Source: Pseudomonas phage vB_PaeM_RyC23_M4LORT
DNA length: 64,000 nucleotides
Direction: 5' to 3' (one strand)
Sequence record: PP781973.1
Part shown: positions 1 through 64,000 of the stretch, one piece after another
Position numbering within the stretch: position 1 is the stretch's first letter
Layout: the number at the start of each line of letters is the position of its first letter
Position numbers and translations under genes: made by a program
The notes under the pieces: model-generated
What the model was told of the DNA's origin: nothing
The model's database searches: none
The model's input: the letters and a program-made list of their open reading frames with translations, nothing else

Positions 1-204
1 TGTTTAGTCCTCTGTCTGCGGTCTTCTCCTCACCCCGATAATGGCTTGGGGATGCGCTGTGTTAATCGGAAGGTTCGGGCGCTATTATAACTCGTCGAAA
101 ATGCTCGCGCTTAACTGTTTAACGATACGCACCGCGATATTAAATCGCCTTCTTTCTGGCCAAGGAACTCTGGCGGCCGGGTCCGGTCTAAGGCCTAATT
201 TGTC

Positions 205-250
205 GACATTAAAACGAGAAAACCCGGATCGCCTGTAGGGCAATGCGTCC
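205..250 (-). terminator. putative rho-independent terminator downstream of the ligase gene
   Basis: minus-strand stem AAACCCGGA...TCCGGGTTT followed by TCTCGTTTT; the loop is long (~19 nt), so this is weak. Confidence 0.35.
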
Positions 251-280
251 GGGTTTATTTCTATCTAGTGTACGCTAGGA

Positions 281-1192
281 TCAGTGACTTCCGCCCCACC
301 CGTCCAGCCAGCAATCGAAGACGGCGTGCCTCGGCTTGTCCTTGGCGCCATGGGAGAAGTGCTTGAACCGGATGACCTGGCCCTTGAGATACTCCCTGTC
401 ATTCCAGCGGCGCTGTTTCTCGTCGTGGGTCAGGCTGGAGGCCGACACGTTGAAAGTGACTCCAGGCCACAGACGTTCGTTGCGGCAGACTAACGCACCG
501 ACCATTCCGGACGGCGACAGGTTTTCTGCGTGGCTGGAGCGGGCCGTGTGGCCAAGTTCATTGATGAAAGCTTCATTGTTGTTGTGCATCAACTCTTCCA
601 CGTCGATGATCTCAGCTTCATCGTAGTCGTATCGCTTGACTTTCACACAGTGCCCTTCCTTGGCAGTCGAGCGACCGAACTTGTACAGCCCATCAGCGCG
701 CTTGCCCATGGAACCTTCGAATCCCAGCATTGTGTGGCGGCGCTCGACTTCGCTGAACTGTTCGATGGAAGTCACCAGTTCCTGCTCGACCAGGTGAATC
801 CTCTCATAGCCGAGGCAGTGACGAAGGAAGTTCACGCGCTCGGCCGCCCTGGCTAGGCGATCTTCGGTCGGTGCGCGAGGATCGGTGAAATCATCGAACA
901 CATGGAAAGACCAGTCCGGCTCACCGCTGTGGCGGCGAAGATCGCCGGACGACTTCTGGAAAACTTTCGGGTCGCTGATGTCGCCGCAGACCAGCTCGCC
1001 GTCCAGGCCGTTGAACAGTTTATCGCTGAGGTATTCGTAGATCGATTGATTGTTCTGCCGCTTGAGTTGACGAGTCAGCGCCTCGCCTTCGAATACGAAG
1101 CAGCGAAATCCATCGATCTTCGGCGAGAAATACATCGGCAGTTGGCCTTCCAGCAGCTTCGGGTCAAAATTCGATGCGAGCATGGGTTTCAT
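281..1192 (-). CDS. ATP-dependent DNA ligase
   Basis: 303 aa; N-terminal adenylation motif KxDG (SPKIDGFRC); overall layout like phage T7-type ATP ligases; RBS upstream. Confidence 0.8.
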   Translation of the reverse strand: MKPMLASNFDPKLLEGQLPMYFSPKIDGFRCFVFEGEALTRQLKRQNNQSIYEYLSDKLFNGLDGELVCGDISDPKVFQKSSGDLRRHSGEPDWSFHVFDDFTDPRAPTEDRLARAAERVNFLRHCLGYERIHLVEQELVTSIEQFSEVERRHTMLGFEGSMGKRADGLYKFGRSTAKEGHCVKVKRYDYDEAEIIDVEELMHNNNEAFINELGHTARSSHAENLSPSGMVGALVCRNERLWPGVTFNVSASSLTHDEKQRRWNDREYLKGQVIRFKHFSHGAKDKPRHAVFDCWLDGWGGSH

Positions 1193-1246
1193 ACAGTTCT
1201 CCAGAAAAGAAGCCCGGCGAACCGGGCTAAATGGCGGTAAGCCGGC

Positions 1247-1801
1247 TCAGATGGTTTCGTTGGCGTGGTTCAGTTCGGCCATGATCGACGCATAGCGCTC
1301 GTCCGACTCCTTGATGAAAACGCCGTCGTACATGACGCCTTTGCGATCCTTGATGGTGTCGTAGGCTGCAGCGTAGCAGTCGAGCATGGTGGTGTCGTGC
1401 TCTTCCGTCAAGTCGAACAGAGTCATGGCGGCCGATACCAGGCTCTTGATGGCCAACCCATGATTTCCACGTGCCAGAGCGCCTGCCAGATCGCCGAGGC
1501 GCTGCAAATCGTCGCCGTAGGTGGGATGTACTTCGCCGCTCTCGATGAAGACCGATAGATGATCGAACAGATTTTCACCGAGTTGCGCGGCCATGATCGT
1601 GGCAACCACCATTACGTCGCCGATGCCGTCTTTCACCTCGACTGGTTTGTTATAAACCCAGGCTTCGCAAACTTCTGCGAACTCTTCGACCAACTTCAGG
1701 AATTGATCCTTGGCCGAAGAGCCTTTGATCAGGTTCCGGTCGGAACCCCATTTAACAACCAGGTCGTGAAGTTCGCGACTCATGATTTGTTCGATATTCA
1801 T
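1247..1801 (-). CDS. MazG-like nucleotide pyrophosphohydrolase
   Basis: 184 aa starting MNIEQIM (ATG 1799-1801 overlaps the upstream TGA as ATGA); EEFAEVCE matches the MazG EExxE metal-binding motif; all-alpha. Confidence 0.65.
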   Translation of the reverse strand: MNIEQIMSRELHDLVVKWGSDRNLIKGSSAKDQFLKLVEEFAEVCEAWVYNKPVEVKDGIGDVMVVATIMAAQLGENLFDHLSVFIESGEVHPTYGDDLQRLGDLAGALARGNHGLAIKSLVSAAMTLFDLTEEHDTTMLDCYAAAYDTIKDRKGVMYDGVFIKESDERYASIMAELNHANETI

Positions 1802-2403
1802 TCTTTCGATTCCTTTTGGATTTGGGATTTTACTGCGTTGATTATGGACGCCGTGCTCTGGCGCGATCCATCCTTGGTGGTGCCGAAGTAGAAGGCCATT
1901 ACCGACTTCAGCTCGGCGAACCAATAGCCGATGATGGTGCCGATGGCGACCGAGGATGTTGGGTCCATCAGAGCCTCGCGGCCGAATGTGAAGATTGCGA
2001 TGATGATGAGAATGGAGCCTGTCAGAAGAGCGAATGTAATCGCCGGGCGAACGAAATCGTTCTGCTGCGCCGCAAGCCTCCTCGCAGAATCCCTGTCGGC
2101 CGCCTCTGCGGCGAACTGGCTAAGCTCGGCCTGGAGCTGGTTCTGCTCAGACTGAAGGCGGTTTTGTTCGGCTTGAATCGCAAGCTCCTGGAGACGAACG
2201 CGCTCGGCGCTCTGGAGTTCGGCGAGGCGCGCTAGAGCTTCCGGATTCGCGTCTAGAGCGCTCGCGACAGAGGCTGGGTCGGCCTTCGACCCCAGCGCCG
2301 TCGCGACGATAGCGCCCACGGCGGCGCCTGCAGGCCCACCCAGGAGCGACCCAAGAGCCGGGGCAGCCGCGCCGATCTTACTACCTATGTCCTTCCAGTC
2401 CAT
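1798..2403 (-). CDS. membrane protein with N-terminal glycine-zipper, central coiled coil and C-terminal TM helix
   Basis: 201 aa; GAAAPALGSLLGGPAGAAVGAIVATALG glycine-zipper; Q/E/L-rich coiled coil; hydrophobic LLTGSILIIIAIFTF. Confidence 0.6.
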   Translation of the reverse strand: MDWKDIGSKIGAAAPALGSLLGGPAGAAVGAIVATALGSKADPASVASALDANPEALARLAELQSAERVRLQELAIQAEQNRLQSEQNQLQAELSQFAAEAADRDSARRLAAQQNDFVRPAITFALLTGSILIIIAIFTFGREALMDPTSSVAIGTIIGYWFAELKSVMAFYFGTTKDGSRQSTASIINAVKSQIQKESKE

Positions 2404-2459
2404 TTTCGACTCCTCAGAAGAAAGGCGCCATTACAGCGCCTTTCTCCGGCCGGTGATTT

Positions 2460-3356
2460 TTAGAACTCTTCGGCTTCGGTCGCATCGCCGACGCCACCGG
2501 CGTCACTGCGAGGCTGTTCCTGCTTGCTGTAATCCACCTTCACCTCGCCGCCGACGAACGACTTGTACAGGTCGGCCGCAGCCTTGAAGTGATCCGGGTT
2601 CTTCACCAGGCCTTCCAGCTCGAACTGGACGCCGGACCAGCTCCCCTTGTCGTTCGACATGCCTACGGTGGTCATACGGACCAGGTTGGCGAAAGTCGGC
2701 GGGGTGCGCAGGCCCTGCGGGGTCTGAACCTTTTTCTGGGACAGCGCGGTCATGAGCTTCTTCGAGGCCTTGATCTGCGAAGACGACAGGGAGATCAGAG
2801 CCTGGCCGAAATCGCCGGTGTCCGGATCGATGACGATGACGTAATGACCACGGGTGTCGGCGAAGTAGTCAGACTTCTTGTCGCTGACCGAACCGTCTTC
2901 GTTCGGCGCGTACAGGCGTCCTTCGACTTCCTTCACCTTGGTCGGGTCTTTCATCATTTCCTTGAAGTCTTCGACGCTGATGGCGCCCTTGAAACCGCCC
3001 TCGGCCTCGCGACCGGCCCAGCGGATGAACTCGCGGCGGTACGCGGCCGGAATGATCAGCAGGCCGGTCTTGCCGTCGTAAACCTTGCCGGTGACGGTGT
3101 TCAGGAACATGCCGGCCTTCGCGCCTTCGATGTACTTCGGGTCATCTTCATCGACCTGGGGAGACATCTTCTGCAAAACCTGGATGAAGGGGATGGCATA
3201 GGACTCGGCATCGGCGCCTTCGAAGCCTGCGCCGTCATACGATCCCAAATCCATGAAGTCGGGAACTTCGGTAGTCGCGACGGCGCCGCCGGTGGCAACT
3301 GCTACGGCCTTGGTTTCTTCGGTTGCTTCGGAAGTTTCGGTTTTCTTACCAGCCAT
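2460..3356 (-). CDS. putative ssDNA-binding protein (T7 gp2.5-like acidic C-terminal tail ending in Phe)
   Basis: 298 aa; ends ...GDATEAEEF (acidic tail with terminal F, as in gp2.5-type SSBs); lies within the replication/recombination module next to SNF2 helicase and VRR-NUC. Confidence 0.45.
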   Translation of the reverse strand: MAGKKTETSEATEETKAVAVATGGAVATTEVPDFMDLGSYDGAGFEGADAESYAIPFIQVLQKMSPQVDEDDPKYIEGAKAGMFLNTVTGKVYDGKTGLLIIPAAYRREFIRWAGREAEGGFKGAISVEDFKEMMKDPTKVKEVEGRLYAPNEDGSVSDKKSDYFADTRGHYVIVIDPDTGDFGQALISLSSSQIKASKKLMTALSQKKVQTPQGLRTPPTFANLVRMTTVGMSNDKGSWSGVQFELEGLVKNPDHFKAAADLYKSFVGGEVKVDYSKQEQPRSDAGGVGDATEAEEF

Positions 3357-3389
3357 GTTAGGCTCCTTGTTTGTCGAATTTCAGTTATC

Positions 3390-3430
3390 GCTAACTGTGG
3401 GTTTATAATAACGGAAGTTGCAACTAAGTA
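3390..3430 (-). promoter_or_regulatory. sigma70-like promoter (minus strand) for the 2460-3356 gene
   Basis: minus-strand -35 TTTACT (3417-3422), 16-nt spacer, -10 TATTAT (3395-3400); member of the GCTTTACT-N17-TATAAT-like family; 5'-UTR palindrome CAGTTAtcgcTAACTG. Confidence 0.5.
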
Positions 3431-3444
3431 AAGCAAATTACATA

Positions 3445-4077
3445 TCAAGATTTGCTCTTTTTCACCTTCGGTTTCGTGATCTTGGCCTCTTTGTATTCGT
3501 GTACGCCGATGAAATCTGGCAGCTCTTCGCCCTTCTCCAGGTACTCGCGACCGAACGCCTGGAGGGTCTGGTAATGGACATCGCGGTTGATGGTGGCGTC
3601 ATAGCCGGCTTCGATGATGGCCTCGGCCGCCTTCTTCGCATCTTCCATTTCGCCGCGACCGAATTCGGCCAGAACCTTTGTCTTGATGATGCCATCGTTG
3701 TCGGTATCTTCCAGCCACTTCCAGAACTTCGGTTTGTTCTCTTCCTTGACGGAAATGATGGCCTTCGGCTCTACTTTTACCGTGCGACCGTCCGCCAGAG
3801 TAGTGGTCTTCTGACCAAGCTCCTCCAACAGCTCCGGAATGGTGTTGCGCTTGAGGGTTTTCAGCTCCTCTTCCTTTTCGGCCAGCGCCTTTTGAAGATC
3901 GAGGATTTCGACGTCCAGCTGCGAAGCCTTGTCCACCAGGTTCAGCAGTCGATGGCCGATGTCGGTGGCTTCGACCGCCATTTCATCCATGACGCCAAAA
4001 TAGTCGATTTCGCCCGGTGCGTTCTCTTTCAGGTATTCCGGGATTTCAAGCTCTTGCTCTTTCATGTCCGCCTCCAA
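3445..4077 (-). CDS. hypothetical protein (charged, coiled-coil; replication-module associated)
   Basis: 210 aa ORF with good RBS (AGGCGGAC before ATG); K/E-rich C-terminus. Confidence 0.65.
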   Translation of the reverse strand: MEADMKEQELEIPEYLKENAPGEIDYFGVMDEMAVEATDIGHRLLNLVDKASQLDVEILDLQKALAEKEEELKTLKRNTIPELLEELGQKTTTLADGRTVKVEPKAIISVKEENKPKFWKWLEDTDNDGIIKTKVLAEFGRGEMEDAKKAAEAIIEAGYDATINRDVHYQTLQAFGREYLEKGEELPDFIGVHEYKEAKITKPKVKKSKS

Positions 4078-4104
4078 CTTAGTGATGTTCCCTTACTTGA
4101 ACTA

Positions 4105-4150
4105 AGTATTGAGTAGATATTATGCCGCATCTTCCTTGATACGGCTACTG
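4105..4150 (-). promoter_or_regulatory. putative promoter for the 3445-4077 gene
   Basis: minus-strand -10 CATAAT (4119-4124) within the GGCATAAT motif shared by the promoter family; -35 unclear. Confidence 0.3.
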
Positions 4151-4159
4151 ATTTACATA

Positions 4160-5719
4160 TTAAATTTCGTCGCGAGTGCTAACGTCAGCCTCAAACACTC
4201 CATCAACGACATAACTTGCCAGGTTGCGCTTCCACTCCAAGCTGACCTGGATTTTCTCGTCGATGGAATCCAGACAGATCAGGTCGAAGTACAAAACCGA
4301 GTTGACGGTGCCGATTCGGTGATTTCGGTCTTCGGACTGCATCCGCAACTCGTTGTCTTCGTCGGTCGTGTAGTAAATGGCCACGTCTGCGGCGGTGAGC
4401 GTGATCCCGATCCCTGCTGCGGCCGGGTTGCCCAGGAACACCTGGACGCGCTTGGCCTGGAAATCGTCGATCAATTTTTCCCGCTCGGCCTCTTTGGTCT
4501 CGCCGTAGTATGTGCCAAACGAAATTCCTTGGGCCTCCAGATACGCCTTGATCTGGTCGATTTCCTGAATGCGCATGGCCCAGATGATGATGGAGCGCTC
4601 CGGGTCTTCCTCCAGCAGACCCTCCAGAAGATCAGTAAACACGGCGAATCGCGGGTTGTCTTCGGGCGGCAGGATCACCGGCTCGCCATAGACGTTGATA
4701 TAGCCGGATGCAACTTGCTTGAGCTTCGAACGCGCTGCCGCAGCATCGAAAGATACGTCCAGCATGAAGTCTTCGTTCTTGAGAACGAAGTGGTAGTCTT
4801 CTTCCACGCGCTGGTAAACTTTTCGTTGCTCCGGCGACATTTCGAAGTATATGCGCTTGTACACCTTGTCCGGCAGGAATGGGAGTGCTTCCTTCTTCGT
4901 GACCCGGAAACTGTGCGGCTCGATCAGGGACCGCAGCTTGTCCAGGTTCCGGAATACCGGGCGCCCACGCTCGTCTTTTTCGACCAGTTGCGGCGGCATG
5001 GTTTGCTTCCCTTCCAGCTTGCGCATGATAGCGATCATTCGAGGATCGTCACTGGGAACCAAAACGGAAAATTCGGCCACGAACGCCCGATAGGATTTAG
5101 TCCCCAGAATTCCATTCCGCAAGAATTGGAACTGCATGAACAAATCGGTCGGTGCCCGCGTCAGAGGAGTTCCGGAAAGGATGCGACGGGCCACGGCCTT
5201 CTCACCCAGCTTTACGATCTTTTTCGCACGCTTGGCTTGTGGGTTTTTGATCCTCGTTGACTCGTCCACAATTGCGCAAACTTTGAATGTATCAAGGAAT
5301 CGCTCGACCTCATCATAGCCAGCCTGGTGGTTGATTGCGTCAACGTTTATGGCGAAGACGCGAAGAACTTTTTCATCTGCGAACGTCTCGGCATACAGAC
5401 GATCCAAGCGCGCTCTGGCCTTTTTGGAAGTCGGTCGGCCGCGCCAATCCACGCTCAAAGTCTTGATCGCGACGTGGGTGGGAATCTCGCGCAGAATCCA
5501 GTTGGTGTGGACGCCTTTGGGGGCGACGATGAGCAGCGCGTCCACGCGCCCCTGTAGGAAGAGGCGAACGGCATCGGCCAAAGTCGTCCAAGTCTTCCCG
5601 GTGCCCTGCTCCATCAGGTATGCGAAATTCCGTTTGTTCAGGGACGCGGCCAGGGCATTGAACTGGTGCTGCATGGCCTCGGTCTTCATGCCCTTGACGG
5701 GATATGTTTTGGCTTTCAT
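4160..5719 (-). CDS. SNF2-family DNA helicase
   Basis: 519 aa; Walker A-like GTGKT, DEXH box (IVDESTRIKNP), SNF2 motif LSGTPLTR, C-terminal helicase domain. Confidence 0.85.
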   Translation of the reverse strand: MKAKTYPVKGMKTEAMQHQFNALAASLNKRNFAYLMEQGTGKTWTTLADAVRLFLQGRVDALLIVAPKGVHTNWILREIPTHVAIKTLSVDWRGRPTSKKARARLDRLYAETFADEKVLRVFAINVDAINHQAGYDEVERFLDTFKVCAIVDESTRIKNPQAKRAKKIVKLGEKAVARRILSGTPLTRAPTDLFMQFQFLRNGILGTKSYRAFVAEFSVLVPSDDPRMIAIMRKLEGKQTMPPQLVEKDERGRPVFRNLDKLRSLIEPHSFRVTKKEALPFLPDKVYKRIYFEMSPEQRKVYQRVEEDYHFVLKNEDFMLDVSFDAAAARSKLKQVASGYINVYGEPVILPPEDNPRFAVFTDLLEGLLEEDPERSIIIWAMRIQEIDQIKAYLEAQGISFGTYYGETKEAEREKLIDDFQAKRVQVFLGNPAAAGIGITLTAADVAIYYTTDEDNELRMQSEDRNHRIGTVNSVLYFDLICLDSIDEKIQVSLEWKRNLASYVVDGVFEADVSTRDEI

Positions 5720-6126
5720 TTGTTCTCCAAATCGGCGAGGAACTGAACAATGTTATCCAGTCCTTCTGCATAGCTCGCAACTTCCACCAAGTCGCGGCTG
5801 TTAAGCTCGAACAAATCGAGCATGGGATTCAGCAGCAGCCAATCGGTCCCGATCTTGGCCAGGACGAAGCCACGGCCGCCCCAGCCGATCCGTTCCCGAA
5901 GGAAAGGGATTTGCCCAGGCTCGAAACATCTGGCCATTGGGCAGGTGGAGGCGCGTTTCGGCCACTCCTCCAACGCCTTGAACTCGACCCAGAACTGGAC
6001 ACCTCGACGATTCAGGCAAATCGAATCGGACATACCAGACCGCCGCGTCTCCAGAAAGTCGATCAGGATTCGGCCGAGTGAGCGTTGCTTAAACGCATTC
6101 GCCGCTTTCGTTTCGCGATCATTCAT
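5716..6126 (-). CDS. VRR-NUC domain nuclease
   Basis: 136 aa; position directly downstream of the SNF2 helicase is typical; conserved D...EFK-type PD-(D/E)xK core (WVEFKALEE). Confidence 0.6.
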   Translation of the reverse strand: MNDRETKAANAFKQRSLGRILIDFLETRRSGMSDSICLNRRGVQFWVEFKALEEWPKRASTCPMARCFEPGQIPFLRERIGWGGRGFVLAKIGTDWLLLNPMLDLFELNSRDLVEVASYAEGLDNIVQFLADLENK

Positions 6127-9100
6127 CGCCTTCGCCCTCTTTGGAAACTTTCTCTGCTTGCGCTGCCAGCTTTGCTTTTTCGCGTTCGGTCAAAATCCTC
6201 TTGACGGCCTTCACGATGAACATATCGATTCCGCTGAGCTTCCAGCCTTTGATGAGGAACCAAGAGCCTGTCGGCGTTCCTTCAGCAATCTGCTTTCCGT
6301 ATTGCAGATATTTTTCAGGCCTAATTCTGAAACGTATCGGCTGATCAACCGAGTCGTCAACACACATGATGTCGAGAAACTGCGACTGGCCCTTGTACAC
6401 CGGGTTTTTCCCTTGATCTGCCCTCTTCTTCTGGCGAATCGGTTCGTTCTCATCAGACAGAACTTTTTTCACCATCTTGACAATGACCAGACCATCATCT
6501 CCATCGCGGATATCCCGAATGTTCTGAATGGGGTTTCCGGAAGTTACTCCAACCAGCTCCGGATTGTCATAAGCATGACCCCAGAGCGTGTGAGCTTCGT
6601 TCAAATCTGCGAATTGAACTTCAGAATTCGACAGACTCGCGGCGACTTTCTCCCAATCCTGAAGCGTCTTCAGGTGGGTGCCTGCCAGCTCTTTATATTG
6701 AGCCTTCAGCTCCTTAAGATCGGCCTTCAACTCCTTCAGATCGGCCTTCAACAGTTTCTCCAGTTCTTTGTCTTGGCTGATTTTCGCCGAAAGAATCTGG
6801 GCTTCCAGAGCTGCTACATCAGCAGCCTTGTCCTCAACATCCTGTGCCGATATCGGGCAATTGGCCAGGGCGATCCTCGCGGCCTTGACTTCCTCACGAA
6901 GACGCAGGAACCGCTCGGCCTTCGCCGGGCCGAAGCCTTTGGCGTTCATGATGCCGCCGATCAGGCGCCCGTCCGCCACCACCCAGTTGAGTTCGGAATG
7001 CTCCGGGTCCAGGGCCGTATATTCTACGCCTTCTTTGGCCAATTCGCGAAGGATAGACACAGTTTGCTGGTCGTCCTTCGCCGCCCGAAGGCACGCGGCC
7101 GCGTATTCCAGGCGATGATACCGCTTCATGTAGCAAGTCCAGTATGTCACCACGGCATAGCTTACCGAGTGGGAGCGGTTGAATCCCCAGGCGCCGAATG
7201 TCACCATTTCCTGCCAAACTCGGTGAGCGTCTTCCGGGGCGACGCCTATGGTCTTGGCGCCCTCGATGAACAATTCCCGGCGCTTGTTGAAAAATTCTTC
7301 GCCCTTTCGCGCCGACATCGCTTTCCGGATCGCCGACGTTTGTTCCCAGTCGAACTGACCAATGTCCTTAACAATTGACATGATCTGTTCTTGGTACAGG
7401 AACACGCCATACGTCCCCGACAAATACTGCTCGACCTGCGGAATGGTATAGGTCACAGGCTCGCGGCCGGCCACGCGCTCGATATACTTGGTTGCCATAC
7501 CAGAAGACAACGGACCCGGACGGGCGAGCGCCGTGATGTGGTCGATGTTCTCGAACGCGGTGATGTTGATCGCGTTTGCTACCGAGCGAACGGCCTGCCC
7601 TTCGAACTGGAAGATGCCGGACATTTTGTCTTCATTGAGAATGTCCAGAACCGCCTTGTCGTTCAAAGGCAAGTCGTACAACTCTTGCGCGGTCACGCAG
7701 TTCGCGTCCTGGATGACTCCCAAAGTTCGAAGTCCAAGCGCGTCAATTTTGAGGAGATTCAGATATTCCGAATCGGGCTTGTCGAGCTGCGCAACGCCTT
7801 CGGAAGTCACCGTACAGAAGTCGATGACTTCATCGTTGCAGACCAGGATGCCTGCCGCGTGGACGCCAGAGTGGGATGGGTGAATTTCGAGGTCGCCCAT
7901 GCAGGCGGACGCGATCTCATACTTTTCGCGGAAGTCGCGGCCGGGCTGAGTTTTTTCGAAAGTATCCTCCAATCCTTTTCCATATCGTTCGTCCGCCGAT
8001 GTATATTCGATGATCGAGTTTTTGATGTTGTCGGTGTCGTGGAATGGAATGCCGAAGCGTTTTCCGACGTGAGCGATAACCGACGCGGCCTTGAGTGTGT
8101 TGATGTTACCCAACTTCACAACGTTCCAAGTGCCATACTTCTGCTGGAGATATTCGAACACTAGATAGCGATGGGTATCGGCGAAGTCGATATCTATATC
8201 GGGAAGATCGGACCGGGAAATGTCGATAAAGCGCTGAAAGAGGAGGCGATGCGGGAGCGGGTCAACCTCTGTAATGCCAAGGAGATAGCAGACCAAAGAG
8301 CCGGCCGAAGAGCCGCGAGCTGGACCGACCAGCATGTGCTTCTTGGCAAACGCGACCAGATCTGCCACGACCAGGAAGTAGCTGTCGAAATCTTTCAGCT
8401 GAATCTGCTTGATCTCTTCTTGGAATCGATCCTCATACTCCTGGGTCCATTCCTTGATGTGGCCGCGACTGAGGCGGTAGGCTTGCCCCTCGCGAGCCAG
8501 AGCGACGATATCACCATCCAAGTGGATCATCGGCGCCTTCGCCAGTTTCACATCCGCCAACCGCTCGACTACCGCACGAGTATTGGCTGCGGCAGTATCG
8601 AACTCTTCGCGAGTCATGATGTGGCGTAAACGGCTCCACAGCTCCTCTTCGGTGGCGATGTGGCGAAGGCCGACCGATTCCCGCACCTTCCAGGCCGACG
8701 CGAAATCAGCATGGTCGATGGACGGCATGTCGTTGTAAGAGGTAATTACCACCGGCTTTCCGAATGCCCTGGCCGTCTCCATAGCGCCGTGCGCGGCGAC
8801 CATCGACGCGGGATTGATGTCAATGTAGTCGATTCCGGCCAGATCCAGATGGGCATAGGCCTCGCCAGCGAATTTGATGACGCCGTCAGCTTCCTGGAAT
8901 TCTTGCGGAGTCAATCCTTGATTCTGGACCGACTTGGAAGTCAAGCGGTAGAACTTCTTGGTGTCCTTGGCGAGCACCCAGGCTTTGAGCTTCAGCTCTT
9001 TCTCGCCATCGTCGGCGCATTTGATCGGGATTTCCATGCCGAATCCGCGAGGCAGTTCTGCCTTGGCAGCGGCTTGTTCCCAACGGACGTGGCCCCATGT

Positions 9101-9229
9101 TCCATCATCGACGATGGCGACGAATGGGGATTCGATCTCTTTGGCGCGCTCGATGATCTCCGGGAATCGACCATATGCGGCGCCGTAGGAGTAACCAGAG
9201 CGAACGCGGAGCTGAGGGAAAGACATCAT
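6119..9229 (-). CDS. dnaE: DNA polymerase III alpha subunit-like replicative polymerase (DnaE family)
   Basis: 1036 aa; N-terminal PHP-like region (LRVRSGYSYG in place of HxH, so probably inactive); palm/fingers-like segments (GKRFGIPFHDTDN, PDIDIDF-like acidic cluster). Confidence 0.8.
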   Translation of the reverse strand: MMSFPQLRVRSGYSYGAAYGRFPEIIERAKEIESPFVAIVDDGTWGHVRWEQAAAKAELPRGFGMEIPIKCADDGEKELKLKAWVLAKDTKKFYRLTSKSVQNQGLTPQEFQEADGVIKFAGEAYAHLDLAGIDYIDINPASMVAAHGAMETARAFGKPVVITSYNDMPSIDHADFASAWKVRESVGLRHIATEEELWSRLRHIMTREEFDTAAANTRAVVERLADVKLAKAPMIHLDGDIVALAREGQAYRLSRGHIKEWTQEYEDRFQEEIKQIQLKDFDSYFLVVADLVAFAKKHMLVGPARGSSAGSLVCYLLGITEVDPLPHRLLFQRFIDISRSDLPDIDIDFADTHRYLVFEYLQQKYGTWNVVKLGNINTLKAASVIAHVGKRFGIPFHDTDNIKNSIIEYTSADERYGKGLEDTFEKTQPGRDFREKYEIASACMGDLEIHPSHSGVHAAGILVCNDEVIDFCTVTSEGVAQLDKPDSEYLNLLKIDALGLRTLGVIQDANCVTAQELYDLPLNDKAVLDILNEDKMSGIFQFEGQAVRSVANAINITAFENIDHITALARPGPLSSGMATKYIERVAGREPVTYTIPQVEQYLSGTYGVFLYQEQIMSIVKDIGQFDWEQTSAIRKAMSARKGEEFFNKRRELFIEGAKTIGVAPEDAHRVWQEMVTFGAWGFNRSHSVSYAVVTYWTCYMKRYHRLEYAAACLRAAKDDQQTVSILRELAKEGVEYTALDPEHSELNWVVADGRLIGGIMNAKGFGPAKAERFLRLREEVKAARIALANCPISAQDVEDKAADVAALEAQILSAKISQDKELEKLLKADLKELKADLKELKAQYKELAGTHLKTLQDWEKVAASLSNSEVQFADLNEAHTLWGHAYDNPELVGVTSGNPIQNIRDIRDGDDGLVIVKMVKKVLSDENEPIRQKKRADQGKNPVYKGQSQFLDIMCVDDSVDQPIRFRIRPEKYLQYGKQIAEGTPTGSWFLIKGWKLSGIDMFIVKAVKRILTEREKAKLAAQAEKVSKEGEGDE

Positions 9230-9780
9230 GCGGCCTCCATTGCTTGATACGCCCGATACACTCCCATGCGCTTGCAGACTTCGTGGAGCAGCCGCACGTC
9301 GTCGAGCGCCCGGTGTTTCTGTACATATGGGCCGCAGTAGTGCTCATAAAGATGTTGCAACCGCATGCGGTGGCCGAACAACGGCGCCGACTCTTCCACA
9401 GTACAGATATCGAGTGATGGGAAATTGACTTCTTCCAGGCCGAGCTTTCCGCGAGCCAAATCGCAGGTAAGCATGAACTTATCGAATGGCAGGTTGTGGG
9501 CAATATTCGCGTCGGCTCTGGAAAAGAAGTCGCGAACTTTCTGGCGCTGATCGAGGAAAGATGGGTGCTTGACCAGGTCTTCGTTCTTCAACCCGGTGAT
9601 CTTGGTGATGATTTCCTCGATAACGATTCCAGGATTGCAGATGAACTCTACTTCATCCAAAATCTTTTCGCCATCAGTTATCACGCCGGCGAATTCGATG
9701 ATTCTCGGCTGCTTTCTCAGACTCACCCTTTGGTGGAACGGGAGTCCTGTGGTCTCAGTATCCCATACAGCGAATATCAT
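9226..9780 (-). CDS. dnaQ: DEDD-family 3'-5' proofreading exonuclease (DnaQ/epsilon-like)
   Basis: 184 aa; Exo I motif WDTETTG, Exo II AHNLPFD, Exo III HRALDD; overlaps the dnaE start by 4 nt. Confidence 0.85.
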   Translation of the reverse strand: MIFAVWDTETTGLPFHQRVSLRKQPRIIEFAGVITDGEKILDEVEFICNPGIVIEEIITKITGLKNEDLVKHPSFLDQRQKVRDFFSRADANIAHNLPFDKFMLTCDLARGKLGLEEVNFPSLDICTVEESAPLFGHRMRLQHLYEHYCGPYVQKHRALDDVRLLHEVCKRMGVYRAYQAMEAA

Positions 9781-9855
9781 GTTTGTTCCCTCTTATGTCG
9801 AAAGGCCGGCTGCTTTCGCGACCGGCCTGAGGAGTATATCGCGACGGCTGAAGAT

Positions 9856-10872
9856 TTACGCCTTCTGTCCGTCTTTCGGCGTGATGCGGCTGGAGCGCAT
9901 GGTGGCGTGAACAAACGCCGAATAGTTGATCAAGTCCAAGGCCGAATCGGCATCCTTGAACCCGCTATTCGCCAGGCGAGTGAGTTTGCCCACCATATGC
10001 ATCACGAACAGGGCGAGCCGATGGTCATCTGCGGTCTTCGCCACCAGGCCGTTCGGGAAGAGGATTTCCATGATCTTTCCGTACATCAGGTCATTGCGAC
10101 CATAGGTGCTCTGGCGGGCGCGGAAGACTTCTTCTGCGGCGTACAGATTGTTGAGAACATCTTCCGCGAAATCATCGGAATGAGCGTCATCTTCGCCAGG
10201 CCAGACGGATGCCATGGCGAACGGCGCGGCGTCTTCGGTCGGGTCTTCGGACTGAGCCGTTTCAGCGAGCGGAGACGGGGCTTTCGCAAACGCCTCGTCG
10301 AGGGTAGGGGCGGAGTTCGGGGCGGCCGGGAACGGCTCGCCTGCCATGTCGTTGGGCGCGCTATCGGGGTCGCTATCGGCCGCGACGGCGAAGAACGGCG
10401 CATCGCAACCTTCCAGGTTCAGGATGTAGGAGTCGATCCCCAGGCTATTGTAGGCATCGATGATGTCCTGGCGATCATCGAACGCCGCGACGATCTTGGT
10501 GACGCCTTCGATTTTCTTCAGGATATCGAGCACAACTGCCCGCTTGAACTGAGGCGCCGGCTCGGTGTTACCATACGGTCGCATGATGAGTTCATACTCG
10601 CGATGTTCGGCGATGCCGAGTTCGCGGTGGAGCTTGGCCCTGGTCTGGAAAAAGTGGTTGTCGGTTCGGCCGGTGACGAAGAAAATCATGAGGTCGGCGT
10701 CGATGGCATTCCTGATGCGACCTACAGCGTGCGGGTTGAGAGTGTCCTTGTCGAGACGAGAATGATACTCGTCCCATTGCCGTTCCAAGGCGAAGCTCTT
10801 GCGGTGGCTATCATCGAATACGCAGCCGTCCAGGTCGAAGATGATGATGCCATTCTTTGGTTTGCGTTCCAT
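9856..10872 (-). CDS. HAD-superfamily phosphatase with acidic Pro/Ala-rich linker and a C-terminal domain of unknown function
   Basis: 338 aa; HAD motif I IIFDLDGCVFDD; motif-III-like AAFDDRQD; low-complexity linker (DSDPDSAPNDMAGEPFPAAPNSAP); helical C-terminal ~110 aa. Confidence 0.65.
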   Translation of the reverse strand: MERKPKNGIIIFDLDGCVFDDSHRKSFALERQWDEYHSRLDKDTLNPHAVGRIRNAIDADLMIFFVTGRTDNHFFQTRAKLHRELGIAEHREYELIMRPYGNTEPAPQFKRAVVLDILKKIEGVTKIVAAFDDRQDIIDAYNSLGIDSYILNLEGCDAPFFAVAADSDPDSAPNDMAGEPFPAAPNSAPTLDEAFAKAPSPLAETAQSEDPTEDAAPFAMASVWPGEDDAHSDDFAEDVLNNLYAAEEVFRARQSTYGRNDLMYGKIMEILFPNGLVAKTADDHRLALFVMHMVGKLTRLANSGFKDADSALDLINYSAFVHATMRSSRITPKDGQKA

Positions 10873-10874
10873 AT

Positions 10875-11066
10875 TCAGATTTCCTTACTGGTTGCTTTCT
10901 GGGTGACGGTTTTATCGATGAACGTCCCATCAGAAGTGAGGCGGAAAACTTCGCCATTCTGGATGAAATCGAACGATTGCACGTTCATCGTGATGCGAAT
11001 GGATTCGCTGCCGTTGGTCACTTCGACTTGTGCGATGTCGCCAACTTTCTCGACAATGATCTTCAT
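10875..11066 (-). CDS. hypothetical small protein
   Basis: 63 aa (MKIIVEKVGD...); ATG 11064-11066 sits directly after the ThyX-like stop; the longer 139-aa reading would overlap that gene and is unlikely. Confidence 0.45.
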   Translation of the reverse strand: MKIIVEKVGDIAQVEVTNGSESIRITMNVQSFDFIQNGEVFRLTSDGTFIDKTVTQKATSKEI

Positions 11067-11067
11067 G

Positions 11068-11985
11068 TTACATGGACTTCCCATTGACGGCCACAGGGTT
11101 GGCCTCTTGTTTTTCCGATCCCCAGAAATCGCGGCGCAGTTCTTCCTGCTCGGCCGAGCGATCCATCCAGGGGCGATAGAACTTGCACTGGTAGATAGGT
11201 TCCAACGGAACATCAACCACAGGAATCTGGCCGGGCTTCGTCTCCAGAGCTGCCATGAACCGGTCATAGGATTTCTGCTGGATTTCCTCTTCATTCATCA
11301 CCTTCGACCCATAGCGCGGGAAGGCGCAGGAGCCGGTGGCGACGCAGTGCGGCTGGAGTAGGCTGTCGAACATCGGATAGACTTCCAGAACCAGCCGGCG
11401 CATCTCGCGGAACACTTCCTGGTATTCGCCCTGGGTCCGAACGCACAGGCGAACCTTCGCCATGTCGCTGAGAGTCCGCAGATTGAACTTGGCCGCGATC
11501 TTCGTTTCCATGTTGGAAGGGATGATGGCACGAGCGTCCTGGAGCGACGCGCCGGCCTCCAGAAGCTTCTGGTAGCTGGTTTGCGCGTCGGCAATGGCGT
11601 CATGCCACAGGCGGTTCAGCTCTTCGCGGACGTGGTAGGTCGGGTCATGCTCGCCATTGACCGTAGCCGGTTCGTCGAATTCCCAGCGGAAGGCTTCCGG
11701 CTGAACGACGGCGCTGATTTCCAGAGCGCGACTGGTTTCCTGCTGGTAAGCCCCGGTACGAGTCCGAACGAGTTGATGGGTGAAGTTCTTGCTGACACCC
11801 TCGATCTGGAAAATGAAGTCCACGAACTCGAACGGCGAGCGGATGGTGTCCAGCATGTACTTCCAGTGGTCGAGCTTTTCGGCCTCGGTCATGGTCGCCG
11901 GGTCTTGGCCGCGCATGCGGGTGGACTTCGTTCCCAAGAGCAATTCCCAGGCGTTCTGGGTGTAACTGATCAGAGAAATTTTCAT
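11068..11985 (-). CDS. thyX: flavin-dependent thymidylate synthase-like (ThyX family; variant RTR in place of RHR)
   Basis: 305 aa; ThyX signature region FTHQLVRTRTGAYQQETSR (compare RHRx7-8SxR); size and helical content fit ThyX. Confidence 0.6.
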   Translation of the reverse strand: MKISLISYTQNAWELLLGTKSTRMRGQDPATMTEAEKLDHWKYMLDTIRSPFEFVDFIFQIEGVSKNFTHQLVRTRTGAYQQETSRALEISAVVQPEAFRWEFDEPATVNGEHDPTYHVREELNRLWHDAIADAQTSYQKLLEAGASLQDARAIIPSNMETKIAAKFNLRTLSDMAKVRLCVRTQGEYQEVFREMRRLVLEVYPMFDSLLQPHCVATGSCAFPRYGSKVMNEEEIQQKSYDRFMAALETKPGQIPVVDVPLEPIYQCKFYRPWMDRSAEQEELRRDFWGSEKQEANPVAVNGKSM

Positions 11986-12191
11986 CAGAAATCTTCCGGA
12001 ATTGGCGTGAAGTGGAATTTTTTGGTTAGAGCCAGGGCCAGGCCTTGGGCTTGCTCTTTACGAAGGCCATACTGCTCTATCTCTTCCTTGAGCAGTTCGC
12101 AGGCATCCAGACGCGACTCATACTCTTCAGCCTCCTGAACGGATGAGAAAACGGTTCCATCAGAGGTTCGGTACACAAGTTCAATCGACAT
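11985..12191 (-). CDS. hypothetical protein
   Basis: 68 aa from internal Met (MSIELVYRT...); stop overlaps the thyX ATG (ATGA). Confidence 0.45.
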   Translation of the reverse strand: MSIELVYRTSDGTVFSSVQEAEEYESRLDACELLKEEIEQYGLRKEQAQGLALALTKKFHFTPIPEDF

Positions 12192-12198
12192 GATGACC

Positions 12199-12429
12199 TC
12201 AGTAGCAGCGGATGATTTCGGCGCGGATATCTCGACGGTCGAGGTAGTGCTCACGAATCTTATCGCGGGCGCGCTCGGCCTCTTCTCGACTGCCGAACGA
12301 CAGGTTGAACGAAGTGAAAGGCTTATCGTCCAGTTCAGCGCCGGTTTGATACAGGATGCCTACCAGAACGAAAGACGGCGCGGTCTTCGGCTGCTGGTCG
12401 GCTTGCATTTCGAGTTCGAGGAAGGACAT
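12199..12429 (-). CDS. hypothetical protein
   Basis: 76 aa ORF in the operon. Confidence 0.45.
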   Translation of the reverse strand: MSFLELEMQADQQPKTAPSFVLVGILYQTGAELDDKPFTSFNLSFGSREEAERARDKIREHYLDRRDIRAEIIRCY

Positions 12430-12461
12430 AGGAACCTCTTCAGGATGATCTGGTGCGTAAA

Positions 12462-12680
12462 TTAATAGCGCTCCTGCTGAGCAGCTACGGTTTCCGGCTC
12501 GTAGATGAGCATGTCAACGATTTCCGGGCACTGGCCTTTCACCCAGTCGATGGCCGCGACCAGTGTGGTGGAAGCGGAGAAAGAGAAAGTGCGGTAAGAC
12601 TCATGGATGTACGGCGACCCCATCGAATCGCGCTCGGTCGTGCGAGAAATGACTGCTTTGATATTAACGATCCGGCCCAT
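12462..12680 (-). CDS. hypothetical protein
   Basis: 72 aa ORF. Confidence 0.4.
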   Translation of the reverse strand: MGRIVNIKAVISRTTERDSMGSPYIHESYRTFSFSASTTLVAAIDWVKGQCPEIVDMLIYEPETVAAQQERY

Positions 12681-12918
12681 CTTCGGCCTCCACTTTAGCG
12701 ATTATATCTGACAGGCTCAGCTTCTCGCCATTCAGGAAATAACTGGCGCGAAACTTCCTGTCACCCTCTGGCCCGACGATCCGGGCCGTTATGGTGAGAC
12801 TCCCGCCGCCAAGGGCATCGGTGTCCCTGAAGAAAGCCAGCAGCGCCCGCTTGAGCGCTGCCTCGCGAGGATCGACGGCCATTAACCTACCACGTTCCAG
12901 CCGTGCTGAGCGCACCAA
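12664..12918 (-). CDS. hypothetical protein
   Basis: 84 aa ORF. Confidence 0.4.
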   Translation of the reverse strand: MVRSARLERGRLMAVDPREAALKRALLAFFRDTDALGGGSLTITARIVGPEGDRKFRASYFLNGEKLSLSDIIAKVEAEDGPDR

Positions 12919-13112
12919 ACCGCACCGGCCCCTGCAGGAAGGCTATTCAGAAGGAACACAGGAGTCAGGCGGCCATCCTCGGTCATATGGATGAAGTAGC
13001 GGGTGCCTTCACCGAGCCATTCGGCCTTGGCGATAGCGCGTTCGAGATTGGCCTTGGTGGCATAGGTCTTGGTGTGGTTCTTGTCGGTGGAGAAGGTTAC
13101 TTCGCGGGCCAT
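12882..13112 (-). CDS. hypothetical protein
   Basis: 76 aa; first gene downstream of the promoter at 13158-13186; RBS present. Confidence 0.5.
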   Translation of the reverse strand: MAREVTFSTDKNHTKTYATKANLERAIAKAEWLGEGTRYFIHMTEDGRLTPVFLLNSLPAGAGAVWCAQHGWNVVG

Positions 13113-13149
13113 TTGTCGATTCCTTTTGGTTGAAGGGTTTCGCGTTTCG

Positions 13150-13195
13150 ATGAGGGAATATTACGCCCACCTGATCCAGAAGTAAAGCACTTTTG
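13150..13195 (-). promoter_or_regulatory. sigma70-like promoter (minus strand), AGTGCTTTACT family
   Basis: minus-strand -35 TTTACT (13181-13186) inside GTGCTTTACT, 17-nt spacer, -10 TAATAT (13158-13163). Confidence 0.55.
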
Positions 13196-13199
13196 TAAA

Positions 13200-14201
13200 T
13201 TACTTCACGAACATCTTCTTGGCCTTCTGATAAGACGAAGAAGTCATCAGGCGCTCGATGACGTCCATGTCCGAAACCAGATCATCCAGAAGGACATTGC
13301 GCCAGGTAGCGAACCGGCCGAGCGAGAAGATGCCAGCCTCATGGGTGAGATTCCAGATCATGGATTCGCGCTCGTCGCGACCGAGCGGAATGATTTTGCC
13401 TTTGGTCTGGATGGTCGGCTCGCCATCTTCGATGAGCTGTTTCCTTCTGATGCCGAAGGCCGCGCAGACTTCATCCAGATCCCAGGCCGGATTCCATTCG
13501 ATCTTTTTGATCTCACCATCTGCATTCTCCACGACACCATTCGCGATGGATTCCACGATCAAGGTATCGCCGGTGATGGACGCACGAAATGTTCCGAAAT
13601 CGGGACTGGGGAAATACACGGTCTGGAAGACGTCACAAGGGATGGAAAGCTTGTATCGACTCACGATGATGGAAGTGCCTTTACCGAAGGACGGGTCGAT
13701 TCCCAGGTCCAGTCCTGCCGCAGCCAGGTTGGCGCGGAATGGCGCGGTGCTGATGACATTCACATGGTCATCTTGCCGGCGAATATACTGGAAGAAAGAG
13801 GCATCGAAAGGACGGCTCCAGGTGATACGGTTCGCGAGCTTAGCCACCAGCTGCTCATAGTAGTCGGCCGGTGCGATCCAACGCTTTTCAGTCGCCAGAT
13901 TCCAGATGGACCGGTCCGACAGGCCTCCTGTTACTTTCCGGGAGTACAGGTTGCAGTAGTCGATGCGCGGCTGGGAAATCAGCTCGTCATCCATGTAGAT
14001 GGCCTTGTGTACAGTGACTTCGCGGAACGGGATGCCGGTGAGTTGGCCAATTACTGGCGAGCGGAATCGCAAGAGTGCGTTGTGACGCTCCTTGTTCTCC
14101 GGCGTTGCCGCGTCGATGATTTGAGCTTGAGGAAAGCGATGCGCGGCGATCAGTCCGGCTAGCCCGGCGCCTACGATGATGACTTTCTGATCAGGAATCA
14201 T
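13200..14201 (-). CDS. FAD/NAD(P)-binding oxidoreductase (Rossmann GxGxxG)
   Basis: 333 aa from MIPDQKVIIVGAGLAGLIAA (dinucleotide-binding fingerprint); RBS AAGGAA 7 nt upstream; the longer 14225 start would use TTG. Confidence 0.65.
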   Translation of the reverse strand: MIPDQKVIIVGAGLAGLIAAHRFPQAQIIDAATPENKERHNALLRFRSPVIGQLTGIPFREVTVHKAIYMDDELISQPRIDYCNLYSRKVTGGLSDRSIWNLATEKRWIAPADYYEQLVAKLANRITWSRPFDASFFQYIRRQDDHVNVISTAPFRANLAAAGLDLGIDPSFGKGTSIIVSRYKLSIPCDVFQTVYFPSPDFGTFRASITGDTLIVESIANGVVENADGEIKKIEWNPAWDLDEVCAAFGIRRKQLIEDGEPTIQTKGKIIPLGRDERESMIWNLTHEAGIFSLGRFATWRNVLLDDLVSDMDVIERLMTSSSYQKAKKMFVK

Positions 14202-14239
14202 GATATGTTCCTTATGAGTGTACAAAACTTGAGAGGATA

Positions 14240-14278
14240 AAAAAGGGACCCATTTTCATGAGTCCCTTGAAGAGCTAG
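14240..14278 (-). terminator. rho-independent terminator downstream of the K/E-rich protein gene
   Basis: minus-strand AAGGGACtcatgaaaatgGGTCCCTT followed by TTTTAT. Confidence 0.6.
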
Positions 14279-14305
14279 ACGATTCGGTCTCAGAAGAGCG
14301 GCGGC

Positions 14306-15196
14306 TTACTCTTCTTCACCATCGGAACCGTCGGCGCCCTGACCTTCACCGTCGTGCTCCTGGCCTTCATCGGCCTTCTCGTCATCGCCCTGGCCAGCTT
14401 CGTCTTCCTTCGAAGCGATGGCAACCAGATCGACCCAGCCCATGATTTCCAGCTTGCTCAGATAGCTGCGGACAGAGGTGCCATAGAGCAGATGGGCCAC
14501 CTTCTCGCCGAAGGCTTCGATTTCGACCGGCTCACCAACGGTGCAGTGCTCGTTGATGTAAGCAAACACCTTGCCGCGAGTCGAGAAGGCCTGCGGGGTT
14601 CCATGGCCGTCGCCGGTCGGGATGAAGTGAGTGGCGCGGGGGCGACGCGAGCCGTTGGACTTCAGGTCTTCGCGGCGGGCTTCGGCCTTCGCGCGGCGCT
14701 CTTCCTGCTCTTCCTTGCGGCGCTGCTTCTCGGCTTCGCGCTCTGCCTTCTTCTGCTCGGCCAGGCGCTTGCGCTCTTCTTCGCGTGCGGCTTTCTGGGC
14801 TTCCTGCGCGGCCTTCTTCTCTTCGGCCTTCTTGGCGCGCTCGGCTTCCTTCTCGGCCTTCTTCTGCTCGCGCTCGGCTTCCTTCGCCTTCGCCTTCTCG
14901 GCCAGCTCGGCTTCCTTCGCCTTCGCCTTTTCAGCACGCTCGGCTTCCTTGGCGGCGGCCTTTTCCTTCGCCTTCTCGGCGCGCTCGGCTTCCTTCTTCT
15001 CGCGCTCGGCCTGGCGCTTCGCTTCTCGCTCGGCTTTCTTCTGCTCGGCTTCCTTGGCCTTGGCTTCGGCCTTCTCGGCGCGCTCGCGCTCTTTACGTTG
15101 ACGCTCGGCGGCCTTCTCGGCTTTGCGCAGGGCTGCTGCTTGTTCCTTGGTCAGCTCTTCGCCTTGGGCCTGTTCGTTCTGGTCTTTCTGTTCCAT
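14306..15196 (-). CDS. K/E/A-rich low-complexity coiled-coil protein with C-terminal globular domain and acidic tail
   Basis: 296 aa; ~190 aa of (A/E/K) repeats (EKAKAKEAE...); the underlying DNA carries tandem ~33-nt repeats (14880-14950); C-terminal ~90 aa are non-repetitive, then a D/E/G tail. Confidence 0.6.
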   Translation of the reverse strand: MEQKDQNEQAQGEELTKEQAAALRKAEKAAERQRKERERAEKAEAKAKEAEQKKAEREAKRQAEREKKEAERAEKAKEKAAAKEAERAEKAKAKEAELAEKAKAKEAEREQKKAEKEAERAKKAEEKKAAQEAQKAAREEERKRLAEQKKAEREAEKQRRKEEQEERRAKAEARREDLKSNGSRRPRATHFIPTGDGHGTPQAFSTRGKVFAYINEHCTVGEPVEIEAFGEKVAHLLYGTSVRSYLSKLEIMGWVDLVAIASKEDEAGQGDDEKADEGQEHDGEGQGADGSDGEEE

Positions 15197-15356
15197 GTTC
15201 TTACTCCGGGAATGTTTAAAAGGATGGCTTATTGGCCTGTGAGGGGATTATCTCTAAACTAATTGAAGAAGGGAATACCCTTAGCCTGAACTTTCCTAAA
15301 TATTTTCTTTCGGGAAAGTCCAGACTCTAGGGAACTTATTTATGTTCGAGAAGTTC

Positions 15357-16559
15357 CTAGCTTTTACGCAAAAACAGCAAGTATTCAATTGCGCGAGTTA
15401 TCCCAGTATACATCAACTGACTGTAAGGAATGGACGGCAAGTTTTCTTCCAGCATTGCCACACGCTTCCATTCCGATCCCTGCGACTTATGGAACGTCAT
15501 CGCCCAACCGAAGTCGAATCCGCCAATGGCCTTCTGCGCCTCCAGCCGCACATCTTCCTCGGCCGAAAAGCTCAAAGGATTGAACTTCACCCATCGCTCA
15601 TAGTTCGTTCCGATAATGCGAACTTTGGCGAACAACATTTCATCCGGCTCGTCATCATCTTCTTGGCCTTCGGGGACCGGCTTGAAGTCCAGCAGAATTG
15701 CTTGCTCGCCGTTCATGATGCCATATTCGTGCTGGTTCCCGGTGCACACCAGCTTCTCACCGATTCCTGGCTGCACGCCTTTGTAGCCGAGGATTCGGCG
15801 AGCGCGTGCGTTCAAGCGACGGCGAGTATTGTTGTAAGCGCAAAGAATCACACCATCGTTGTCCAGGAACGTCCGCATTTCATCATCCGACATATCGAAG
15901 CCGGCCCGGACCACTATGTCATCATACTCGCGGCAGGGCAGGCGCTTTCCCTGGCGGACGAACATCGACGCCCGAACGATATTGCCGGCGTTGCGCTCGA
16001 TTTCGGTCATGATGGTGTCACAGCTGTTCTCATGGAAAATCTGGACGCCGCGCACAGGAGGAACTTGGCCAAAGTCACCAATCTCCAGAACCGGAATCCG
16101 GTGCGACAGCAAGCGCTCTTCATCCCACTCGCCGATCATGGACGACTCGTCGAGCACGACCAACTTCGGCTTCTCGTCGAGCGAGTCTTTGTTGGCAAAC
16201 ATTATTTCGCCGTCTTCATCTTCACCAATCGGCCGATAGATGAAGCTGTGGAGGGTCCGGGCATTGGTGCAACCCTTCTCGCGAAGCCGCGCTGCTGCTT
16301 TCCCGGTTGGCGCGACGAAGACTGTCCAGTCCATCGAGCAGCAAAGTTCGGCGATTATCTTCGCGATGGAAGTCTTACCAGTTCCGGCGAAACCAGCGAG
16401 TCGATAGACCTGGCGGCGGTGCGCTCGATCACACCAACCGCGATACCAGTCCACAACGGAATTGATCGCGTCGATCTGCTGACTGTTTGGTCGAAAGCCG
16501 AATCGCTCTTCGATCTGATCGACGGTGAAGTTAGATGCTGACATATTTGCGTTCTCCAA
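15357..16559 (-). CDS. SF1 DNA helicase, Dda/RecD-like
   Basis: 400 aa; Walker A GFAGTGKT, Walker B LVVLDESSM, motif V/VI TFHKSQGSEW. Confidence 0.85.
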   Translation of the reverse strand: MENANMSASNFTVDQIEERFGFRPNSQQIDAINSVVDWYRGWCDRAHRRQVYRLAGFAGTGKTSIAKIIAELCCSMDWTVFVAPTGKAAARLREKGCTNARTLHSFIYRPIGEDEDGEIMFANKDSLDEKPKLVVLDESSMIGEWDEERLLSHRIPVLEIGDFGQVPPVRGVQIFHENSCDTIMTEIERNAGNIVRASMFVRQGKRLPCREYDDIVVRAGFDMSDDEMRTFLDNDGVILCAYNNTRRRLNARARRILGYKGVQPGIGEKLVCTGNQHEYGIMNGEQAILLDFKPVPEGQEDDDEPDEMLFAKVRIIGTNYERWVKFNPLSFSAEEDVRLEAQKAIGGFDFGWAMTFHKSQGSEWKRVAMLEENLPSIPYSQLMYTGITRAIEYLLFLRKS

Positions 16560-16953
16560 CGCTAGGTTTAATGGAATCGAGACTCAGTTTAAGCACGCCG
16601 TCCACAGACCATCCAGTATCACGACGATACTTGCGGCCTTGCGGATCGACATAGAAGTTCTTCGTGCGCCGCAGCAGAACATAATGCCAAGCAGCTCCAA
16701 GCGCGTGGACCCTTCCTTTATACGGGAAAGCCTTCGCCTGCTCTGCGGCCTCTTTGGCCCCAGGGAGCCAGCGGACGGTCGAAAGGACCAGGACCGCCCC
16801 CTTAATAGCCTGGGAAGCGGCGCGGCCGTCCTGTGGGCTATAGCGATGTCTATCGAAGTCTACCCAGTGGTGGTTGCCGCGCCGGAGCTTGACCGTTCGG
16901 GATCGCCCCTCGAACACCACCGTGCCTTCATGAGTAAAAATATGTTCCGCCAT
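16531..16953 (-). CDS. hypothetical protein
   Basis: 140 aa; basic; RBS AAGGAA before the ATG; first minus-strand gene of the divergent region. Confidence 0.5.
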   Translation of the reverse strand: MAEHIFTHEGTVVFEGRSRTVKLRRGNHHWVDFDRHRYSPQDGRAASQAIKGAVLVLSTVRWLPGAKEAAEQAKAFPYKGRVHALGAAWHYVLLRRTKNFYVDPQGRKYRRDTGWSVDGVLKLSLDSIKPSVGERKYVSI

Positions 16954-16980
16954 CTAATGTTCCTTTATAACGTACAGTTA

Positions 16981-17015
16981 TGCTTTACCTCTGCGCAGGA
17001 AGAGTATACTATCAG
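16981..17015 (+). promoter_or_regulatory. sigma70-like promoter (plus strand), same family, driving the 17122+ operon
   Basis: TGCTTTACC (-35 TTTACC, 16984-16989), 17-nt spacer, -10 TACTAT (17007-17012). Confidence 0.5.
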
Positions 17016-17121
17016 CTGACTCGCCAAAGCGAGCGAATTTAATCCAACTTTACTTCGGCAGGAAAGTGGCCGATACTAGCGCCGCCGCCTGTACTGCCCT
17101 CCAAAACAGAGGATACATTAA

Positions 17122-17907
17122 ATGCAAGAATGCAAGATTTCCCGCGACCAACTCCCGGTCGGTAATCCGAATCCCAATGTCGACAAGACCCGCGACCCGA
17201 ACCTGAAGCCCGGTTTCCTGCGTCGCAGCCGCGAGCTGGACCCGGCGCTGGCCGTTCGCATTCGTCGCGAGCTGATCCACGCCGAAGCGTCCGATCTGGC
17301 CAAGGCCGGATGGGTCAATTCACAGTCCAGCCTTTATGGATCGAAAGCCTTCCCGCGCCATTCCGTCGTTCGCGTGACCGGAGTTCCGGAAGATGGAGCT
17401 TTCATCGGCATGCTGATCGGCTTCATCGAGCATCGCGAGCATGGCGAATGGGCGGTCATGGAAGCCGGAACGAAAGAAGGCGGCGCCGTCATTATTCCAG
17501 TCGATCACATCATGCGAGCGTCATTCGCCGAAGCCGAAGAGTTCGCCGAAAAGTGGGAGCGGAACTTGGGGTGGCGTCTCCTGCGCCAACTCCGCGAGTG
17601 CGGCGCCCTGGCCGGGACTGAAGACGAGTTCCTGCGGCGGATCATCAATCGATACGTTCGTGATCGCACGATCCTCGATCACCACAAAGTCGGCGCGGAC
17701 AAAACCTATACTGATGCAGTACTCAAAAGCATCGGCGAAACATGGCCGAAGATTCCTTCGGGGAAATTCGTCGGACACCGAGTCGCGCAGCTCCTGATCG
17801 GCCACAAGCTAGGTCGAGCGGGGACCATCCTGAATGACCTGGTGGACTTCCTGGAGAAGTTCGCGGCCGGGCGCGATAAAATTCTCAACATCGCCATCTG
17901 TAATTGA
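17122..17907 (+). CDS. hypothetical protein
   Basis: 261 aa ORF; first gene of the plus-strand block. Confidence 0.6.
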   Translation: MQECKISRDQLPVGNPNPNVDKTRDPNLKPGFLRRSRELDPALAVRIRRELIHAEASDLAKAGWVNSQSSLYGSKAFPRHSVVRVTGVPEDGAFIGMLIGFIEHREHGEWAVMEAGTKEGGAVIIPVDHIMRASFAEAEEFAEKWERNLGWRLLRQLRECGALAGTEDEFLRRIINRYVRDRTILDHHKVGADKTYTDAVLKSIGETWPKIPSGKFVGHRVAQLLIGHKLGRAGTILNDLVDFLEKFAAGRDKILNIAICN

Positions 17908-17917
17908 GGTGAATGAA

Positions 17918-18169
17918 ATGGTTGACTTGGAAAAGCTGAGTCCAAAGCTGAGTCCTCGGCAGCATGCCGTTCTACTGGAGATGTACAGGCATCCTGAGCA
18001 TCCAGTTCACAGATCGCCAACGAATTTAACTCTTAAGGCTTTGAGACGAAGGGGGCTTGTCGAGCTATCCTGGAAGGATTCCGTGGCTGGATATATGTTC
18101 GGTCGCCAACCTTGCTGGAAAATAACTGATGCCGGCATAAGGCGAATCCTGGGAGTGCTGGGGGAATAA
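17918..18169 (+). CDS. hypothetical protein (possible winged-helix DNA-binding)
   Basis: 83 aa from ATG 17918, preceded by GAGGTGAATGAA; LTLKALRRRGLVE resembles a wHTH recognition helix. Confidence 0.4.
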   Translation: MVDLEKLSPKLSPRQHAVLLEMYRHPEHPVHRSPTNLTLKALRRRGLVELSWKDSVAGYMFGRQPCWKITDAGIRRILGVLGE

Positions 18170-18170
18170 T

Positions 18171-19262
18171 ATGGAAAAAGAACAAAGCGAAGATCGCCCA
18201 AGCATCCCTGAGTTTGAGAAGACCGACGCCAACAAACTCTATGATGCTCTGGAGACGATTTCACTGCTGGAGAAGAAGTTGGACGAATCCGAAAAGCGCG
18301 GGAGCGAGCTGGCCGCGAGCTATTGTGACGGCGTAGTCGGCGATGAATACGGCCATCCTTATTGTCGTTATAAAGTGGAACGCGACGCCGCCTTGGCCGA
18401 AGTCGAGCGCCTGCGAGAATCAAAAGGCGATCCCTCTGGCAGCTTCGACAGATGTATGAAGATGATGTACGAGCGCGACGAGAATGCAAAACAACTCGAC
18501 GCCGCCTTGGCCAGGGTCGCGGAGCTGGAAGGGAAGTTGACGGACTGGGTGCACGAAGGGTTCCGGCTCAACGAGGCGCTAGCGGTCGCCAAGGCTCAAC
18601 CCAGCGTGCCGGAAATATCTGGCATCGGTCGCGATGCCGAACATCCCAGAGCTGTAGTGCTGTATCTGCGTAACGAACCCAGCGATGAAGATATGCGAGC
18701 AATTCAGAACTTTTTGCGCGCCATGGCCGCCCTCGCTCAGCACAGCGTGCCGAAAGCATGGCTCGACGTTCAGGCAGAGCGCCGCCGGCAGGTCGAGGCC
18801 CAGGCGCTAAGGCAGGAAGTCGCAGCACTGCGCGCAAGGGCGGATGTTGTGCCGGAGGTGTTCGGGCTTGAGCGGTACCGCGTAGAAAAAACTGGGAAGG
18901 GTTTCTGGCCATACTGCGTGCGTGCGGGGGATGGAACGCGTGAACTGTTCGTCGGCCACTTGAAGCAGTGTCAGCGGGTAGCGACCGAATTGGCTACGGC
19001 GTTTGAAGATGGGAAGTTTATCGCCGCGCCCGGCAGCTCGGCTCAGCACAGCATGCCGGAGGGGTGGAAGCTCGTACCGATGGACCCGACATCGCAGATG
19101 ACCTATGTCGGTCAGTCCCTGCGTTATGACGCGGTAAACAGCATCGGCGAGATTTACCGGCAAATGCTCGCCGTAGCTCCCTCACCCATCGATCCGGCCG
19201 CGCATCCTCAGCCGTGCCAGCAACCACAGGCCCATCCTGCCCGCTGCGGGTGCGAGCGGTAA
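18171..19262 (+). CDS. hypothetical coiled-coil protein
   Basis: 363 aa ORF; ATG overlaps the upstream stop (TAATATGG). Confidence 0.6.
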   Translation: MEKEQSEDRPSIPEFEKTDANKLYDALETISLLEKKLDESEKRGSELAASYCDGVVGDEYGHPYCRYKVERDAALAEVERLRESKGDPSGSFDRCMKMMYERDENAKQLDAALARVAELEGKLTDWVHEGFRLNEALAVAKAQPSVPEISGIGRDAEHPRAVVLYLRNEPSDEDMRAIQNFLRAMAALAQHSVPKAWLDVQAERRRQVEAQALRQEVAALRARADVVPEVFGLERYRVEKTGKGFWPYCVRAGDGTRELFVGHLKQCQRVATELATAFEDGKFIAAPGSSAQHSMPEGWKLVPMDPTSQMTYVGQSLRYDAVNSIGEIYRQMLAVAPSPIDPAAHPQPCQQPQAHPARCGCER

Positions 19263-19285
19263 GTGCCAAGTAAGGAATTCATGTA

Positions 19286-19735
19286 ATGGAACCGAAGAAA
19301 CCTTCACCAGTAGATGGAGTCATCATGACCAGCCTCGACGTTCTCAGGAAGGCAAAGCCTGAAGCCCAGGACGAGTATGCCCTGTCCATGTTCGCAACGG
19401 CGATCCGCCAGAAACTGCAGCGCTCCCGCGATAAAGGTCGAGGCGGCTGGATCGACTGCGACGAAGATGTTCTGATCAACGGATTCGCCGAACATGCGCT
19501 GAAGGGAAATGAGAACAACCTCTTGGACCTGGCGACGTTCCTGATGTTCATGTGGGTGCGCGGCATCGACGATGCGAAGATTCCCCCGGCGCTCGAAAAG
19601 GCGCGGCAGCACAAGATCATGGAAGCATGGAGTCGGGTCCACGAAGATGGACTAAACTCCGCCAGAAAGGCGAGTGCTGCGCGACAGTTCGTGGAAGTGC
19701 CTCGACGCAAGGGGCGCCCGGAGCGACTTGCATGA
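19286..19735 (+). CDS. hypothetical protein
   Basis: 149 aa ORF. Confidence 0.55.
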   Translation: MEPKKPSPVDGVIMTSLDVLRKAKPEAQDEYALSMFATAIRQKLQRSRDKGRGGWIDCDEDVLINGFAEHALKGNENNLLDLATFLMFMWVRGIDDAKIPPALEKARQHKIMEAWSRVHEDGLNSARKASAARQFVEVPRRKGRPERLA

Positions 19736-20808
19736 AGCCTCACGAAATAAGACTGGCACAGGCCGAAGAGTTCCTGCGCGAACTCGGCAGAGGGATTCCG
19801 GACGACGAACGGGTAATGGTCGGCTACGCTGAAGAGGCCACAGTCCAAACCGACGAGAACGGCCGCAAGCTCAACGCCGGCTGGTGGCCTGTGCCCTGGA
19901 AGGAAGGTAAGTACATCAATTCCAGGTCCAACGCCTATGCCTGTATCTCGTCGTCCATCAAGACGCCTAACCCGAAGACCGGCCAGATGCGATACTGGCG
20001 CGGCGAAGCCTCTTTCGGCCACGGCCTGGCGTTGATGGTCGATGACATCGGCTCCGGCAAAGGGTCCAAAGGCGACTTCGACCGCGACGAGTTCCGCGAG
20101 CGACTAGAGCCGACCGCGATTGTGGAGACTTCGCCGAACAACTACCAGTTCTGGTATTTCTTCAAAGAGCCGATGTCCCACATGCTCCAGTTCAAGGCGC
20201 TGCTCTATTCGTTCGTGGACCAGGTGCTAAAGAAAGGCGGCGACAACACAGTCAAGGATGTCAGCCGTTATGGTCGCATGCCATTCGGCTTCAACAACAA
20301 GCGCGGGAAAGACGGCAACTTCAAGTATGCCGACGAAAACGGCAAACCCGAACTGGTGCGCCTGTACAGCGCCGACTATTCCAAGCGATACTCACCGGAA
20401 GAGATCGCCCAGGCCTTCGGAGTCCGCATCATTATGCCACAGATGAAGAAGGTGGAGATAAATCGCGACGATTGGGTTTATGACCAAGTATGGCTGAAGT
20501 ATGCCGAGCACATCTGCACGAAGTACAAGATGGGCGAAGCGGCAGGCGGCCAGGTCCAGCAGAATATGTCCGGCAAATACCGCATCCGCTGTCCATGGGG
20601 CGACGAGCACACCAACGGCGATCCTTTCGGAGCGTACTTTCGCGGACCGATACCTGGCGCCGAGCACGAATATGTGTTCGGTTGCGGGCACGATACTTGC
20701 CGCAAAGAGCATCGCCGGACTTGGGCGGCCTTCACGGATGAAGTCGTGCTACCCTATATCGTCGAACAATTGGAAAGAATCAACCGCCGTCATATCGGTG
20801 AGGAGTAG
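19732..20808 (+). CDS. DNA primase (prim-pol-like N-terminal domain, C-terminal zinc-binding domain)
   Basis: 358 aa from ATG 19732 (ATGA overlap); YACISSSIKTPNPKTG...GHGLALMVDDIG resembles RepB'/prim-pol primases; C-terminal CPWGDEHTNGD...GCGHDTC zinc ribbon resembles primase Zn motifs (CPFHxEKTPS). Confidence 0.6.
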   Translation: MKPHEIRLAQAEEFLRELGRGIPDDERVMVGYAEEATVQTDENGRKLNAGWWPVPWKEGKYINSRSNAYACISSSIKTPNPKTGQMRYWRGEASFGHGLALMVDDIGSGKGSKGDFDRDEFRERLEPTAIVETSPNNYQFWYFFKEPMSHMLQFKALLYSFVDQVLKKGGDNTVKDVSRYGRMPFGFNNKRGKDGNFKYADENGKPELVRLYSADYSKRYSPEEIAQAFGVRIIMPQMKKVEINRDDWVYDQVWLKYAEHICTKYKMGEAAGGQVQQNMSGKYRIRCPWGDEHTNGDPFGAYFRGPIPGAEHEYVFGCGHDTCRKEHRRTWAAFTDEVVLPYIVEQLERINRRHIGEE

Positions 20809-20813
20809 ACAAT

Positions 20814-20999
20814 ATGCAAAACGATCCTGGAATCCTGATTACCGCCATCGGCTTGCTGTTCCTCGGCCTTATCATCTTCTTCGAAGGCCTAAAGGGGTGG
20901 AAAATACAAGTCGCAAACTTCCTCGCGTCGCTTCTGTGCTTCTTCTTCGGCCTTTCTGCTTTGACGTTCTGGTTCGTCGTTGCGTTTGATGTATTTTAA
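20814..20999 (+). CDS. small membrane protein (2 TM)
   Basis: 61 aa; two hydrophobic helices; RBS GAGGAG upstream. Confidence 0.5.
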   Translation: MQNDPGILITAIGLLFLGLIIFFEGLKGWKIQVANFLASLLCFFFGLSALTFWFVVAFDVF

Positions 21000-21146
21000 T
21001 CGACGAACGGTACAGAAATTTTCGGATGGGGACGGAACTTATTAGCTATGCCGGTTTAGGTAGGAGATAATAGCCGTCCCTTTCGCCTCAATGTGTAGAG
21101 GCAATGTTGAATCCGATCATGTAAAGCAGAAGGCGGCAAACCTAAC

Positions 21147-22886
21147 ATGATTATCGACGACGATAACATTCTTGATGATGACGAATCGGGGTCCAGTGAG
21201 TTCGATCTCACACAGATAGAAGATGCTGGAATGGACCCTTTGATGACCGCCGCAAGTAAAGCGGCCGACGATGCGATTGCGAGGAATGAGACTTACCGAG
21301 CGCAAAAGGCAGCAAAGTATGCAGAGGCGTATGCGGAACCAGATTTGAAGAAGCGAGCGCGATTGTTGATGCTCGATCAGGCCTTTGATCTTCCGGTCAG
21401 CCGGCTGGTGAAAGGACCGTTCGACGACTTCATCACCAAGTACAGCTCGACTTCAGACAGCAACTACCTCGCGGTCTATGATACGTTGTTCTGTAAGGGC
21501 GACGGAACTGTCCCACACCCGCACTTCGACGAGTTTCGCGGCCGGCTGGTGGACCACCGAGGCGTGGCGTTCAACAACAAAACCCTCGATCCGATTGACC
21601 TGATGGGCGCCCTCGCGGCTGCGGCCTTGGACGATCCCTCGATTAAGAAGACGATTGAGACTTGCTGCGTTTGGGCGCGTCGATATCGCCGCAACTCGCT
21701 GATCGAGACGTTTGAGAAGAAGATACCGGATTGGGACGGCGAAGAGCGGATCGAAACGCTGCTGATCGACTTGTTCAAACCGTTCGACACCGAGCTTAAC
21801 CGGATGGTGAGCAAGTATTTCTGGCTGAGCTTGTACTGCCGCATCAACTACCCTGGAATCTCGGCGCCGATCTCGTTGGCGTTGATTGGTGGGCAGGATG
21901 CGGGGAAATCATATTTCGGCTTGCTGATCTGTAAGGAACTGTCCGGTGGGCGCGATCTGGCTCCAGTTCAGCTCGACCTGAGCCGACACGACCAGACGCC
22001 GTTCCTGCGCAACATCACCGGCAACTCGGTTATTGCGAACGTCGGCGAAATGTCCGGCTTCAAAAAGGGCGACATGGAACGCATCAAAGAATTCCTGGTG
22101 CGATCTTCGGATACATTCGATCAGAAATTCGAGCCTGGCGAAACGATCAAGCGACAATGGATCACCATCATGGACGGCAACGGATACGATGGACTCCAGC
22201 GGGACGACTCCGGCAACCGTCGATTCTATCCGATGTTCGTGGCACAACTTCCCGACGAAGATGGAAAGCCGAACTGGGTTAAGCCGGGCGATGGTAATGA
22301 ACCGTTCAAGGTGGACTTCACCGACTTCGGTCGCAAATTCTGGCAAGCGATGGCTGAATGCCGCGCATGGATCGAAGAGCATGGTGTCGATGGATACCTG
22401 GATATGGTGTCGGAAGCGAACCGCGAAGTGCAGAAGTTCTCTATTTCGGAAATGGAGAATGCGCGTGGCGTGGTTCGTGATGACACGATTGATATGTATC
22501 TGATCAACGTGCTGATCAGTTGCGAGTTCGAAGAGATCAAGCCTGGCAGGAATTCAAAGAATCCTGGATGGAGAGTCAACACCATCGAAATCCTGAAATG
22601 GTTCGATGTTCTCGCCAGAAAGAAGCCGATTTCTCGCCACTTAACTCCGCACCTGAAGGCTCTGGGATTTGTTCCGAATAAGAATGGCTTGAATGGATGG
22701 TGCCTGCCTGTAGATAAGGTTGCACCTGGATGGACCAGAGATATGCACACGACGTTGCCGCCGTTCAATGATGTGCTTGTATACTTGCTGAGGAAGGTGG
22801 ATTCTGAGGTGACTGATGAAGAGGCAATGATTCAAATCCGCAAAGTTAAGGCCGAGCGCGCAAGGATATTGGGCGAGGATTTCTGA
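21147..22886 (+). CDS. VirE-family / primase C-terminal-like P-loop NTPase (replicative helicase-primase component)
   Basis: 579 aa; P-loop LIGGQDAGKS; acidic N-terminus; layout typical of virulence-associated E (D5/VirE) phage replication proteins. Confidence 0.7.
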   Translation: MIIDDDNILDDDESGSSEFDLTQIEDAGMDPLMTAASKAADDAIARNETYRAQKAAKYAEAYAEPDLKKRARLLMLDQAFDLPVSRLVKGPFDDFITKYSSTSDSNYLAVYDTLFCKGDGTVPHPHFDEFRGRLVDHRGVAFNNKTLDPIDLMGALAAAALDDPSIKKTIETCCVWARRYRRNSLIETFEKKIPDWDGEERIETLLIDLFKPFDTELNRMVSKYFWLSLYCRINYPGISAPISLALIGGQDAGKSYFGLLICKELSGGRDLAPVQLDLSRHDQTPFLRNITGNSVIANVGEMSGFKKGDMERIKEFLVRSSDTFDQKFEPGETIKRQWITIMDGNGYDGLQRDDSGNRRFYPMFVAQLPDEDGKPNWVKPGDGNEPFKVDFTDFGRKFWQAMAECRAWIEEHGVDGYLDMVSEANREVQKFSISEMENARGVVRDDTIDMYLINVLISCEFEEIKPGRNSKNPGWRVNTIEILKWFDVLARKKPISRHLTPHLKALGFVPNKNGLNGWCLPVDKVAPGWTRDMHTTLPPFNDVLVYLLRKVDSEVTDEEAMIQIRKVKAERARILGEDF

Positions 22887-22907
22887 TGTAGTGATGGAGT
22901 GTACTTG

Positions 22908-22942
22908 GACTAGGCCGCCTTCGGGCGGTCTTTTCTTTGGTG
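22908..22942 (+). terminator. rho-independent terminator after the VirE-like gene
   Basis: AGGCCGCC-ttcg-GGCGGTCT followed by TTTTCTTT. Confidence 0.7.
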
Positions 22943-22949
22943 AGGCGTA

Positions 22950-23560
22950 CATTCTATTAGGTTGTGGCCGAGTGAGATTCGGAAGCTATCTGGTAATTAG
23001 GATGGGGTGGCGATGGTGTATTATGGAAAGTTCGTGGACGGTGGATCGAGGATTTTGTGTGGTGAGTGGGTGGATTATGGAAAATCGACGATTCTGACTG
23101 GATTTTTGGGGTCGGCCGCGCCGGTCTTACTGGTAATTACCGAAACCGGGAATTTGGGTCGAGCCTTAGTGCCGCGTGGGCTTGAAGCGCTTATTCGGAT
23201 ACTTCCCGGTTTCGGATGCAGCCGCAAAAGTATACTACAGCGAAAATCGATTGCACAATCCTAATAGAAAAAATCTATCACGGACGTTACCTATCTTTAA
23301 AATTAATAAAATTAATAGTAATTTGGTAATTTGGTAAACTTTAGTATTTGAAAGCCTCGCGGCACTAAGCTTGTACATATCCCGTCAAGTTTCCGATTCC
23401 AGCCAGCTCGCGGCAGGGTCGCCGGAAACTTCCGGACTTCCAATCCATGGGTCGCGGCAACACCACGGCGGACTAAGCGGCAGGCACCAAAACTCGACGA
23501 ACGGAACCGGAAATTTGGGAGCGCGACAGAATCGCTCAGCTGGACATATTTCTAACATTC
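22950..23560. repeat. iteron-like direct and inverted repeat cluster with AT-rich core (candidate origin, pac site or regulatory hub)
   Basis: perfect 13-bp inverted repeat CCGAAACCGGGAA (23140-23152) / TTCCCGGTTTCGG (23204-23216); direct repeats ATTATGGAAA (23021-23030, 23074-23083) and AACCGG(G)AAATTTGGG (23144-23159, 23502-23517); motif TCGCGGCA at 23355, 23407, 23451, 23769, plus an inverse copy at ~23170; AT-rich stretch 23281-23345; palindrome CCGGAAACTTCCGG (23421-23434). Confidence 0.5.
23321..23400 (+). repeat. conserved ~75-nt element, copy A (core AAAGCCTCGCGGCAcTAaGCTT...ATCCCGTCAAGTTTCCGA)
   Basis: ~80% identical to 43163-43240; an inverted partner of the core lies at 23165-23188. 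Confidence 0.7.
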
Positions 23561-23847
23561 TATTTAACACTCAATCCAAACACTCACCACCATCGTCTCC
23601 CGCCAACCGCCGACTCGATCCTCACCCACCAGCGGATCGCCCGTATAACATCCTATAACACCACCTAACACTCATTCATCATCAAACCCACCCAGACCTA
23701 CAGCCCACCCACAAGCAGCCCATAGACGCGATCCCTGGCCCCATAGTACAATCGCGCCATACTCAGTGTCGCGGCAGAGCACCAGGCCCATCCACCACCA
23801 ACGCCACCGCGACGACTCCAGAATCGAACTCAGGGACGCAGCACCAA

Positions 23848-24417
23848 ATGACCAAACACTACAGCCCCGACGATCTAGTCACGCCACAGGAATTCGCAGA
23901 CCCGCATTTCGCGGCGATCAACCAAAAGCGATTCGACCTGTACATCGACCTGCGCGTCCAAGGCTACAGCTCCTGGCGGGTCTTCCGGGCCATCTGGGGT
24001 GAGGAGCACATGGACGGTCCCGCCCAGGCTCGCATCTTCGCGATGGAGTCCAACCCGTACTATCGCAAGCAGTTCAAGGCCAAGTTGAACGCGACCAAAA
24101 CGTCCGACTTGTGGAATCCAAAGACGGCGCTCCACGAACTCCTCCAAATGGTTCGTGACCCCACCGTCAAGGACTCCAGTCGTCTGTCGGCCATCAAGGA
24201 ATTGAACGTTCTGGCTGAAATCACGTTCGTGGACGAGTCTGGCAAGACCAGGATCGGTCGCGGTTTGGCCGACTTCTACGCATCAGAAGCCGAGGCTCAG
24301 ACCGCGACCGTCGCTGCTGCGGCCGAAGCCAATGGCTATGTGCCGGAAGGCGAAGAGGGCGATTTCCCGTCCCCGACGCCGGAACCGACCGAGGAAGACC
24401 GCGCCAACCCCATTTAG
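23848..24417 (+). CDS. putative terminase small subunit (tentative)
   Basis: 189 aa; N-terminal LVTPQEFADPHFAAINQKRFDLYIDLRVQGYSSWRVFRAIWGEE resembles the HTH region of TerS proteins (LTPKQExF...Y...G.N...A...AGYS); acidic C-terminus; sits right after the repeat-rich non-coding region. Confidence 0.35.
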   Translation: MTKHYSPDDLVTPQEFADPHFAAINQKRFDLYIDLRVQGYSSWRVFRAIWGEEHMDGPAQARIFAMESNPYYRKQFKAKLNATKTSDLWNPKTALHELLQMVRDPTVKDSSRLSAIKELNVLAEITFVDESGKTRIGRGLADFYASEAEAQTATVAAAAEANGYVPEGEEGDFPSPTPEPTEEDRANPI

Positions 24418-24537
24418 ACATAAAATAACATCGTTCTAGGCCCGAATCGGACCGAACTAAGGCGACGGTAGCGGGAAGGGACGAAAAACGATTCTAGGGC
24501 GGTTCTAGGAAGTCGGAGCCTAACCCTCAGAAACGAC

Positions 24538-24580
24538 AAAGCCCCGGACTCTAGCTCAGAATCCGGGGCTTTCTTTTGGG
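24538..24580. terminator. bidirectional rho-independent terminator between convergent genes
   Basis: AAAGCCCCGGA...TCCGGGGCTTT with T-run CTTTCTTTTG on plus; usable from both strands. Confidence 0.6.
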
Positions 24581-24584
24581 CGCC

Positions 24585-25199
24585 TTATTCGCCAGCTTCG
24601 ATGATTTCGAAGTTGTATTTGACGCCTTCGTGCTCGAAAGTCATTTTGCCAGCCGCCTTCAGCTGCATGCGGAAGCGGATGTGTTTCGAAGAAGGCAGGC
24701 CGAACTCGATGAATGCTGCGTTGGTGGACCGGAACTCGCCGCGCTTGCCTTTGACAGTCACAGCCACGCCATGGCGCTGAGTGCGTTTCTTGGAAACTTC
24801 CGGGTCTTTCCAGGAGTTGGCGATGGCTGCCGACAGGTCTTTGGACTCTTTGGCTTTCTCCGGAGCGTTCTTGGCCTCTTCGCGCATCTTCCGGATTTCT
24901 TCCAGCGCTTCCTCTTCGGTGATCTCTTCTTCAGGCTTCAGATTCTCTTCCTCGGCCTTCTCTTCTTCCTTCTTCTTGGAAGTGCGGGTTTTGTAGACTT
25001 TGGCCGGGGCTTCCTCTTCCTGGAAGGCTTCTTCCTCGGCCGGCAGAGCATTCAGGATGGCGAGGCAGCGACGCTCAGCAGTCTTGCGGTCAGAGAAACG
25101 CTTGACAGTCGCATCGGCGTTGTGGGCGTTGTAGAAGGCGACCAGTTCTTTCATTTCTGCGTTCTGGATGTCGCCGAAGGTTTTGATGGAGTTGGTCAT
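24585..25199 (-). CDS. hypothetical protein (acidic, K/E-rich middle)
   Basis: 204 aa; SD GAGGA upstream; driven by the promoter at 25263-25290. Confidence 0.6.
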   Translation of the reverse strand: MTNSIKTFGDIQNAEMKELVAFYNAHNADATVKRFSDRKTAERRCLAILNALPAEEEAFQEEEAPAKVYKTRTSKKKEEEKAEEENLKPEEEITEEEALEEIRKMREEAKNAPEKAKESKDLSAAIANSWKDPEVSKKRTQRHGVAVTVKGKRGEFRSTNAAFIEFGLPSSKHIRFRMQLKAAGKMTFEHEGVKYNFEIIEAGE

Positions 25200-25254
25200 T
25201 TTGCGATCCTCTGTTTTGGAAGATTTCGTTCGGGCTTCGGTTTGTCGCCCCGTT

Positions 25255-25300
25255 GAAAGAGATTATGCCTAGGTCGATGCTGCGTGTCTACATTTATTTC
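25255..25300 (-). promoter_or_regulatory. sigma70-like promoter (minus strand)
   Basis: minus-strand -35 TAGACA (25285-25290), 17-nt spacer, -10 CATAAT (25263-25268) inside GGCATAATCTC. Confidence 0.6.
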
Positions 25301-25339
25301 ATCAGATTGATCGCAAAGCCGACGAACGGTTGTCGGATG

Positions 25340-25372
25340 TGAAAACACCGCAGAGCAGGCTGCGGTGTTTGG
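25340..25372 (-). terminator. putative terminator downstream of the 25389-26099 gene
   Basis: minus-strand AAACACCGCAGcctgctCTGCGGTGTTT + TCAC; the T-run is partly within the stem. Confidence 0.35.
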
Positions 25373-25388
25373 TGGGCGAGGGCGATGG

Positions 25389-26099
25389 TCAAGCGAACGG
25401 ATCGCCCAGCATATCTTCAGACGGGGCACGTTGCATATCGCCCAGCTTGTCTTCGTCAGTTGCCGGACTGGACGGGATCGCGCCGGACCGAAGCGACAGA
25501 GATTCCGACTGCCTGCTCACCTGCGGAGCCGGAGGAGCCGGAGGAGCTTTTGGCGCAGTAGGGGCAGGCGGGACCGGCAGGCCTGGAGGAGCCATCGGCG
25601 CCATGGGCGGCTCCGGAAGATCGGGCAGGTCAGGAAGACTCGGCGCTATGCCGCCAAAGGACCGCTGCGACTGCTGCGCCGGATTGTCGCCGAACATTTC
25701 GGCGGATCGGTTGTCCTTGATGACTTGACCTATGGCCGTCTTGTCGCCGCCCGGCTCTGCCGGATCGAAGCCCGTGACTGGCCTGGTTACGCAGCGCATG
25801 TTCGGATGGGTAGGCAGATTTTTCAGAACTATGGAATCTGCCCAGACATACGGATTCTTGTGGTTGCCGGGTCCGTGGCTGATGATCTCGGCAGGAATAT
25901 GGCCGTTCATGGTGAGCCATTCCGCCATCCCTTGCCGAGTCAGCGGGCTTACCACGATCTGGCCAGTAGACTCTTCGGCGACGGCGAACAGATCACCGAG
26001 CTTGAACCCGATGATTATGTAGTTGGACCTGGACTCGCCGACGAAAGCCAGGGTTTCGATGTTGTGGTGGATATCTTGGTCTTCCCAGATGTAAAGCAT
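25389..26099 (-). CDS. hypothetical protein with Pro-rich C-terminal half
   Basis: 236 aa; N-terminal ~110 aa globular; C-terminal PDLPDLPEPPMAPMAPPGLPVPPAPTAPKAPPAPPAP low-complexity tract. Confidence 0.55.
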   Translation of the reverse strand: MLYIWEDQDIHHNIETLAFVGESRSNYIIIGFKLGDLFAVAEESTGQIVVSPLTRQGMAEWLTMNGHIPAEIISHGPGNHKNPYVWADSIVLKNLPTHPNMRCVTRPVTGFDPAEPGGDKTAIGQVIKDNRSAEMFGDNPAQQSQRSFGGIAPSLPDLPDLPEPPMAPMAPPGLPVPPAPTAPKAPPAPPAPQVSRQSESLSLRSGAIPSSPATDEDKLGDMQRAPSEDMLGDPFA

Positions 26100-26109
26100 G
26101 ATGCGCTCC

Positions 26110-26421
26110 TCAATAAGGCTGCTTGTTGTATTCGACCAGAGACATACCGGCCGGAACTTTGAAGCGGACGTATTCGATCATCATCGCCGTTCGACGCCGA
26201 TTCTTGCCAGACTCGTCATTAACGAAGAGTTCGCACTGATGCGGAATGACTCGCGTCACCAGGTCTTCGCCTTTCGAACCGTAGAACTTGATGTAGGCTG
26301 CGACGCCTCGCGTCATGTTCAGATGGACCGTTTCGCAGAGTCGCTGCGCGGCCGACGCGCTGGACAGATCGTTTGGACTGACCGTCACCCAGTAATGGCC
26401 ACTTTGTTCTTTATCGGACAT
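26110..26421 (-). CDS. hypothetical protein
   Basis: 103 aa ORF. Confidence 0.5.
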   Translation of the reverse strand: MSDKEQSGHYWVTVSPNDLSSASAAQRLCETVHLNMTRGVAAYIKFYGSKGEDLVTRVIPHQCELFVNDESGKNRRRTAMMIEYVRFKVPAGMSLVEYNKQPY

Positions 26422-26473
26422 AAAATGTCCTCCAATGAGAAAGCCTCTGCCGAGTCGCAGAGGCTGGTTGTTG

Positions 26474-26704
26474 TTAGTCGCGCTTCAACAGAACGACTTT
26501 GTCATATGCGCGATATTTACCGCGCCAGTCTTCCCAGTAGTCGCCGGCCGGGCAGGTAAGCTCCAGGGTGATTTCGTCGCGCCAGCATTCGACAGAAAGT
26601 ACAATCGCCTTGTTCCTGGCTGCACCCTCTGCGGCATCTGCTCTGAGCTTAATCAGAATTTCGTCGCCAGTTTTCAGCTCATCAACTCTTACAACTTTGG
26701 CCAT
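26474..26704 (-). CDS. hypothetical protein
   Basis: 76 aa from MAKVVRVDEL; strong SD AGGAGTG 8 nt upstream; the longer upstream extension lacks an RBS. Confidence 0.5.
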   Translation of the reverse strand: MAKVVRVDELKTGDEILIKLRADAAEGAARNKAIVLSVECWRDEITLELTCPAGDYWEDWRGKYRAYDKVVLLKRD

Positions 26705-26759
26705 GACACACTCCTGTTTGAAGAGGCGAGGCCGGAACCAACCCAGCCGCGCCGATGGA

Positions 26760-26984
26760 TTAACGTTTGTGAAGGATGGACACTGCGTCCACGTCGAGGA
26801 TGCTAATGGTACGGCGACGGCGCGGATTGCTGCGTTCATGGATGCGAATCAGGTTCGCAGCTGGAGCTTTGTCCACCACCCATATATCTTCCGGCTTCTG
26901 CTTCCGGAGCAGGACCGTCACTTCTGCGTTCTGGGCGAGGCCGTTGCAGATGAACGTGAACTTGGACGAGGGAGTTCTGTACAT
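26760..26984 (-). CDS. hypothetical protein
   Basis: 74 aa; downstream of the promoter at 27035-27064. Confidence 0.5.
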   Translation of the reverse strand: MYRTPSSKFTFICNGLAQNAEVTVLLRKQKPEDIWVVDKAPAANLIRIHERSNPRRRRTISILDVDAVSILHKR

Positions 26985-27029
26985 GTCGAGATTCCTTTTT
27001 GGACTTCGGGTCCGGCTTTTCAGTCGGTG

Positions 27030-27072
27030 AAGAGATTATGCCTGATCATCACCGTCGAGTAAAGCACTTATG
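27030..27072 (-). promoter_or_regulatory. sigma70-like promoter (minus strand), AGTGCTTTACT family
   Basis: minus-strand GTGCTTTACT (-35 TTTACT, 27059-27064), 18-nt spacer, -10 CATAAT (27035-27040). Confidence 0.55.
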
Positions 27073-27375
27073 GACCAATTCTCCAGTTAAATGGAACCAC
27101 AGCGCGGTATCGCTGATCGCTACGCTTCCGCGCCATGGCCCTTCTTGCTCACAGACTTCGAACCACAAGCTGATTTCCATCCTTGCCAGGACTCGGCCGA
27201 AGGATTCGAGCCGGCGCCGACTGGACAGGATGTCGACATTCACTCGTCGATTGACCTCGTACCGGCGACCGTTGATGGCGAAGACCAGCCGCAGGGTTTG
27301 TCCGTCAAGACACTCCCAGTATCTGGTTTCACACCGAAGCCAATAGCGCTTGCCAGCCGGGCCTACCATGGTCAT
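27049..27375 (-). CDS. hypothetical protein
   Basis: 108 aa from MTMVGPAGKRYW; ATG directly abuts the upstream stop. Confidence 0.4.
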   Translation of the reverse strand: MTMVGPAGKRYWLRCETRYWECLDGQTLRLVFAINGRRYEVNRRVNVDILSSRRRLESFGRVLARMEISLWFEVCEQEGPWRGSVAISDTALWFHLTGELVHKCFTRR

Positions 27376-27376
27376 T

Positions 27377-28021
27377 TTAATCGATGCTCCTGGCCGCGCC
27401 ACGCGGTCCGGTCGGCGGGACGGGATCGAACCGACCCAGGATGTAGTCGGGCCGGCGCGCTTCCTGAGGACACACGGCGAGAAGGCGCCATCCTGCGTCC
27501 AGGGCAGACTGGAGTTCGTCCGTGCAGCAGTCTTCCTTGAGCAGCAGACGGTTGACGTTCTGGAGATTCGGACCAGGTATGGCCGATCCTGTGAGTGAGT
27601 TCCAACCCTCGATTCCACTCACCATCTCCGGTTGGTTGATGTAGCTTACGGACATACCGGCCAACCGGCTCGCGGCCAGCTCCAGACGCTCCAGCATGGG
27701 TCGCAGAGCAGCTTCCGGGTCAATGTCGTCCCAGAGAAGGACCAGGCTGATGATGGTATACGGATAGTCCTTGTCCAGATCCCAGGCTGAAGCGGTCAGA
27801 CGGCCCAGGCCGATTTCATTACACATCACGGGAACGTCGTTGCTCCAGATGGACGGCTCCCAGTTCCGCTCACCAGGATTCCCGATTGTTACGCCTTCCA
27901 GGTTCCCCAGGAGAACGTGGAGCTTGCTGACATATTCCGACTCCAAGACTTTCCGCTCTTCGTCGGTCTGGTTGTGGCGATAGAAGGATGGAGGGCTGAC
28001 TTTGGCATGGTAGAGTTTCAT
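27377..28021 (-). CDS. hypothetical protein
   Basis: 214 aa from MKLYHAKVSPP (ATG 28019-28021); no recognisable motif. Confidence 0.55.
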   Translation of the reverse strand: MKLYHAKVSPPSFYRHNQTDEERKVLESEYVSKLHVLLGNLEGVTIGNPGERNWEPSIWSNDVPVMCNEIGLGRLTASAWDLDKDYPYTIISLVLLWDDIDPEAALRPMLERLELAASRLAGMSVSYINQPEMVSGIEGWNSLTGSAIPGPNLQNVNRLLLKEDCCTDELQSALDAGWRLLAVCPQEARRPDYILGRFDPVPPTGPRGAARSID

Positions 28022-28258
28022 AACTGTTCCTCGGTTTTGGAAGATTTGAAAGTTAGAGAATGGTGTCGCAGTATTTCTCGAAAGGACTCTGGCGCTTCTT
28101 CTCGCAGATCGCGCAGGTGATTTACAGGTCGGGCAGCTCGCTGTAAGTCTTGCCGAGATACAACCAGCGCTTGCACAGACTGCGGCCGTCCGACGTGAAG
28201 AAGTGGACTTTGCGAGCATTGCCGGGTTGCGCCCAGCCGCTTGGTGCCGGCTTCCTGC

Positions 28259-28474
28259 TCATACCATCACCACGTCAATTTCGTCGGCGAAGAAGCTAAA
28301 GCCAACTCCATCTGCGTAGCCAGTGTAACGCAGACGAGTCGTCCCATCAATGTGGGCTTCCTCGACGCCGATGACTTCCAGGGTGGTATCGTTGCAGTAC
28401 AGCTTGACGAACATCTTGATGCCGGAGCCAATCGCCGCGAAGGCGATCTGCTTGTACAGGTCTTGCTTGATCAT
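28259..28474 (-). CDS. hypothetical protein
   Basis: 71 aa ORF. Confidence 0.4.
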   Translation of the reverse strand: MIKQDLYKQIAFAAIGSGIKMFVKLYCNDTTLEVIGVEEAHIDGTTRLRYTGYADGVGFSFFADEIDVVMV

Positions 28475-28671
28475 GCTTTACGCTCCTGTTTGCGGATGTA
28501 TTCTGCCCTGACTTCGGCTTCGTACTTCGCCCAGAGCGCGTTGTCTACTGGACCCCAGGGACCGGTCTGAGTTCCGTCCACCGGCGCGAACTTGCCACCG
28601 GCGCGACGATACTTGGACAGCGTTCTCAGGCTGATGATTTTCTCTTCTTGGGAATCGAATTGATCGATCAT
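28471..28671 (-). CDS. hypothetical protein
   Basis: 66 aa from MIDQFDSQEEK; ATGA overlap with the upstream stop; the long N-terminal extension would overlap gene 28668-28919. Confidence 0.4.
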   Translation of the reverse strand: MIDQFDSQEEKIISLRTLSKYRRAGGKFAPVDGTQTGPWGPVDNALWAKYEAEVRAEYIRKQERKA

Positions 28672-28919
28672 TTGACGTACTTCCCGAAATAGGAGGTGTG
28701 GAGGATTTCGCGACCTTTGGTGATGGCCTTGAGCTTGATTCCGAAATTCTTGATCGCCCAGTCCAGATCGTGGTGATAGAACTCGATGATGTTGACGATT
28801 TGACCGGCGCTGTAGTGGATGACGCGAACCTTGCCGTTCCAGCGGAAGTCTTCGCGGCTGTTTACGGCCTCGACTGCGATGGTGTCGTTTCTGCCGATGG
28901 TCCATTTTGAGCTAGTCAT
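28668..28919 (-). CDS. hypothetical protein
   Basis: 83 aa; SD AAGAGGA; directly downstream of the promoter at 28963-28991. Confidence 0.55.
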   Translation of the reverse strand: MTSSKWTIGRNDTIAVEAVNSREDFRWNGKVRVIHYSAGQIVNIIEFYHHDLDWAIKNFGIKLKAITKGREILHTSYFGKYVK

Positions 28920-28957
28920 GTCGCAATCCTCTTTTTGGAGTGTTTCGCGTTTCGATG

Positions 28958-29000
28958 AGGTAACTATACCTCAGTCACATCATCGAGTAAAGCACTTTTG
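28958..29000 (-). promoter_or_regulatory. sigma70-like promoter (minus strand), AGTGCTTTACT family
   Basis: minus-strand AAAGTGCTTTACT (-35 28986-28991), 17-nt spacer, -10 TATAGT (28963-28968); palindrome TGAGGTAtagtTACCTCA over the -10/+1, nested in CGATGA...TCATCG. Confidence 0.65.
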
Positions 29001-29031
29001 AACAGATTGTCTAAAATTTCTGGAAGACAAA

Positions 29032-29244
29032 TCAATCGGCCGCGTCATCGATAGCGAACGCCGATCGCGCCAGGTCGATGATCTCTGGCCATGTCAAAGT
29101 AAAGGTTTTGCCGTCATCACGAATGATAATTGGAGTCTGCAGCGGCTCGCCCACCAGCATTGTGTAGGTATGTTTCTCGCCGGATGCGGAGCCGATGCGG
29201 GTGCTTAAGGTGAGCGGGGATTCTTTGTGTACGGTGCCGATCAT
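29032..29244 (-). CDS. hypothetical protein
   Basis: 70 aa ORF. Confidence 0.4.
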   Translation of the reverse strand: MIGTVHKESPLTLSTRIGSASGEKHTYTMLVGEPLQTPIIIRDDGKTFTLTWPEIIDLARSAFAIDDAAD

Positions 29245-29287
29245 TGTTTCGTTCCTCGGTAATACCCGGAGAATCGGGCGCGTTGGA

Positions 29288-29518
29288 TTAGGCTTTGCCG
29301 CGACGGATTGTTACGCCGCATTCAGTAGTCACTTCCTTAGCGGCAGGATCGCGAACAAGATAAGCACAGGCGGCTTTGACATTCAAAGCTCGGGTTGCGC
29401 CGAGTTTGCAGGAAAGATCATTCCCCTCTTCGTCCCACAGATGGGCAATGCGAGAGATACAGCCCTTTTCTACTTCAGCTTCTACAGTTACGGACTGGTC
29501 AATGTTAAATACCGGCAT
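29288..29518 (-). CDS. hypothetical protein
   Basis: 76 aa from MPVFNIDQS with SD GGAGAG 6 nt upstream; the longer 29548 start would be nearly leaderless. Confidence 0.5.
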   Translation of the reverse strand: MPVFNIDQSVTVEAEVEKGCISRIAHLWDEEGNDLSCKLGATRALNVKAACAYLVRDPAAKEVTTECGVTIRRGKA

Positions 29519-29549
29519 CGCTTTCTCTCCGAGATTGTTCCGTTTCAAT

Positions 29550-29592
29550 GAGGTGACTATACCTCAGCAACCTCATTGAGTAAAGCATTTTC
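29550..29592 (-). promoter_or_regulatory. sigma70-like promoter (minus strand), AGTGCTTTACT family
   Basis: minus-strand ATGCTTTACT (-35 29579-29584), 17-nt spacer, -10 TATAGT (29556-29561); nested palindromes CAATGAGGT...ACCTCATTG around the -10. Confidence 0.65.
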
Positions 29593-29598
29593 TTCAGA

Positions 29599-29787
29599 TT
29601 ATCTGAAACCTTTTGAAGCCAGGAATTGTCGCCAGAGCCAGTCAACGTGATCGTTGAGGTAGCGCTCGCCATCGGAAGACAGAGCCAGGCAGCCATCCTT
29701 TATGCCGAGCTTGGAGCCTGCAATCCATTCGAATTCGAACTGGAGCGTTCCGGGCCTAGGGATATGGGACATGGCGTATTTCTGCAC
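29599..29787 (-). CDS. hypothetical protein
   Basis: 62 aa ORF. Confidence 0.35.
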   Translation of the reverse strand: MQKYAMSHIPRPGTLQFEFEWIAGSKLGIKDGCLALSSDGERYLNDHVDWLWRQFLASKGFR

Positions 29788-29789
29788 GG

Positions 29790-30476
29790 TCAGTGATCCT
29801 CAGAAGGTTTCGCGTTTGCGATAGCCGCTACTTTCTGCATACCGAGGCGATAGAAATCGGCTTCTTTCCTGGCTTTGGTAAGCTGCTCCATGGCGTCGCA
29901 CGCCGTCTTGTGCTGGGAATTGGCGTTCTTGATGCTGCCGTCCAGGCTCTTGTCTAACTCTTCCCGAAGAGCCTTCTGCGATGCTAGCTCGGCCTCCAAA
30001 TCCTGGATTCTGAGTTGAAGCTGGCGGTTCTGCTCGGCGACCTTGTCTTCGCGGGCTACGAAGTTCTGCAGGCGGTCGACAAGACGAGTATTTTCGCGCA
30101 CCAGCTGCTGTTTGGCGACTTTGGTCCTTCGCAGTTCTGCTCGCAATGCGGACAACTCCAGCGCATGCAGATCGGCGTCCGATTCTTGCGACTCTGCGGC
30201 CTGCTTATTGCGCAGATAGTATTGCCCAGCCGCGAAGGCGAGCAGTGCTCGGTCTGTATCCTTAACTGTCTTGGCCATGAAGTGGGCTCGATACAGAGGC
30301 GCGAACTTGCAGGCGTCTGGGTCCCAGGCCAGATTATCGGCCACAGGCCAGAATGCGCGAAAGCTTTTCGCATCGACATGCGCCTTGACCGTCTGCGATG
30401 CGCCCGACTCTTCGCAGATGATTTCCAGAGGGACATAAATGGCGTTCTTGATGCTTCGGAAAGAAATGGTGGACAT
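29790..30476 (-). CDS. hypothetical protein with C-terminal coiled coil
   Basis: 228 aa from MSTISFRSIKN (SD GAGGA); Q/L/R/E-rich heptads in the C-terminal half. Confidence 0.55.
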   Translation of the reverse strand: MSTISFRSIKNAIYVPLEIICEESGASQTVKAHVDAKSFRAFWPVADNLAWDPDACKFAPLYRAHFMAKTVKDTDRALLAFAAGQYYLRNKQAAESQESDADLHALELSALRAELRRTKVAKQQLVRENTRLVDRLQNFVAREDKVAEQNRQLQLRIQDLEAELASQKALREELDKSLDGSIKNANSQHKTACDAMEQLTKARKEADFYRLGMQKVAAIANAKPSEDH

Positions 30477-30530
30477 AACACAATCCTCATAAGAAGTCGC
30501 GGCCGGGACCATCCTGGCCGCGCATCGTAA

Positions 30531-30833
30531 TCACTCTTCGCCTTCGTCCGCGCTCAGCCACTCTTCGAAGGCGAAATTCACCTTCGACTCGACCCAATCC
30601 TGCAGCTCATCGGCGAACTCGTCACTGTCGATGTCCATCGGAATGCCCAGAGTCTCTTCGTTCCACAGTTCGGCATTCAGTTCGAACTGGATAGCCGGTT
30701 CGCCATCCACATTCAGCAGGGTGCGGTCTGCGACTTCATATTCGTCGACATCGAAGAGGAAACCGCCGCTGATGATGTGCTGGATGAAAGCTTCGTCGAA
30801 GTTGCTGACGCCGATATTGATCTGCTTAGTCAT
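30531..30833 (-). CDS. hypothetical highly acidic protein
   Basis: 100 aa; D/E-rich; DNA-mimic-like composition (inference only). Confidence 0.5.
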   Translation of the reverse strand: MTKQINIGVSNFDEAFIQHIISGGFLFDVDEYEVADRTLLNVDGEPAIQFELNAELWNEETLGIPMDIDSDEFADELQDWVESKVNFAFEEWLSADEGEE

Positions 30834-30847
30834 TTTTTCTGGCCCCT

Positions 30848-30993
30848 TATTTGGCGAGTTTGTACTGAGCTTTGAGGGTGGTCAGCTTAGCTTTCAGGGC
30901 GATCATAGCCTGGCCGCGCAGGCCTTCCATTTCTGCCTCGCTGATGGCGATCTTGGCGGAGCGGATTTGATCGTTGATCTGGGATTTGGTCAT
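30848..30993 (-). CDS. hypothetical small protein
   Basis: 48 aa (MTKSQINDQIRSAKIAISEAEM...), absent from the ORF track because it is under 60 aa; SD AGAGGAACG; promoter directly upstream. Confidence 0.4.
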
Positions 30994-31031
30994 TTCTGCG
31001 TTCCTCTGTTTTGGAGTGTTTCGCGTTCGAT

Positions 31032-31072
31032 GAAGAGATTATGACGCTATTCAGAATGGAAGTAAAGCAGAA
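31032..31072 (-). promoter_or_regulatory. sigma70-like promoter (minus strand), family member
   Basis: minus-strand CTGCTTTACT (-35 31061-31066), 17-nt spacer, -10 CATAAT (31038-31043). Confidence 0.55.
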
Positions 31073-31160
31073 TTGTGAAATATTTCTCAAAGTGGACGAA
31101 CGGTATGCCCCGTCAGGAATATTTCCTCCCATGGAAGGCATTTCCGCATCCGAATGTTGA

Positions 31161-31319
31161 TTAGGTATCCCAAAGCGCGCAGTGGCGAATGTGAGTCCGC
31201 ACGTACATAGGGTTGTATTGTGCGAAGTGCTCGACGGTCGCATCCAAGGCTCTGCTATTGCCGCACCCTTCCGCTTTGCGAGCCAGGAAGAATGCTTCTA
31301 TTTGCTGGTTTGCGTTCAT
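31161..31319 (-). CDS. hypothetical small protein
   Basis: 52 aa (MNANQQIEAFFLARKAEGCG...), under the ORF-track size cutoff; SD GGAGGGTAAG; promoter directly upstream. Confidence 0.4.
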   Translation of the reverse strand: MNANQQIEAFFLARKAEGCGNSRALDATVEHFAQYNPMYVRTHIRHCALWDT

Positions 31320-31353
31320 CGTCTTACCCTCCAGGTGTTTGTTCGTTTCGATG

Positions 31354-31394
31354 AAGAGATTATGCCGTTGGTCAGAATGGAAGTAAAGTGTATT
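31354..31394 (-). promoter_or_regulatory. sigma70-like promoter (minus strand), family member
   Basis: minus-strand CACTTTACT (-35 31383-31388), 17-nt spacer, -10 CATAAT (31360-31365). Confidence 0.55.
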
Positions 31395-31426
31395 AACAAT
31401 AAAATTATGTTCACCGACGAACGGTT

Positions 31427-32872
31427 GTGCTCGACCGTCTGTTGCGGCGTCGATATACTCGACCTATTGCTGACACCGGATTGATTAGAATGTACAAACT
31501 CAACCCTGCACTGCGAGCGGTCTGGCGAACTCGCGCCCGTTACAAAGTCATTTATGGCGGCCGGGCGTCTTCGAAGTCACACGACGCAGGCGGTATCGCC
31601 GTTTACCTCGCGGCCAACTATAGACTCAAGTTCCTCTGTGCTCGCCAGTTTCAGAACCGCATCAGCGAATCGGTCTACACGTTGATCAAGGACAAGATTG
31701 AGAATTCTGAGTACAACGGCGAGTTCATTTTCACGAAGAACTCGATCAAGCACAAGATGACCGGATCAGAATTCCTATTCTATGGGATCGCCCGTAACCT
31801 GTCGGAAATCAAGTCTACCGAAGGCATCGACATTCTCTGGCTTGAGGAAGCTCACTACCTGACCCAGGAGCAGTGGGAAGTCATCGAGCCGACCATCCGG
31901 AAAGAGAACTCAGAAATCTGGATCATCTTCAATCCGAACGAAGTGACAGACTTCGTGTATCAGAACTTCGTGGTGAAGCCACCCAAAGACGCCTTCGTCA
32001 AGATGATCAACTGGAACGAAAATCCGTTTCTCAGTGAGACGATGCTCAAGGTCATCCACGAAGCTTATGAGCGCGACAAGGACCAGGCCGAGCACATTTA
32101 TGGCGGGATTCCGAAGACTGGTGGCGACAAATCCGTCATCAATCTCAAGTTCATTCTTGCGGCCATCGACGCCCACAAGAAACTCGGCTGGGAGCCGGCC
32201 GGATCGAAGCGCATCGGCTTCGACGTTGCGGACGACGGCGAGGATGCGAACGCAACTACGCTCATGCACGGCAACGTCATTATGGAAGTGGACGAATGGG
32301 ACGGCCTGGAAGATGAACTGCTCAAGTCGTCCAGCCGCGTTTACAACCTGGCGAAGATGAAAGGCGCCTCGGTCACTTATGACTCCATCGGTGTCGGCGC
32401 TCACGTCGGATCGAAGTTCGCCGAGTTGAACGATGCCAGTCCCGACTTCAAACTGATCTATGATCCATTCAACGCGGGCGGCGCTGTCGATAAGCCTGAT
32501 GATATCTACATGAAGCTGCCGCACACGACGATCAAGAACAAAGACCACTTCAGCAACATCAAGGCGCAGAAGTGGGAAGAAGTCGCGACCCGATTCCGGA
32601 AGACTTATGAAGCGGTTGAGCATGGAAAGGTTTATCCCTTCGACGAATTGATTTCGATCAACTCTGAAACGATTCACCCGGACAAACTAAATCAACTGTG
32701 TATCGAACTTTCGTCGCCGCGCAAAGACCTGGACATGAACGGCCGGTTCAAAGTCGAGTCCAAGAAGGATATGCGCGAGAAACGCAAGATCAAGTCGCCG
32801 AACATCGCTGACTCGGTGATTATGTCGGCCATTCTGCCGATCCGGAAGCCCAAAGGTTTCTTCGACTTCTAA
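31427..32872 (+). CDS. terL: terminase large subunit
   Basis: 481 aa; Walker A IYGGRASSKSH, Walker B-like ILWLEEAH, C-terminal nuclease domain with acidic residues; Met22 (31490, MYKLNPAL) is an alternative start. Confidence 0.85.
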   Translation: MLDRLLRRRYTRPIADTGLIRMYKLNPALRAVWRTRARYKVIYGGRASSKSHDAGGIAVYLAANYRLKFLCARQFQNRISESVYTLIKDKIENSEYNGEFIFTKNSIKHKMTGSEFLFYGIARNLSEIKSTEGIDILWLEEAHYLTQEQWEVIEPTIRKENSEIWIIFNPNEVTDFVYQNFVVKPPKDAFVKMINWNENPFLSETMLKVIHEAYERDKDQAEHIYGGIPKTGGDKSVINLKFILAAIDAHKKLGWEPAGSKRIGFDVADDGEDANATTLMHGNVIMEVDEWDGLEDELLKSSSRVYNLAKMKGASVTYDSIGVGAHVGSKFAELNDASPDFKLIYDPFNAGGAVDKPDDIYMKLPHTTIKNKDHFSNIKAQKWEEVATRFRKTYEAVEHGKVYPFDELISINSETIHPDKLNQLCIELSSPRKDLDMNGRFKVESKKDMREKRKIKSPNIADSVIMSAILPIRKPKGFFDF

Positions 32873-32907
32873 ACACAGAAAGCCCGGATCGCTCCGGGCT
32901 TCGGGTC

Positions 32908-33291
32908 TTACTCGGTGTGGTTCCTGGCGCTGAGTGTCGACGCAACGGCCTCGCCGACTCCCAGGGCTTCCTGGCCGGCCGCGAGCGCTTCGGCTTCCGA
33001 CTCGACGATGAAATCATCACCTTGGCCATCGCCTGGCGGAACCTCGACCAGCACGGCTTCTTCGCCTTCGAACCGCAGGTCATAGGTCTTTTCGACGGAC
33101 AGACCGTAACGAGCGTTGAGCGCGTCCCAGAGCTGGGCCTCATAGGTCCGCAGGTCTTGCAGAGCTTTCTGGTGGCTGAGCATGGCCATGTCAACGGCCC
33201 GTTGCAGGGTTTCGTCCAGGACGTTGAATCGCATGCGAAGAGAACGAATCCGCTCGACCACTTCCGCATCCACTACATGCCTTTCGATCAT
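32908..33291 (-). CDS. hypothetical protein
   Basis: 127 aa ORF; ATGA overlap with the upstream gene. Confidence 0.5.
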   Translation of the reverse strand: MIERHVVDAEVVERIRSLRMRFNVLDETLQRAVDMAMLSHQKALQDLRTYEAQLWDALNARYGLSVEKTYDLRFEGEEAVLVEVPPGDGQGDDFIVESEAEALAAGQEALGVGEAVASTLSARNHTE

Positions 33292-33506
33292 CGCTTTTCA
33301 CCTTTGCTGAATGTAACGTTGTAGCCGTTGTCGGCCAGGTAGGTCAGGGCGCCTTCGAAGGAAGTTCCGACGAGGTGCTTTAGCTTCATTTCGCGTTGCG
33401 CGGCCAGCCAGAATGCAGTTCCGGAGAACTCGGCGCGGCCTTCGGCCAAGACCCTGCCATCAGGCCCGGCGATACGTACATGGACGGAAGATAGCTTGAT
33501 CGGCAT
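33288..33506 (-). CDS. hypothetical protein
   Basis: 72 aa from MPIKLSSVHV; ATGA overlap. Confidence 0.4.
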   Translation of the reverse strand: MPIKLSSVHVRIAGPDGRVLAEGRAEFSGTAFWLAAQREMKLKHLVGTSFEGALTYLADNGYNVTFSKGEKR

Positions 33507-33856
33507 CAGTGAATACCTCCACTGGCTTGCGACGGCATACTTTCGGCGCGCGCGGCTTCGCAGTCCGGGCAGGGACATGCTTGGCGGACGCGCTCCAGCT
33601 CGTCGGCATCCATGACATAGAGCTTCCCATCGGCAGTGTCGTGCGCCATGGCGATGTTCGGGAAGTCGGTGGCGCTCAGGCCGGCGACAGCGCGGATTTC
33701 GTCCCAAAGCACCAGATGCTCGGCATTCAGTCGGGCGGCGAGCGCTTCGTGCTCTTTAGCGACGCGCGCCATGAACTCGTCCATCCGGAATGCGAATTCC
33801 GCATCGATGGCACGGGCCGAGGCCATGGAGCTGAGTCGAATCGGTTCTTTCTTCAT
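33506..33856 (-). CDS. hypothetical protein
   Basis: 116 aa from MKKEPIRLSS; C-terminal CPCPDC. Confidence 0.45.
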   Translation of the reverse strand: MKKEPIRLSSMASARAIDAEFAFRMDEFMARVAKEHEALAARLNAEHLVLWDEIRAVAGLSATDFPNIAMAHDTADGKLYVMDADELERVRQACPCPDCEAARAESMPSQASGGIH

Positions 33857-33899
33857 GATGATTCTCTTTTGGTTGGTGGTTGTTCGCTGCTCAGGCCTA

Positions 33900-34298
33900 T
33901 TACAGTCTGAGAAGCATGATGAAGATGAACGCAAGGAACGCAAACGGCACAAGTATGCCGGACATCAGCTTTGACAGGCGCTGCATCTCAGCGTATTTCT
34001 CGGTTGACATTCCGTGCTGCGCCGCCTCAGCCGCGAAGCGGGCTTTCGCCTCGATAACTTCCGGGCGCAGCGACAGGACATATTCTAAGGCCTCTTCCCG
34101 CGCTTTTTCGGCCTCGACCAGCCTAGGGTCGCGGGCCGAGACTTCGCTGTACCCTGGCCTTGCGGGATGGGCCTGCAGCGATGGAGGAAGTTCGGCGGCC
34201 ACGACTCCATAGTCGGCGCAGGCCCAAGCGATCCCGATGAGGATCGCGAGGATGGACTGGACGATTCGCAGCATCACTTTGTCGCTAGGAAAGCCCAT
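33900..34298 (-). CDS. membrane protein (N- and C-terminal TM helices)
   Basis: 132 aa; hydrophobic segments at both ends. Confidence 0.5.
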   Translation of the reverse strand: MGFPSDKVMLRIVQSILAILIGIAWACADYGVVAAELPPSLQAHPARPGYSEVSARDPRLVEAEKAREEALEYVLSLRPEVIEAKARFAAEAAQHGMSTEKYAEMQRLSKLMSGILVPFAFLAFIFIMLLRL

Positions 34299-34300
34299 GG

Positions 34301-35080
34301 TTAATCCTCCACCGACCGAATGATTTCCATGTTGCGACCGGCATTGGCCCCGGCAGTGTAGGCGCGCCGACCGTCACTGTCGTCCAGACGCAGGAGTTTG
34401 GTAACATTCGACTTCTTGTAACCCGGATCGCCGAAATGTTCGTGGACCGCAGCTTCCTTAACCACCACCAGAGACGTTCCGGCAGAAGATACCAGCTCCA
34501 TACGCTTCCTGGTTATGGACTGAAGGCGATAGCTGATTTCCTGGGTCGCGGCCAGTTTGAATTGCGCGGCAACCTTTACGTTGAAACGTTCGTACCCTTG
34601 CGCCTTCTGATACTCCCGACACAGACGATCAATGGCCTCGACCAGGGAGTTGAACATGTTCACCGCCAGCTCAACGTCCGACTTGTAGCCTTTGAAGCGT
34701 ACGGCATGACCCCAGCGCTTGGTAGTGCTTCCGTCGCGGGCGCTCCTGGATGCCTTAGCCGATGCTCTGTGGTTGTTGATGCCACCGGCGAAATCCATGA
34801 TGCAGTCATTGTACGTCGCCACGGCCACTGAGAAAAACTTCATCCAGTTCGGGATTGCGGAATAGTAACGAGTGGCAATTTGCTCATCGAACTCTTCGCG
34901 AATCTCGCCGGTAGCTTCGAAGTCGTGAAGGTCATATTTGTCCTTCAACTTCTTCACACGCTCGGCTGCGATGGCCGCTTCGTGCGGACTGGAAGAGTCG
35001 GCTGCCATGGCGGTCAGTTTGCGGATGCGGTCTTTCGCCTTCTCGATGGCTTCAGGGGTGAATTCGTTCTGGTCGGTCAT
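34301..35080 (-). CDS. hypothetical protein
   Basis: 259 aa ORF downstream of the promoter at 35125-35153. Confidence 0.6.
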   Translation of the reverse strand: MTDQNEFTPEAIEKAKDRIRKLTAMAADSSSPHEAAIAAERVKKLKDKYDLHDFEATGEIREEFDEQIATRYYSAIPNWMKFFSVAVATYNDCIMDFAGGINNHRASAKASRSARDGSTTKRWGHAVRFKGYKSDVELAVNMFNSLVEAIDRLCREYQKAQGYERFNVKVAAQFKLAATQEISYRLQSITRKRMELVSSAGTSLVVVKEAAVHEHFGDPGYKKSNVTKLLRLDDSDGRRAYTAGANAGRNMEIIRSVED

Positions 35081-35119
35081 GGTCGGTTCCTTTTGTCTGA
35101 AGGGTTTCGCATTTCAATG

Positions 35120-35160
35120 GAGCTATTCTGCCTTCATTCAGAATGGAAGTAAAGCACTTT
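35120..35160 (-). promoter_or_regulatory. sigma70-like promoter (minus strand), AGTGCTTTACT family
   Basis: minus-strand AAGTGCTTTACT (-35 35148-35153), 17-nt spacer, -10 CAGAAT (35125-35130; weaker). Confidence 0.45.
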
Positions 35161-35166
35161 CTTCCA

Positions 35167-35604
35167 CTATTTCGGCATCGACTGGAAGAAATTCCAGATC
35201 CAATCACCTGCTACCAGCAAGAGGATGAGGGCGGCAAAGAACAAGACAGCGGCCGCGAGCTGTGCGCCCGGCTTCAGTTTGGGATGGCTGAGCTTGGGCT
35301 CTACGGGAACGGCCGGAGCGCTAGCGCTGCAACCGGCGTCTCCTGGGCCGTAGCCGATGCCGCGTTCACACGCCTGGAACGACACCAGGGATTTAAGATA
35401 CTCGGTCTGCTTTTGCGACTCTTCGTAGATGCCGGCGACGGCGAACCAGAGGGCGAACACTACTGACGTACACACAACCCAGGCGCCGGTCAGCAGGAGG
35501 GCCAGCGGGCCGATGACGAAGACGGTAGCAGCCAGGACGATTGCGCCGCCCCAGATGATGAAGCCGGCCAGACCATTAGTGATGTCGACACAGAACTTTT
35601 TCAT
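35167..35604 (-). CDS. membrane protein (multiple TM)
   Basis: 145 aa from MKKFCVDITNGLAGFIIWGG; 3-4 hydrophobic helices. Confidence 0.5.
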   Translation of the reverse strand: MKKFCVDITNGLAGFIIWGGAIVLAATVFVIGPLALLLTGAWVVCTSVVFALWFAVAGIYEESQKQTEYLKSLVSFQACERGIGYGPGDAGCSASAPAVPVEPKLSHPKLKPGAQLAAAVLFFAALILLLVAGDWIWNFFQSMPK

Positions 35605-35620
35605 TTTCAGATTCCTTCGG

Positions 35621-36208
35621 TTACGGGATGGAGGGGATTTGAAACTCTGCGCCGCCGAGAACATCAATGACGACTTCCCAGAGCGTCGGAACAGACCACT
35701 GGTAACGGTCGAAGTCGGTTTCAGGATCGACGCCCAGCGTCACATAGGAAGTGGCAGGCCATTTATGAACACTGCCTTTCCGCATGAGAGTCGCCACGCG
35801 GCCGTCACCGAGCGGATTCGTCCTGTGCGGAACGTACGCAGACATCGAATATTGCTGCCCGGCGTCGATAACAAATCTTTGCCTCTGGCGCAGACATACA
35901 GAGCCCACAGGATTCCAGCCGCGACCGCCGCAAGCCTGGCGAGCCGAAGAATGCTCATAACCTTCGTGAGTCATTTCGCCGAGGCAAGCCGAGCGATCCT
36001 CGTAATAGTTGATGTTCTCCATCGATCCAACCAGCACCAGAGACTCGAAATCGAATCGATGATCGTGGATGGCCGAGTGATTGAAGCAAAGCCGACGCGG
36101 CAGCTCCGGGTGCCAAACATGGAGGCGACCGGCCGGAAGTTGGACCTGAATGAACCCCAGGCCGTGCAGAGTGATCTTGTCCTTCATCGGGTCATGGACG
36201 GTGCTCAT
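35621..36208 (-). CDS. hypothetical protein (His-rich; possible cupin/metal-binding fold, speculative)
   Basis: 195 aa; HVWHPE...IHDHRFDFE His/Asp cluster; no confident family assignment. Confidence 0.5.
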   Translation of the reverse strand: MSTVHDPMKDKITLHGLGFIQVQLPAGRLHVWHPELPRRLCFNHSAIHDHRFDFESLVLVGSMENINYYEDRSACLGEMTHEGYEHSSARQACGGRGWNPVGSVCLRQRQRFVIDAGQQYSMSAYVPHRTNPLGDGRVATLMRKGSVHKWPATSYVTLGVDPETDFDRYQWSVPTLWEVVIDVLGGAEFQIPSIP

Positions 36209-36309
36209 GGATAATCCTCAGTAGCAGAAATGTATTGTGAGAGTTACGATTGATAAGCCGGTCGCCCATAGAAGGGCGAACCAGGCCATGGCTTTGATGG
36301 TCGTGTAGA

Positions 36310-37242
36310 TCATCCGAAGAATTTTCCGGCACAGATCGGGCCAATGCCCATTTCGATGGATGCGTGGTTGGTCAACTCGCGACCGCAGCAGGAGCACTGA
36401 CCAGTCTTCCGACCGTAGGCGACTGCCGATTCCATCGGCTTTTCGAACATCTTCAGAACGTCGTCGTGCTCAGTATCGGTGCAGTCGCGACTCTTGATGA
36501 ATTTGCCATTGGTGATCCGGCCGAGGTAGATGTCGCCCAGGACGTACAGGCTACCGGCGTTCCGGCTGTGAGCGCTAGCCTCTTTCACAACAACGATGAG
36601 CGGCTCCTCGCCTTCGCCAGCTAGGCGGATTTTCGGGCGCTTGATACCAGACTCTTTCGCCTTCTCAAACGCTTTCTCGATGCAGGAAATGTCCAGAGTC
36701 GGCGCAGCAGCTTCCTGCGCGGCCACTTTCTCGCGATACTTGGCGAGGTTTTCGATGGCGCGCTTCGCAGCAGCGATCTGATTTTCCGTCAAGGAGCCGT
36801 ATTTATACAACGACTCCTGAAGGCTCTGAGCGAAGCTGAAGGAATTTCCAGTCCACCACTCGATGATATCCGGGTGCGCGGCTTCGAAAGCCTTAATTTT
36901 GAGGTCGCGTTCTTGCGCAGCGCTACAGATTTTCTCGGCGCGCTTTTCTGCCGCCTTGGCACGGCTCTTGGCGCGCTGCTCCGGGCTGGTTTTGTACTCT
37001 TTGTATCCGACACCGCCGCAGGCAAAGCAGGCGCGACCATAAGATGAAGGGCCACGGTACAGGCCGGTGCCTGCGCATTTGGTGCACTTGTCGCGATACA
37101 GCTTCACTTCCTTCCGGGAGTTCGGGCGGGCGCCCATGGACACATCTTCCAGCGTCTTCGGAGCTTCGTCAGTGATCGCTACGGTAGCGAAGTCATCGCC
37201 CAGGTCTTCGAAGCCGGTGAACAGATTCTCTGCTGCGTTCAT
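36310..37242 (-). CDS. zinc-finger protein with DnaJ-type CxxCxGxG repeats
   Basis: 310 aa; CTKCAGTG...CFACGGVGY (two CxxCxGxG units) and a C-terminal CSCCGRE...GPICAGKF cysteine cluster. Confidence 0.6.
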   Translation of the reverse strand: MNAAENLFTGFEDLGDDFATVAITDEAPKTLEDVSMGARPNSRKEVKLYRDKCTKCAGTGLYRGPSSYGRACFACGGVGYKEYKTSPEQRAKSRAKAAEKRAEKICSAAQERDLKIKAFEAAHPDIIEWWTGNSFSFAQSLQESLYKYGSLTENQIAAAKRAIENLAKYREKVAAQEAAAPTLDISCIEKAFEKAKESGIKRPKIRLAGEGEEPLIVVVKEASAHSRNAGSLYVLGDIYLGRITNGKFIKSRDCTDTEHDDVLKMFEKPMESAVAYGRKTGQCSCCGRELTNHASIEMGIGPICAGKFFG

Positions 37243-37274
37243 GTCGATTCTCCTGTTTGGAAAGTTCGTTTCGA

Positions 37275-37296
37275 TGAGTTGACTATACGCCAGAAA
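37275..37296 (-). promoter_or_regulatory. putative promoter for the 36310-37242 gene
   Basis: minus-strand -10 TATAGT (37282-37287); -35 poorly defined (TTTTCC). Confidence 0.3.
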
Positions 37297-37330
37297 TGGA
37301 AAAACGGTAGCGTTTTCTCACTACCGTTCG
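37297..37330 (-). terminator. rho-independent terminator downstream of the 37346-37699 gene
   Basis: minus-strand ACGGTAGtgagaaaacgCTACCGT followed by TTTTTCC. Confidence 0.55.
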
Positions 37331-37345
37331 TCGGGTCGAAGACAA

Positions 37346-37699
37346 TCAATAAATGTCGCTATTGATCTTGAACCCATGCTCAGCGCCGTCGTTGTAGTCG
37401 TACTCAACATAACTGTCGCAGTAGTCGTTCAAATGCTGAATGATGCCTAGAACGTCGTTCGCGGCCTTGTGCCTTTTCGCGGCGATGGTCTTGGCGATGC
37501 TGTCGCCGACTTCCAGGGCTTCGGCCGTCCGGCGATGGATCAGCAGGCGACTCCAAAGATAGAGCCGGACGCGACGAATGATGTCGCGATGGCGCTCCAG
37601 TCGTCCGTGCAACTCTTCAATTTCGTGCTCGCGAGATTTTAATACTCGTCGAAGCTGTTGAACTTCCAACTCCAAATCGGCCTTAGTAGCCATGTTCAC
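37346..37699 (-). CDS. hypothetical coiled-coil protein
   Basis: 117 aa; EELHGRLERHRD heptads. Confidence 0.5.
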   Translation of the reverse strand: MNMATKADLELEVQQLRRVLKSREHEIEELHGRLERHRDIIRRVRLYLWSRLLIHRRTAEALEVGDSIAKTIAAKRHKAANDVLGIIQHLNDYCDSYVEYDYNDGAEHGFKINSDIY

Positions 37700-37700
37700 C

Positions 37701-37958
37701 TCAGAAAGGAAAATCGTCTGAGACTCCAGGAAGCTCGACGATTATTGTTGAGCCTGATCGGTCTAGAATGCATCCGACCGAGCCAGCCCTGTGTGGATAG
37801 GGTCTACACGAACTATAACAGGTGACTTCCCTGACTATTCGCCAGGTCGATCCTCCACACCATCTGCAAATTGGCGGGCGCTTCGACTTCAGTTTTCGTT
37901 CGTCCAGGACGGCGCGTCTGTCGCAGGAAAGGCAGCGTGCCTTAACCGACGTAACCAT
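37701..37958 (-). CDS. small zinc-ribbon protein
   Basis: 85 aa; CLSCD...CRWCGG four-Cys motif. Confidence 0.45.
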   Translation of the reverse strand: MVTSVKARCLSCDRRAVLDERKLKSKRPPICRWCGGSTWRIVREVTCYSSCRPYPHRAGSVGCILDRSGSTIIVELPGVSDDFPF

Positions 37959-38253
37959 TGGTATAGTCGATCATTCGGATGAGCTCATCATCCTCTGATT
38001 CTCTCGACTTCAGACCGCCCAAAGAGTCCGACTGGCCGTCGCATTTCGCATCGATATCCATCGAAGACAGGAATCCTGCCGATACTGCGGTGATATCAAC
38101 TTTGTCGCCGGCCTTCTTGAAGCCTTCGCACTCAGCATCGAGGGCCACAATTGCACTCGCGGCCATGTTCACATGACTGATGAGGTCGGGGAAGATCACA
38201 GGAACTTCACGCGACATGCCACGGACCGTCAGCTTCAGGACTACATACTTCAT
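37942..38253 (-). CDS. hypothetical protein
   Basis: 103 aa from MKYVVLKLTVRG (SD AAAAGGGA); the longer N-terminal extension lacks an RBS. Confidence 0.4.
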   Translation of the reverse strand: MKYVVLKLTVRGMSREVPVIFPDLISHVNMAASAIVALDAECEGFKKAGDKVDITAVSAGFLSSMDIDAKCDGQSDSLGGLKSRESEDDELIRMIDYTNGYVG

Positions 38254-38258
38254 ACTCA

Positions 38259-38462
38259 CTATCCCTTTTGTATGTGAGGAAAGAACTTGCTGTTTTCCGG
38301 ATGGTGAAAACGCTCGGTCGCAGGCGGTCTTTCTTCCGGACATTGAATCGTCGAAGGCGGGAAAACCGCGCCGGCGATAATCGCCGCGAGGAGTGCAGCG
38401 GATGTCGACATCCAGAGGGCGGTTTCCAGGCTCACCCGAACTTCCGGACGGCGCGGCTTCAT
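38259..38462 (-). CDS. small membrane protein (1 TM)
   Basis: ~67 aa; SAALLAAIIAGAVF hydrophobic helix; start ambiguous (ATG 38462 or GTG 38471). Confidence 0.3.
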   Translation of the reverse strand: MKPRRPEVRVSLETALWMSTSAALLAAIIAGAVFPPSTIQCPEERPPATERFHHPENSKFFPHIQKG

Positions 38463-38782
38463 TCGCTCCACCCTCTTCCTGGCTCATAGGATGGCAGACC
38501 GCCGCCGCGAATCCAATTGTCCCACATACGGTTCAGACCAGTCGGCGGCTGGGGCGGCGGACTGTAGAATCCGGGAGTCTCAGTGCTGCTCAGGAAATAA
38601 GGCGTGCAAACGGCCTGGACGACCAATTGGTGCCGCTCCCACATCTTATCAATCGCTCTTAGCATGACGTCTTCGCACTGAGCCTTACTGTCGAACCGTC
38701 TGCTAGTATGGTCCGGCATCTGGACGCAGCCGTCTCCAGTGCAAAGGAAAGCAGTAGCAATCCATACGGTGATACTCGCCAT
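38459..38782 (-). CDS. secreted/lipoprotein-like protein (signal peptide)
   Basis: 107 aa from MASITVWIATAFLCTGDGC (signal-peptide-like, Cys after the hydrophobic core); SD AAGAGGG; Pro/Gly-rich C-terminus. Confidence 0.45.
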   Translation of the reverse strand: MASITVWIATAFLCTGDGCVQMPDHTSRRFDSKAQCEDVMLRAIDKMWERHQLVVQAVCTPYFLSSTETPGFYSPPPQPPTGLNRMWDNWIRGGGLPSYEPGRGWSE

Positions 38783-38813
38783 TTCGTCACCCTCTTTAGT
38801 TGATGAGCAGAGT

Positions 38814-39215
38814 CTATTCCATCTGCTCGCCAGGAGTAAAGCGCTTTTCGTCGGGATAAATGCCGATGATGTCTGCGTCGAGCATCCAAATCTCCACGGA
38901 CGGATCGTCGCTGCTGATTTGGTACAGGTTGTACAGCTCCCGTCCGCCGACAGCGCGCTCGCCTCGCGGCTCAACCGCCAGAACCTTGCCGTGCCCTTCT
39001 CCGTGCTCGTCCAGGTATATGACGTGATCGCCGACTTCATAGCTTTCTTTCGTGACGAGGCGTGAACGCGAGCTGTTCTGCGATTCCACTACCCAGGAAT
39101 CCAGCATGCCGCCTTTCATGTCGCGAAACAATCTTGCCGATTTGTCGCAATCGAATACGCCCAGAACTTCGCCGTCTTTCAACACGATATGTACGATTGG
39201 CAAAAGAGTATTCAT
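38814..39215 (-). CDS. hypothetical protein
   Basis: 133 aa; first gene of the minus-strand operon facing the portal. Confidence 0.5.
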   Translation of the reverse strand: MNTLLPIVHIVLKDGEVLGVFDCDKSARLFRDMKGGMLDSWVVESQNSSRSRLVTKESYEVGDHVIYLDEHGEGHGKVLAVEPRGERAVGGRELYNLYQISSDDPSVEIWMLDADIIGIYPDEKRFTPGEQME

Positions 39216-39395
39216 GTTTAATCTCCATTGGTTGATAATTAGAGTCTAATCTGCCGAAAAGTTCCCGTAAAGAATTATTTTCTCATAACTGATTAGTTGC
39301 AACTGTTAATCTGATGTATATGTTTGAATCTCTTTTGAACGTTTGATGTTTCCCCTATAATAAGCGCACACAGCCAACAACCACGTGGAACTACA

Positions 39396-41693
39396 ATGTT
39401 TAAACTTTCCTGGATATTCGGGCGCAAAAAGGATAATGCTGCCTGTTCTGAATCGGCGCCGGAGAAAGTCGCAAAAATCCCTCAACACGATCCGCTCGAC
39501 CCAATGATCAAGCTGGGAAGGATTCGCGGCTGGAACGTCGAGCCGGAGAAAGCCCCGGTAATTCGTAGCGTGAAAGATTTCCTGGAGCCGGGCCTATCTG
39601 TAGCAATGGATAGTGCGTATGGTGATGGACCAACTCCGGCCGCGAAGGCTGCTGCGGGCGGCCAGAATCCCTATGTCGTCCCGACTATGTTGCAGGACTG
39701 GTACAATTCCCAAGGGTTCATCGGATACCAAGCTTGCGCAATCATTTCCCAACACTGGTTGGTGGACAAAGCTTGTTCCATGTCTGGGGAAGACGCAGCA
39801 CGGAACGGATGGGAACTCAAATCGGACGGCAGGAAGCTATCCGATGAACAAAGCGCGCTGATCGCCCGGCGCGACATGGAGTTTCGCGTCAAAGACAACC
39901 TTGTCGAACTCAACAGATTCAAGAACGTTTTCGGCGTTCGTATCGCGCTGTTCGTTGTGGAGTCTGACGATCCGGACTACTACGAAAAGCCGTTCAATCC
40001 GGATGGAATCACGCCCGGCTCCTACAAGGGAATCTCCCAGATCGATCCATACTGGGCAATGCCGCAGCTCACTGCTGGCTCGACGGCAGATCCGTCTTCC
40101 GAACATTTCTATGAGCCGGATTTCTGGATTATCAGCGGTAAAAAATATCACCGCAGCCACCTAGTGGTGGTTCGTGGACCGCAGCCGCCAGATATCCTGA
40201 AGCCTACATACATCTTCGGCGGTATCCCGCTCACCCAGAGAATCTATGAGCGCGTGTATGCAGCGGAACGGACGGCGAACGAAGCCCCGCTGCTTGCCAT
40301 GTCGAAGCGAACCAGCACCATCCACGTTGACGTGGAGAAGGCCATCGCGAACGAAGAGGCCTTCAACGCTCGCCTGGCGTTCTGGATCGCCAACCGTGAT
40401 AACCACGGCGTGAAAGTTCTGGGAATTGACGAAGACATGGAGCAGTTCGACACGAACCTGGCCGACTTCGACAGCATCATCATGAACCAATATCAGCTGG
40501 TCGCGGCCATCGCCAAGACTCCAGCCACGAAGCTCCTCGGCACTTCTCCAAAAGGATTCAATGCCACTGGTGAGCACGAAACGATTTCTTATCACGAAGA
40601 ACTGGAGTCCATTCAAGAGCACATATTCGACCCACTTCTTGAACGCCACTATTTGCTTCTGGCGAAGTCGGAAGAAATTGATGTGCAGCTGGAAATCGTC
40701 TGGAATCCTGTGGACTCCACGTCCAGCCAGCAACAAGCCGAATTGAACAATAAGAAAGCCGCGACCGATGAAATCTACATCAACTCTGGCGTTGTGTCTC
40801 CGGATGAAGTTCGCGAGCGTCTGCGTGACGATCCGCGTTCCGGCTACAACCGACTCACCGACGATCAGGCGGAAACCGAACCGGGCATGTCTCCGGAAAA
40901 CCTGGCCGAATTCGAGAAGGCCGGTGCACAGTCGGCCAAGGCGAAAGGCGAAGCCGAGCGAGCCGAAGCCCAGGCGGGCGCCGTAGAGGGCGCAGGCGGC
41001 CCGGTTCCCGCCGCTCCACGCGGGACTAAGCCTCTCGCGAAAGCGGCCGAGGAAGGGGCCAGCGAGGCCGCTGAACCGCCGTCGAGGCCGGACCCCAAGG
41101 CCGAGCTGCGGAACTTGTTGGTCGATCTTTTGTCGAAGCTCCAAGACCTGGACGACATTAAGGCGCCGGACGGCGTAGACATAGAGCACAATGATGCGCC
41201 TGGCTTAAAGCGCACATCCAAACCTGGCGTGTCTGGTATGGAGCCTTCGGTGTTTTCGTCCAACCGCATCGTCGGGCCTCGTGATCATTCGGAACTCCAG
41301 AGAATCAAGGTGAATGGAATAACCACCTTGATCGAAAATCCGCGCGGAAGCATTCGACAAGGCAAGGATGGGAGTTGGCGAGTTCAGATGAAACACCACT
41401 ACGGGTTCATCAAGGGAACGAAAGGCGCTGATGGGGATGAAGTCGATTGCTTCGTCGGTCCGAATCTGGGATCCAAACGGGTCTTCGTCGTCAACCAAGT
41501 GAACAAGGAAGGTCAGTTTGACGAGCACAAGTGTATGCTCGGCTTCAACAACATCAACGATGCGAAGTCTGGATATCTGTCCTGCTTCCGTCCGGGCTGG
41601 GATGGTCTCGGCTCCATCCATGAAGTTGACCTGCCCGCTTTCCGTCGCTGGCTGGCGAACGGCGACACCACCAAACCGTTCGGGGGCGAGTGA
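39396..41693 (+). CDS. portal protein with C-terminal inorganic pyrophosphatase-like domain
   Basis: 765 aa; portal core in residues ~90-480; Ala/Glu-rich linker; C-terminal ~140 aa align to family I PPase (IENPRGS ~ IEIPANA; HYGFIKGT ~ NYGYINHT; DGDEVDCFV ~ DGDPVDVLV; EVDLPAFRRWL ~ VNDLPELLKAQI); followed by the MuF gene as expected for portals. Confidence 0.75.
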   Translation: MFKLSWIFGRKKDNAACSESAPEKVAKIPQHDPLDPMIKLGRIRGWNVEPEKAPVIRSVKDFLEPGLSVAMDSAYGDGPTPAAKAAAGGQNPYVVPTMLQDWYNSQGFIGYQACAIISQHWLVDKACSMSGEDAARNGWELKSDGRKLSDEQSALIARRDMEFRVKDNLVELNRFKNVFGVRIALFVVESDDPDYYEKPFNPDGITPGSYKGISQIDPYWAMPQLTAGSTADPSSEHFYEPDFWIISGKKYHRSHLVVVRGPQPPDILKPTYIFGGIPLTQRIYERVYAAERTANEAPLLAMSKRTSTIHVDVEKAIANEEAFNARLAFWIANRDNHGVKVLGIDEDMEQFDTNLADFDSIIMNQYQLVAAIAKTPATKLLGTSPKGFNATGEHETISYHEELESIQEHIFDPLLERHYLLLAKSEEIDVQLEIVWNPVDSTSSQQQAELNNKKAATDEIYINSGVVSPDEVRERLRDDPRSGYNRLTDDQAETEPGMSPENLAEFEKAGAQSAKAKGEAERAEAQAGAVEGAGGPVPAAPRGTKPLAKAAEEGASEAAEPPSRPDPKAELRNLLVDLLSKLQDLDDIKAPDGVDIEHNDAPGLKRTSKPGVSGMEPSVFSSNRIVGPRDHSELQRIKVNGITTLIENPRGSIRQGKDGSWRVQMKHHYGFIKGTKGADGDEVDCFVGPNLGSKRVFVVNQVNKEGQFDEHKCMLGFNNINDAKSGYLSCFRPGWDGLGSIHEVDLPAFRRWLANGDTTKPFGGE

Positions 41694-42529
41694 TGGCATT
41701 CAAGGCCTCCAAAAAGCGCGAGCGCCGGGCACCTCTTCCAGTCGGAAGAGGGAAGCCCATAATTCCATCGGCAGGAATCGAGGCCTGGTATCGAAAGCAG
41801 ATGAAGGATATGTCCAAGCTCATGATCTCCGACTATCGAAACGAGATTGAGAAGGCGCTGTCCCAGCCTGCGGCCGAACGTTTCTTCGCCAGAGACGAAT
41901 CCGTTAACGTCCTGTTCAAGATGACCCTTCGAAGCCTACAGCAGCGATGGAGCCGCATTTTTGAAGGTTTCGCGGCCAAGATCGCCCCGGAGTTCGTCAA
42001 CCGGACCGAAGAAGCCGCTACCGCCGCGACCCTTCACAGCTTGTCGGTGGCCGGCGTCGATCAGCCACGAGCTGCGTATAATGAGAGCGTCAGGAACACC
42101 CTGGAGGCCGCAACCACTTACAATCATACTCTCATCACCAAGATCCAAGAGGAAGTCCACGAGAAGATTTACACATCAGTAATGCTGTCTCTGACTTCCC
42201 CGAATCCGGAAGAGCAAGGAACTTCCGGCATAACTAACGCACTTCGCAAAGTCGGGAAGTTTTCTGAAGATCGAATCGAACTCATCGCAAGAGATCAAAC
42301 AAGCAAGCTTTACAGTTCTCTGAGCGATGAGAGAATGGCGGAAAATGGAGTCGAGGAGTTCGAGTGGCTACACTCTTCTGCCGGCAAGACTCCTCGCCAC
42401 ACCCACCTGGAGAAAGATGGGAAGAGGTTCAAGCTGAATGACCCCAGACTTTGGGAGGGTCCGAAAGCAGACCAGGGGCCGCCAGGATGGGCGATTAACT
42501 GTAGATGCAGAAAGATACCAGTCATTTGA
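41693..42529 (+). CDS. head morphogenesis protein (SPP1 gp7 / Mu F-like minor head protein)
   Basis: 279 aa; C-terminal PPGWAINCRCR motif typical of the MuF/gp7 family; overlaps the portal stop (TGATG). Confidence 0.75.
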   Translation: MAFKASKKRERRAPLPVGRGKPIIPSAGIEAWYRKQMKDMSKLMISDYRNEIEKALSQPAAERFFARDESVNVLFKMTLRSLQQRWSRIFEGFAAKIAPEFVNRTEEAATAATLHSLSVAGVDQPRAAYNESVRNTLEAATTYNHTLITKIQEEVHEKIYTSVMLSLTSPNPEEQGTSGITNALRKVGKFSEDRIELIARDQTSKLYSSLSDERMAENGVEEFEWLHSSAGKTPRHTHLEKDGKRFKLNDPRLWEGPKADQGPPGWAINCRCRKIPVI

Positions 42530-42547
42530 CATCGATAGGAGCGCTAT

Positions 42548-42754
42548 ATGCCGTTAGTTCATGGCACTTCCAATGAGGCTCGTTCTGAAAACATCAAGCG
42601 GGAAATCGAAGCCGGTAAAGACCCAAAGCAGGCTGCGGCCATCGCTTATTCCATCCAGCGCAGTGAGGAAGGGAAGACGGCGAAAGATTGTTCGCCTGAG
42701 CTCGTCGCCGATCTTCGCGCCCTGGTGGACGCTCTGTCGAGGCTCGTGAAATGA
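42548..42754 (+). CDS. hypothetical protein
   Basis: 68 aa; SD AGGAG upstream. Confidence 0.5.
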
Positions 42755-42890
42755 ACCGCAAGACGTGCCGGCGCCGACTCGTGGTCGATGTAATCAGGGC
42801 CAATATTCACGGCGGATTCTTCAGCCTGAAGTTTGCCGCCATCGATTTGGCAATCATCGGCGTCGCCATCTTGATGGCTTTTGGCCGATA
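42751..42890 (+). CDS. small membrane protein
   Basis: 46 aa ([46 protein letters not shown]), ATGA-coupled; under the ORF-track cutoff. Confidence 0.3.
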
Positions 42891-43162
42891 ATGCTGAGAA
42901 AAATCTGGATTCTGACTAAAAATTCTAGTCCGGATAGCCGCAAGTTACCGTTTACGGAAAATAGCAGTAATTTGGAAATCCTACTGCCGCGAGGCTTTAA
43001 CAGAGCCAGTTCCTAATTTCCGATTTAGCCGCATGCTTCAAAAGTATATAGCCTGGGAAATTAGAAGTAACGTTCCAATAGAATTCATCTATAAGTAACG
43101 TTATAATATAACGTCAATCTATATGCTCTAGACGTATTGAAATTCAATTTTTAATCGGTAAA

Positions 43163-43240
43163 TTGGTAATTTGAATTAGTTTAGGAGTTGAAAGCCTCGC
43201 GGCAGTAGGCTTAGACAAATCCCGTCAAGTTTCCGAGACC
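43163..43240 (+). repeat. conserved ~75-nt element, copy B
   Basis: GGTAATTTGaattagtttaggagTTGAAAGCCTCGCGGCAGTAGGCTTagACAaATCCCGTCAAGTTTCCGAgaCC; the 19-nt core AAAGCCTCGCGGCAGTAGG recurs as an exact inverted copy at 42979-42997. Confidence 0.7.
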
Positions 43241-43404
43241 AAATTACCGGATTTTCGCGGCTGAGGAAACTGGTAATTAGATCACAATACAAATTATAAT
43301 GTAAGTTAACAGTCACGGCTACATCTAATTATTGTTCCGCTTATTTACCCTTAGATGTACTGCGTATATAATACAGCCATAGTCCACGACTCTTCGAATT
43401 AACG

Positions 43405-44838
43405 ATGGCAAAGTCGAAAAGAAAAATTGACGAAAATGGATATATGACCATAGAGGGCTGCCCGATCAGCTCTTATGGCGTTTTCCAATATTCTGCTGGT
43501 CAACTCGGTCTTCCGGGCGATCCGACGCGGATTGTCAACGTATATCGCCCGGAGTCTGCCGTCAGCGATCCGGAGTACATCGAATCTCTGAAGAATCTCC
43601 CGTTGATCGACGAGCATGAGATGCTGTCGGGATTCGACGATGATGACGATAGCGTGGCCCCCGAAGACAAAGGGGTGGAGGGCATCATCACATCCAACGC
43701 TTACTACGAAGCCCCATGGGCACGCGGCGATATCCGCATCTATTCCCGCAACATGCAGAATCAGCTGGAAAGGGGCAAAGAAGACCTGTCCCTAGGCTAT
43801 AGTTGCCGCTACACTGAGCAACCCGGCATCTGGAACGGGACGCCTTATGAAGTCGTCCAGGACAAGATGCGCGGCAACCACATCGCCCTGGTAAAAGAGG
43901 GTCGTGTGCCGGGGGCCAGAGTATTGGATGGTCTGTGTTTTGACCATCTCAGTTTTGATTTCAGACCATCCGATGAGGGTAATGAAATGAGTCTCAAGAA
44001 AGCCAAGCGGAAGCCCCCTGTCCAGCGCGTAGGGCAAGCTGCTGACTCGGCGGTCGAAGAGTTGCGCGCCCTGTGGCCGAAGCTATCTGCGTCTGTCCAG
44101 AAGTTCCTGGGCGAAGAAGAGCAGGAGCCGGAGCATCAGGAAGGCGCAGCTCCGGCCGAACCGACCGACAGCGAGCACCTGACCGAGCATCCGACTCTGG
44201 AAGGTGCTCAGAAGGATGACGAAGAGCAGGAAGAGGAGCCTTCCGTTGTCGATCCGGCCGTGGCCGCCGTCGAGCCGGAGCATCAAGAAGGTGCCGCATC
44301 CGAAATGTCCGGTGAAGGCGAAGTCGCCGAACTGATCTCTCAAGTCAAGGCCATTCTGGCTCGACTGGAGGGCACGGTAGCCGAAGGGGCGGACGAAGAG
44401 CATGGCGAAGGTCAAGATGTCGTCGAGGGCTTGGAAGAGCAGAGCAGCCTCAGCGGCGCGCAAACCGCCAGCGACGATGGTGGTGAGGGCAAGGATAACA
44501 GCGAGGAACTTCCTGAAATGGCACAGAAGAACGCGCAAGATGCTGCAATTCGCGGTCTCTATCGCGACATTGCTGCTAAAGATCGCCTCTACAAGCGTCT
44601 TAGCTCCGTGGTTGGTGCGTTCGATCACCGAGCTATGGACTCGGCTGAAGTCGCTGTTTACGGCGTGAAAAAGCTGAACATCAGCTGTGCGAAGGGCCAG
44701 GAAGCTCTGGCGCTCGACATGTACCTGAAAGGCGTCGAAGCCTCGCGCGGCGCGGCCAGCCGTCAATCGAAAGCCCAGGATTCGGCCGGTTCTGCTCCGC
44801 AGTGCGCCGAGCTGGACAGCTACCTGAAGGGGGAGTAA
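43405..44838 (+). CDS. putative scaffolding protein (N-terminal phage-conserved domain, acidic coiled-coil C-terminus)
   Basis: 477 aa; position between MuF and capsid genes; N-terminal ~190 aa globular (GCPISSYGVFQY...), then an E/Q/A-rich tract with repeated EPEHQEGAA. Confidence 0.5.
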   Translation: MAKSKRKIDENGYMTIEGCPISSYGVFQYSAGQLGLPGDPTRIVNVYRPESAVSDPEYIESLKNLPLIDEHEMLSGFDDDDDSVAPEDKGVEGIITSNAYYEAPWARGDIRIYSRNMQNQLERGKEDLSLGYSCRYTEQPGIWNGTPYEVVQDKMRGNHIALVKEGRVPGARVLDGLCFDHLSFDFRPSDEGNEMSLKKAKRKPPVQRVGQAADSAVEELRALWPKLSASVQKFLGEEEQEPEHQEGAAPAEPTDSEHLTEHPTLEGAQKDDEEQEEEPSVVDPAVAAVEPEHQEGAASEMSGEGEVAELISQVKAILARLEGTVAEGADEEHGEGQDVVEGLEEQSSLSGAQTASDDGGEGKDNSEELPEMAQKNAQDAAIRGLYRDIAAKDRLYKRLSSVVGAFDHRAMDSAEVAVYGVKKLNISCAKGQEALALDMYLKGVEASRGAASRQSKAQDSAGSAPQCAELDSYLKGE

Positions 44839-44841
44839 CTC

Positions 44842-45477
44842 ATGTTCCAGAAACAAGTTTACCGCCAGTACACTCCTGGTTTTCCGGGCGATCTGATCGA
44901 GGACGGCCCGAAGCGGGCGCGGCCGGGTCGAATCATGTCTCTGTCTGCCGTAAATCCGGCTGCCACCGCCACCGGCCCCAACCGCATCAGTCGCGCTTTC
45001 GGTTACGCCGGTGACGTCAGCGCCCTCGGCGAAGGTCAGCCGAAGACCATCGCGGCTCGCGCTTCTGAAGTCGTGATCGGCGGCGCCAACTTCTTTGGTG
45101 TCCTCGGTCATCCGAAGCACTATGCGCTGTTCGGTTCGGCCGGAGACTCCCTGGCTCCCAGCTATGATCTGCCCGATGGCGCCGAAGGCGAGTTCTTCGA
45201 CATGGCCACCGGCCTGGTCGTCGAAATTTTCAACGGCGCCGCAACCGCCCTGGACCTGGACTATGGTGACCTGGTCGCCTATGTCCCCAACAACCTGGCT
45301 ACCGCCGACAACGCGCTTGGCCTGCCGGCCGGCGCCCTGGTTGGCTTCAAGGCTGGCTCCATGCCGACCGGCTTGGTCCAGATTCCCAACGCACGCATCG
45401 TTAACGCCATCAGTCTGCCGGCCCAGTCGGCGGGGAATCTGGTTGCTGGCGTTACCATCGTCCAGCTCACGCAGTAA
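44842..45477 (+). CDS. hypothetical head protein (possible decoration/cement)
   Basis: 211 aa; Gly/Ala-rich; lies between scaffold and major capsid. Confidence 0.5.
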   Translation: MFQKQVYRQYTPGFPGDLIEDGPKRARPGRIMSLSAVNPAATATGPNRISRAFGYAGDVSALGEGQPKTIAARASEVVIGGANFFGVLGHPKHYALFGSAGDSLAPSYDLPDGAEGEFFDMATGLVVEIFNGAATALDLDYGDLVAYVPNNLATADNALGLPAGALVGFKAGSMPTGLVQIPNARIVNAISLPAQSAGNLVAGVTIVQLTQ

Positions 45478-45486
45478 GGAGGCGTC

Positions 45487-46635
45487 ATGAGCCAGATCAG
45501 CAAGACCCATTCGCGCCTCGCAGGCCGCAATGCGAAACCTTTCGACCTGAAAAACATCACCAATGACGCCGTGGCGTCTCTGCGCCGCATCGGCCTGGTA
45601 TTCGATCACGCCGTCGTCCAGGACCAGATCAAGGCCTTGGCGAAGGCCGGCGCGTTCCGCTCCGGCTCGGCCATGGACAGCAACTTCACCGCCCCGGTGA
45701 CCACGCCGTCCATCCCGACTCCCATCCAGTTCCTGCAGACCTGGTTGCCAGGCTTCGTGAAGGTCATGACCGCTGCACGGAAGATCGACGAAATCATCGG
45801 CATCGATACCGTTGGCTCCTGGGAAGATCAAGAAATCGTCCAGGGCATCGTGGAGCCGGCCGGCACTGCGGTGGAATACGGCGACCATACCAACATCCCG
45901 CTGACCAGCTGGAACGCCAACTTCGAACGCCGCACCATCGTTCGTGGCGAGCTGGGTATGATGGTGGGTACCCTGGAAGAGGGTCGCGCCTCGGCCATCC
46001 GTCTGAACAGCGCCGAAACCAAGCGCCAACAGGCGGCCATCGGTCTGGAAATCTTCCGCAACGCCATCGGTTTCTACGGCTGGCAGAGCGGCCTGGGCAA
46101 CCGCACCTATGGTTTCCTGAACGATCCCAACCTGCCGGCATTCCAGACCCCGCCGAGCCAGGGCTGGTCCACTGCCGACTGGGCAGGCATCATCGGCGAC
46201 ATCCGCGAGGCCGTTCGCCAGCTGCGTATTCAGAGCCAAGATCAGATCGATCCGAAGGCGGAAAAGATCACCCTGGCCCTGGCCACCAGCAAGGTGGACT
46301 ACCTGTCGGTAACCACGCCTTACGGCATTTCGGTTTCGGACTGGATCGAACAGACCTATCCGAAAATGCGGATCGTGTCGGCTCCGGAATTGTCCGGCGT
46401 CCAGATGAAAAACCAAGAGCCGGAAGATGCTCTGGTGCTCTTCGTCGAAGACGTGAACGCGGCCGTCGATGGCAGCACCGATGGCGGCAGCGTGTTCAGC
46501 CAGCTGGTACAGAGCAAGTTCATCACCCTGGGTGTCGAAAAGCGGGCGAAGTCGTACGTGGAAGACTTCTCCAACGGCACCGCCGGTGCGCTGTGCAAGC
46601 GTCCGTGGGCTGTGGTGCGCTACCTCGGCATCTAA
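45487..46635 (+). CDS. major capsid protein
   Basis: 382 aa; strong SD AGGAGG; size and position typical; followed by a terminator-like hairpin as is common after MCP genes. Confidence 0.75.
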
Positions 46636-46649
46636 CAGATGCCTATTCA

Positions 46650-46680
46650 CCAAAGGCCGGGCTTCCGGCCTTTGTTCACT
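46650..46680 (+). terminator. partial rho-independent terminator/attenuator after the MCP gene
   Basis: AAGGCCGG-gctt-CCGGCCTT followed by TGTTCACT (short T-run). Confidence 0.45.
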
Positions 46681-46736
46681 CTGACTCTAACTCGGTTGTA
46701 GGGGCCGGTTAGGGCATAATTACTAGGACTACGCCA

Positions 46737-47174
46737 ATGACTGTTTATATCGTTTCCTCCATGACTCAATCGGTGTCTTACAATGCGTATGACACCTCTG
46801 ATCCGTCCAATCCTCGCCTCCAGCGAAAGATTCTGATTCGAGGCCGCGCAGGCATCGCATCCGAAACTTCCGGCTTCGGCGACATGATTTCCGACGAGGC
46901 CGGACGTCCGATCTGGACCCCACAGGGCGATTGTACTGCCGTGAGCGATTCGGATTTCGAGCTGCTTCAGGCCAATAAGATTTTCATGCGTCACATGGAG
47001 AAGGGTTATCTGCGAGTCGTGAAGACCGACATCACCAGTGACCACCAGCGGATTTCCAAAGAGACTCGCACCATGGAGCGCGATGGATTCCAGCCTCTGG
47101 ATGCTACTCGCCTGCAGCAGAAAATCAAGGTGACCACAGCCAGCGCTTCCCAGGAACAAGAGTTCCGGATTTAA
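46737..47174 (+). CDS. hypothetical structural protein
   Basis: 145 aa ORF in the head module. Confidence 0.5.
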   Translation: MTVYIVSSMTQSVSYNAYDTSDPSNPRLQRKILIRGRAGIASETSGFGDMISDEAGRPIWTPQGDCTAVSDSDFELLQANKIFMRHMEKGYLRVVKTDITSDHQRISKETRTMERDGFQPLDATRLQQKIKVTTASASQEQEFRI

Positions 47175-47188
47175 CCGAGGGTTTCGGT

Positions 47189-47656
47189 ATGGTGATTTTC
47201 GACGAACATAAGTTTCGCACGCTGTTTCCGGAGTTTGCTGATCCAGCCGCTTATCCGGACGTGCGCCTGCAGATGTACTTCGACATTGCGTGCGAATTCA
47301 TTTCTGATCGCGATTCGCCATACCGGATTCTCAATGGTAAAGCCCTGGAAGCCTGTCTGTATCTTCTGACCGCCCACCTCCTGTCGCTGTCCACGATGCA
47401 AGTTCAGGGCGCGGCTGGAGGTGGCGTCACTGCCGGTGGGACCCAGGGCGGTTTCATCACCAGCGCTACTGTCGGCGAGGTCAGCGTGACCAAGCTCGCG
47501 CCCCCGGCCAAGAATGGTTGGCAGTGGTGGCTTTCCGGGACGCCTTATGGTCAAGAGTTGTGGGCGCTCCTCAGCGTCAAAGCGGTGGGCGGATTCTACA
47601 TCGGCGGTCTTCCAGAGCGCCGAGGCTTCCGGAAGGTTGGAGGGACGTTCTGGTGA
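47189..47656 (+). CDS. putative head-tail connector/adaptor
   Basis: 155 aa; N-terminal FRTLFPEFAD motif seen in phage adaptor (DUF4054-like) proteins; position after the head genes. Confidence 0.45.
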   Translation: MVIFDEHKFRTLFPEFADPAAYPDVRLQMYFDIACEFISDRDSPYRILNGKALEACLYLLTAHLLSLSTMQVQGAAGGGVTAGGTQGGFITSATVGEVSVTKLAPPAKNGWQWWLSGTPYGQELWALLSVKAVGGFYIGGLPERRGFRKVGGTFW

Positions 47657-48051
47657 TCCCTGGTGCGAATCTTCTGCGAATGGCCTTCGGGGTCATCGGT
47701 ACTCAAATTGTGAAATATCGCAAGTTTGAGCAGCGAGTGAAGAATGATCAAGCTCAGTACGTTTCCATGTTCGAGGAGCCTTTCGACCTGGCAGCGTCTG
47801 TTCAGCGAGTCCGACGCGATCAGTATGTCCAGTTTAATCTGGAGTTCCAACGGAATTACGTTATGATCTTCGCCAACTTTGAGATGGTTGACTTGGATCG
47901 CGATGTGGCCGGTGACCAGTTCCTCTGGACCGGAAGAGTCTTTCAGCTGGAGTCTCAAGGCTCCTGGTTTTATCAGGACGGCTGGGGAGTTTGCCTGGCC
48001 GTGGATATCGGTGCGGCCAAGCTCACTGATGACGGGAAACCGACCTTCTAG
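47653..48051 (+). CDS. hypothetical neck/tail protein
   Basis: ~133 aa from GTG 47653 (GTGA overlap) or ATG 47680; in the structural operon. Confidence 0.4.
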   Translation: MIPGANLLRMAFGVIGTQIVKYRKFEQRVKNDQAQYVSMFEEPFDLAASVQRVRRDQYVQFNLEFQRNYVMIFANFEMVDLDRDVAGDQFLWTGRVFQLESQGSWFYQDGWGVCLAVDIGAAKLTDDGKPTF

Positions 48052-48058
48052 GTGATGT

Positions 48059-48610
48059 ATGTTTGACGGCGAACTGATAGCGAAACTGGTTGTCGAGTTG
48101 AATGCGGCGATGACATCTGCTCAAGAGGCTTTGCAGTTCCCGGATTTTGAAGTCGTCCAGAAAGCTCAGCCGACCCAACAGGGAACGTCAACCAGGCCGA
48201 CCATCTTTTTCCAGAAACTGTTTGACATTCCTCGCGGCTGGCCTGCCACCGATTGGCACCTGGACAACACGGCCCGCAAATATGTAGAAATAACTCGACA
48301 GCATGTAGAGACGACTTTCCAGATCAGTTCCCTTCATTGGCAGAATCCTGAAATAACTCACGTGGTTACGGCTTCTGATATCGCCAACTATGTGAGGGCT
48401 TATTTCCAAGCTCGATCCACGATTGAGCGCGTAAAGGAACTGGACTTCCTCATTCTTCGCGTGTCTCAAATTTCCAACGAAGCATTCGAGAACGACAATC
48501 ACCAGTTCGAATTCCACCCAAGTTTTGACATGGTTGTAACTTACAACCAATATATTCGCCTGTACGAAAACGCAGCATATTCGGCCGATGGGGTATTAAT
48601 AGGCATATGA
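48059..48610 (+). CDS. hypothetical structural protein
   Basis: 183 aa ORF. Confidence 0.5.
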   Translation: MFDGELIAKLVVELNAAMTSAQEALQFPDFEVVQKAQPTQQGTSTRPTIFFQKLFDIPRGWPATDWHLDNTARKYVEITRQHVETTFQISSLHWQNPEITHVVTASDIANYVRAYFQARSTIERVKELDFLILRVSQISNEAFENDNHQFEFHPSFDMVVTYNQYIRLYENAAYSADGVLIGI

Positions 48611-49188
48611 GTCTGAGGCGCGATTCAGAGCTAATCGCCGCGCACCTCCAGATGTTAAGAGCCATGCGCGGCAGGTCCGTTTCAGCCGGATGGTATTCCA
48701 CGGCTCGATATCCTGACAAGGCAGGCGGATCGGTCGGAATACAAGTCGCGAGAATCGCACGTCTCAATGAGTACGGCGGAACTATCGACCATCCGGGCGG
48801 GACCAGGTATATTAGGGACGCCATTGTTCGGGGTCGGTTTGTTGGCGTTCGGTTCGTCAGAAACGACTTTCCGGGAGAAACCGAGGTAACTAAGCCTCAC
48901 AGAATTACCATCCCGGCTAGACCGTTTATGCGATATGCTTGGAACTTGTTTTCCGCAGATCGCGCCGCAATCCAGAACCGGATAGCCATGAGGCTGGCCA
49001 GAGGACAGATCACTCCAGATCAAGCTCTTGCCCAGATCGGCCTGGCGTTGGAAGGATACATAGCCAGAAGCATCAGGACCGGGCCATGGGTGGCTAACTC
49101 AGCATCTACGGTCAGGAGAAAGGGATTCAACAGACCGCTGGTCGATACGGCGCACATGCTTCAATCGATTAGCAGCAGAGTAACATAA
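48607..49188 (+). CDS. putative tail completion / virion morphogenesis protein
   Basis: 193 aa; precedes the sheath gene; ATGA coupling. Confidence 0.45.
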   Translation: MSLRRDSELIAAHLQMLRAMRGRSVSAGWYSTARYPDKAGGSVGIQVARIARLNEYGGTIDHPGGTRYIRDAIVRGRFVGVRFVRNDFPGETEVTKPHRITIPARPFMRYAWNLFSADRAAIQNRIAMRLARGQITPDQALAQIGLALEGYIARSIRTGPWVANSASTVRRKGFNRPLVDTAHMLQSISSRVT

Positions 49189-49203
49189 CCAGGAGATCAT
49201 CCA

Positions 49204-50718
49204 GTGATCAGTCAGAGCCGTTATATCCGGATCATTTCGGGCGTAGGCGCAGGCGCTCCGGTCGCAGGCCGAAAGCTGATTCTGCGCGTCATGACTACCA
49301 ACAACGTCATCCCGCCCGGAATCGTCATCGAGTTCGACAACGCCAACGCAGTCATGTCATACTTCGGCGCGCAGTCGGAAGAGTATCAGCGGGCTGCGGC
49401 TTATTTCAAGTTCATCAGTAAAAGCGTGAATTCGCCGTCCAGCATCAGCTTCGCTCGCTGGGTAAACACCGCCATCGCGCCGATGGTTGTTGGTGACAAT
49501 CTGCCGAAGACCATCGCCGATTTCGCCGGCTTCTCAGCAGGGGTTCTGACCATCATGGTCGGCGCGGCCGAACAGAACATCACCGCCATCGATACGTCCG
49601 CAGCGACTTCTATGGACAACGTGGCGTCGATCATCCAGACCGAAATCCGCAAGAACGCCGACCCGCAGCTGGCCCAGGCTACCGTTACCTGGAATCAGAA
49701 CACCAACCAGTTCACCTTGGTCGGCGCCACCATCGGCACCGGCGTCCTGGCTGTGGCGAAATCTGCCGATCCCCAGGACATGTCCACTGCCCTCGGCTGG
49801 TCCACCTCCAACGTCGTCAACGTCGCCGGCCAGGCTGCCGATCTTCCCGACGCGGCCGTTGCCAAGAGCACCAATGTCAGCAACAACTTCGGTTCGTTCC
49901 TGTTCGCCGGTGCGCCGCTCGACAATGACCAGATCAAGGCCGTGTCGGCCTGGAACGCGGCTCAGAACAACCAGTTCATCTACACGGTCGCAACTTCCCT
50001 GGCGAACCTCGGCACTCTTTTCACCTTGGTGCATGGAAACGCCGGGACCGCCCTGAACGTGCTGTCGGCGACTGCTGCCAACGACTTCGTGGAGCAGTGC
50101 CCCAGCGAGATTCTGGCCGCCACCAACTACGATGAGCCGGGCGCTTCGCAAAACTACATGTACTACCAATTCCCTGGCCGCAACATCACCGTTTCCGACG
50201 ATACCGTTGCGAACACCGTCGACAAGAGCCGGGGCAACTACATCGGCGTCACCCAGGCCAATGGCCAGCAGCTCGCGTTCTACCAGCGCGGCATTCTGTG
50301 CGGCGGTCCGACCGATGCTGTGGACATGAACGTCTATGCCAACGAAATCTGGCTGAAGTCGGCTATCGCTCAAGCGCTCCTGGACTTGTTCCTGAACGTC
50401 AATGCGGTTCCGGCGAGCAGCACTGGCGAGGCGATGACCCTGGCGGTGCTGCAGCCGGTTCTGGACAAGGCGACCGCCAACGGCACGTTCACCTACGGCA
50501 AGGAAATCAGCGCCGTCCAGCAGCAGTACATCACCCAAGTCACCGGTGATCGCCGCGCCTGGCGTCAAGTCCAAACCCTGGGTTACTGGATCAACATCAC
50601 CTTCTCCAGCTATACCAACAGCAACACAGGCTTGACCGAGTGGAAGGCCAACTACACGCTGATCTATTCGAAGGGCGATGCCATCCGCTTCGTCGAAGGA
50701 TCGGATGTGATGATCTAA
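49204..50718 (+). CDS. tail sheath protein
   Basis: 504 aa; GTG start with SD AGGAGA; size, position before the tube gene and Ala/Thr/Asn-rich composition typical of contractile sheath proteins. Confidence 0.7.
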   Translation: MISQSRYIRIISGVGAGAPVAGRKLILRVMTTNNVIPPGIVIEFDNANAVMSYFGAQSEEYQRAAAYFKFISKSVNSPSSISFARWVNTAIAPMVVGDNLPKTIADFAGFSAGVLTIMVGAAEQNITAIDTSAATSMDNVASIIQTEIRKNADPQLAQATVTWNQNTNQFTLVGATIGTGVLAVAKSADPQDMSTALGWSTSNVVNVAGQAADLPDAAVAKSTNVSNNFGSFLFAGAPLDNDQIKAVSAWNAAQNNQFIYTVATSLANLGTLFTLVHGNAGTALNVLSATAANDFVEQCPSEILAATNYDEPGASQNYMYYQFPGRNITVSDDTVANTVDKSRGNYIGVTQANGQQLAFYQRGILCGGPTDAVDMNVYANEIWLKSAIAQALLDLFLNVNAVPASSTGEAMTLAVLQPVLDKATANGTFTYGKEISAVQQQYITQVTGDRRAWRQVQTLGYWINITFSSYTNSNTGLTEWKANYTLIYSKGDAIRFVEGSDVMI

Positions 50719-50776
50719 TGGTTTGCGGCGGACTCGATCCGCCGCAACCTTCCATAAATGGAGTGAGGAATAAGCA

Positions 50777-51229
50777 ATGATCAACATTTCTGCGTTCGGC
50801 TCGATCTGCCAGTTCACGGCAAGCAGAACTTTCCCGACCGGATTCACCGTCACCGAGTTTGCCGACGATGCGGACCCCATCGACAGCCCGCCGTTCACTG
50901 CGGCCGATACCGGCGTCGGCCTCAACGGTGACATGGTAGTCTGGAACCGGGCGAACATCCTGGAAGTCGTCGTTAACGTCATTCCGAATACCGAGGGCGA
51001 GCGCAACCTGGCAGTCCTGCTGGATGCCAACCGCACCGGAAAGGACAAGTCGGGCGCTCGTGATGTCGTCGGCCTGGTCGTGGCGATGCCGGACGGCAGC
51101 AAAATCACCTGCACCAACGGCACCCCAATCGACGGCGTTCTGATCAACGCGGTGGCAAGCGTCGGCCGTCTGAAGACCAAGCCGTATCGGTTCCGATTTG
51201 AAAAAGTGATCAAAGCCGGTACTAGCTGA
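50777..51229 (+). CDS. tail tube protein
   Basis: 150 aa; SD GGAGTGAGG; immediately follows the sheath; paralog of 52342-52845 (MINISAFGS vs MINVSGFGT). Confidence 0.65.
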   Translation: MINISAFGSICQFTASRTFPTGFTVTEFADDADPIDSPPFTAADTGVGLNGDMVVWNRANILEVVVNVIPNTEGERNLAVLLDANRTGKDKSGARDVVGLVVAMPDGSKITCTNGTPIDGVLINAVASVGRLKTKPYRFRFEKVIKAGTS

Positions 51230-51552
51230 TGAAGAAAATTCCGCTGACAGCAGTCCCCAATCAAGCGATCTCATTTAACGCCGGTAGCAGCTATTGGAAG
51301 ATTCGCCTGTACCAGAACATGGACATGATGAATGCCGATATCAGCCGCGACGGCGTGATCGTTTGCCATGGGGTTCGCTGCTTCGGCGGGATTCCTCTTC
51401 TCCAGTACAGCCATCAGTACCGACCTGACTATGGCAATTTCGTCTTCGACCGCGACGCCGATTGGACATTGTTCGGCGACGGCATCAACCTGTTCTATCT
51501 GGACGGCGCCGAATTCGCCGAGTATCAGGCGCTTGCCACGAGGAAAGAATGA
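51229..51552 (+). CDS. hypothetical tail protein
   Basis: 107 aa, ATGA-coupled. Confidence 0.5.
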   Translation: MKKIPLTAVPNQAISFNAGSSYWKIRLYQNMDMMNADISRDGVIVCHGVRCFGGIPLLQYSHQYRPDYGNFVFDRDADWTLFGDGINLFYLDGAEFAEYQALATRKE

Positions 51553-51899
51553 GCACATCAACGATCAGAACCGGGACGAACAACGATATCCTTTTGGACG
51601 ACAATGGAAACATGGTTATCCTCAGGGATGTCGAAGCGTGCGCCCAGGACGTTCGGGCGGCGATGCTCATGCGCACCGGCGAAAACATTTTCGATGTGAA
51701 CTCCGGCGTGGGATATTTCGAATACATCTTCTCGCCGCAGAAAAGCTATGATGACGCTCGCAAATCCATCGCGGATGCAATTTTATCCTCGCCGGATGTG
51801 ACCGGCATCGAGCAGCTTGACATCGACATAACCGGGGAAGTCTTCGGCGTCGATGCGAAAGTCATCACCATCCACGGGCCTGTTACCACAGGAGTTTGA
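51549..51899 (+). CDS. hypothetical tail protein
   Basis: 116 aa from ATG 51549 (MSTSTIRTGTNNDILLDDNG...), ATGA-coupled. Confidence 0.5.
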   Translation: MSTSTIRTGTNNDILLDDNGNMVILRDVEACAQDVRAAMLMRTGENIFDVNSGVGYFEYIFSPQKSYDDARKSIADAILSSPDVTGIEQLDIDITGEVFGVDAKVITIHGPVTTGV

Positions 51900-51900
51900 A

Positions 51901-52332
51901 ATGAGTACCATCCGCATCCAATACGCCAACGGCACCCAACTGTTCCTGGACGGCAAAAATCCGCCGCCCCTGGACCCGCTGCCCTCGTTTAACCCGTCTG
52001 TCGAAGATCTGGAAGGCCTGGACCGCGAAAAGAACATCGACAAGGGCGACTCCTCGCCGGCCGGTCTTCCCGTTCCCCCGGTAAACGTCGATTCCAATGT
52101 CGACAACGGCGGAACCATCCCGGCTCCGGTATCGACCGACGCTGCTGCGGCCGAATCGGCCCCAGAAGGCGCCCAGGAAGCTCCTGCAGCAGGCCAAGGC
52201 GACGAGAAAGGCGCCGAGGAAGCCCCGACTACAGCCCCGGTAGAAAAGGCCGAGGAAACGGCCTCGCCGGCCGCTGAAGAGGAAACCCCGGCTCCCGCCA
52301 AGGCCACCTCTCGCAAAACCACCAGCAAGTAA
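51901..52332 (+). CDS. Pro/Ala/Glu-rich low-complexity tail protein
   Basis: 143 aa from MSTIRIQYANG (ATGA-coupled); C-terminal 90 aa are P/A/E-rich. Confidence 0.5.
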   Translation: MSTIRIQYANGTQLFLDGKNPPPLDPLPSFNPSVEDLEGLDREKNIDKGDSSPAGLPVPPVNVDSNVDNGGTIPAPVSTDAAAAESAPEGAQEAPAAGQGDEKGAEEAPTTAPVEKAEETASPAAEEETPAPAKATSRKTTSK

Positions 52333-52341
52333 GGACTCGAC

Positions 52342-52845
52342 ATGATCAACGTCAGCGGCTTCGGCACAGGAATTGTAATAGTTTCAGCCTCATCGTTCCC
52401 GATGGGGTTTTCCTTGTCGAAGTTCGCTGATGATGAGAGTCCGATATCCTCCAAAGAGCTGGAGCCGTTCGGATATGAGATGCTTTATGACGGCGGCCTA
52501 TTCGCCTTTGACAAGGCTGCTCCTCTGGAAGTATCTGTATCCGTCATCGCAGGGAGCGAGGATGATATTAACCTTCGCATCCTTCTCAATTCCAAAAAGG
52601 GATCATTCAGATTTCTTCCGGGCAGCATCCCGGATATGACGACTCTCGTGGCCACTCTTCCTGATGGCGGCCGCACCGTTCTGTCCAATGGGACTATCAT
52701 CAAGGGTCCGGCCATCGACACCATACAGAACACCGGACGACGCAAAGGCAACACGTACACTTTTGTTTTCGGTAGCTATCTTGGCGCCCAGACTGCGCGT
52801 CAAGCCATTTCTAACGTTATCCAATCGGTGCTGGAGGTGGTCTGA
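52342..52845 (+). CDS. tail tube protein paralog
   Basis: 167 aa; N-terminus and overall pattern similar to 50777-51229 (FADD(E/A)(S/D)PI, NGT(I/P)I(K/D)G). Confidence 0.6.
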   Translation: MINVSGFGTGIVIVSASSFPMGFSLSKFADDESPISSKELEPFGYEMLYDGGLFAFDKAAPLEVSVSVIAGSEDDINLRILLNSKKGSFRFLPGSIPDMTTLVATLPDGGRTVLSNGTIIKGPAIDTIQNTGRRKGNTYTFVFGSYLGAQTARQAISNVIQSVLEVV

Positions 52846-53384
52846 TGTTGGGGATTTTCACCAGCCTCCTAAGTTCGCGATCTTTTTCGATTGTGGACCA
52901 AAACACAAACCAGCTAGTTGCTGCGGATTTGAGGATAAGCCGGGTCAACACCCGGTTTTCTTCTGTAGGGCAACGCCACATGCTGGAAGATGGCACGACC
53001 AAGATGGATTCCAGAACGATCCACCCTATGGAAATCATCGTCGAAGTATTTTGCCCTTCAATTGATGTCGTCGATCAGATCAATCAATTGCTCCTGGATC
53101 GCGACACACTGTACAAAGTCATCACTCGCGGCATGGTATTCGAACGGATGATGTGTACCAGCGAAGCGCTCAATCAGACTCCGGATATGATATCGGCGAC
53201 TCCTGCGCGGCTGACATTCTCCCAAGTTCTCGTCCAGAATCCCAAGCCTATAATGTTCAGAAATGCAGGGGACTCTTCTATGATCGACCGAGGGCTGGCC
53301 CTAGCTGAAGACGTGGTTGGCTCGGCCGGCGATCTGTTCGACTACGCAGTGAACGGCGTCCAGAACGCCGCAGACTTGTTCTGA
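52845..53384 (+). CDS. hypothetical tail protein
   Basis: 179 aa ORF. Confidence 0.5.
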   Translation: MLGIFTSLLSSRSFSIVDQNTNQLVAADLRISRVNTRFSSVGQRHMLEDGTTKMDSRTIHPMEIIVEVFCPSIDVVDQINQLLLDRDTLYKVITRGMVFERMMCTSEALNQTPDMISATPARLTFSQVLVQNPKPIMFRNAGDSSMIDRGLALAEDVVGSAGDLFDYAVNGVQNAADLF

Positions 53385-53392
53385 GGTGCCAA

Positions 53393-53986
53393 TTGAACTC
53401 TTTCCTCAAGTCTATTCTCAACACGCCTACTCTCACCATACGCGATGATGTTACCAAACTTCCTGTCTGGAAGAGTCTTCAAGTCAAGAAAGTGGAAATT
53501 TACTCGCCGGCTTCCGTAGTGTCGAAACCTCTGGCGACGAAAGACCAGACGGAAGCTCAAGTGTACACCGAAGCTCTGGACATTGATGTGAAGAATGGAA
53601 AGATCATCCAACCGGTGCGACTCCGCATCAATGCTATCTGTCCGGACCTGTCCACCGTTGAAAGTATCATGAACGCTTTCAATGATAACACCTCGACTTT
53701 CGCTATCACTTCTAAGTCGATATTGGCCGATAAAATGGCCATCATGACGCTCGATGTAGATCAGTCTCCAGACATGTTGAACGCGGCTGAGATCAATATG
53801 GAATTCGAGCAGGTTGAGCCTCCAGTATTGAATAAATTCGATCCTGCGTTCCCTCAAGATAGTCCGACTTATGGGGTACAGATTCAATCTCTTTCTGATG
53901 CTAATTTGCTGGATTTGGGCGCCATCGGCGATTCGATATCTTCGGCCGCAAAATCGCTATATAATCGCGTGACCAGCTACTTCTGA
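53393..53986 (+). CDS. hypothetical tail protein
   Basis: 197 aa; apparent TTG start, no in-frame ATG nearby. Confidence 0.45.
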   Translation: MNSFLKSILNTPTLTIRDDVTKLPVWKSLQVKKVEIYSPASVVSKPLATKDQTEAQVYTEALDIDVKNGKIIQPVRLRINAICPDLSTVESIMNAFNDNTSTFAITSKSILADKMAIMTLDVDQSPDMLNAAEINMEFEQVEPPVLNKFDPAFPQDSPTYGVQIQSLSDANLLDLGAIGDSISSAAKSLYNRVTSYF

Positions 53987-53995
53987 GGATGTATC

Positions 53996-54424
53996 ATGCT
54001 TGAAATCAATCTTCCCGATGGCCGTCAAACTCGCGTACAAATCGAGGCGTGGTCGGCATTGGATGGCTGGGAACTCCAGCGCCGTTTCGTCGAATTCGCT
54101 GTCAGCCAAGATTCCGACTTCCGCCGCTCTTTCACCATGGAAATCCTGGGCTATGCGAAAGTGCTGCTTGGCGACGATGACACCGGCATTCCGCTGACCA
54201 CCGCGGCAGTCATCAACAACCACCTCGGCCACTGGAAGAACGTGGAACTGGTTTTCAACTCTGTTCTCAAGCACAATGGCATCGACCCGGCCACGCACGC
54301 CGACCGGCCGGACTATTGGGAACAAGTCGGATCGCAGATGGCCATCGCATTTCTGGCCGAGGCGTCCAAGCTCATTGGTCCAGCAATGAAGATCGCCGAA
54401 GGACTCGCCAACAAGCCGGAGTGA
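53996..54424 (+). CDS. putative tail assembly chaperone
   Basis: 142 aa; position immediately before the tape measure gene; no slippery site for a -1 frameshift was seen. Confidence 0.4.
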   Translation: MLEINLPDGRQTRVQIEAWSALDGWELQRRFVEFAVSQDSDFRRSFTMEILGYAKVLLGDDDTGIPLTTAAVINNHLGHWKNVELVFNSVLKHNGIDPATHADRPDYWEQVGSQMAIAFLAEASKLIGPAMKIAEGLANKPE

Positions 54425-54427
54425 TTC

Positions 54428-57004
54428 ATGTCTAGTGATTTGGATGAATTCATACTTCGGTATGAGGCCGATACTGCCAGAGCCGAGCGCAATCTGGAGC
54501 GCCTCCAGAACCAGATCAGGCGCGTGAACAGCGCATCGACGAGTGGCCTTCAGGATTTGCGCCACTTCGCAGACGGCGCGGCCACTGAACTCGGCCGAGT
54601 CGTTCCGCAGATCGATTCTGTGACGAGCGCGATTCGCGGGATGAACGCGCAACTGGCGATAGGCGCCACTGGCGTGGCCCTGGTCGCGGCCGGCGTCAAG
54701 GCGTTCATGAACACCAGGGACCAGTACAATCAGCAGCGCATCCAGGCGATGGACATCGGCATCGCCCCGGCACGCTTGGAAGAGTACCAGAGAAAATTCG
54801 TTCGCCAGTCCGGTGGAACCATCAGCCGCGAGCAGGGCGCGGAGATGACCAAAAATCTGGCAGACACTTTCCGGCGTGCTTATCGCGATATCGGGCGAGT
54901 CGGCCCGGAAGCGCGAATTCTGCGTATGGCCGGCGTTGATGTCGGGAGCTTCCAAAAGGGCATGCGGCCGCTCAACGACATCATTACTGATCTGGCCACG
55001 AAAATGGCCAAGCTGAAGCCGGACGAAATTTCTGCCTACGCTGATGCCCTTGGCGTCTCGCGAGACTACCTGAGCACCCTGGCTAAGATCGGCCCGGCCA
55101 TGGGAAAAGTCACCGAGATGACGACTGCGGAACTCCAGTCCAGGGTCCAGGGCGAGTCCAACATTCAGAAATTCAACGATGCTCTGGCGAATCTCAACCA
55201 GACGTTCACCACCCTGGAAAACCGAGTCGGCGAAAAGCTCGCGCCTGCGTTCACCAAGCTGATCGAAATCATCGACAAGATAGTCCAGGCTATTCCCAAT
55301 GAAGTGGAAAGCTTCGCGAAGGACACCAAATCCCGTTGGGAAGATGGAGTGCTCGGGAAGGCGACCGTTGGCAGTGATATCCTATCCCTCCTCAGCCCCG
55401 GCGCCCTGCTCGGTCGCCTGGCAGCGTGGGGGACTCGTCGCGGCATGGAAGAATCAGGGCTCATCGACAAGGACAAGGTTCCCGGCGCTCAAACCAGCGA
55501 AGACCTGGCCAAGAAACAAGAAGACCAGGACAAGGCTACTAAGTCCATGAAAGAGCTAGAGAAGCTGGCTGACCAGACCACGAAGTCTACCAATGATTTT
55601 GCGGTGGCGATCAACATGTTCAGTGGCGCGGTATCGTCGTTCGCGAATGCCGTTGACGAGCGCCAAGCTTGGGCAGCCTGGGCGGGGGAAATTGGTCGGG
55701 CGGTCGGTATGGGAAGCACCGCGCCGACTTCGCGGGCAACCGGCGTCTATCCGCACGCGATCTATGATCAGTCGAAGAGTGGCGCGGCCGGACAAGTCTT
55801 CGGCGAGCCAATCGGCGCCCAGTCTCTTCGCAATCGCATGTTCTCGCCGCAGCGCAAGGCAGAGCCGGTCACCGTTCCATCGTACATCAACGATATCATC
55901 AAAGATGCTTCGAAGATGTACAACATTCCTGAGCTGGACATCAAGAAACTCATATACACCGAAAGCCGATTCAACGCCAGGGCCACCAGCGAAGCCGGAG
56001 CGAAAGGCCTCATGCAACTGATGCCGGAAATCGCCAAGGCGTATGGTATCACTGACGTATATGACCCTCGCCAGAACATCCTCGGCGGAACGCGCCTACT
56101 GCGTGAAAACCTAGATCGAGCAAATGGCGACATGCGGTTGGCCTTGACATACTATCATGGCGGACTCGATCCGAAGAACTGGGGCCCAAGGACTCGCGCA
56201 TATCCGGGTTTGGTAATGAGCGCTCCAATCGAGCTGATGGAAGAGGCTCAGCGCAAGCAGAAGGCTGCGGCCATGACCGTCGCCAACGAGACGTTCGCCC
56301 CGGAAGGCGGCGACATGGACATTCGTCCCTATGATGGCGGGCGACTGGAAACCCCAGACCAGGGCAAGAAGGAAGATGAGCGCCGCGAAGCCCGTCGATA
56401 TGACGACAGGGTTGTGCGACCGGAAATTCGCATCATCGACCGCATGCCAGACCGCAGCGACGGCGAAATCCTCAAGATGTCTAGACGTCAAGAGGCCGAC
56501 CGGGCAGATTCTGGATTCCGGAAGTTCCCGAATCAAGTTCGCGGCGAGACCAAGCAGAACATCCAGGCTCAACTCACTGCAGGAGCCATCGCGCAAGTGA
56601 TCGGCGTTAACCCCAACCAGATCATGCGCCGCGAAATCAGCCGTTCTGACTTGCTGTTCGGATACAACCAAGCCATCCTGGGCAAGCAACAGGAGATCAA
56701 GGCCGCCGCGACCGAAGCCAACAACGTATTCCTGTCTCCAGCCAAGCTTGCCGAAGCCACGGCCAAGGTGAATGCCGCATCGCGAGAAATGGATATTCTC
56801 AGGACGTACGGCGAGCAACTTCTGAAGAGCGCTCCAGAGCGCGGCCAGGAGCTGACCATCGGTCGGATCGACATGTTGGTCAACGTCACCGGCGCGAATT
56901 CTCCGGAAGAGGCTCGTGAGATATTCAGCAAGCAGACTGCAGACCAGCTGACTACGGCAATCCAGGACGCTCAAAACGATTCCGCAACTAAGATACTCTA
57001 CTGA
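54428..57004 (+). CDS. tail tape measure protein with lytic transglycosylase (SLT) domain
   Basis: 858 aa; helical/coiled-coil; SLT motifs ...LIYTESRFNARATSEAGAKGLMQLMP...ALTYYHGG near residues 495-590. Confidence 0.8.
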   Translation: MSSDLDEFILRYEADTARAERNLERLQNQIRRVNSASTSGLQDLRHFADGAATELGRVVPQIDSVTSAIRGMNAQLAIGATGVALVAAGVKAFMNTRDQYNQQRIQAMDIGIAPARLEEYQRKFVRQSGGTISREQGAEMTKNLADTFRRAYRDIGRVGPEARILRMAGVDVGSFQKGMRPLNDIITDLATKMAKLKPDEISAYADALGVSRDYLSTLAKIGPAMGKVTEMTTAELQSRVQGESNIQKFNDALANLNQTFTTLENRVGEKLAPAFTKLIEIIDKIVQAIPNEVESFAKDTKSRWEDGVLGKATVGSDILSLLSPGALLGRLAAWGTRRGMEESGLIDKDKVPGAQTSEDLAKKQEDQDKATKSMKELEKLADQTTKSTNDFAVAINMFSGAVSSFANAVDERQAWAAWAGEIGRAVGMGSTAPTSRATGVYPHAIYDQSKSGAAGQVFGEPIGAQSLRNRMFSPQRKAEPVTVPSYINDIIKDASKMYNIPELDIKKLIYTESRFNARATSEAGAKGLMQLMPEIAKAYGITDVYDPRQNILGGTRLLRENLDRANGDMRLALTYYHGGLDPKNWGPRTRAYPGLVMSAPIELMEEAQRKQKAAAMTVANETFAPEGGDMDIRPYDGGRLETPDQGKKEDERREARRYDDRVVRPEIRIIDRMPDRSDGEILKMSRRQEADRADSGFRKFPNQVRGETKQNIQAQLTAGAIAQVIGVNPNQIMRREISRSDLLFGYNQAILGKQQEIKAAATEANNVFLSPAKLAEATAKVNAASREMDILRTYGEQLLKSAPERGQELTIGRIDMLVNVTGANSPEEAREIFSKQTADQLTTAIQDAQNDSATKILY

Positions 57005-57867
57005 TGAAAAAGAGAATTCTGCGAGTAACATTCAACATGCCTTATGGACCCGAAGTCATCCGCGAAGATCTGGATGTTCGGGTCCGGATTATGAAGGCTG
57101 CGTTGCGGATTCAGAACCGGGCGACGATGGAAATTTTCGGCCTCACCACTCAGCTGCGCGAGTCTCTTCTGTCGCAGTTCACCGCGTGGAAGCACCGGCA
57201 ACGTCAAGTGGGCAGGGAAGATGAATTGATGATCAAGGTGTCGGTGGAAGCCGGCTACTCTGACCAGGGGCGCGAGCAAGTTTCCAGAGTCTTTGTCGGC
57301 GAAGTTGCCATTGTCGATATCATTTCTCCGCCACCGGACATTGGAATCCGCATCCAGTGCTATACCAGGCAAATCGACAGGACGAAGACCATTCGGAATA
57401 TGCCGCCCGCCAACACGACGTTTGTCAAGTTCGTCGAGTGGGGCGCGAACGAAATGGGATTGAACTTCATCTGCGATACCAGTTACAACGATCAAGTTCT
57501 GAAGAATCCGGGCCGGTCTATCACTGTCGCGTCGGCAATCCTGGCGTCGATTCAGGATATGTACATGCCGGACGTGGCCGCGTTCGTCGATGACGACATA
57601 TTGATCGTGAAGGACCGCGATAAAGTCATTCGTCCGGATGAGGTGACCAACGTCAACTCGTTTGTTGGAATTCCATCTTGGTCTGAATGGGGCGTGGAAT
57701 TCCAGTGTCTGTTTGAGCCATCGATTCGTGTGGCTGGAGGCGTAGCGGTCGAATCTCTCATGAATCCAAGTGTTAATGGTAACTATGTAATAACTGCTCT
57801 GGAATACGATTTGGCCAGTCGGGATCGGCCGTTCTATATCAAAGTCATGGGGAGTCCAGCAGCATAA
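57004..57867 (+). CDS. putative baseplate hub / distal tail protein
   Basis: 287 aa; immediately after the tape measure; ATGA-coupled. Confidence 0.45.
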   Translation: MKKRILRVTFNMPYGPEVIREDLDVRVRIMKAALRIQNRATMEIFGLTTQLRESLLSQFTAWKHRQRQVGREDELMIKVSVEAGYSDQGREQVSRVFVGEVAIVDIISPPPDIGIRIQCYTRQIDRTKTIRNMPPANTTFVKFVEWGANEMGLNFICDTSYNDQVLKNPGRSITVASAILASIQDMYMPDVAAFVDDDILIVKDRDKVIRPDEVTNVNSFVGIPSWSEWGVEFQCLFEPSIRVAGGVAVESLMNPSVNGNYVITALEYDLASRDRPFYIKVMGSPAA

Positions 57868-58400
57868 TGGCCAGGGAAATCAAATCATTCAACATGTTCG
57901 GAGTTCACTATACTTCGCGGCAATTCTCTGCCGTCGATGGGCTCAGCATGATGTCGGAAATTCAGAGCGTGCCGCCAGAAGAATTGCTCAAGGGTACTGA
58001 TGTATTGGCGCATCCGGAAGACCATCCGGAAGGCATCTGGCTTCCATTGACTGCTGCGAACATCAATCTTTATGTCGTTGATCGAGCGAAAGTAATAGCT
58101 CCCGTACAAGTTCTTGCACTTCTGTCCGAAGTGGTAATCGACTGGAATTTTGGTTTTCTCAAAGACTGGACCGGAGTCAAGATTCCATCCAGATTTGTCG
58201 AAGATATCAAAAGCGTGAAGACGGCACATTCACCTTCTGTAGTTGCGAGTTTGGTGGCGAACGGTTCGGCCTCTATGCGCGAGTTGGAAGAGTATTATTC
58301 GACTCAAGATGCGTTTAAGATGATAGACATCATGACGGCGAAGAGCGTGAACGAGGCCTTGGCGTCCGAAGCATCGCACAACAGAATCAAAAAGGGATAA
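57867..58400 (+). CDS. hypothetical baseplate protein
   Basis: 177 aa ORF. Confidence 0.45.
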   Translation: MAREIKSFNMFGVHYTSRQFSAVDGLSMMSEIQSVPPEELLKGTDVLAHPEDHPEGIWLPLTAANINLYVVDRAKVIAPVQVLALLSEVVIDWNFGFLKDWTGVKIPSRFVEDIKSVKTAHSPSVVASLVANGSASMRELEEYYSTQDAFKMIDIMTAKSVNEALASEASHNRIKKG

Positions 58401-58431
58401 TTCCTAACCGGGCCTGGGAAGGCTATACTAG

Positions 58432-59121
<690 letters not shown>

Positions 59122-59175
59122 GGAGATTTTCATGGCAAGTTTTGATTTTTCTGATTTAACAGCGGGGGGGTTGTA

Positions 59176-60429
59176 ATGGCTAACTACAACTACATCGTCG
59201 ATACTGGTGTGATAGTCGCAGATACCGCCGACGTTCTGAGCGACGTTGAGGCCGAGTTCCGCGCCGCCCTCGGTGCCAATATCAACTTGGCCGCGAGCAC
59301 TCCGCAGGGATCGCTTGTCGCGGCCGAGGCCATCGCCCGTTCCAGTGTCATGCGGAATGAAGCGCGAATTGCCAATACCATAAACCCGAACGTTTCATTC
59401 GGAACGTTCCTGGACGCGATCTGTGCCTTGATGGGGATCGAGCGCGGTTCTGATCTGTCAACCTTCGGCTATGGAGTTCAAGTCACCGGCCGCAGCCAAA
59501 CCCGCATTTCCACCGGGTCTAGGGTCCAGACTCCGGCCGGCGCGATCTTCACAGTGATGAGCGATGTCACGATCCCTGCTGGTGGTGTCGCGACCATCGA
59601 TATCAAATCGCAGGAGTATGGCAACATTCCTCTGCCGGTCGGGAATCTCATAATCATCGACGGAACAATTGGGTGGTCCGGAGCAAAAGTCATCGCCTCC
59701 ACTCGCGTCGATCCGGGCAGCCGCCAAATGAGCGATGCAGAGTTGAAGAATGCCCGCGTTAATCGATTGGCCATCCAAGGCCGCAACTCGACTATGGCCA
59801 TCAAGGCGTATGTGAGCGCCGTTCCAAACGTCACGTCGGTGAACGTAATCGAGAACAACACCGGCGCCGTTCAAGTGGTGAATGGAGTCTCGTTTACCCT
59901 TCCGTATGCTGTTTGGGTCTGCGTCGCCGGAAACCCGGATAAACAAGCAGTCGCCGATGCGTTGTGGGCCGCCCATAACGGCGGAACTCCATGGGACTAT
60001 GGTGCGACGAACAACGGCGTCCCGGTGGACGGTCCGAACGGCGTTCCTGTGCGCGATCCGGCGTCCGGTCGAAAGTATGTCGTGAAGTGGACCACTCCAA
60101 TCATGTACGATGGATATGTTAACGTAACAGTCCAGCAAGGTTCCTCCTCTGTAGCTCCGGAAGCCATTCAGAACGCAGTGGTCAATTACGCCCAGGGGAA
60201 AGTGGAAGGGGAAGAGGGGCTGGTGGTGGGCGCGAGCCTGTCGGCATTCGAAGTCGCCGGAGCCATCGCTCGCGAAATTCCCGGCATCTACATCAAACTC
60301 TGCCAGGTCGCGTGCGTCGCGGCTGGCTCGCCGGCTCCGGCTCCGGGCGATTTCACTTCGGAATACGTCATGAGCGCATTCGGCCAGGCTACCATTTCCG
60401 TTGGTAACGTTCGGGTGACTTTCGTATGA
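59176..60429 (+). CDS. baseplate J-like protein
   Basis: 417 aa; size and position (after gpV-like, before gpI-like) match the Baseplate_J family. Confidence 0.6.
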   Translation: MANYNYIVDTGVIVADTADVLSDVEAEFRAALGANINLAASTPQGSLVAAEAIARSSVMRNEARIANTINPNVSFGTFLDAICALMGIERGSDLSTFGYGVQVTGRSQTRISTGSRVQTPAGAIFTVMSDVTIPAGGVATIDIKSQEYGNIPLPVGNLIIIDGTIGWSGAKVIASTRVDPGSRQMSDAELKNARVNRLAIQGRNSTMAIKAYVSAVPNVTSVNVIENNTGAVQVVNGVSFTLPYAVWVCVAGNPDKQAVADALWAAHNGGTPWDYGATNNGVPVDGPNGVPVRDPASGRKYVVKWTTPIMYDGYVNVTVQQGSSSVAPEAIQNAVVNYAQGKVEGEEGLVVGASLSAFEVAGAIAREIPGIYIKLCQVACVAAGSPAPAPGDFTSEYVMSAFGQATISVGNVRVTFV

Positions 60430-61940
60430 CTCTGCCTGCGTACAATTCGGACATCCAACAAGCTCTGAAATGGCTCCATAACCAGGCGCCTGGAATCACC
60501 GGCCTGATCCAGAGAAAGGCGCAATGGTATGACAGATTCAGCCGCCAATTCTGGGCCAACTGGGAGCGCGACGTTTTCCACTTGAAAACTGCCAACCCGT
60601 TCGGCCTTATGGTTTGGTGCATCATCCTCGGCACGCCTTCGAAAGGGTTCGGCCTTTATCCAAAAAACAGTTCTTGGGCATTCGGTCGGCTACGCCAGAA
60701 CTTCATCTATAGCGGTACACAAGTTCCGCCACCGGCAGACGCATCGCCTGGCGGCAACTTCTACGGTGGCGGCAATGCCGAAATTCTCAACTTGGACGAA
60801 ATCAGGAAAGTGCTTCAGCTAAGATATGTAGCGCTGATTTCTAACGGCTCGATTGCATATGTCAATCGCATGCTTCGTTACATATTCAATGATGATGAGC
60901 CATGGGACGAGGCGACCGGTCTGTACTTCTATCTCATGGACTCAACCGGCGAGAATGGCCCTGTGGAGAACTTGGCGATATATCGGAAAGATTGGGAAGG
61001 TATGGTGCTGTTGTCCAGTTCGCCCAGAACGAACCATGTGCTGACATCGACCCCTGCCAGCGACGCCGATTGGCCGGGAGTCGATCCGGCCGCGAGCGGT
61101 ATTCCGGTAACGGTCGAAACGGCGTCCGCTACGGCCCCGGACGGCTCCGCTACGGTGTGCAAGCTTACTAAGCCGGCCGGGAGTACTGCTTACGTCTCCG
61201 CGCCGATAGATGGGCCGCTGGGGTCCGGTAGCACTGTAACGTTCTCGTTCTTCGCGAAAGCCGGCTCCACCCGTTTCATTGCAATTCAGTCGGCTGCCGA
61301 TTTCCCCAGTCGAGCCGATGCCGTTTTCGACCTGGATTCCGGGAACGTGATCAGCGATCAGATGTTGGACAGCAGCGTGGTAAGCGCCCGAATGATTCGT
61401 CTGGAAAATGGCTGGTGGCGTTGCGTTCTCACGACCAAGACCGTCAGCTCTTCGTTCCGCGCTGCTTACGTCGCTCCGGCAGAAACCAACTTCAGCTGGA
61501 TTGATTCGAATTCCAGCGCGGCGATTGACGTGCTTATATGGGGCGCTCAGATCGAACTGGGTGATACTCCAACTGGATACTTGGAGACTACCGGGGCGCC
61601 CGTAACCATCACCGATTATGTTTTGCAGAACGCCCAGACCGGAACAGTCAAGTTCACACAGCCCCTTCCGACCGGAGTAGAAGCGTATTGGACTGGAGAC
61701 TGGAAAGGCGGGTCTGCGACCGAGCCGGCCAGATTCGCAGTAGGGGATGGGACTCAAGATGCATTCAATTTGTCCAGCCCTGCATACATCGGCCTACCCA
61801 CTAGTGGGGCGTTCAAGCTAGAATACAGAGTTGGTCCGGCGCTTAATTTGTCGCCGCAATTGATCAACCTCATGAATGACCGGGCGGTCGGTATCATGCC
61901 GACTTGCGCCGGTTGCGATGTAAAAGTCATTCAGGAGTAA
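60426..61940 (+). CDS. baseplate wedge / tail-fibre base protein (P2 gpI-like)
   Basis: 504 aa; ATGA-coupled to the J gene; gpI-like position; C-terminal Cys cluster CAGCDVKV. Confidence 0.5.
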   Translation: MTLPAYNSDIQQALKWLHNQAPGITGLIQRKAQWYDRFSRQFWANWERDVFHLKTANPFGLMVWCIILGTPSKGFGLYPKNSSWAFGRLRQNFIYSGTQVPPPADASPGGNFYGGGNAEILNLDEIRKVLQLRYVALISNGSIAYVNRMLRYIFNDDEPWDEATGLYFYLMDSTGENGPVENLAIYRKDWEGMVLLSSSPRTNHVLTSTPASDADWPGVDPAASGIPVTVETASATAPDGSATVCKLTKPAGSTAYVSAPIDGPLGSGSTVTFSFFAKAGSTRFIAIQSAADFPSRADAVFDLDSGNVISDQMLDSSVVSARMIRLENGWWRCVLTTKTVSSSFRAAYVAPAETNFSWIDSNSSAAIDVLIWGAQIELGDTPTGYLETTGAPVTITDYVLQNAQTGTVKFTQPLPTGVEAYWTGDWKGGSATEPARFAVGDGTQDAFNLSSPAYIGLPTSGAFKLEYRVGPALNLSPQLINLMNDRAVGIMPTCAGCDVKVIQE

Positions 61941-61944
61941 TGAC

Positions 61945-64000
61945 GTGATCACACCCGAACTGATACCCAGTCCGTTTGCTGCGCAGGGCGACAAAGACCC
62001 GATTCCGCAGACCTCTTCCACTGGTTTTGCCAACCTTCGCGACGGCTACACGCCGGACTACGAAATCAGTCTGGCGTCGAACAACCCGCAGGCCAAAGCG
62101 GTCGAGCGGAAAATTCAAAACCAACTCTTCTTCATCGCGACCCAGAACGCACAGGCGTGGCAGCGACAAATGGCACCGCCGTGGTTTCAGGGCATGCCTG
62201 GCGGCTACGAACAGAATGCAGAAGTCGTGCGCGTCGGAAATGACGGCATAATGCGGCGTTATCGTTCCATGGTGAATGCCAATGCGAGCGACCCTCTCAG
62301 CAGCACGACTTGGGAAGAACAACCCGCATGGTCGGCGATGCGCTCCAACATCCCGATGCCGGCCGGAGGCCCAGGCCTATCTTCTGGCGGAGAAGTCATC
62401 ACGACCGGCCGCAACTTCAACGACCTGTTAAATGGGACGTGGGAGTTCTTCTCTGATTCAGTGGTTATCGCTTCTCAGAATGCCCCCGTATATCCGGCTT
62501 CCGCTGGTGCCGCTGCTGGCATGTTGGAGGCGAAATCTTGGGTGTCCGGAGCCAATACGTTCTGCGTCCAACGCTACACTGATCGCGTCGGGAACGTCGC
62601 TGTGCGCGGGCTTAATGCCGGAGCGTGGACCAACTGGATGTATGCGGTAAACGTCATGGCCCTTCAACAAGGTCGGGTCACCTATGGAGTCGCGGCCGGA
62701 TCGGCGAACGCTTACACGTTGACGCTAGTTCCGCAGCTCCAAGGCGGCCTGGTGGATGGCATGATTCTTCGGGTCAAGTTCAATACCATGAACACCGGCG
62801 CCTCCACCATCAACGTCTCCGGACTCGGCGCCAAAGCCATCGTCGGCGCGGCCAACTTCCCTCTCACCGGCGGCGAACTTGGCCAAGGACTCATCGCTGA
62901 GCTTGTATTCGACGCAGCAGGCGACCGCTGGAGAATCCTCGCAGGCGCGTCACGCATCCAAGTTGGCAACGCCGATCAGGACTACCAGGCGCCGAGTTGG
63001 AAGCAAGTTAAAGACTATGTCGCGTCCCAAAAGCTCACCGAAGTGGATTGGACGGATGTCGTCAACAAGCCGAACGTCGCTATCCAAGATACAACGCCGT
63101 GGTTCGCCAATCTGGAGCTGTCCGATGCTCGGCCTTTCATCGATTTCCACTTCAACAGCAATCGCGCCAAAGATTTTGACTATCGGCTGATATCTGAAGC
63201 AGACGGATCGCTGGCTTTCTATTCGCGGCAGGGGTCTGCTGGGCCTACCCAGGACATCCTGTTCAACCGAAATTCCGTGACTTTCTTCCAGCCGCGACTC
63301 GATGTGGCGAAAAACCTCGCGTACATCGCGAACTCTGGCCCCCTTTGGCAGAACACCACCGCCGATCAGCCCGGTTGGAAATTCACCTTTGCACAAGGCG
63401 TGGACGCGAACAACAACGCGGTGATCGCAGTCAATACCACCAATCCGGACGGTTCCTATCGTTCACAGGTCATGCGATGGGACTGGGCGTCCACGAACGT
63501 CATATTCAACAACCGTCCGCTCTTCGCCGGTCAATACACCCCTTGGGATTCTGGGAACTTCGATCCTTCCACCAAGTTGACGGTGAGCGCCACGAACCAA
63601 ATCGCCGGCCCAACGGGGATTTGGAATACCAACGGCAACACCGGCAACATGAACACCTGGGGTTCCGGCTCCACGACGGCATCCTATGGCAATGCTGCCA
63701 TTCAAATCTTCGGAAAAGGGGGCGGTGAGCCTGCCGCGATCTATTTCGACAACTCCCAGACCGGATGGTATCTGGGCATGGACAAGGATGGACAGCTCAA
63801 GCGGGCCGGCTGGTCGCTCGGCAATAACTCCTATGTGATCACCGACGAATCCAACATCCGAACCCATATCAACACAATGGCTGCGCGCCCGATTTGGGGG
63901 AATGTCGAGTTCTGGGGTCCGTGGAACTTCGATCCGAATCTTAAACTCACTTTGAACGCTTTCAATGATAGCTCATACACCAGGATGACCAACAGCGGCG
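61945..64000 (+). CDS. tail fibre protein (partial, 3' end beyond the window)
   Basis: open frame from GTG 61945 (SD AGGAG 8 nt upstream) with no stop to the window end (>680 aa); N-terminus IPSPFAAQGDKDPIPQTS resembles tail-fibre N-termini; Gly/Asn/Thr-rich distal part. Confidence 0.6.
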   Translation, partial: MITPELIPSPFAAQGDKDPIPQTSSTGFANLRDGYTPDYEISLASNNPQAKAVERKIQNQLFFIATQNAQAWQRQMAPPWFQGMPGGYEQNAEVVRVGNDGIMRRYRSMVNANASDPLSSTTWEEQPAWSAMRSNIPMPAGGPGLSSGGEVITTGRNFNDLLNGTWEFFSDSVVIASQNAPVYPASAGAAAGMLEAKSWVSGANTFCVQRYTDRVGNVAVRGLNAGAWTNWMYAVNVMALQQGRVTYGVAAGSANAYTLTLVPQLQGGLVDGMILRVKFNTMNTGASTINVSGLGAKAIVGAANFPLTGGELGQGLIAELVFDAAGDRWRILAGASRIQVGNADQDYQAPSWKQVKDYVASQKLTEVDWTDVVNKPNVAIQDTTPWFANLELSDARPFIDFHFNSNRAKDFDYRLISEADGSLAFYSRQGSAGPTQDILFNRNSVTFFQPRLDVAKNLAYIANSGPLWQNTTADQPGWKFTFAQGVDANNNAVIAVNTTNPDGSYRSQVMRWDWASTNVIFNNRPLFAGQYTPWDSGNFDPSTKLTVSATNQIAGPTGIWNTNGNTGNMNTWGSGSTTASYGNAAIQIFGKGGGEPAAIYFDNSQTGWYLGMDKDGQLKRAGWSLGNNSYVITDESNIRTHINTMAARPIWGNVEFWGPWNFDPNLKLTLNAFNDSSYTRMTNSG

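What the first reader, a model, noticed from the sequence alone, without database searches (positions are those of the whole stretch)
23321..23400. Conserved ~75-nt element shared by the two large intergenic regions, each with an inverted partner copy
Positions 23321-23400 and 43163-43240 are ~80% identical over ~75 nt (GGTAATTTG...TTGAAAGCCTCGCGGCA(C/G)TA(A/G)GCTT...ATCCCGTCAAGTTTCCGA). In both loci the ~20-nt core (AAAGCCTCGCGGCAGTAGG) also appears as an inverted copy ~185-210 bp upstream, at 23165-23188 and 42979-42997, flanking an AT-rich segment. The element sits upstream of gene 23848 (putative terS) and upstream of the late structural operon (43405+). The core can form a hairpin (AAGCCT-cgcggcagt-AGGCTT). 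No sigma70 promoter fits it. The architecture suggests paired binding sites for a phage regulator (late activator or repressor), phage-specific promoters, or a structured RNA.
Basis: seen in the sequence. Interest (0 to 1): 0.65.

Follow-up and report, generated by a model that had tools for sequence, protein, structure and literature searches.

The report
Duplicated phage DNA-packaging start module
The repeated 75-base element is one arm of a roughly 350-base non-coding module that, upstream of the small terminase gene of this Pseudomonas PB1-like phage, surrounds the point where DNA packaging starts; a second, unexplained copy sits upstream of the head genes.

Summary
The window is a Pseudomonas aeruginosa Pbunavirus (about 97% identical to 14-1). 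The 12-mer YGCGGCANTANG occurs exactly four times in 64 kb, and those four copies are the four arms (0.23 expected).

The homology between the loci covers about 350 bp, not 75 nt. Each module has an AT-rich centre flanked by YGCGGC repeats about 50 bp apart: on the minus strand to the left, on the plus strand to the right.

At locus 1 the downstream gene is the small terminase (99% identical to PDB 7UXE). The fixed DNA end reported for Ab27 and JG024, and the start of about 23 GenBank records, map to window 23248, in the centre.

The same polar layout lies upstream of terS homologues down to 27% identity (44 of 50 repeats, p = 1.6e-8). In Pantoea phage Kyle the record's first base lies in the centre.

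The element also holds the published sigma-70-type promoter P040 of 14-1, with its start site at window 23352.

An RNA structure is not supported.

Best reading: a pac-type packaging-initiation region with terminase-binding repeats. Binding itself is inferred, not shown.

Locus 2 is a paralogue conserved across Pbunaviruses and absent in Carpasina. Its function is unknown.

The parts
23115..23226 (-). Locus 1, left repeat array: YGCGGC hexamers on the minus strand at 23115-23120, 23171-23176 and 23221-23226 (128, 72 and 22 nt left of the cut). The middle hexamer lies in the 22-nt left arm 23165-23186.
   Evidence: The -72 and about -121/-128 copies are present in all 15 aligned Pbunavirus sequences whose cut-site anchor was found. 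The -22 copy is present only in the window-type lineage.
23226..23330 (.). Locus 1 centre: AT-rich and almost invariant across Pbunavirus lineages. It contains the fixed genome end (the cut lies between 23247 and 23248; packaged DNA runs rightwards from CGATTGCACAATCC).
   Evidence: Alignment of 18 sequences. Ab27 position 1 equals window 23248. JG024 59,376 equals 23248. About 23 of 296 GenBank records start at 23246-23250.
23321..23400 (+). The element in the finding. It contains: GTAATTTG tandem repeats; overlapping -10-like hexamers (TAAACT 23335-23340, with TG at 23332-23333, and TAGTAT 23342-23347); the transcription start at 23352 (by homology with 14-1 P040); the first right-hand repeat TCGCGGCA at 23357-23364 within core 23348-23369; and CCCGTCAAGTTTCCGA.
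23387..23431 (+). Inverted repeat AAGTTTCCG / CGGAAACTT (23387-23395 and 23423-23431) enclosing the second right-hand repeat TCGCGGCA (23408-23415).
   Evidence: This is the only stem kept in both loci. One pair changes G-C to A-U in the PB1-type locus 2.
23452..23459 (+). Third right-hand TCGCGGCA repeat. It is lost in PB1-type lineages.
23723..23776 (+). Proximal terS promoter (P041 of 14-1: TAGACG-18-TACAAT, start at 23760), followed by a fourth TCGCGGCA at 23769-23776.
23848..24417 (+). Small terminase subunit gene (terS).
   Evidence: 99% identical over 189 aa to PDB 7UXE 'Small terminase' of phage E217.
42937..43033 (-). Locus 2, left repeat array: YGCGGC on the minus strand at 42937-42942, 42986-42991 (inside arm 42977-42998) and 43028-43033.
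   Evidence: These copies are conserved in all 10 locus-2 sequences the scan reached, except that T35 lacks the -120 copy. PB1-type genomes carry up to six left copies.
43040..43165 (.). Locus 2 AT-rich centre. The position homologous to the locus-1 cut is 43061/43062. The GenBank record of phage E215 starts at 43076. A sigma-70 promoter predicted for JG024 (43086-43136) was not confirmed by start-site mapping in 14-1.
43163..43271 (+). Locus 2 right half: GGTAAATTGGTAATTTG; core 43191-43212 with TCGCGGCA at 43197-43204; CCCGTCAAGTTTCCGA; and the inverted repeat AGTTTCC/GGAAACT (43228-43234 and 43265-43271) enclosing TCGCGGCT (43255-43262).
43344..43380 (+). Promoter of the head-gene operon (P014 of 14-1: TTTACC-17-TATAAT, start at about 43380). 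It lies downstream of the module and is not part of it.

Best explanation
The 75-nt element is the inner right arm of the packaging-initiation (pac-type) region of a headful-packaging Pbunavirus.

The module is an AT-rich centre of about 100-150 bp. It is flanked by arrays of the repeat YGCGGC(A), spaced 42-58 bp apart. The repeats lie on the minus strand to the left and on the plus strand to the right.

Inferred mechanism:
- Terminase, most likely the decameric small subunit encoded directly downstream, occupies the repeats on both sides.
- It presents the centre to the large-subunit nuclease.
- The first cut falls at window 23247/23248, and packaging proceeds rightwards through terS.

The right arm also carries the distal terS promoter (P040 of 14-1). 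A protein bound at the first repeat, 6-13 nt after the transcription start, could therefore also throttle terS transcription. That step is speculation.

What is shown: the position of the DNA end, the identity of TerS, the transcription start site, and the conserved polar layout. What is inferred: which protein binds the repeats.

Locus 2 is a paralogous copy of the same module with a different centre. It probably binds the same protein. Its role is not established; it could be a rarely used second cut site, a partner site, or a regulatory site.
For: 1. TerS. ORF 23848-24417 is 99% identical to PDB 7UXE.

2. Fixed DNA end in the centre.
[quoted passage not shown] It equals window 23248 exactly.
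- In JG024, 36 of 161 long reads start at 59,376, with a coverage dip just upstream. That position maps to 23248.
- About 23 of 296 GenBank Pbunavirus records start at 23246-23250.
- For SCUT-S1, PhageTerm placed the pac site in an AT-rich region.

3. Motif statistics.
- The 12-mer occurs 4 times against 0.23 expected.
- Hexamer polarity is 7 of 7 at locus 1 and 5 of 5 at locus 2.
- The two loci are the only balanced two-sided polar clusters in the window. Their scores are 6 and 5 against a mean of 0 and sd of 1.5.

4. Conservation.
- The centre 23226-23330 is nearly invariant while the left flank is highly divergent.
- The motif is kept in sequence without arm-to-arm covariation.

5. Relatives.
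- In nine lineages with TerS homologues of 27-100% identity, 44 of 50 hexamers obey the polarity rule around an independently defined lowest-GC centre (p = 1.6e-8).
- The layout stays upstream of terS where no gp75-like gene is the left neighbour (L280, L281 and Kyle).
- It is weak or absent downstream of gp75 homologues that have no TerS homologue nearby.

6. Pantoea phage Kyle. The first base of the record, which is the left edge of its terminal repeat, lies in the AT-rich centre. Inverted copies of the motif sit at -77 and +153. The record of Serratia phage KKP 3709 starts in the AT-rich part, followed by four plus-strand repeats.
Against: - E217 TerS is reported to show no appreciable DNA binding in vitro (review PMC9611059). 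The primary paper could not be read, so the DNA tested is unknown.
- Banzai's PhageTerm run found no significant peak.
- A fixed read end could in principle be a site-specific nick rather than a terminase cut.
- Locus 2 has the same arrays but no reported fixed end. The one exception is that the E215 record starts 14 nt from the homologous point.
- In Carpasina the module abuts the gp75-like helicase-primase gene and lies 2.7 kb from terS. That placement also fits a replication origin.
- GCGGC columns are not significantly more conserved than other columns at locus 1 (8/30 against 119/351 variable). At locus 2 the difference is only modest (2/25 against 88/326, p = 0.03).
Confidence: 0.62

Rival explanations
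1. Iteron-type replication origin(s). The polar repeats are binding sites for the VapE-like SF3 helicase-primase gp75 (21147-22886), which assembles head-to-head around the AT-rich centre as at SV40, papillomavirus, P4 or SaPI origins. Locus 2 would be a second origin or a P4 crr-like partner. Packaging would then merely start at or near the origin.
For: - gp75 carries a VapE-like domain.
- A gp75-like gene is the immediate left neighbour of the module in Pbunavirus, L283, L284, L288, L302, L304, L309, L313 and Carpasina.
- In Carpasina the module stays with that gene, not with terS.
- Inverted repeat sets around an AT-rich region, and two copies per genome, fit origin logic. The comparison with SaPI and P4 rests on my own knowledge, not on a test here.
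- The SCUT-S1 authors suggested that the AT-rich pac region could be an origin.
- TerS is reported not to bind DNA in vitro.
Against: - The module is present next to terS with no gp75-like neighbour in L280, L281/L282 and Kyle.
- It is weak or absent downstream of gp75 homologues that lack a nearby TerS homologue.
- The physical genome ends map into its centre in Pbunavirus, and the Kyle record starts there too.
- The published cumulative GC-skew minima lie elsewhere. They map to about window 7,500 and 17,600.
Confidence: 0.17
2. A transcriptional control region. The repeats are operators for a phage (or host) regulator that co-controls terS (P040/P041) and the head operon (P014).
For: - A mapped sigma-70-type start lies at the edge of the core in 14-1. 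TCGCGGCA follows both terS promoters at +6 and +10.
- Both modules lie upstream of late genes.
- The Putzeys paper suggests that 14-1 gp12 (ORF 36310-37242 in this window) redirects RNA polymerase to phage-specific promoters.
Against: - No start site was called at the locus-2 element, and P014 carries no such motif.
- The non-sigma-70 promoter motif of 14-1 is CTGGG, which is unrelated.
- Arrays that extend 130-220 bp to the left on the opposite strand, where no leftward transcript was detected, are not explained.
- The coincidence with the genome end is not explained.
Confidence: 0.1
3. A structured RNA: a 5' leader or small RNA whose hairpins display UCGCGGCA.
For: - The right half is transcribed from P040 as part of a leader of about 500 nt (TU045).
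- The stem GUUUCC/GGAAAC is kept in both loci with one compensatory change.
Against: - There is no Rfam family match.
- Folding z-scores are -1.0 and -1.1.
- The consensus fold is weak at -7.6 kcal/mol.
- The proposed 5' hairpin is broken in many lineages.
- The left copies would need leftward transcripts, which were not detected in 14-1. No short RNA or termination site was reported at these loci.
Confidence: 0.04
4. A remnant of a mobile element (a MITE-like unit with terminal inverted repeats) that was copied to two places.
For: - Each locus has inverted arms of about 22 nt.
- 18-nt direct repeats (23141-23158 and 23502-23519) flank locus 1.
Against: - There are only two copies, at fixed syntenic positions in all 298 Pbunavirus records.
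- The arms are part of longer polar arrays.
- The flanking direct repeat is specific to one lineage.
- The layout is conserved upstream of terS in other genera.
Confidence: 0.02

Closest known systems
pac region of Bacillus phage SPP1 (pacL-pacC-pacR) and of coliphage P1 (own knowledge, not tested here)
   Same: - A non-coding region next to or overlapping the terminase genes.
- Short repeated recognition sites on both sides of a central cleavage region.
- One fixed first cut followed by unidirectional headful packaging.
- Overlap with terminase promoters.
   Different: - The repeat is YGCGGC(A), in oppositely oriented arrays about 50 bp apart.
- terS is separated from terL by about 7 kb of opposite-strand genes.
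- TerS binding has not been shown and was reported negative in vitro.
- A second complete paralogous module sits 20 kb away.
Phage T4 gene 16 / gene 19 pac-homology ('synapsis') sites (own knowledge)
   Same: Two homologous terminase-related sequences lie in direct orientation, a few to tens of kb apart, in a headful-packaging myovirus whose TerS binds DNA poorly in vitro.
   Different: - The T4 sites are about 24 bp and lie inside coding sequence.
- Here the modules are about 350 bp, non-coding and built from repeat arrays.
- No amplification or synapsis evidence exists for Pbunaviruses.
Iteron origins served by SF3 helicase initiators (SaPI ori downstream of rep; P4 ori plus crr) (own knowledge)
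   Same: - Two sets of short repeats flank an AT-rich segment.
- The module lies directly after a VapE/D5-like helicase-primase gene in most relatives.
- There are two cis sites per genome (as with P4 ori and crr).
   Different: - The genome end maps in the centre.
- The module follows terS where the two genes are not neighbours, in three lineages.
- There is no replication evidence.
Published annotations of the same DNA: 14-1 promoter P040 and TU045 (Putzeys 2024); the putative JG024 pac site at 59,376 (Ipoutcha 2024); Ab27-Ab29 fixed ends (Essoh 2015)
   Same: The same nucleotides: the start site is 23352 and the end is 23248 in window coordinates.
   Different: None of the papers that could be searched describes the repeat arrays, their polarity, the homology between the two intergenic regions, or the conservation outside Pbunavirus. 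Ceyssens 2009 could not be read.

Membership tests
pac site of a headful-packaging phage | The genome is circularly permuted and terminally redundant, and is packaged by the headful mechanism. | not testable with these tools
   Taken from the literature only: JG024 restriction pattern and long reads, Banzai, PhiR26.
pac site of a headful-packaging phage | A single preferred DNA end (the first cut) maps to the site. | tested here: met
   Ab27 position 1, JG024 59,376 and about 23 GenBank record starts all map to window 23246-23250. The end data themselves are published, not generated here.
pac site of a headful-packaging phage | The site lies in or next to the terminase small-subunit gene. | tested here: met
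   The cut is 600 nt upstream of terS. The same layout lies upstream of terS homologues in nine lineages.
pac site of a headful-packaging phage | TerS binds the recognition repeats specifically. | not testable with these tools
   Only indirect evidence is available (co-occurrence with the TerS family). A published in-vitro test on unspecified DNA was negative.
pac site of a headful-packaging phage | The site is necessary and sufficient for packaging initiation. | not testable with these tools
   Needs genetics.
Sigma-70-type promoter (locus-1 element) | A primary 5' end is mapped experimentally. | tested here: met
   In 14-1, P040 has its start at 59399(+). Its 50-nt upstream sequence matches window 23302-23351 at 49 of 50 positions. 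This is by homology; the present phage itself was not assayed.
Sigma-70-type promoter (locus-1 element) | Hexamers match the -35/-10 consensus. | tested here: inconclusive
   The consensus scan finds none. Only -10-like hexamers are present (TAAACT with an upstream TG, and TAGTAT), and they vary between lineages.
Sigma-70-type promoter (locus-2 element) | A primary 5' end is mapped experimentally. | tested here: not met
   No start site was listed near 14-1 13073. Only P014 at 13257 was called.
Structured non-coding RNA | Match to a curated RNA family. | tested here: not met
   No Rfam match at the gathering threshold in the whole window.
Structured non-coding RNA | Covariation supports the helices, and stability exceeds that of shuffled sequence. 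| tested here: not met
   - Folding z-scores are -1.0 and -1.1.
- The left stem shows no excess covariation.
Iteron-type replication origin | Repeated sites flank an AT-rich unwinding region. | tested here: met
Iteron-type replication origin | The site is linked to the initiator gene across relatives. | tested here: inconclusive
   - Adjacent to the gp75-like gene in eight or more lineages, including Carpasina.
- Not adjacent in L280, L281 and Kyle.
- Arrays are weak downstream of gp75 homologues that lack TerS.
Iteron-type replication origin | Replication starts there and the initiator binds. | not testable with these tools
   No data.
MITE / transposon ends | Multiple dispersed copies with target-site duplications and empty sites. 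| tested here: not met
   Two syntenic copies in all records, no other copies in the window, and no empty sites.

The most novel reading that the evidence does not exclude
Pbunaviruses keep two paralogous terminase-recognition modules 20 kb apart. The one upstream of terS is cut. The one upstream of the head-protease operon is normally not cut. It may serve as a second docking site for the small terminase, for example to pair two sites on a concatemer before cutting (as proposed for T4 genes 16/19) or to couple head-gene expression to packaging. A related alternative is that both modules are bidirectional origins loaded by the VapE-like helicase-primase, and that packaging starts at an origin.
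Probability: 0.25. Interest if true: 0.7.

Novelty: new variant of a known kind. Interest (0 to 1): 0.5.

Why it matters
Pbunaviruses are among the most used therapeutic Pseudomonas phages and are now being rebuilt synthetically. Published statements about their genome ends conflict.

- **Practical use.** Tying the reported end to a defined architecture gives a concrete target for engineering: where not to cut or insert, and what to include in a packaging signal. It also bears on assessing generalized transduction. The architecture is a set of conserved polar TCGCGGC(A) repeat arrays around an invariant centre, and it is shared with Kylevirus, Carpasinavirus, Myosmarvirus and metagenomic relatives.
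- **Testable substrate.** It supplies a specific DNA on which to re-test E217 TerS, which was reported not to bind DNA.
- **Open question.** The second copy, conserved across the genus, is unexplained. If it is functional, it would be a rare case of a two-site packaging or origin system in a pac phage.

Tried and rejected
- **Rfam and tRNA scans** of the whole window found nothing.
- **Long-range pairing of the two arms** is rejected. PB1-type genomes have CAGTAGG in the left arm and CACTAAG in the right arm at locus 1. DL60 and 14-1 change one arm only.
T23371C and T23372G occur in many lineages without compensation, and the hairpin is absent from the RNAalifold consensus.
- **The 13-bp inverted repeat 23140-23152/23203-23215.** It folds strongly in this lineage (z = -3.1 and -3.7) but shows no covariation support, and the locus-2 counterpart does not fold.
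- **A protein-coding reading of locus 1.** ORFs annotated across it in the PB1-type records BL2, SPM-1, PaW12 and PaP001 are interrupted by four stops in the window, and indels between lineages are not multiples of three. I treat them as spurious.
- **Exact 14-mer scans of IMG/VR** returned mostly chance hits and wasted two scans.
- **A single-protein TerS scan of IMG/VR** found only Pbunaviruses.
- **Literature search for the motif strings** found nothing relevant.
- **Papers that could not be read:** Lokareddy 2022 (E217 terminase) and Ceyssens 2009 (not in the searchable library).
- **Second module in a relative.** Carpasina has none upstream of its head protease.
- **Conservation test of GCGGC columns against other columns.** Not significant at locus 1 and weak at locus 2.
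Full report
**Identity of the window.** The window is almost a whole genome of a Pseudomonas aeruginosa Pbunavirus (PB1-like myovirus). It is 93-97% identical to phage 14-1 over most of its length, and 298 phage records match each locus. Locus 1 (22887-23847) lies between a gene annotated as 'DNA primase' (gp75 of 14-1, 21147-22886) and ORF 23848-24417. Locus 2 (42755-43404) lies between small ORFs downstream of the portal and MuF-like genes and the head maturation protease gene, 43405-44838.

**The observation.**
- The two 75-80-nt stretches align at 82-84% identity.
- Each core has an inverted partner. The arms are 22 nt, 82% and 95% complementary, and 161 and 192 nt apart.
- The 12-mer YGCGGCANTANG occurs exactly four times in 64 kb, and these are the four arms. 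Shuffles give 0.23.
- The similarity extends well beyond 75 nt. About 330-390 bp of the two loci can be aligned, with shared islands across the left arm, the centre and the right arm.

**What the flanking gene is.** ORF 23848-24417 is 99% identical over its full length to PDB 7UXE, the small terminase of Pbunavirus E217. Pfam and PHROGs alone give it no function.

**Published transcript mapping.** ONT-cappable-seq of 14-1 (Putzeys et al. 2024, PMC10914365; tables read from the bioRxiv supplement) gives the following.
- Promoter P040 is classed as sigma-70 type, with a start at 59399(+). Its 50-nt upstream sequence is ATTAATAAAATTAATAGTAATTTGGTAATTTGGTATACTTTAGTATTTGA. This is window 23302-23351 with one difference, so the start corresponds to window 23352, the A of AAGCCTCGCGG.
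- The transcription unit TU045 runs 1227 nt through terS.
- A second promoter, P041, starts at window 23760.
- At locus 2 only P014 was called. It is a strong TTTACC-17-TATAAT promoter with a start at about 43380, downstream of the element. No start was called at the locus-2 copy of the element.
- No termination site was reported in either locus. The single non-coding RNA candidate reported for 14-1 lies elsewhere.

The statement 'no sigma70 promoter fits' is thus contradicted for locus 1. A plain consensus scan does miss this promoter, though. The -10-like hexamers vary between lineages.

**The genome end.** Several independent reports place a fixed DNA end in this region.
- Essoh et al. [quoted passage not shown] Ab27 position 1 is window 23248 exactly.
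- Ipoutcha et al. 2024 found that 36 of 161 long reads of JG024 start at 59,376 +/-5, with a coverage dip just upstream, and proposed a pac site there. By BLAST coordinates this is window 23248.
- About 23 of 296 GenBank Pbunavirus records begin at window 23246-23250.
- For SCUT-S1, PhageTerm put the pac site in an AT-rich region.

The end therefore lies in the AT-rich centre. It is 62-83 nt to the right of the left arm and 100-121 nt to the left of the right arm.

**Anatomy of the module.** The cores are the innermost members of repeat arrays. YGCGGC hexamers lie on the minus strand to the left of the centre and on the plus strand to the right, without exception in the window.

| Genome and locus | Left of centre (minus strand) | Right of centre (plus strand) |
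|---|---|---|
| Window, locus 1 | -128, -72, -22 | +110, +161, +205, +522 |
| Window, locus 2 | -120, -71, -29 | +136, +194 |
| PB1-type genomes, locus 2 | -221, -163, -120, -71, -29, -22 | +136, +193, +252 |

Positions are relative to the cut at locus 1 and to the homologous point at locus 2. Neighbouring copies are 42-58 bp apart. A sliding scan of the whole window shows that these are the only balanced two-sided polar clusters (scores 6 and 5; mean 0, sd 1.5). The one equal score comes from a one-sided cluster inside a repetitive coding region.

**Variation among Pbunaviruses** (18 locus-1 and 16 locus-2 sequences).
- The centre of locus 1 (23226-23330) is almost invariant.
- The left flank (22960-23225) exists in two very different forms.
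- The core GAAAGCCTYGCGGCA(C/G)TAAGC changes little.
- The arms do not covary with each other. PB1-type genomes carry CAGTAGG on the left and CACTAAG on the right at locus 1. DL60 and 14-1 change the first motif base in one arm only. Long-range pairing is therefore not supported.
- RNA folds of the right halves are no more stable than shuffles (z = -1.0 and -1.1).
- Only the short inverted repeat GTTTCC(G)/(C)GGAAAC, which encloses the second repeat, is kept in both loci. It shows one G-C to A-U change.
- The 13-bp inverted repeat around the left arm is specific to this lineage and has no covariation support.
- ORFs annotated across locus 1 in some records are broken by four stops here.

The pattern is that of a conserved sequence motif, that is, a protein-binding site, rather than a structure.

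**Relatives outside the genus.** TerS homologues of 27-53% identity were collected from metagenomes and assembled sequencing runs.
- They show the same layout: a non-coding stretch of several hundred bases upstream of terS, a very AT-rich centre, and YGCGGC repeats that switch strand at the centre.
- With the centre defined independently as the lowest-GC 60-nt window, 44 of 50 hexamers in nine lineages obey the rule (binomial p = 1.6e-8). One of the exceptions, L286, is polar around a different point.
- The consensus is longer than six bases, for example TCGCGGC(A/T)AAC(C/T)C, or CTCGCGGCGTAT in Carpasina.
- In Pantoea phage Kyle the first base of the record is the left edge of the terminal repeat. 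It lies in the AT-rich centre of the 694-nt gap upstream of terS. CTGCGGCAAC sits at -77 on the minus strand and TTGCGGCAAT at +153 on the plus strand. This geometry is close to the -72/+110 of the window.
- The record of Serratia phage KKP 3709 starts in AT-rich DNA 377 nt upstream of terS and is followed by four plus-strand repeats.

**The main rival: a replication origin.** The gene to the left, gp75, is a VapE-like SF3 helicase-primase.
- A homologue is the left neighbour of the module in most relatives.
- Inverted sets of short repeats around an AT-rich segment next to such a gene resemble iteron origins (SaPI ori, P4 ori/crr, SV40). This comparison comes from my own knowledge.
- In Carpasina the module abuts the gp75-like gene and is separated from terS by 2.7 kb and nine small ORFs.
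- Against this reading: L280, L281/L282 and Kyle have the module next to terS with no gp75-like neighbour.
- Also against it: gp75 homologues with no TerS homologue within 3 kb have weak arrays or none.
- Also against it: the mapped ends fall in the centre.

I put the origin reading at about 0.17. I cannot exclude that the region serves both functions.

**Evidence against the preferred reading.**
- A review reports that E217 TerS shows no appreciable DNA binding in vitro. The primary paper was not available.
- One PhageTerm analysis found no peak.
- Locus 2 has the arrays but no reported end.

**Locus 2.** It is a true paralogue.
- It has the same left-array positions (-71 and -120).
- It has the same right-arm sequence.
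- It has the same enclosed inverted repeat.
- Its centre differs: only short islands are shared with locus 1.

It is present in 294 of 298 records at 80% coverage or more. Its repeat positions are constant in the genomes the scan reached. Its GCGGC columns vary less than the rest of the region (2/25 against 88/326, p = 0.03). Carpasina has no such module upstream of its head protease, so the duplication is not ancestral to the wider group.

The only hint of cutting is that the E215 GenBank record starts at window 43076, 14 nt from the point homologous to the locus-1 cut. This could equally be an assembly break in AT-rich DNA.

The shared parts of the two modules (arrays, right arm) presumably share a function, namely binding the same protein. 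The invariant centre unique to locus 1 presumably carries what is needed for cutting. What locus 2 does is unknown.

**Verdict.**
- Already published: the position of the putative pac site, the P040 promoter and the identity of TerS.
- Not found in any paper that could be searched: the polar repeat architecture, its conservation with the TerS family across genera, and the second module conserved across Pbunaviruses.

Noticed in passing
window 23540-23850: A C/A-rich, G-poor tract (GC skew -0.33 for 23501-24000) lies between the module and terS, within the P040 leader. Compositionally similar tracts follow the module in Carpasina (tandem CAACCC-type repeats), Kyle and KKP 3709. It might be a Rho-utilisation-like leader or another packaging element. 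It remains unexplained.
   Followed up: partly
window 22960-23225: The left part of locus 1 exists in two sharply different forms among Pbunaviruses (window/14-1/E215 type and PB1/F8 type), directly next to a nearly invariant centre. This looks like a mosaic boundary or recombination hotspot beside the packaging start.
   Followed up: partly
window 23141-23158 and 23502-23519: 18-nt direct repeats CGRAACCGGRAATTTGGG bracket the locus-1 module (no mismatches to the degenerate pattern). The left copy is specific to this lineage; the right copy is largely conserved. CCGGGAA/TTCCCGG-like motifs also recur in the metagenomic relative L274 (as CCGGGGA/TCCCCGG).
   Followed up: partly
window 43076: The GenBank record of phage E215 (NC_042080/MF490241) starts here, 14 nt from the position homologous to the locus-1 cut. 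It is the only phage found whose record starts inside locus 2.
   Followed up: partly
window 21147-22886: The gene annotated as 'DNA primase' (gp75 of 14-1) carries a VapE-like SF3 helicase domain (Pfam PF05272, E = 1.4e-22). It is therefore a candidate origin-binding helicase-primase.
   Followed up: partly
PB1-type records, equivalent to window about 22990-23660: Several GenBank records (BL2, SPM-1, PaW12, PCCM_PaP001) annotate a 170-213-aa hypothetical protein across the whole pac region. F8 also lists a hypothetical protein (ORF075) here. The frame is broken by four stops in this window and is probably spurious.
   Followed up: yes
window 43086-43136: The sigma-70 promoter predicted for JG024 (and annotated in LBL3, KTN6 and CEB_DP1) in the AT-rich centre of locus 2 has no matching start site in the 14-1 ONT-cappable-seq table.
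   Followed up: yes
window 14500-15000: Strongly skewed composition (GC 0.65, AT skew -0.63) and a one-sided cluster of five YGCGGC hexamers, inside the minus-strand ORF 14306-15196. This is probably a repetitive coding region.
   Followed up: no
window about 26430-26525 (minus strand): The only 5'UTR-derived non-coding RNA candidate reported for 14-1 (62561-62469) maps approximately here, upstream of the gp79 homologue. It is unrelated to the two loci.
   Followed up: no
The Putzeys paper describes gp12 as binding the RNA polymerase alpha subunit. The alternative 14-1 promoter motif (CTGGG) is unrelated to the element studied here.
   Followed up: partly

What the first reader, a model, noticed from the sequence alone, without database searches (positions are those of the whole stretch)
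22950..23560. Iteron-like repeats, perfect 13-bp inverted repeat and AT-rich core: candidate replication origin or pac site
The ~960-bp non-coding gap after the primase/VirE genes holds multiple repeat families. These are ATTATGGAAA (x2), AACCGG(G)AAATTTGGG (x2), TCGCGGCA (4 direct copies plus 1 inverted), TGGTAATTA (x2), a perfect 13-bp inverted repeat CCGAAACCGGGAA/TTCCCGGTTTCGG around a 51-nt spacer, the palindrome CCGGAAACTTCCGG, and a ~65-bp AT-rich stretch (23281-23345). Iterons next to an AT-rich DNA-unwinding element beside replication initiator genes is the classic phage/plasmid origin layout. The position just upstream of a putative terS also fits a pac site.
Basis: seen in the sequence. 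Interest (0 to 1): 0.6.

Follow-up and report, generated by a model that had tools for sequence, protein, structure and literature searches.

The report
Phage DNA-packaging start site and terS promoters
This non-coding stretch of a PB1-like Pseudomonas phage is where DNA packaging into capsids most likely starts, with the promoters of the small-terminase gene next to it. Studies of near-identical phages have already pointed to the same spot, so it is real and functional but largely known.

Summary
The window is a Pbunavirus (PB1-like) genome. The repeats, the 13-bp inverted repeat and the AT-rich stretch are all real. The AT-rich stretch is the lowest-GC spot of the 64 kb.

The gap lies between a VapE-like primase/helicase gene and terS, which matches the solved E217 small terminase (PDB 7UXE).

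Two independent published data sets put a fixed virion DNA end at one nucleotide, window 23248. These are the fixed-end reads that define the start of the Ab27 record, and the 36 of 161 long nanopore reads of JG024 that start at 59,376. The Pa193 and TH15 records start there too. The end lies in the palindrome AATCGATT, at the edge of a 98.6%-conserved core.

The AT-rich "unwinding element" is a sigma-70 promoter mapped in phage 14-1 (P040, start ~23352). A second promoter (P041, start ~23760) follows. Both transcripts cover terS.

The left half, which holds most of the "iteron-like" repeats, is the least conserved part.

In the distantly related Wifcevirus phages the genome end also lies in an AT-rich core between inverted motifs just upstream of terS.

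Verdict: pac region plus terS promoters. The origin reading is unsupported but not excluded.

One new observation: a second, paralogous ~380-bp module lies 20 kb away, upstream of the head genes. Relatives keep the same layout there.

The parts
21147..22886 (+). VapE-like primase/helicase gene, the left neighbour of the gap
   Evidence: Pfam PF05272 VapE-like domain, E 1.4e-22. Annotated 'putative primase' in SN and JG024.
22912..22939 (+). Intrinsic terminator ending the replication-gene operon
   Evidence: Stem-loop plus T-run found by the scan. Invariant in relatives. The same sequence is listed as a terminator in JG024 Table 3 (PMC3008698).
22948..23225 (.). Variable, G-rich left half. Holds ATTATGGAAA x2, CTGGTAATTA x2 and the 13-bp inverted repeat.
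   Evidence: Lowest conservation of the locus: 63-80% mean pairwise identity. Two sequence types occur in the genus. GC skew +0.6 to +0.8.
23140..23215 (.). Perfect 13-bp inverted repeat CCGAAACCGGGAA / TTCCCGGTTTCGG. It encloses the TGCCGCG motif.
   Evidence: Folds at -40 kcal/mol with z -4.3. Only the core CYGGGAA/TTCCCGG is kept across the genus.
23165..23186 (.). Left arm of the long-range inverted repeat (CTTAGTGCCGCGTGGGCTTGAA)
   Evidence: Inverted repeat I1, 82% complementary to 23348-23369. In most Pbunaviruses only the core TGCCGCG / CGCGGCA is complementary.
23226..23335 (.). Ultra-conserved core that holds the packaging cut and the AT-rich promoter
   Evidence: Columns 23237-23336 are 95 of 100 invariant in 9 sequences. 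98.6% mean pairwise identity at 23248-23297.
23245..23252 (.). Palindrome AATCGATT. The fixed virion DNA end lies at 23247^23248 within it.
   Evidence: The Ab27, TH15 and Pa193 records start at 23248 and PA8P1 at 23250. JG024 position 59,376, where 36/161 long reads start (PMC10913387), is the same nucleotide. Essoh 2015 describes fixed-end reads (PMC4482731).
23281..23351 (+). AT-rich stretch, which is the sigma-70 promoter P040 (transcription start ~23352)
   Evidence: 14-1 P040: start at 59399(+), class sigma70. Its 50-nt upstream sequence equals window 23302-23351 with 1 mismatch. DP1 annotates a promoter here.
23348..23369 (.). Right arm of the long-range inverted repeat (TTGAAAGCCTCGCGGCACTAAG). 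It forms the first bases of the P040 transcript.
   Evidence: Nearly invariant in relatives.
23352..23847 (+). About 500-nt leader of the distal terS transcript. Holds TCGCGGCA copies and the AAGTTTCCG/CGGAAACTT inverted repeat, then a C-rich, G-poor tract.
   Evidence: 14-1 transcription unit TU045 runs 59399 to 60626 and covers gp76. 87-98% conserved. No significant RNA fold (z -0.4). No Rfam match.
23723..23752 (+). Proximal terS promoter P041 (TAGACG-18-TACAAT; transcription start ~23760)
   Evidence: Consensus scan. 14-1 P041 start at 59807(+), with an upstream 50-mer identical to window 23710-23759. Transcription unit TU046.
23848..24417 (+). terS, the small terminase gene
   Evidence: 189 aa. 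E 6.7e-125 over the full length to PDB 7UXE 'Small terminase' of phage E217. phrog_4783.
24538..24572 (.). Bidirectional terminator after terS
   Evidence: Annotated in 14-1.
42890..43280 (.). Second, paralogous copy of the module, upstream of the scaffold/protease and capsid genes. No cut or equivalent transcription start is known there.
   Evidence: blastn 23318-23396 against 43158-43236, 83.5%. Wider shared layout. Perfect 19-nt inverted repeat 42980-42998 / 43191-43209 around the second-lowest-GC spot of the window. Present in all 298 Pbunavirus records.

Best explanation
The gap is the packaging-initiation (pac) region of a headful-packaging Pbunavirus, fused with the promoter/leader region of the small-terminase gene.

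Shown:
- In near-identical phages, a fraction of virion DNA molecules begin at one nucleotide. This is window 23248, in the palindrome AATCGATT, at the left edge of the 98.6%-conserved stretch 23248-23297 and inside the ultra-conserved core 23226-23335.
- The genomes are otherwise circularly permuted.
- The AT-rich stretch just to the right is a sigma-70 promoter (P040, start ~23352). Its transcript runs through a ~500-nt leader into terS.
- A second promoter (P041, start ~23760) sits 88 nt before terS.

Inferred:
- Terminase makes the first cut of a packaging series at 23247^23248 and packages rightwards, towards terS, for about 105% of a genome length.
- The inverted motifs on either side (TGCCGCG at 23171 and CGCGGCA at 23358; CYGGGAA / TTCCCGG) and the easily bent AT-rich DNA between them are the recognition and bending elements for TerS. 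This would resemble the way repeated motifs flank the central cut in phage P1 pac (from memory).
- The variable G-rich left part, which holds most of the short two-copy repeats, is probably not essential.
For: - The window is a Pbunavirus: 298 phage records match the gap.
- The downstream gene is the solved E217 small terminase.
- Ab27 record position 1 is window 23248. [quoted passage not shown]
- In JG024, 36/161 nanopore reads longer than 30 kb start at 59,376 +/-5, and coverage dips at 50-60 kb. The authors proposed this as pac (PMC10913387). Position 59,376 is the same C of CGATTGC.
- The Pa193 and TH15 records start at the same base, and PA8P1 starts 2 nt later.
- For SCUT-S1, PhageTerm placed a pac site in 'an AT-rich region' (PMC6521218).
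- Conservation jumps from 63-80% to 98.6% exactly at the cut.
- P040, P041 and their transcription units are mapped in 14-1.
- In Wifcevirus (TerS 40% identical), the WFC and Mansfield records both start at the same base. It lies in an AT core (12% GC) between inverted TACGGATGATACG motifs, 348-360 nt upstream of terS. Their terminal repeats of about 3.7 kb have right boundaries that differ (PMC6563267).
- That Wifcevirus module is not next to a primase gene.
Against: - No read data exist for this particular phage.
- The published ends were called 'tentative' or 'could be' by their authors.
- Some records may simply have been re-oriented to copy Ab27.
- PhageTerm found no significant peak for phage Banzai (PMC12390725).
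- E217 TerS showed no appreciable DNA binding in vitro (review PMC9611059), so recognition of these motifs by TerS is unproven.
- A paralogous module 20 kb away carries the same motifs but has no known cut. The motifs alone therefore do not specify cutting and may serve another protein.
Confidence: 0.75

Rival explanations
1. Replication origin, alone or overlapping pac. The inverted motif clusters would bind a phage initiator, the AT-rich core would melt, and the P040 transcript might activate or prime replication. The paralogous module at 42.9-43.3 kb would be a second origin or a cis-acting partner, as with SPP1 oriL/oriR or P4 ori/crr (both recalled from memory).
For: - The two lowest-GC spots of the genome are the cores of the two modules.
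- Each core is flanked by inverted copies of motifs that are almost confined to the two modules.
- In Wifcevirus the motifs are tandem 9-mers (TACGGATGA x2-3) inverted around a core of 5-8% GC. Six of seven copies in 20.8 kb lie in the two modules. That looks iteron-like.
- In Pbunavirus the gap follows the primase genes.
- The SCUT-S1 authors made the same guess.
Against: - In this window the repeats are short, mostly two-copy, irregularly spaced and poorly conserved in the left half.
- The AT stretch is a mapped promoter.
- No DnaA or IHF consensus is present.
- The cumulative GC-skew minima lie at about 7.5 and 17 kb of the window, not here (PMC12390725). The local skew switch has the wrong sign for an origin.
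- In Wifcevirus the module follows small unknown ORFs rather than a primase.
- No replication data exist.
Confidence: 0.12
2. A purely transcriptional control region. The gap would hold two promoters, operator-like inverted repeats that loop out P040, and a long regulatory leader for terS. The read starts at 23248 would be a library or assembly artefact at AT-rich DNA.
For: - P040 and P041 and their transcripts are mapped.
- The inverted arms lie to the left of the promoter and at its transcription start.
- The leader is C-rich and G-poor for about 300 nt, which resembles a Rho-loading tract.
- The paralogous module also precedes a late operon, with promoter P014 just downstream.
Against: - The same end nucleotide was obtained with different chemistries (short reads in 2015, nanopore reads longer than 30 kb in 2024) and in different phages.
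- A homologous position is the genome end in Wifcevirus.
- About 110 bp of near-invariance is more than a promoter needs.
- No transcription start was detected at the paralogous position in gap 2.
- The leader has no significant fold.
Confidence: 0.1
3. A decayed mobile element or recombination scar, with no function of its own. The inverted arms around an AT-rich core would be a MITE-like remnant, duplicated to two places.
For: Inverted arms of 19-22 nt flank AT-rich spacers of about 160-190 nt in two copies per genome. The left half exists in two mosaic types.
Against: - Both copies sit at fixed syntenic positions in all 298 Pbunavirus records.
- Distant genera keep the same layout with different motifs.
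- There are no other copies and no target-site duplications.
- The core is more conserved than the flanking genes.
Confidence: 0.03

Closest known systems
The putative pac site of PB1-like phages already reported for Ab27/28/29 (Essoh 2015), SCUT-S1 (Guo 2019) and JG024 position 59,376 (Ipoutcha 2024)
   Same: It is the same locus and the same nucleotide in phages whose gap matches this window's in the phage collection (Ab27 98.7% over the part it holds).
   Different: Those papers give only a coordinate or the phrase 'AT-rich region'. None describes the palindrome at the cut, the conservation step, the flanking inverted motifs, the overlap with promoter P040, or the second paralogous module.
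Phage P1 pac site (from memory: clusters of hexamer repeats on both sides of a central cleavage region, with an IHF bend between them)
   Same: A fixed cut lies between two sets of short repeated motifs, with bendable AT-rich DNA between them. Packaging is by headful.
   Different: The motifs are unrelated. No IHF consensus was found. Nothing here points to methylation control. Binding by the terminase is untested. P1 pac lies inside the terminase gene pacA, whereas this site is about 600 nt upstream of terS.
Phage SPP1 pac (from memory: pacL-pacC-pacR, overlapping the promoter region and the start of the small-terminase gene)
   Same: The pac region lies directly upstream of terS, is interleaved with its promoters, and packaging reads into terS.
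   Different: There is no sequence similarity. terS lies far from terL here (review PMC9611059). TerS footprints are unknown.
Iteron-type origins and two-site systems (lambda ori; SPP1 oriL/oriR; P4 ori/crr; all from memory)
   Same: Short repeated motifs sit next to an AT-rich core. There are two paralogous copies per genome. In Pbunavirus one copy is adjacent to a primase/helicase gene.
   Different: There is no regular array of 17-22-bp direct repeats in this window. The AT core is a mapped promoter. GC skew gives no support and there are no replication data. In Wifcevirus the link to the primase gene is lost.
Wifcevirus genome ends (WFC, Mansfield: terminal repeat of about 3.7 kb)
   Same: The module is homologous in position and layout: inverted motifs around an AT core, 350 nt upstream of a homologous terS. 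The genome end lies inside the core.
   Different: The motif sequence differs (TACGGATGA). The ends are reported as direct terminal repeats rather than pac. The cut lies in the AT core itself rather than about 35 nt to its left.

Membership tests
pac site of a headful-packaging phage | A fraction of virion DNA molecules start at one fixed position on one strand | tested here: met
   Published coordinates were mapped onto the window. Ab27 record start and JG024 59,376 are both window 23248. Pa193 and TH15 start at the same base. The data come from close relatives, not from this phage.
pac site of a headful-packaging phage | The genome is otherwise circularly permuted and terminally redundant, with no second fixed end and no cohesive ends | not testable with these tools
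   Literature only. JG024 is circularly permuted by PCR, restriction digestion and long reads. Banzai gave a PhageTerm headful result. PhiR26 is terminally redundant. An older report of defined ends conflicts with this.
pac site of a headful-packaging phage | Located in or next to the small-terminase gene | tested here: met
   The cut lies 600 nt upstream of terS (23848-24417), which is identified by PDB 7UXE. The same arrangement is seen in Wifcevirus.
pac site of a headful-packaging phage | Specific binding by TerS, and necessity and sufficiency of the site for packaging | not testable with these tools
   E217 TerS showed no appreciable DNA binding in vitro according to review PMC9611059. 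No test with this DNA is known.
Iteron-type replication origin | An array of three or more direct repeats of about 17-22 bp at regular, helically phased spacing | tested here: not met
   Direct-repeat families are two-copy, 9-30 nt long, and spaced 33-606 nt apart. TCGCGGCA copies are spaced 51, 44 and 317 nt. No tandem array lies in the gap.
Iteron-type replication origin | AT-rich unwinding element next to the repeats | tested here: inconclusive
   The stretch is the lowest-GC spot of the window, but the same bases are promoter P040, mapped in 14-1.
Iteron-type replication origin | Conservation of the repeats in relatives | tested here: inconclusive
   Repeats in the left half are poorly conserved (63-80% identity). 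The right-hand motifs are conserved.
Iteron-type replication origin | Host-factor boxes (DnaA, IHF) or a strand-composition switch at the site | tested here: not met
   No DnaA or IHF consensus is present. The cumulative GC-skew minima lie elsewhere (PMC12390725).
Iteron-type replication origin | Replication starts here, or the fragment supports replication | not testable with these tools
   No data were found in the literature searched.
sigma-70 promoter | Mapped primary transcription start with upstream -10/-35 elements | tested here: met
   Primary transcription starts were mapped in 14-1 by long-read sequencing of capped transcripts. P040 and P041 are both classed sigma70. Their upstream 50-mers match the window at 49/50 and 50/50. 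P041 is also found by the consensus scan. The hexamers of P040 are non-canonical.
cos site | Two fixed ends with complementary single-stranded overhangs | not testable with these tools
   The literature argues against it: no coverage drop or paired peaks were seen, and only a single fixed termination was found.
Structured non-coding RNA | A match to a known family, or a conserved and unusually stable fold | tested here: not met
   Rfam gave no match at the gathering score or at E<=1. The leader folds with z -0.4 and its paralogue with z -1.5.

The most novel reading that the evidence does not exclude
The pac region is one of two paralogous ~380-bp modules per genome. One lies upstream of terS and the other upstream of the head-assembly operon. 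Each is built as inverted clusters of a short motif around the genome's most AT-rich DNA.

The layout is kept in Pbunavirus, Wifcevirus and other relatives. The motif differs between lineages but is shared by both copies within a genome. This would imply that one co-evolving DNA-binding protein acts at both sites. Two examples of what that could mean:
- TerS couples packaging initiation to head-gene expression, or brings the two sites together.
- The modules are a pair of origins, with the packaging cut embedded in one of them.
Probability: 0.3. Interest if true: 0.6.

Novelty: already known. Interest (0 to 1): 0.33.

Why it matters
Pbunaviruses are among the Pseudomonas phages most used in therapy and are now being rebuilt synthetically. 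Knowing the packaging start site and its direction matters in three ways. It predicts which host or plasmid DNA could be transduced. It shows where genomes can safely be cut, re-oriented or engineered. It also helps with reading sequencing-based end analyses, which have given conflicting results for this genus.

Showing that separate reports converge on one nucleotide, and that a distant genus uses the homologous spot, makes a tentative annotation firmer. The duplicated module offers a concrete target for finding what the E217-type small terminase, or another protein, recognises.

Tried and rejected
- RNA element: Rfam gave nothing at the gathering score or at E<=1. The P040 leader and its paralogue do not fold better than shuffles. 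Rejected.
- Protein-coding gap: KPP12, JG024, BL7 and P1420 annotate ORFs here. The ORF carries a TAA in this window, its product is low-complexity, and relatives have frameshifting indels. Rejected.
- Long-range inverted repeat as a conserved stem: there are compensatory differences between the two paralogues, and one G:C to A:T change within gap 2. However, most Pbunaviruses carry a gap-2-like left arm in gap 1 that mismatches the right arm. It is more likely two inverted binding motifs than a conserved helix.
- GC skew as evidence for an origin: the minima follow switches in gene orientation. Uninformative.
- A scan of viral contigs with a 14-mer gave only chance hits. A search with the VapE protein found only close relatives. 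As a result, gap 1 of the L036/L059 lineages was not recovered.
- Not held in the paper library: Lokareddy 2022 (E217 terminase) and, under the PubMed id tried, what I took to be Ceyssens 2009 (that id, 19783625, differs from the 19678828 later seen in JG024's reference list). The supplements of the journal version of Putzeys 2024 were also not held, so the bioRxiv supplement was used instead.

Full report
**What the window is.** The 961-nt gap (22887-23847) matches 298 phage records, nearly all Pseudomonas Pbunavirus (PB1-like myoviruses). The best match is vB_PaeM_P1420 at 99.9%. The window is a rotated copy of about 64 of about 66 kb of such a genome.

**Neighbours of the gap.** The gene to the left (21147-22886) carries a VapE-like primase/helicase domain. 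It ends at an invariant intrinsic terminator at 22912-22939 (JG024 Table 3). The gene to the right (23848-24417) is the small terminase. It matches over its full 189 residues the solved E217 'Small terminase', PDB 7UXE, with E 6.7e-125. In this genus terS lies far from terL; terL is here taken to be 31427-32872, from its position relative to 14-1 and its 44-99% identical relatives, not from a domain search.

**The observation.** Every listed element exists, with small corrections.
- The inverted 'TCGCGGCA' is a 7/8 match.
- The fourth direct copy (23769) lies outside the stated interval.
- The spacer of the inverted repeat is 50 nt.
- CCGGAAACTTCCGG starts at 23422 and is an imperfect palindrome.

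The features are not chance.
- The AT-rich stretch is the lowest-GC 65-nt window of the whole 64 kb (16.9%).
- The 13-bp inverted repeat is the longest perfect short-range one in the window.
- TCGCGGCA occurs 14 times against 5.2 expected. Six copies lie in just two intergenic gaps.
- CTGGTAATTA has three exact copies, all in those two gaps.

The gap is non-coding. The ORFs some records annotate across it are broken by a TAA in this window (TGGTAAACT against TGGTATACT). Relatives also carry single-base indels in the gap, and the predicted protein is low-complexity. No Rfam family matches.

**Conservation splits the gap in two.** I aligned nine to fifteen Pbunavirus sequences.
- The left part (22948-23247) holds ATTATGGAAA, both CTGGTAATTA copies and the 13-bp inverted repeat. 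It is the least conserved stretch of the locus, at 63-80% mean pairwise identity, and it exists in two sequence types.
- Conservation then jumps to 98.6% at 23248-23297.
- It stays at coding-like levels (87-98%) all the way to terS.

**The packaging cut.**
- Essoh et al. [quoted passage not shown] They set base 1 of their records accordingly. Ab27 base 1 is window 23248.
- Ipoutcha et al. 2024 (PMC10913387) found that 36 of 161 nanopore reads longer than 30 kb from JG024 start at 59,376 +/-5, with a coverage dip at 50-60 kb. They proposed this as the pac site of a circularly permuted genome. JG024 59,376 is the same C of CGATTGC.
- The Pa193 and TH15 records start at the same base, and PA8P1 starts two bases later.

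The end falls inside the 8-bp palindrome AATCGATT (23245-23252), exactly where conservation rises. I infer that packaging runs rightwards, into terS. Three things point that way: the record orientation, the coverage dip just upstream of the site, and the direction of the Wifcevirus terminal repeat.

**The promoters.** Long-read sequencing of capped primary transcripts of phage 14-1 (Putzeys et al. 2024; bioRxiv supplement) maps two promoters.
- P040 (start 59399, + strand, class sigma70) has a 50-nt upstream sequence equal to window 23302-23351 with one mismatch. The AT-rich 'unwinding element' is thus an active promoter, with its start at about 23352.
- P041 (start 59807) corresponds to window 23710-23759, giving a start at about 23760. 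The consensus scan also finds it, as TAGACG-18-TACAAT.

Both transcription units cover gp76, which is terS. The P040 leader is about 500 nt long and C-rich and G-poor in its second half. It shows no significant fold.

**A second copy.** A 79-nt core (23318-23396) recurs at 43158-43236 with 83.5% identity. The similarity extends over about 380 bp, in this order:
- GAAAATC..GATTCTGACT
- an arm containing TGCCGCG
- AAAAGTATA
- an AT-rich core
- GGTAATTTGGTAA
- TTGAAAGCCTCGCGGCA
- ATCCCGTCAAGTTTCCGA
- TCGCGGC
- CTGGTAATTA

This second module lies between the portal/MuF genes and the scaffold-protease, cement and capsid genes. It holds the second-lowest-GC spot of the window and a perfect 19-nt inverted repeat. 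It is present in all 298 records. No record in the sample starts there, and 14-1 shows no transcription start at the paralogous position. The only start nearby is P014, further downstream.

**Distant relatives.** Using TerL, TerS and the scaffold protein as anchors, I recovered relatives with 64-75% TerL identity.

Wifcevirus phages of E. coli (WFC, Mansfield and others) encode a TerS homologue that is 40% identical (same PHROG family). A ~570-nt non-coding region precedes it. In that region, inverted TACGGATGATACG motifs flank a core of 12% GC. Two facts tie this region to packaging.
- The WFC record carries an exact 3,784-bp terminal repeat. The Mansfield record annotates a 'direct terminal repeat predicted by PhageTerm'. 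Both start at the same base inside that core, 348-360 nt upstream of terS. Their right repeat boundaries differ (Korf 2019).
- The genes upstream of this module are small ORFs of unknown function, not a primase.

The module therefore stays with terS rather than with replication genes.

Wifcevirus also has a second module upstream of its scaffold gene. It carries the same lineage-specific 9-mer in tandem, inverted around a core of 5-8% GC. Six of seven copies of the 9-mer in 20.8 kb lie in the two modules. Other lineages show the same layout upstream of the scaffold gene with yet other motifs, for example L059 with CTACTTTCC and L036 with 32-nt arms.

**Interpretation.** The best-supported reading is a pac region interleaved with the terS promoters. 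What is shown is the position of the fixed end in several relatives, the promoters and the identity of terS. What is inferred is that the flanking inverted motifs and the bendable AT-rich DNA are what the terminase recognises.

The origin reading lacks positive evidence in this window. The repeats are not iteron-like, the AT core is a promoter, there are no DnaA or IHF boxes, and the GC-skew minima lie elsewhere. It cannot be excluded, however. The two-module layout, and the tandem 9-mers of Wifcevirus, are what one would expect of paired origins. No replication data exist.

The long-range inverted repeat is probably a pair of binding motifs rather than a conserved helix. Most Pbunaviruses keep only a 7-9-bp complementary core, despite a few compensatory-looking changes.

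**Novelty.** Others have already proposed the location of pac in PB1-like phages and mapped promoter P040, so the finding itself is known. Three points come from this analysis and were not found in the papers searched:
- the separate reports converge on one nucleotide, in a palindrome, at a step in conservation;
- a distant genus uses the homologous spot;
- a second paralogous module is conserved across the family.

These points justify modest interest.

Noticed in passing
window 42890-43280: A second, paralogous copy of the ~380-bp module lies upstream of the scaffold/protease gene (43405-44838). It has a perfect 19-nt inverted repeat (42980-42998 / 43191-43209), the second-lowest-GC spot of the window and a 28-nt tandem repeat (43065-43123). 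It is present in all 298 Pbunavirus records. Its function is unknown. The record of phage 'goonie' annotates its left arm as a repeat_region.
   Followed up: partly
L107 2928-3500; L047 15900-16352 (Wifcevirus WFC); L059 20328-20570; L036 17059-17190; L041 7831-8051: Relatives with 64-75% TerL identity keep the same layout: inverted lineage-specific motif arrays around a very AT-rich core. It is seen upstream of the scaffold gene and, in Wifcevirus, also upstream of terS. Within Wifcevirus both copies share the 9-mer TACGGATGA.
   Followed up: partly
L108 / L239 position 1 (WFC MK373777, Mansfield MK903282): Two Wifcevirus records start at the same base inside the AT core upstream of terS. Their terminal repeats of about 3.7 kb end at different places. 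That looks more like a precise pac cut followed by headful packaging than like true fixed terminal repeats.
   Followed up: partly
window 22960-23110 and 23530-23830: The GC skew is strong and mirrored: the top strand is G-rich on the left (+0.6 to +0.8) and C-rich on the right (-0.5 to -0.86). The P040 leader is therefore C-rich and G-poor for about 300 nt, which resembles a Rho-loading tract. Unexplained.
   Followed up: no
window 23245-23252: The fixed end lies in the palindrome AATCGATT. Records start at 23248 (Ab27, TH15, Pa193) or 23250 (PA8P1), which could reflect a 2-nt staggered cut.
   Followed up: no
L240 (phiMoody KT254131) about 58,950-59,100: A 146-nt duplication containing N's sits right after ...ATCTATCACGGA and repeats the region around the cut. 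It is probably an assembly artefact at the genome end.
   Followed up: no
window 14826-15055: Tandem repeats of 33, 21 and 15 nt (up to 4.2 copies) lie inside a minus-strand ORF (14306-15196), in a region of strong AT skew. This suggests a repetitive protein segment.
   Followed up: no
window 24538-24572: A 16-bp-stem bidirectional terminator lies between terS and the convergent gene 24585-25199. It is annotated in 14-1 as two rho-independent terminators.
   Followed up: no
window 23007-23264 and equivalents (JG024 ORF78, KPP12 ORF74, BL7, vB_Pae_10; phrog_18478): Many GenBank records annotate hypothetical proteins across this non-coding pac/promoter region. These are probably spurious gene calls that have spread into a PHROG family.
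   Followed up: partly

What the first reader, a model, noticed from the sequence alone, without database searches (positions are those of the whole stretch)
24585..31319. Early-gene island of ~17 small ORFs between putative terS and terL; terL is the lone plus-strand gene in a 14.6-kb minus-strand region
If 23848-24417 is terS, it is separated from terL (31427) by a 6.7-kb opposite-strand cassette of small genes with no assignable functions. Nearly every one or two genes have their own strong promoter and many are ATGA-coupled. Such cassettes are typical hypervariable host-takeover or anti-defence loci. Candidates include a highly acidic 100-aa protein (30531-30833, DNA-mimic-like composition), proteins with a Pro-rich tail, and several Zn-ribbon or coiled-coil proteins. 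A similar minus-strand block (32908-39215) follows terL, making terL an island.
Basis: inference. Interest (0 to 1): 0.55.

Follow-up and report, generated by a model that had tools for sequence, protein, structure and literature searches.

The report
Pbunavirus early anti-defence gene island
This 6.7-kb run of small leftward genes between the two terminase genes is the known early "anti-defence island" region of PB1-like Pseudomonas phages, here in one particular combination of swappable gene cassettes.

Summary
The window is a Pbunavirus (PB1-like Pseudomonas aeruginosa myovirus) genome, about 94-97% identical to roughly 300 GenBank records. ORF 23848-24417 is TerS (99% identical to the solved E217 small terminase, PDB 7UXE). 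terL is the only rightward gene in the region. Between them lie 18 leftward small genes, 24585-31319.

The interpretation also holds, but it is already published. The block equals phage 14-1 gp77-gp90 plus gp01-gp02. It contains the experimentally defined "anti-defence island" gp80-88. The window carries orthologues of Bdi1 (gp80, 95%), gp82 (95%) and anti-END/ZadI-1 (gp88, 94%). It lacks Bdi2 and TadIII-1.

Compared with 8-14 relatives, this is one of the most variable stretches of the 47 kb examined, with nine indel or replacement slots. The block after terL is conserved.

Two multi-allelic slots are bounded by direct repeats of a strong sigma-70-like early promoter, which resembles T4 PeSL cassettes. 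In this phage they hold uncharacterised genes: a 52-aa gene where other phages carry TadIII-1, and a 76-aa plus 70-aa pair.

The acidic 100-aa protein is real (net charge -24) but matches no known DNA-mimic fold.

Verdict: correct reading of an ordinary, already described locus.

The parts
23848..24417 (+). terS (small terminase), left border of the block
   Evidence: 99% identity over the full length to PDB 7UXE, Small terminase, 10 chains. Equals 14-1 gp76.
24538..24572 (.). Bidirectional intrinsic terminator between the convergent terS and gp77-like genes
   Evidence: 16-bp stem followed by a T-run; RNA fold z = -3.2. Annotated as a terminator on both strands in 14-1, PB1 and F8.
24585..25199 (-). 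gp77 orthologue (204 aa). Conserved two-domain protein of a large uncharacterised family.
   Evidence: 93-100% identity in relatives. 829 cluster representatives at E<=1e-3. No Pfam, PDB or NCBIfam match.
25262..25290 (-). Early-type promoter, weaker copy (TAGACA-17-CATAAT), serving gp77
25343..25370 (-). Terminator hairpin after gp78 (11-bp stem then UUUUC), just upstream of the promoter
25389..26099 (-). gp78 orthologue (236 aa) with a variable Pro-rich C-terminal tail
   Evidence: 33 Pro. 64-96% identity, with the tail region 25547-25760 replaced in several relatives.
26110..26421 (-). gp79 orthologue (103 aa)
26442..26465 (-). Intrinsic terminator hairpin between gp80 and gp79
   Evidence: RNA fold z = -4.75.
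26474..26704 (-). gp80 orthologue = Bdi1 (broad defence inhibitor 1), 76 aa
   Evidence: 95% identity to 14-1 gp80 and to PBanzai_087. Function taken from PMC13307970 and PMC12390725.
26725..26753 (-). GC-rich hairpin between gp82 and gp80, at the position where gp81/Bdi2 is inserted in other phages
   Evidence: The gp81 insertion maps to 26696-26720.
26760..26984 (-). gp82 orthologue (74 aa), a broad anti-defence protein in 14-1 and Pa12
   Evidence: 95% identity. Function from PMC13307970.
27035..27063 (-). Early promoter copy upstream of gp82
27049..27375 (-). gp83 orthologue (108 aa, 4 Cys)
   Evidence: 96% identity; dN/dS 0.03-0.05.
27377..28021 (-). gp84 orthologue (214 aa). N-terminal ferredoxin-like domain plus a conserved C-terminal motif CTDELQ..GWR..AVCPQ..RRPDYILGR.
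   Evidence: Relatives in other phages lie next to terL or between a UvrD helicase and PolA.
28056..28262 (-). gp85 orthologue interrupted by a nonsense codon (GAA to TAA at 28122-28124). The open part is 46 aa.
28259..28474 (-). gp86 orthologue (71 aa), ATGA-coupled
28471..28671 (-). gp87 orthologue (66 aa), ATGA-coupled
28668..28919 (-). gp88 orthologue = anti-END / ZadI-1 (83 aa)
   Evidence: 94% identity to 14-1 gp88 and to PBanzai_097. Absent from PB1, F8 and billy. Found in 245 phage records. Function.
28963..28991 (-). Early promoter copy (right repeat of slot D) with an inverted repeat across the spacer and -10
   Evidence: (repeat family D1).
29032..29244 (-). Slot-D cassette gene s70 (70 aa), an ORFan
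   Evidence: No PHROG, Pfam or NCBIfam match. Found only in Pbunavirus, in 49 records.
29288..29518 (-). Slot-D cassette gene s76 (76 aa, 4 Cys)
   Evidence: phrog_36638. Present or absent together with s70.
29556..29584 (-). Early promoter copy (left repeat of slot D)
   Evidence: A MEME-derived 'putative phage promoter' is annotated at the same two positions in phiKTN6.
29599..29787 (-). gp89 orthologue (62 aa)
   Evidence: 77% identity.
29790..30476 (-). gp90 orthologue (228 aa), a highly divergent coiled-coil protein often mis-annotated as 'tape measure'
   Evidence: 42-100% identity. Only weak coiled-coil Pfam hits.
30498..30522 (-). GC-rich terminator-like hairpin between gp01 and gp90
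   Evidence: A terminator is annotated here in PTLAW2.
30531..30833 (-). gp01 orthologue (100 aa), highly acidic, orphan fold
   Evidence: pI 4.05, net charge -24. Family restricted to Pbunavirus. AF2 pLDDT 80.6. No PDB or viral fold match other than the PB1 orthologue.
30847..30993 (-). gp02 orthologue (48 aa), basic and helical
31038..31066 (-). Early promoter copy (right repeat of slot A)
   Evidence: repeat family D7.
31161..31319 (-). Slot-A cassette gene s52 (52 aa), in the slot that holds TadIII-1 in Banzai, Pa-M and pasz phages
   Evidence: Found in 26 phage records.
31359..31387 (-). Early promoter copy (left repeat of slot A), divergent from terL
31490..32872 (+). terL (large terminase), the lone plus-strand gene
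   Evidence: PDB 8DKR and Sf6 gp2 matches; PHROG terminase large subunit.
32879..32902 (.). Terminator hairpin between terL and the convergent second minus-strand block
   Evidence: Annotated in PTLAW2.

Best explanation
The block is the leftward early region of a Pbunavirus genome. Host sigma-70 RNA polymerase reads it straight after DNA entry from several near-identical strong promoters, and hairpin terminators or attenuators punctuate the transcripts. Its products are small proteins that disarm host immunity and probably take over host functions before replication starts.

By orthology, three genes of this phage have a known role. The gp80 orthologue (Bdi1) inhibits type I Zorya, RADAR, Hypnos and type I Druantia. 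The gp82 orthologue is a broad counter-defence protein whose target is unknown. The gp88 orthologue (anti-END/ZadI-1) binds and blocks END nucleases, which cut the hypermodified thymidine-containing DNA of these phages, and it also counters type I Zorya.

The locus evolves by gene gain, loss and replacement. At two sites the exchanged unit is a promoter-plus-gene cassette bounded by direct repeats of the early promoter. Homologous recombination between promoter copies, within one genome or between co-infecting relatives, can therefore delete, insert or swap a cassette while leaving it expressed.

Shown here: identity of the genes, the promoter repeats, the indel boundaries, the excess variability and purifying selection. 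Taken from the literature: the anti-defence activities. Inferred: early timing in this particular phage, recombination at the promoters, and activity of the 94-95% identical orthologues.
For: Identity of the phage and of terS and terL.

One-to-one mapping to 14-1 gp77-gp90 plus gp01-gp02 at 77-100% amino-acid identity, except the very divergent coiled-coil gp90.

Published functions: adi = gp80-88, and deleting it costs 14-1 and Pa12 6 of 18 hosts (PMC13307970); gp88 binds END; Bdi1, ZadI-1 and TadIII placed on the Banzai genome (PMC12390725), whose gene order I mapped onto the window.

Cross-check of the mapping: PB1 and F8, reported END-sensitive, lack the gp88 gene in my map.

Variability: block 0.91 aligned and 0.913 identical, against at least 0.958 identity with full alignment for terS, terL and the structural genes; nine slots; cassette map of 15 genomes.

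Promoter family. The same repeats are independently annotated as a MEME promoter motif in phiKTN6. [quoted passage not shown]

Boundaries at the repeats: in 14-1, PTLAW2 and PAB1 the two window flanks of slot A overlap by 45 bp on a single promoter copy. In 14-1 the flanks of slot D overlap by 81 bp. Alternative cassettes in the same slots are also flanked by promoter copies.

Coding status and mosaicism: dN/dS 0.03-0.40 where it can be estimated, and dS jumps from 0 to 1.75 between neighbouring genes.
Against: No experiment was done on this phage. The orthologues differ from the tested proteins by 4-5 residues, and the Bdi1 orthologue also has a 3-residue insertion. The primary Bdi1/Bdi2/ZadI-1/TadIII paper (Costa et al. 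2025, Cell Host Microbe) could not be read, so those activities come second-hand from papers that cite it. Transcription start-site coordinates for 14-1 were not available, so promoter activity and early timing at these exact sites are inferred. Only 2 of 9 variable slots are promoter-bounded; the others are single-gene indels at gene boundaries, so promoter recombination is not the only mechanism. Ten or more genes in the block (gp77-79, gp83-87, gp89-gp02) have no demonstrated role. gp84-family relatives sit in replication modules of other phages and gp77 belongs to a large conserved family, so part of the block may not be anti-defence at all.
Confidence: 0.85

Rival explanations
1. The block is mainly a host-takeover region that redirects transcription, shuts off host metabolism and prepares replication. 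On this view anti-defence is a minority function, and variability reflects dispensability rather than an arms race.
For: Only 3 of the 18 genes here have orthologues with a demonstrated anti-defence role. gp77 and gp84 belong to widespread families, and gp84 relatives lie between a UvrD helicase and PolA in other phages. The neighbouring minus-strand block encodes the gp12 orthologue (36310-37242, DUF6011). In 14-1 gp12 interacts with the RNAP alpha subunit and is thought to redirect the host polymerase to phage-specific promoters.
Against: Deleting gp80-88 did not prevent growth on PAO1 but removed 6 of 18 clinical hosts, which is the signature of counter-defence rather than of essential takeover. 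The multi-allelic slots contain TadIII-1 and an AcrF2-like protein in other isolates.
Confidence: 0.3
2. The acidic 100-aa protein (30531-30833) is a DNA mimic of the Ocr/ArdA type that blocks restriction or other DNA-binding defences.
For: Net charge -24, pI 4.05. Early position directly behind a strong promoter. A confident compact model, pLDDT 80.6.
Against: No structural similarity to any PDB entry (best E 0.29, TM<0.4) and none to any viral predicted structure other than its own PB1 orthologue. It lies outside the experimentally defined adi. It is missing from phage R12. Acidic composition alone is weak evidence.
Confidence: 0.15
3. Many of the small ORFs are not genes but chance ORFs in 55% G+C DNA.
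For: The region has many overlapping alternative-frame ORFs. Several called genes are below 60 aa.
Against: Full-length PHROG matches for 17 of 18. Shine-Dalgarno sites. dN/dS 0.03-0.40 for the 14 shared genes where it can be estimated. Four orthologues have experimental phenotypes.
Confidence: 0.03

Closest known systems
Anti-defence island ('adi', gp80-gp88) of Pseudomonas phage 14-1 and Pa12 (Yee et al. 2026, PMC13307970; Costa et al. 2025; Yee et al. 2025)
   Same: Same genus, same position between terS and terL, same strand and same gene order. Orthologues of gp80/Bdi1, gp82, gp83-87 and gp88/anti-END at 92-98% identity, counting the interrupted gp85. Same pattern of gain and loss between isolates.
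   Different: This phage lacks gp81/Bdi2 and the slot-F and slot-H genes. It has a nonsense codon in gp85. It carries a two-gene cassette (s76 + s70) next to gp88 and a 52-aa gene in the terL-proximal slot, none of which occur in 14-1. My analysis extends the variable region beyond gp80-88 to the whole terS-terL interval, because TadIII-1 maps to the terL-proximal slot A.
PeSL (promoter-early stem-loop) cassettes in the hyperplastic regions of T4-type phages (Arbiol et al. 2010, PMC2839356; Comeau et al. 2014, PMC4122927)
   Same: Repeated strong sigma-70-like early promoters sit between small non-essential genes. Insertions, deletions and replacements have end points in the repeats. The result is a modular shuffle of expressed cassettes.
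   Different: An unrelated phage family and an unrelated motif sequence. A terminator stem-loop directly coupled to the promoter is clear at only one copy (25343-25370 with P25290), and two copies instead carry an inverted repeat across the -10. Only 2 of 9 variable slots are repeat-bounded. Mini-circle formation was not tested.
Clustered anti-defence or early accessory loci of other phages, such as T7 0.3/Ocr and the early region, and anti-CRISPR loci (recalled from general knowledge, not tested here)
   Same: Small early-expressed proteins without enzymatic domains, high turnover between close relatives, and placement next to strong early promoters.
   Different: No sequence or fold relationship was detected. 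No aca-like regulator was identified in the block.

Membership tests
Pbunavirus anti-defence island (14-1 gp80-88) | Located in a Pbunavirus genome between terS and terL, transcribed opposite to them | tested here: met
Pbunavirus anti-defence island (14-1 gp80-88) | Encodes a gp80/Bdi1 orthologue | tested here: met
   26474-26704, 95% identity to 14-1 gp80 and to PBanzai_087
Pbunavirus anti-defence island (14-1 gp80-88) | Encodes a gp81/Bdi2 orthologue | tested here: not met
   The only match is the 31%-identical paralogue gp80. The 254-bp gene is absent at 26696-26720. The locus is variable by definition, so this does not exclude membership.
Pbunavirus anti-defence island (14-1 gp80-88) | Encodes a gp82 orthologue | tested here: met
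   26760-26984, 95% identity
Pbunavirus anti-defence island (14-1 gp80-88) | Encodes a gp88 (anti-END/ZadI-1) orthologue | tested here: met
   28668-28919, 94% identity. The END-sensitive phages PB1 and F8 lack it.
Pbunavirus anti-defence island (14-1 gp80-88) | Gene gain, loss and divergence between isolates | tested here: met
Pbunavirus anti-defence island (14-1 gp80-88) | Needed for plating on hosts with the matching defence systems | not testable with these tools
   Requires phage genetics. Shown for 14-1 and Pa12 only.
Thoeris anti-defence TadIII-1 (PBanzai_105) | Sequence homologue present | tested here: not met
   No tblastn hit in the window. Its slot holds the unrelated 52-aa gene 31161-31319.
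PeSL-type mobile regulatory cassettes | Repeated strong sigma-70-like early promoters between small genes | tested here: met
   Six copies in the block and eight in the window, all on the minus strand. Activity not measured here.
PeSL-type mobile regulatory cassettes | Stem-loop terminator coupled to each promoter | tested here: inconclusive
   Clear at 25343-25370 upstream of P25290. Inverted repeats lie inside P29584 and P28991. Nothing significant upstream of P31387, P31066 or P27063.
PeSL-type mobile regulatory cassettes | Indel or replacement end points lie in the repeats | tested here: met
   Slots A and D: the flanks overlap by 45 bp and 81 bp on a single promoter copy in genomes that lack the cassette. 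Alternative cassettes are also repeat-flanked. Not true for the other seven slots.
PeSL-type mobile regulatory cassettes | Excised mini-circles | not testable with these tools
   Needs outward-facing PCR or read-level data
DNA-mimic anti-restriction proteins (Ocr/ArdA-like) for 30531-30833 | Strongly acidic surface composition | tested here: met
   27 D+E against 3 K+R, pI 4.05
DNA-mimic anti-restriction proteins (Ocr/ArdA-like) for 30531-30833 | Fold or sequence similarity to a known mimic | tested here: not met
   Foldseek against PDB: best E 0.29. BFVD: only its own PB1 orthologue. No Pfam match.
Small terminase (E217 TerS type) for 23848-24417 | Sequence identity to a structurally characterised TerS | tested here: met
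   E 6.7e-125, 189/189 residues aligned, PDB 7UXE

The most novel reading that the evidence does not exclude
The two promoter-flanked slots, 31067-31344 and 29029-29541, are dedicated cassette-exchange sites of Pbunavirus. Recombination between 45-80-bp early-promoter repeats swaps ready-to-express counter-defence genes, a PeSL-like mechanism not yet described for this family. On this reading the occupants in this phage are uncharacterised anti-defence proteins: the 52-aa gene 31161-31319, which sits where TadIII-1 sits elsewhere, and the pair 29288-29518 and 29032-29244, which sit where an AcrF2-like protein sits elsewhere.
Probability: 0.35. Interest if true: 0.5.

Novelty: already known. 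Interest (0 to 1): 0.3.

Why it matters
Pbunaviruses are among the phages most used in Pseudomonas aeruginosa therapy, and which counter-defence genes an isolate carries helps to decide which clinical strains it can kill. Reading this window's repertoire is therefore practical information: Bdi1 present, Bdi2 absent, gp82 present, anti-END/ZadI-1 present, TadIII-1 absent, gp85 truncated. The promoter-bounded slots suggest natural landing sites for engineering extra anti-defence genes. As a discovery, however, the locus and its meaning are already in the literature.

Tried and rejected
Sequence-family searches.
- Pfam and NCBIfam scans of all 18 proteins found nothing above threshold.
- PHROGs gave only 'unknown function' families, apart from a misleading 'tape measure' label for the coiled-coil gp90.
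- The GenBank labels 'HNH endonuclease' (gp77), 'IgA FC receptor / bag' (gp78) and 'tail length tape measure' (gp90) in relatives have no domain support here. They are best treated as low-complexity or coiled-coil annotation artefacts.

Acidic gp01 orthologue.
- AF2 gave a usable model.
- Foldseek against PDB and BFVD found nothing except the PB1 orthologue.
- The DNA-mimic idea is left as composition only.

gp84 orthologue.
- The alignment of 74 sequences was good and the model reached pLDDT 81.8.
- Foldseek returned only generic ferredoxin-like matches (E about 0.01), and the profile search against PDB found nothing.

gp77 orthologue.
- The exhaustive HMMER search revealed a large family (829 representatives).
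- Its profile hits no PDB entry and its members carry no Pfam domain.

RNA searches. Rfam and tRNA scans of the whole window were empty.

Literature gaps.
- The primary Costa et al. 2025 paper and the TSS tables of Putzeys et al. 2024 could not be read.
- The Mu-Gam-like Gabija determinant of Pbunaviruses is orf54, outside this block.
- A search for early-ORFan toxicity screens of 14-1 found nothing usable.

Full report
WHAT THE WINDOW IS. A megablast of 24000-33000 finds 301 phage records, 292 of them named Pseudomonas phage. Most are 90-97% identical, all are about 66 kb, and they belong to the genus Pbunavirus (PB1-like myoviruses of P. aeruginosa). Epa22 has the highest identity (97%) and the same gene configuration in this region.

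CHECKING THE OBSERVATION. On the minus strand between 24585 and 31319 there are 18 ORFs with plausible Shine-Dalgarno sites. 17 of them match PHROG families full-length; 29032-29244 matches none.
- ORF 23848-24417 is 99% identical over all 189 residues to PDB 7UXE, 'Small terminase' (10 chains).
- The plus-strand ORF ending at 32872 matches PDB 8DKR ('Large terminase protein') and Sf6 gp2. Its real start is most likely ATG 31490. Relatives annotate 1383 bp, and homology to Sf6 gp2 begins at residue 22 of the longer GTG-initiated ORF.
- Annotation of PTLAW2, 14-1, Epa22, BL6, billy and R12 shows terL as the only credible rightward gene between terS and the head genes.
- The acidic protein is real: 100 aa, pI 4.05, 27 acidic against 3 basic residues. 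So is the Pro-rich tail, with 33 Pro in 25389-26099.
- Two sub-claims are overstated. ATGA overlaps occur at three junctions only. I find six copies of one promoter family in the block, about one per three genes. Published long-read transcriptomics of phage 14-1 does report transcription units averaging one to two genes (PMC10914365).
- All 14 genes shared with 14-1 and BL6 have dN/dS of 0.03-0.40 wherever there are enough synonymous differences to estimate it, so they are genuine coding genes.

WHAT IT CORRESPONDS TO. The reference records of 14-1, PB1 and F8 are opened inside this block, which hides its continuity. Joining the record ends gives a one-to-one map:
- 24585-25199 = gp77
- 25389-26099 = gp78
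- 26110-26421 = gp79
- 26474-26704 = gp80
- 26760-26984 = gp82
- 27049-27375 = gp83
- 27377-28021 = gp84
- 28056-28262 = gp85
- 28259-28474 = gp86
- 28471-28671 = gp87
- 28668-28919 = gp88
- 29599-29787 = gp89
- 29790-30476 = gp90
- 30531-30833 = gp01
- 30847-30993 = gp02
Three window genes have no 14-1 counterpart: 29032-29244, 29288-29518 and 31161-31319. 14-1 gp81 has no window counterpart.

WHAT IS KNOWN ABOUT THOSE GENES.
- Yee et al. (bioRxiv 2026, PMC13307970) define gp80-88 of 14-1 as an 'anti-defense island'. gp80 and gp81 are the broad defence inhibitors Bdi1 and Bdi2 of Costa et al. 2025, reported active against type I Zorya, RADAR, Hypnos and type I Druantia.
- gp82 rescues Pbunaviruses and unrelated phages on several clinical isolates. 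gp88 inhibits END nucleases.
- Deleting the island costs 14-1 and Pa12 six of eighteen hosts.
- Yee et al. 2025 (10.1101/2025.03.31.646159) show that END nucleases cut hypermodified DNA. They also show that Pbunavirus DNA carries hypermodified thymidine, that gp88 co-purifies with END, and that F8 and PB1 are END-sensitive while 14-1 is not.
- The Banzai genome paper (PMC12390725) names PBanzai_087 as Bdi1, PBanzai_097 as ZadI-1 (anti-Zorya I and anti-END), PBanzai_098 as an AcrF2-like fold and PBanzai_105 as TadIII.
- I fetched that record and mapped it. 087 and 097 are the gp80 and gp88 orthologues, 95% and 94% identical to the window genes. 098 occupies the position of the window's 29032-29518 pair. 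TadIII is the gene nearest terL, in the position of the window's 52-aa gene, to which it is unrelated.
- As a consistency check, PB1 and F8 lack the gp88 gene in my map, which matches their reported END sensitivity.
- The gp88 family occurs in 245 phage records, including 39%-identical copies in a 287-kb jumbo phage. This fits the reported anti-END protein of Pa5oct.

VARIABILITY, MEASURED INDEPENDENTLY. I aligned window 3845-51147 to eight relatives for which about 48 kb was fetched.
- The block is aligned over 91% of its length at 91.3% identity (combined 0.834).
- terS and terL are each 0.958.
- The structural genes are 0.963.
- The replication genes are 0.904 overall, brought down by two other hot spots.
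- The minus-strand block after terL is 0.938. That second block is not hypervariable.

Chained alignments to eleven relatives give nine variable slots within the 7 kb:
- A: 31067-31344, the terL-proximal cassette.
- B: 30551-31143, gp02 plus gp01 lost in R12.
- C: the coiled-coil gp90, replaced or expanded.
- D: 29029-29541.
- E: gp88, absent in billy, PB1 and F8.
- F: an extra 66-aa gene between gp86 and gp85 in seven genomes.
- G: gp81.
- H: an extra 79-aa gene between gp79 and gp78.
- I: the Pro-rich tail of gp78.

Synonymous divergence jumps between adjacent genes. Against 14-1 it is 0 for gp84, 0.36 for gp83, 0.58-0.78 for gp01 and gp02, and 1.75 for gp90. The block is therefore a recombinational mosaic.

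ANATOMY AND LIKELY MECHANISM.
- A 50-70-nt motif recurs on the minus strand at 31387, 31066, 29584, 28991, 27063 and, more weakly, 25290. It reads CTTTACT-N17-(C/T)ATA(A/G)T followed by ..TCATCGAAACG, with an A/T-rich stretch upstream.
- Two further copies lie at 35153 and 13186. No comparable match exists on the plus strand.
- The annotators of phiKTN6 found the same repeats with MEME and labelled them putative phage promoters.
- In 14-1, 26 sigma-70-like promoters were mapped. Four of them were cloned, and all four drove msfGFP in E. coli and in P. aeruginosa. I could not get the coordinates to match them to these copies.
- Terminator-like hairpins lie at 24538-24572 (bidirectional, shared with terS), 25343-25370, 26442-26465, 26725-26753 and 30498-30522. 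Another lies at 32879-32902 behind terL.
- The two slots with several alternative alleles, A and D, are each bounded by direct repeats of the promoter: 42 nt at 90% identity and 51 nt at 86% identity.
- In genomes without the cassette, the two window flanks overlap on a single promoter copy. The overlap is 45 bp for slot A in 14-1, PTLAW2 and PAB1, and 81 bp for slot D in 14-1. Unrelated alternative cassettes are flanked by promoter copies in the same way.
- Slot A has five states in the 14 genomes that cover it: empty; s52; TadIII plus a 54-aa gene; and two others. Slot D has three states in 15 genomes: empty; s76 plus s70; and the AcrF2-like gene.
- This is what recombination between promoter repeats would produce. 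It parallels the PeSL cassettes of T4-type phages (PMC2839356, PMC4122927). The parallel is incomplete: a coupled terminator is clear at only one copy, and seven slots are not repeat-bounded.

INDIVIDUAL PROTEINS.
- None of the 18 has a Pfam or NCBIfam domain.
- The acidic gp01 orthologue is confined to Pbunavirus. It gives a confident small alpha/beta model with a long C-terminal helix. It resembles nothing in PDB or BFVD except its own PB1 orthologue, so the DNA-mimic suggestion rests on charge alone.
- The 70-aa slot-D gene is an ORFan, seen in 49 records. The 52-aa slot-A gene is seen in 26 records.
- gp84 has distant relatives in other phages, with a conserved C-terminal motif and an N-terminal ferredoxin-like domain. 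Its neighbours elsewhere are terL, or a UvrD helicase and PolA. It may not be an anti-defence gene.
- gp77 is the most conserved gene of the block and belongs to a large uncharacterised two-domain family.
- The gp85 orthologue carries a GAA-to-TAA nonsense codon that none of the nine comparison genomes in which the codon could be read shares.

COMPARISON WITH THE KNOWN, AND VERDICT. The locus is the same locus as the published Pbunavirus anti-defence island, extended by its flanking early genes, in another isolate. Membership features are met except for the optional Bdi2 and TadIII-1 genes. They are, however, a rediscovery of something described in 2025-2026.

Two things are not in the papers I could read. 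One is the promoter-repeat-bounded cassette architecture. The other is the specific uncharacterised occupants of the two slots in this phage. These form the modest novel residue.

Interest 0.3. Novelty: already known.

Noticed in passing
window 28122-28124 (within 28056-28262): The gp85 orthologue has a single-base nonsense change (GAA to TAA, codon 47). It removes the C-terminal CxxC part. None of the nine comparison genomes in which the codon could be read has it. It is either a strain-specific pseudogene or a sequencing error.
   Followed up: yes
window 17845-19344 and 22345-23344: Two other hypervariable spots lie outside the finding. Only 42-65% of the eight relatives align across 17845-19344 (around ORF 18171-19262, the 14-1 gp71 region). 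Identity drops to 79-85% just downstream of the primase/helicase gene. The Banzai paper places the antisense-encoded DadIII-1 anti-Druantia gene at PBanzai_071, which may be the first spot.
   Followed up: partly
window 29541-29591 and 28948-28998: The two slot-D promoter copies contain a 10-11-bp inverted repeat (AATGAGGT...ACCTCATT) spanning the spacer and -10. Fold z-scores are -3.4 and -2.4. It could be an operator for early shut-off or a 5' RNA hairpin. The slot-A copies lack it.
   Followed up: partly
window 13186 (-) and 35153 (-): Two further copies of the early promoter family lie outside the block. One is in the replication-gene region. The other is inside the conserved minus-strand block after terL, upstream of 34301-35080 (DUF2786/DUF7168).
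   Followed up: no
A weak sigma-70-like site (TCGACC-17-TATACT) sits at 31431-31459.
   Followed up: partly
locus L014 (Logan SRR31214444 contig, 43 kb), 1-5685: A distantly related phage contig shows the same 'terL island' layout. A Terminase_3 gene lies on one strand, flanked on both sides by opposite-strand small genes that include a gp84-family homologue. The arrangement is therefore older than the genus.
   Followed up: no
window 36310-37242: This is the orthologue of 14-1 gp12 (DUF6011 C-terminus). In the literature gp12 interacts with the RNA polymerase alpha subunit and is thought to redirect the host polymerase to phage-specific promoters. It lies in the conserved second minus-strand block.
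   Followed up: partly
loci L016-L018 (PB1, F8), L003/L004 (14-1): The reference records of 14-1, PB1 and F8 are linearised inside this block, between gp90 and gp01. The anti-defence region is therefore split across the two record ends, and the genes nearest terL (gp01, gp02, slot A) are numbered apart from gp77-90.
   Followed up: yes
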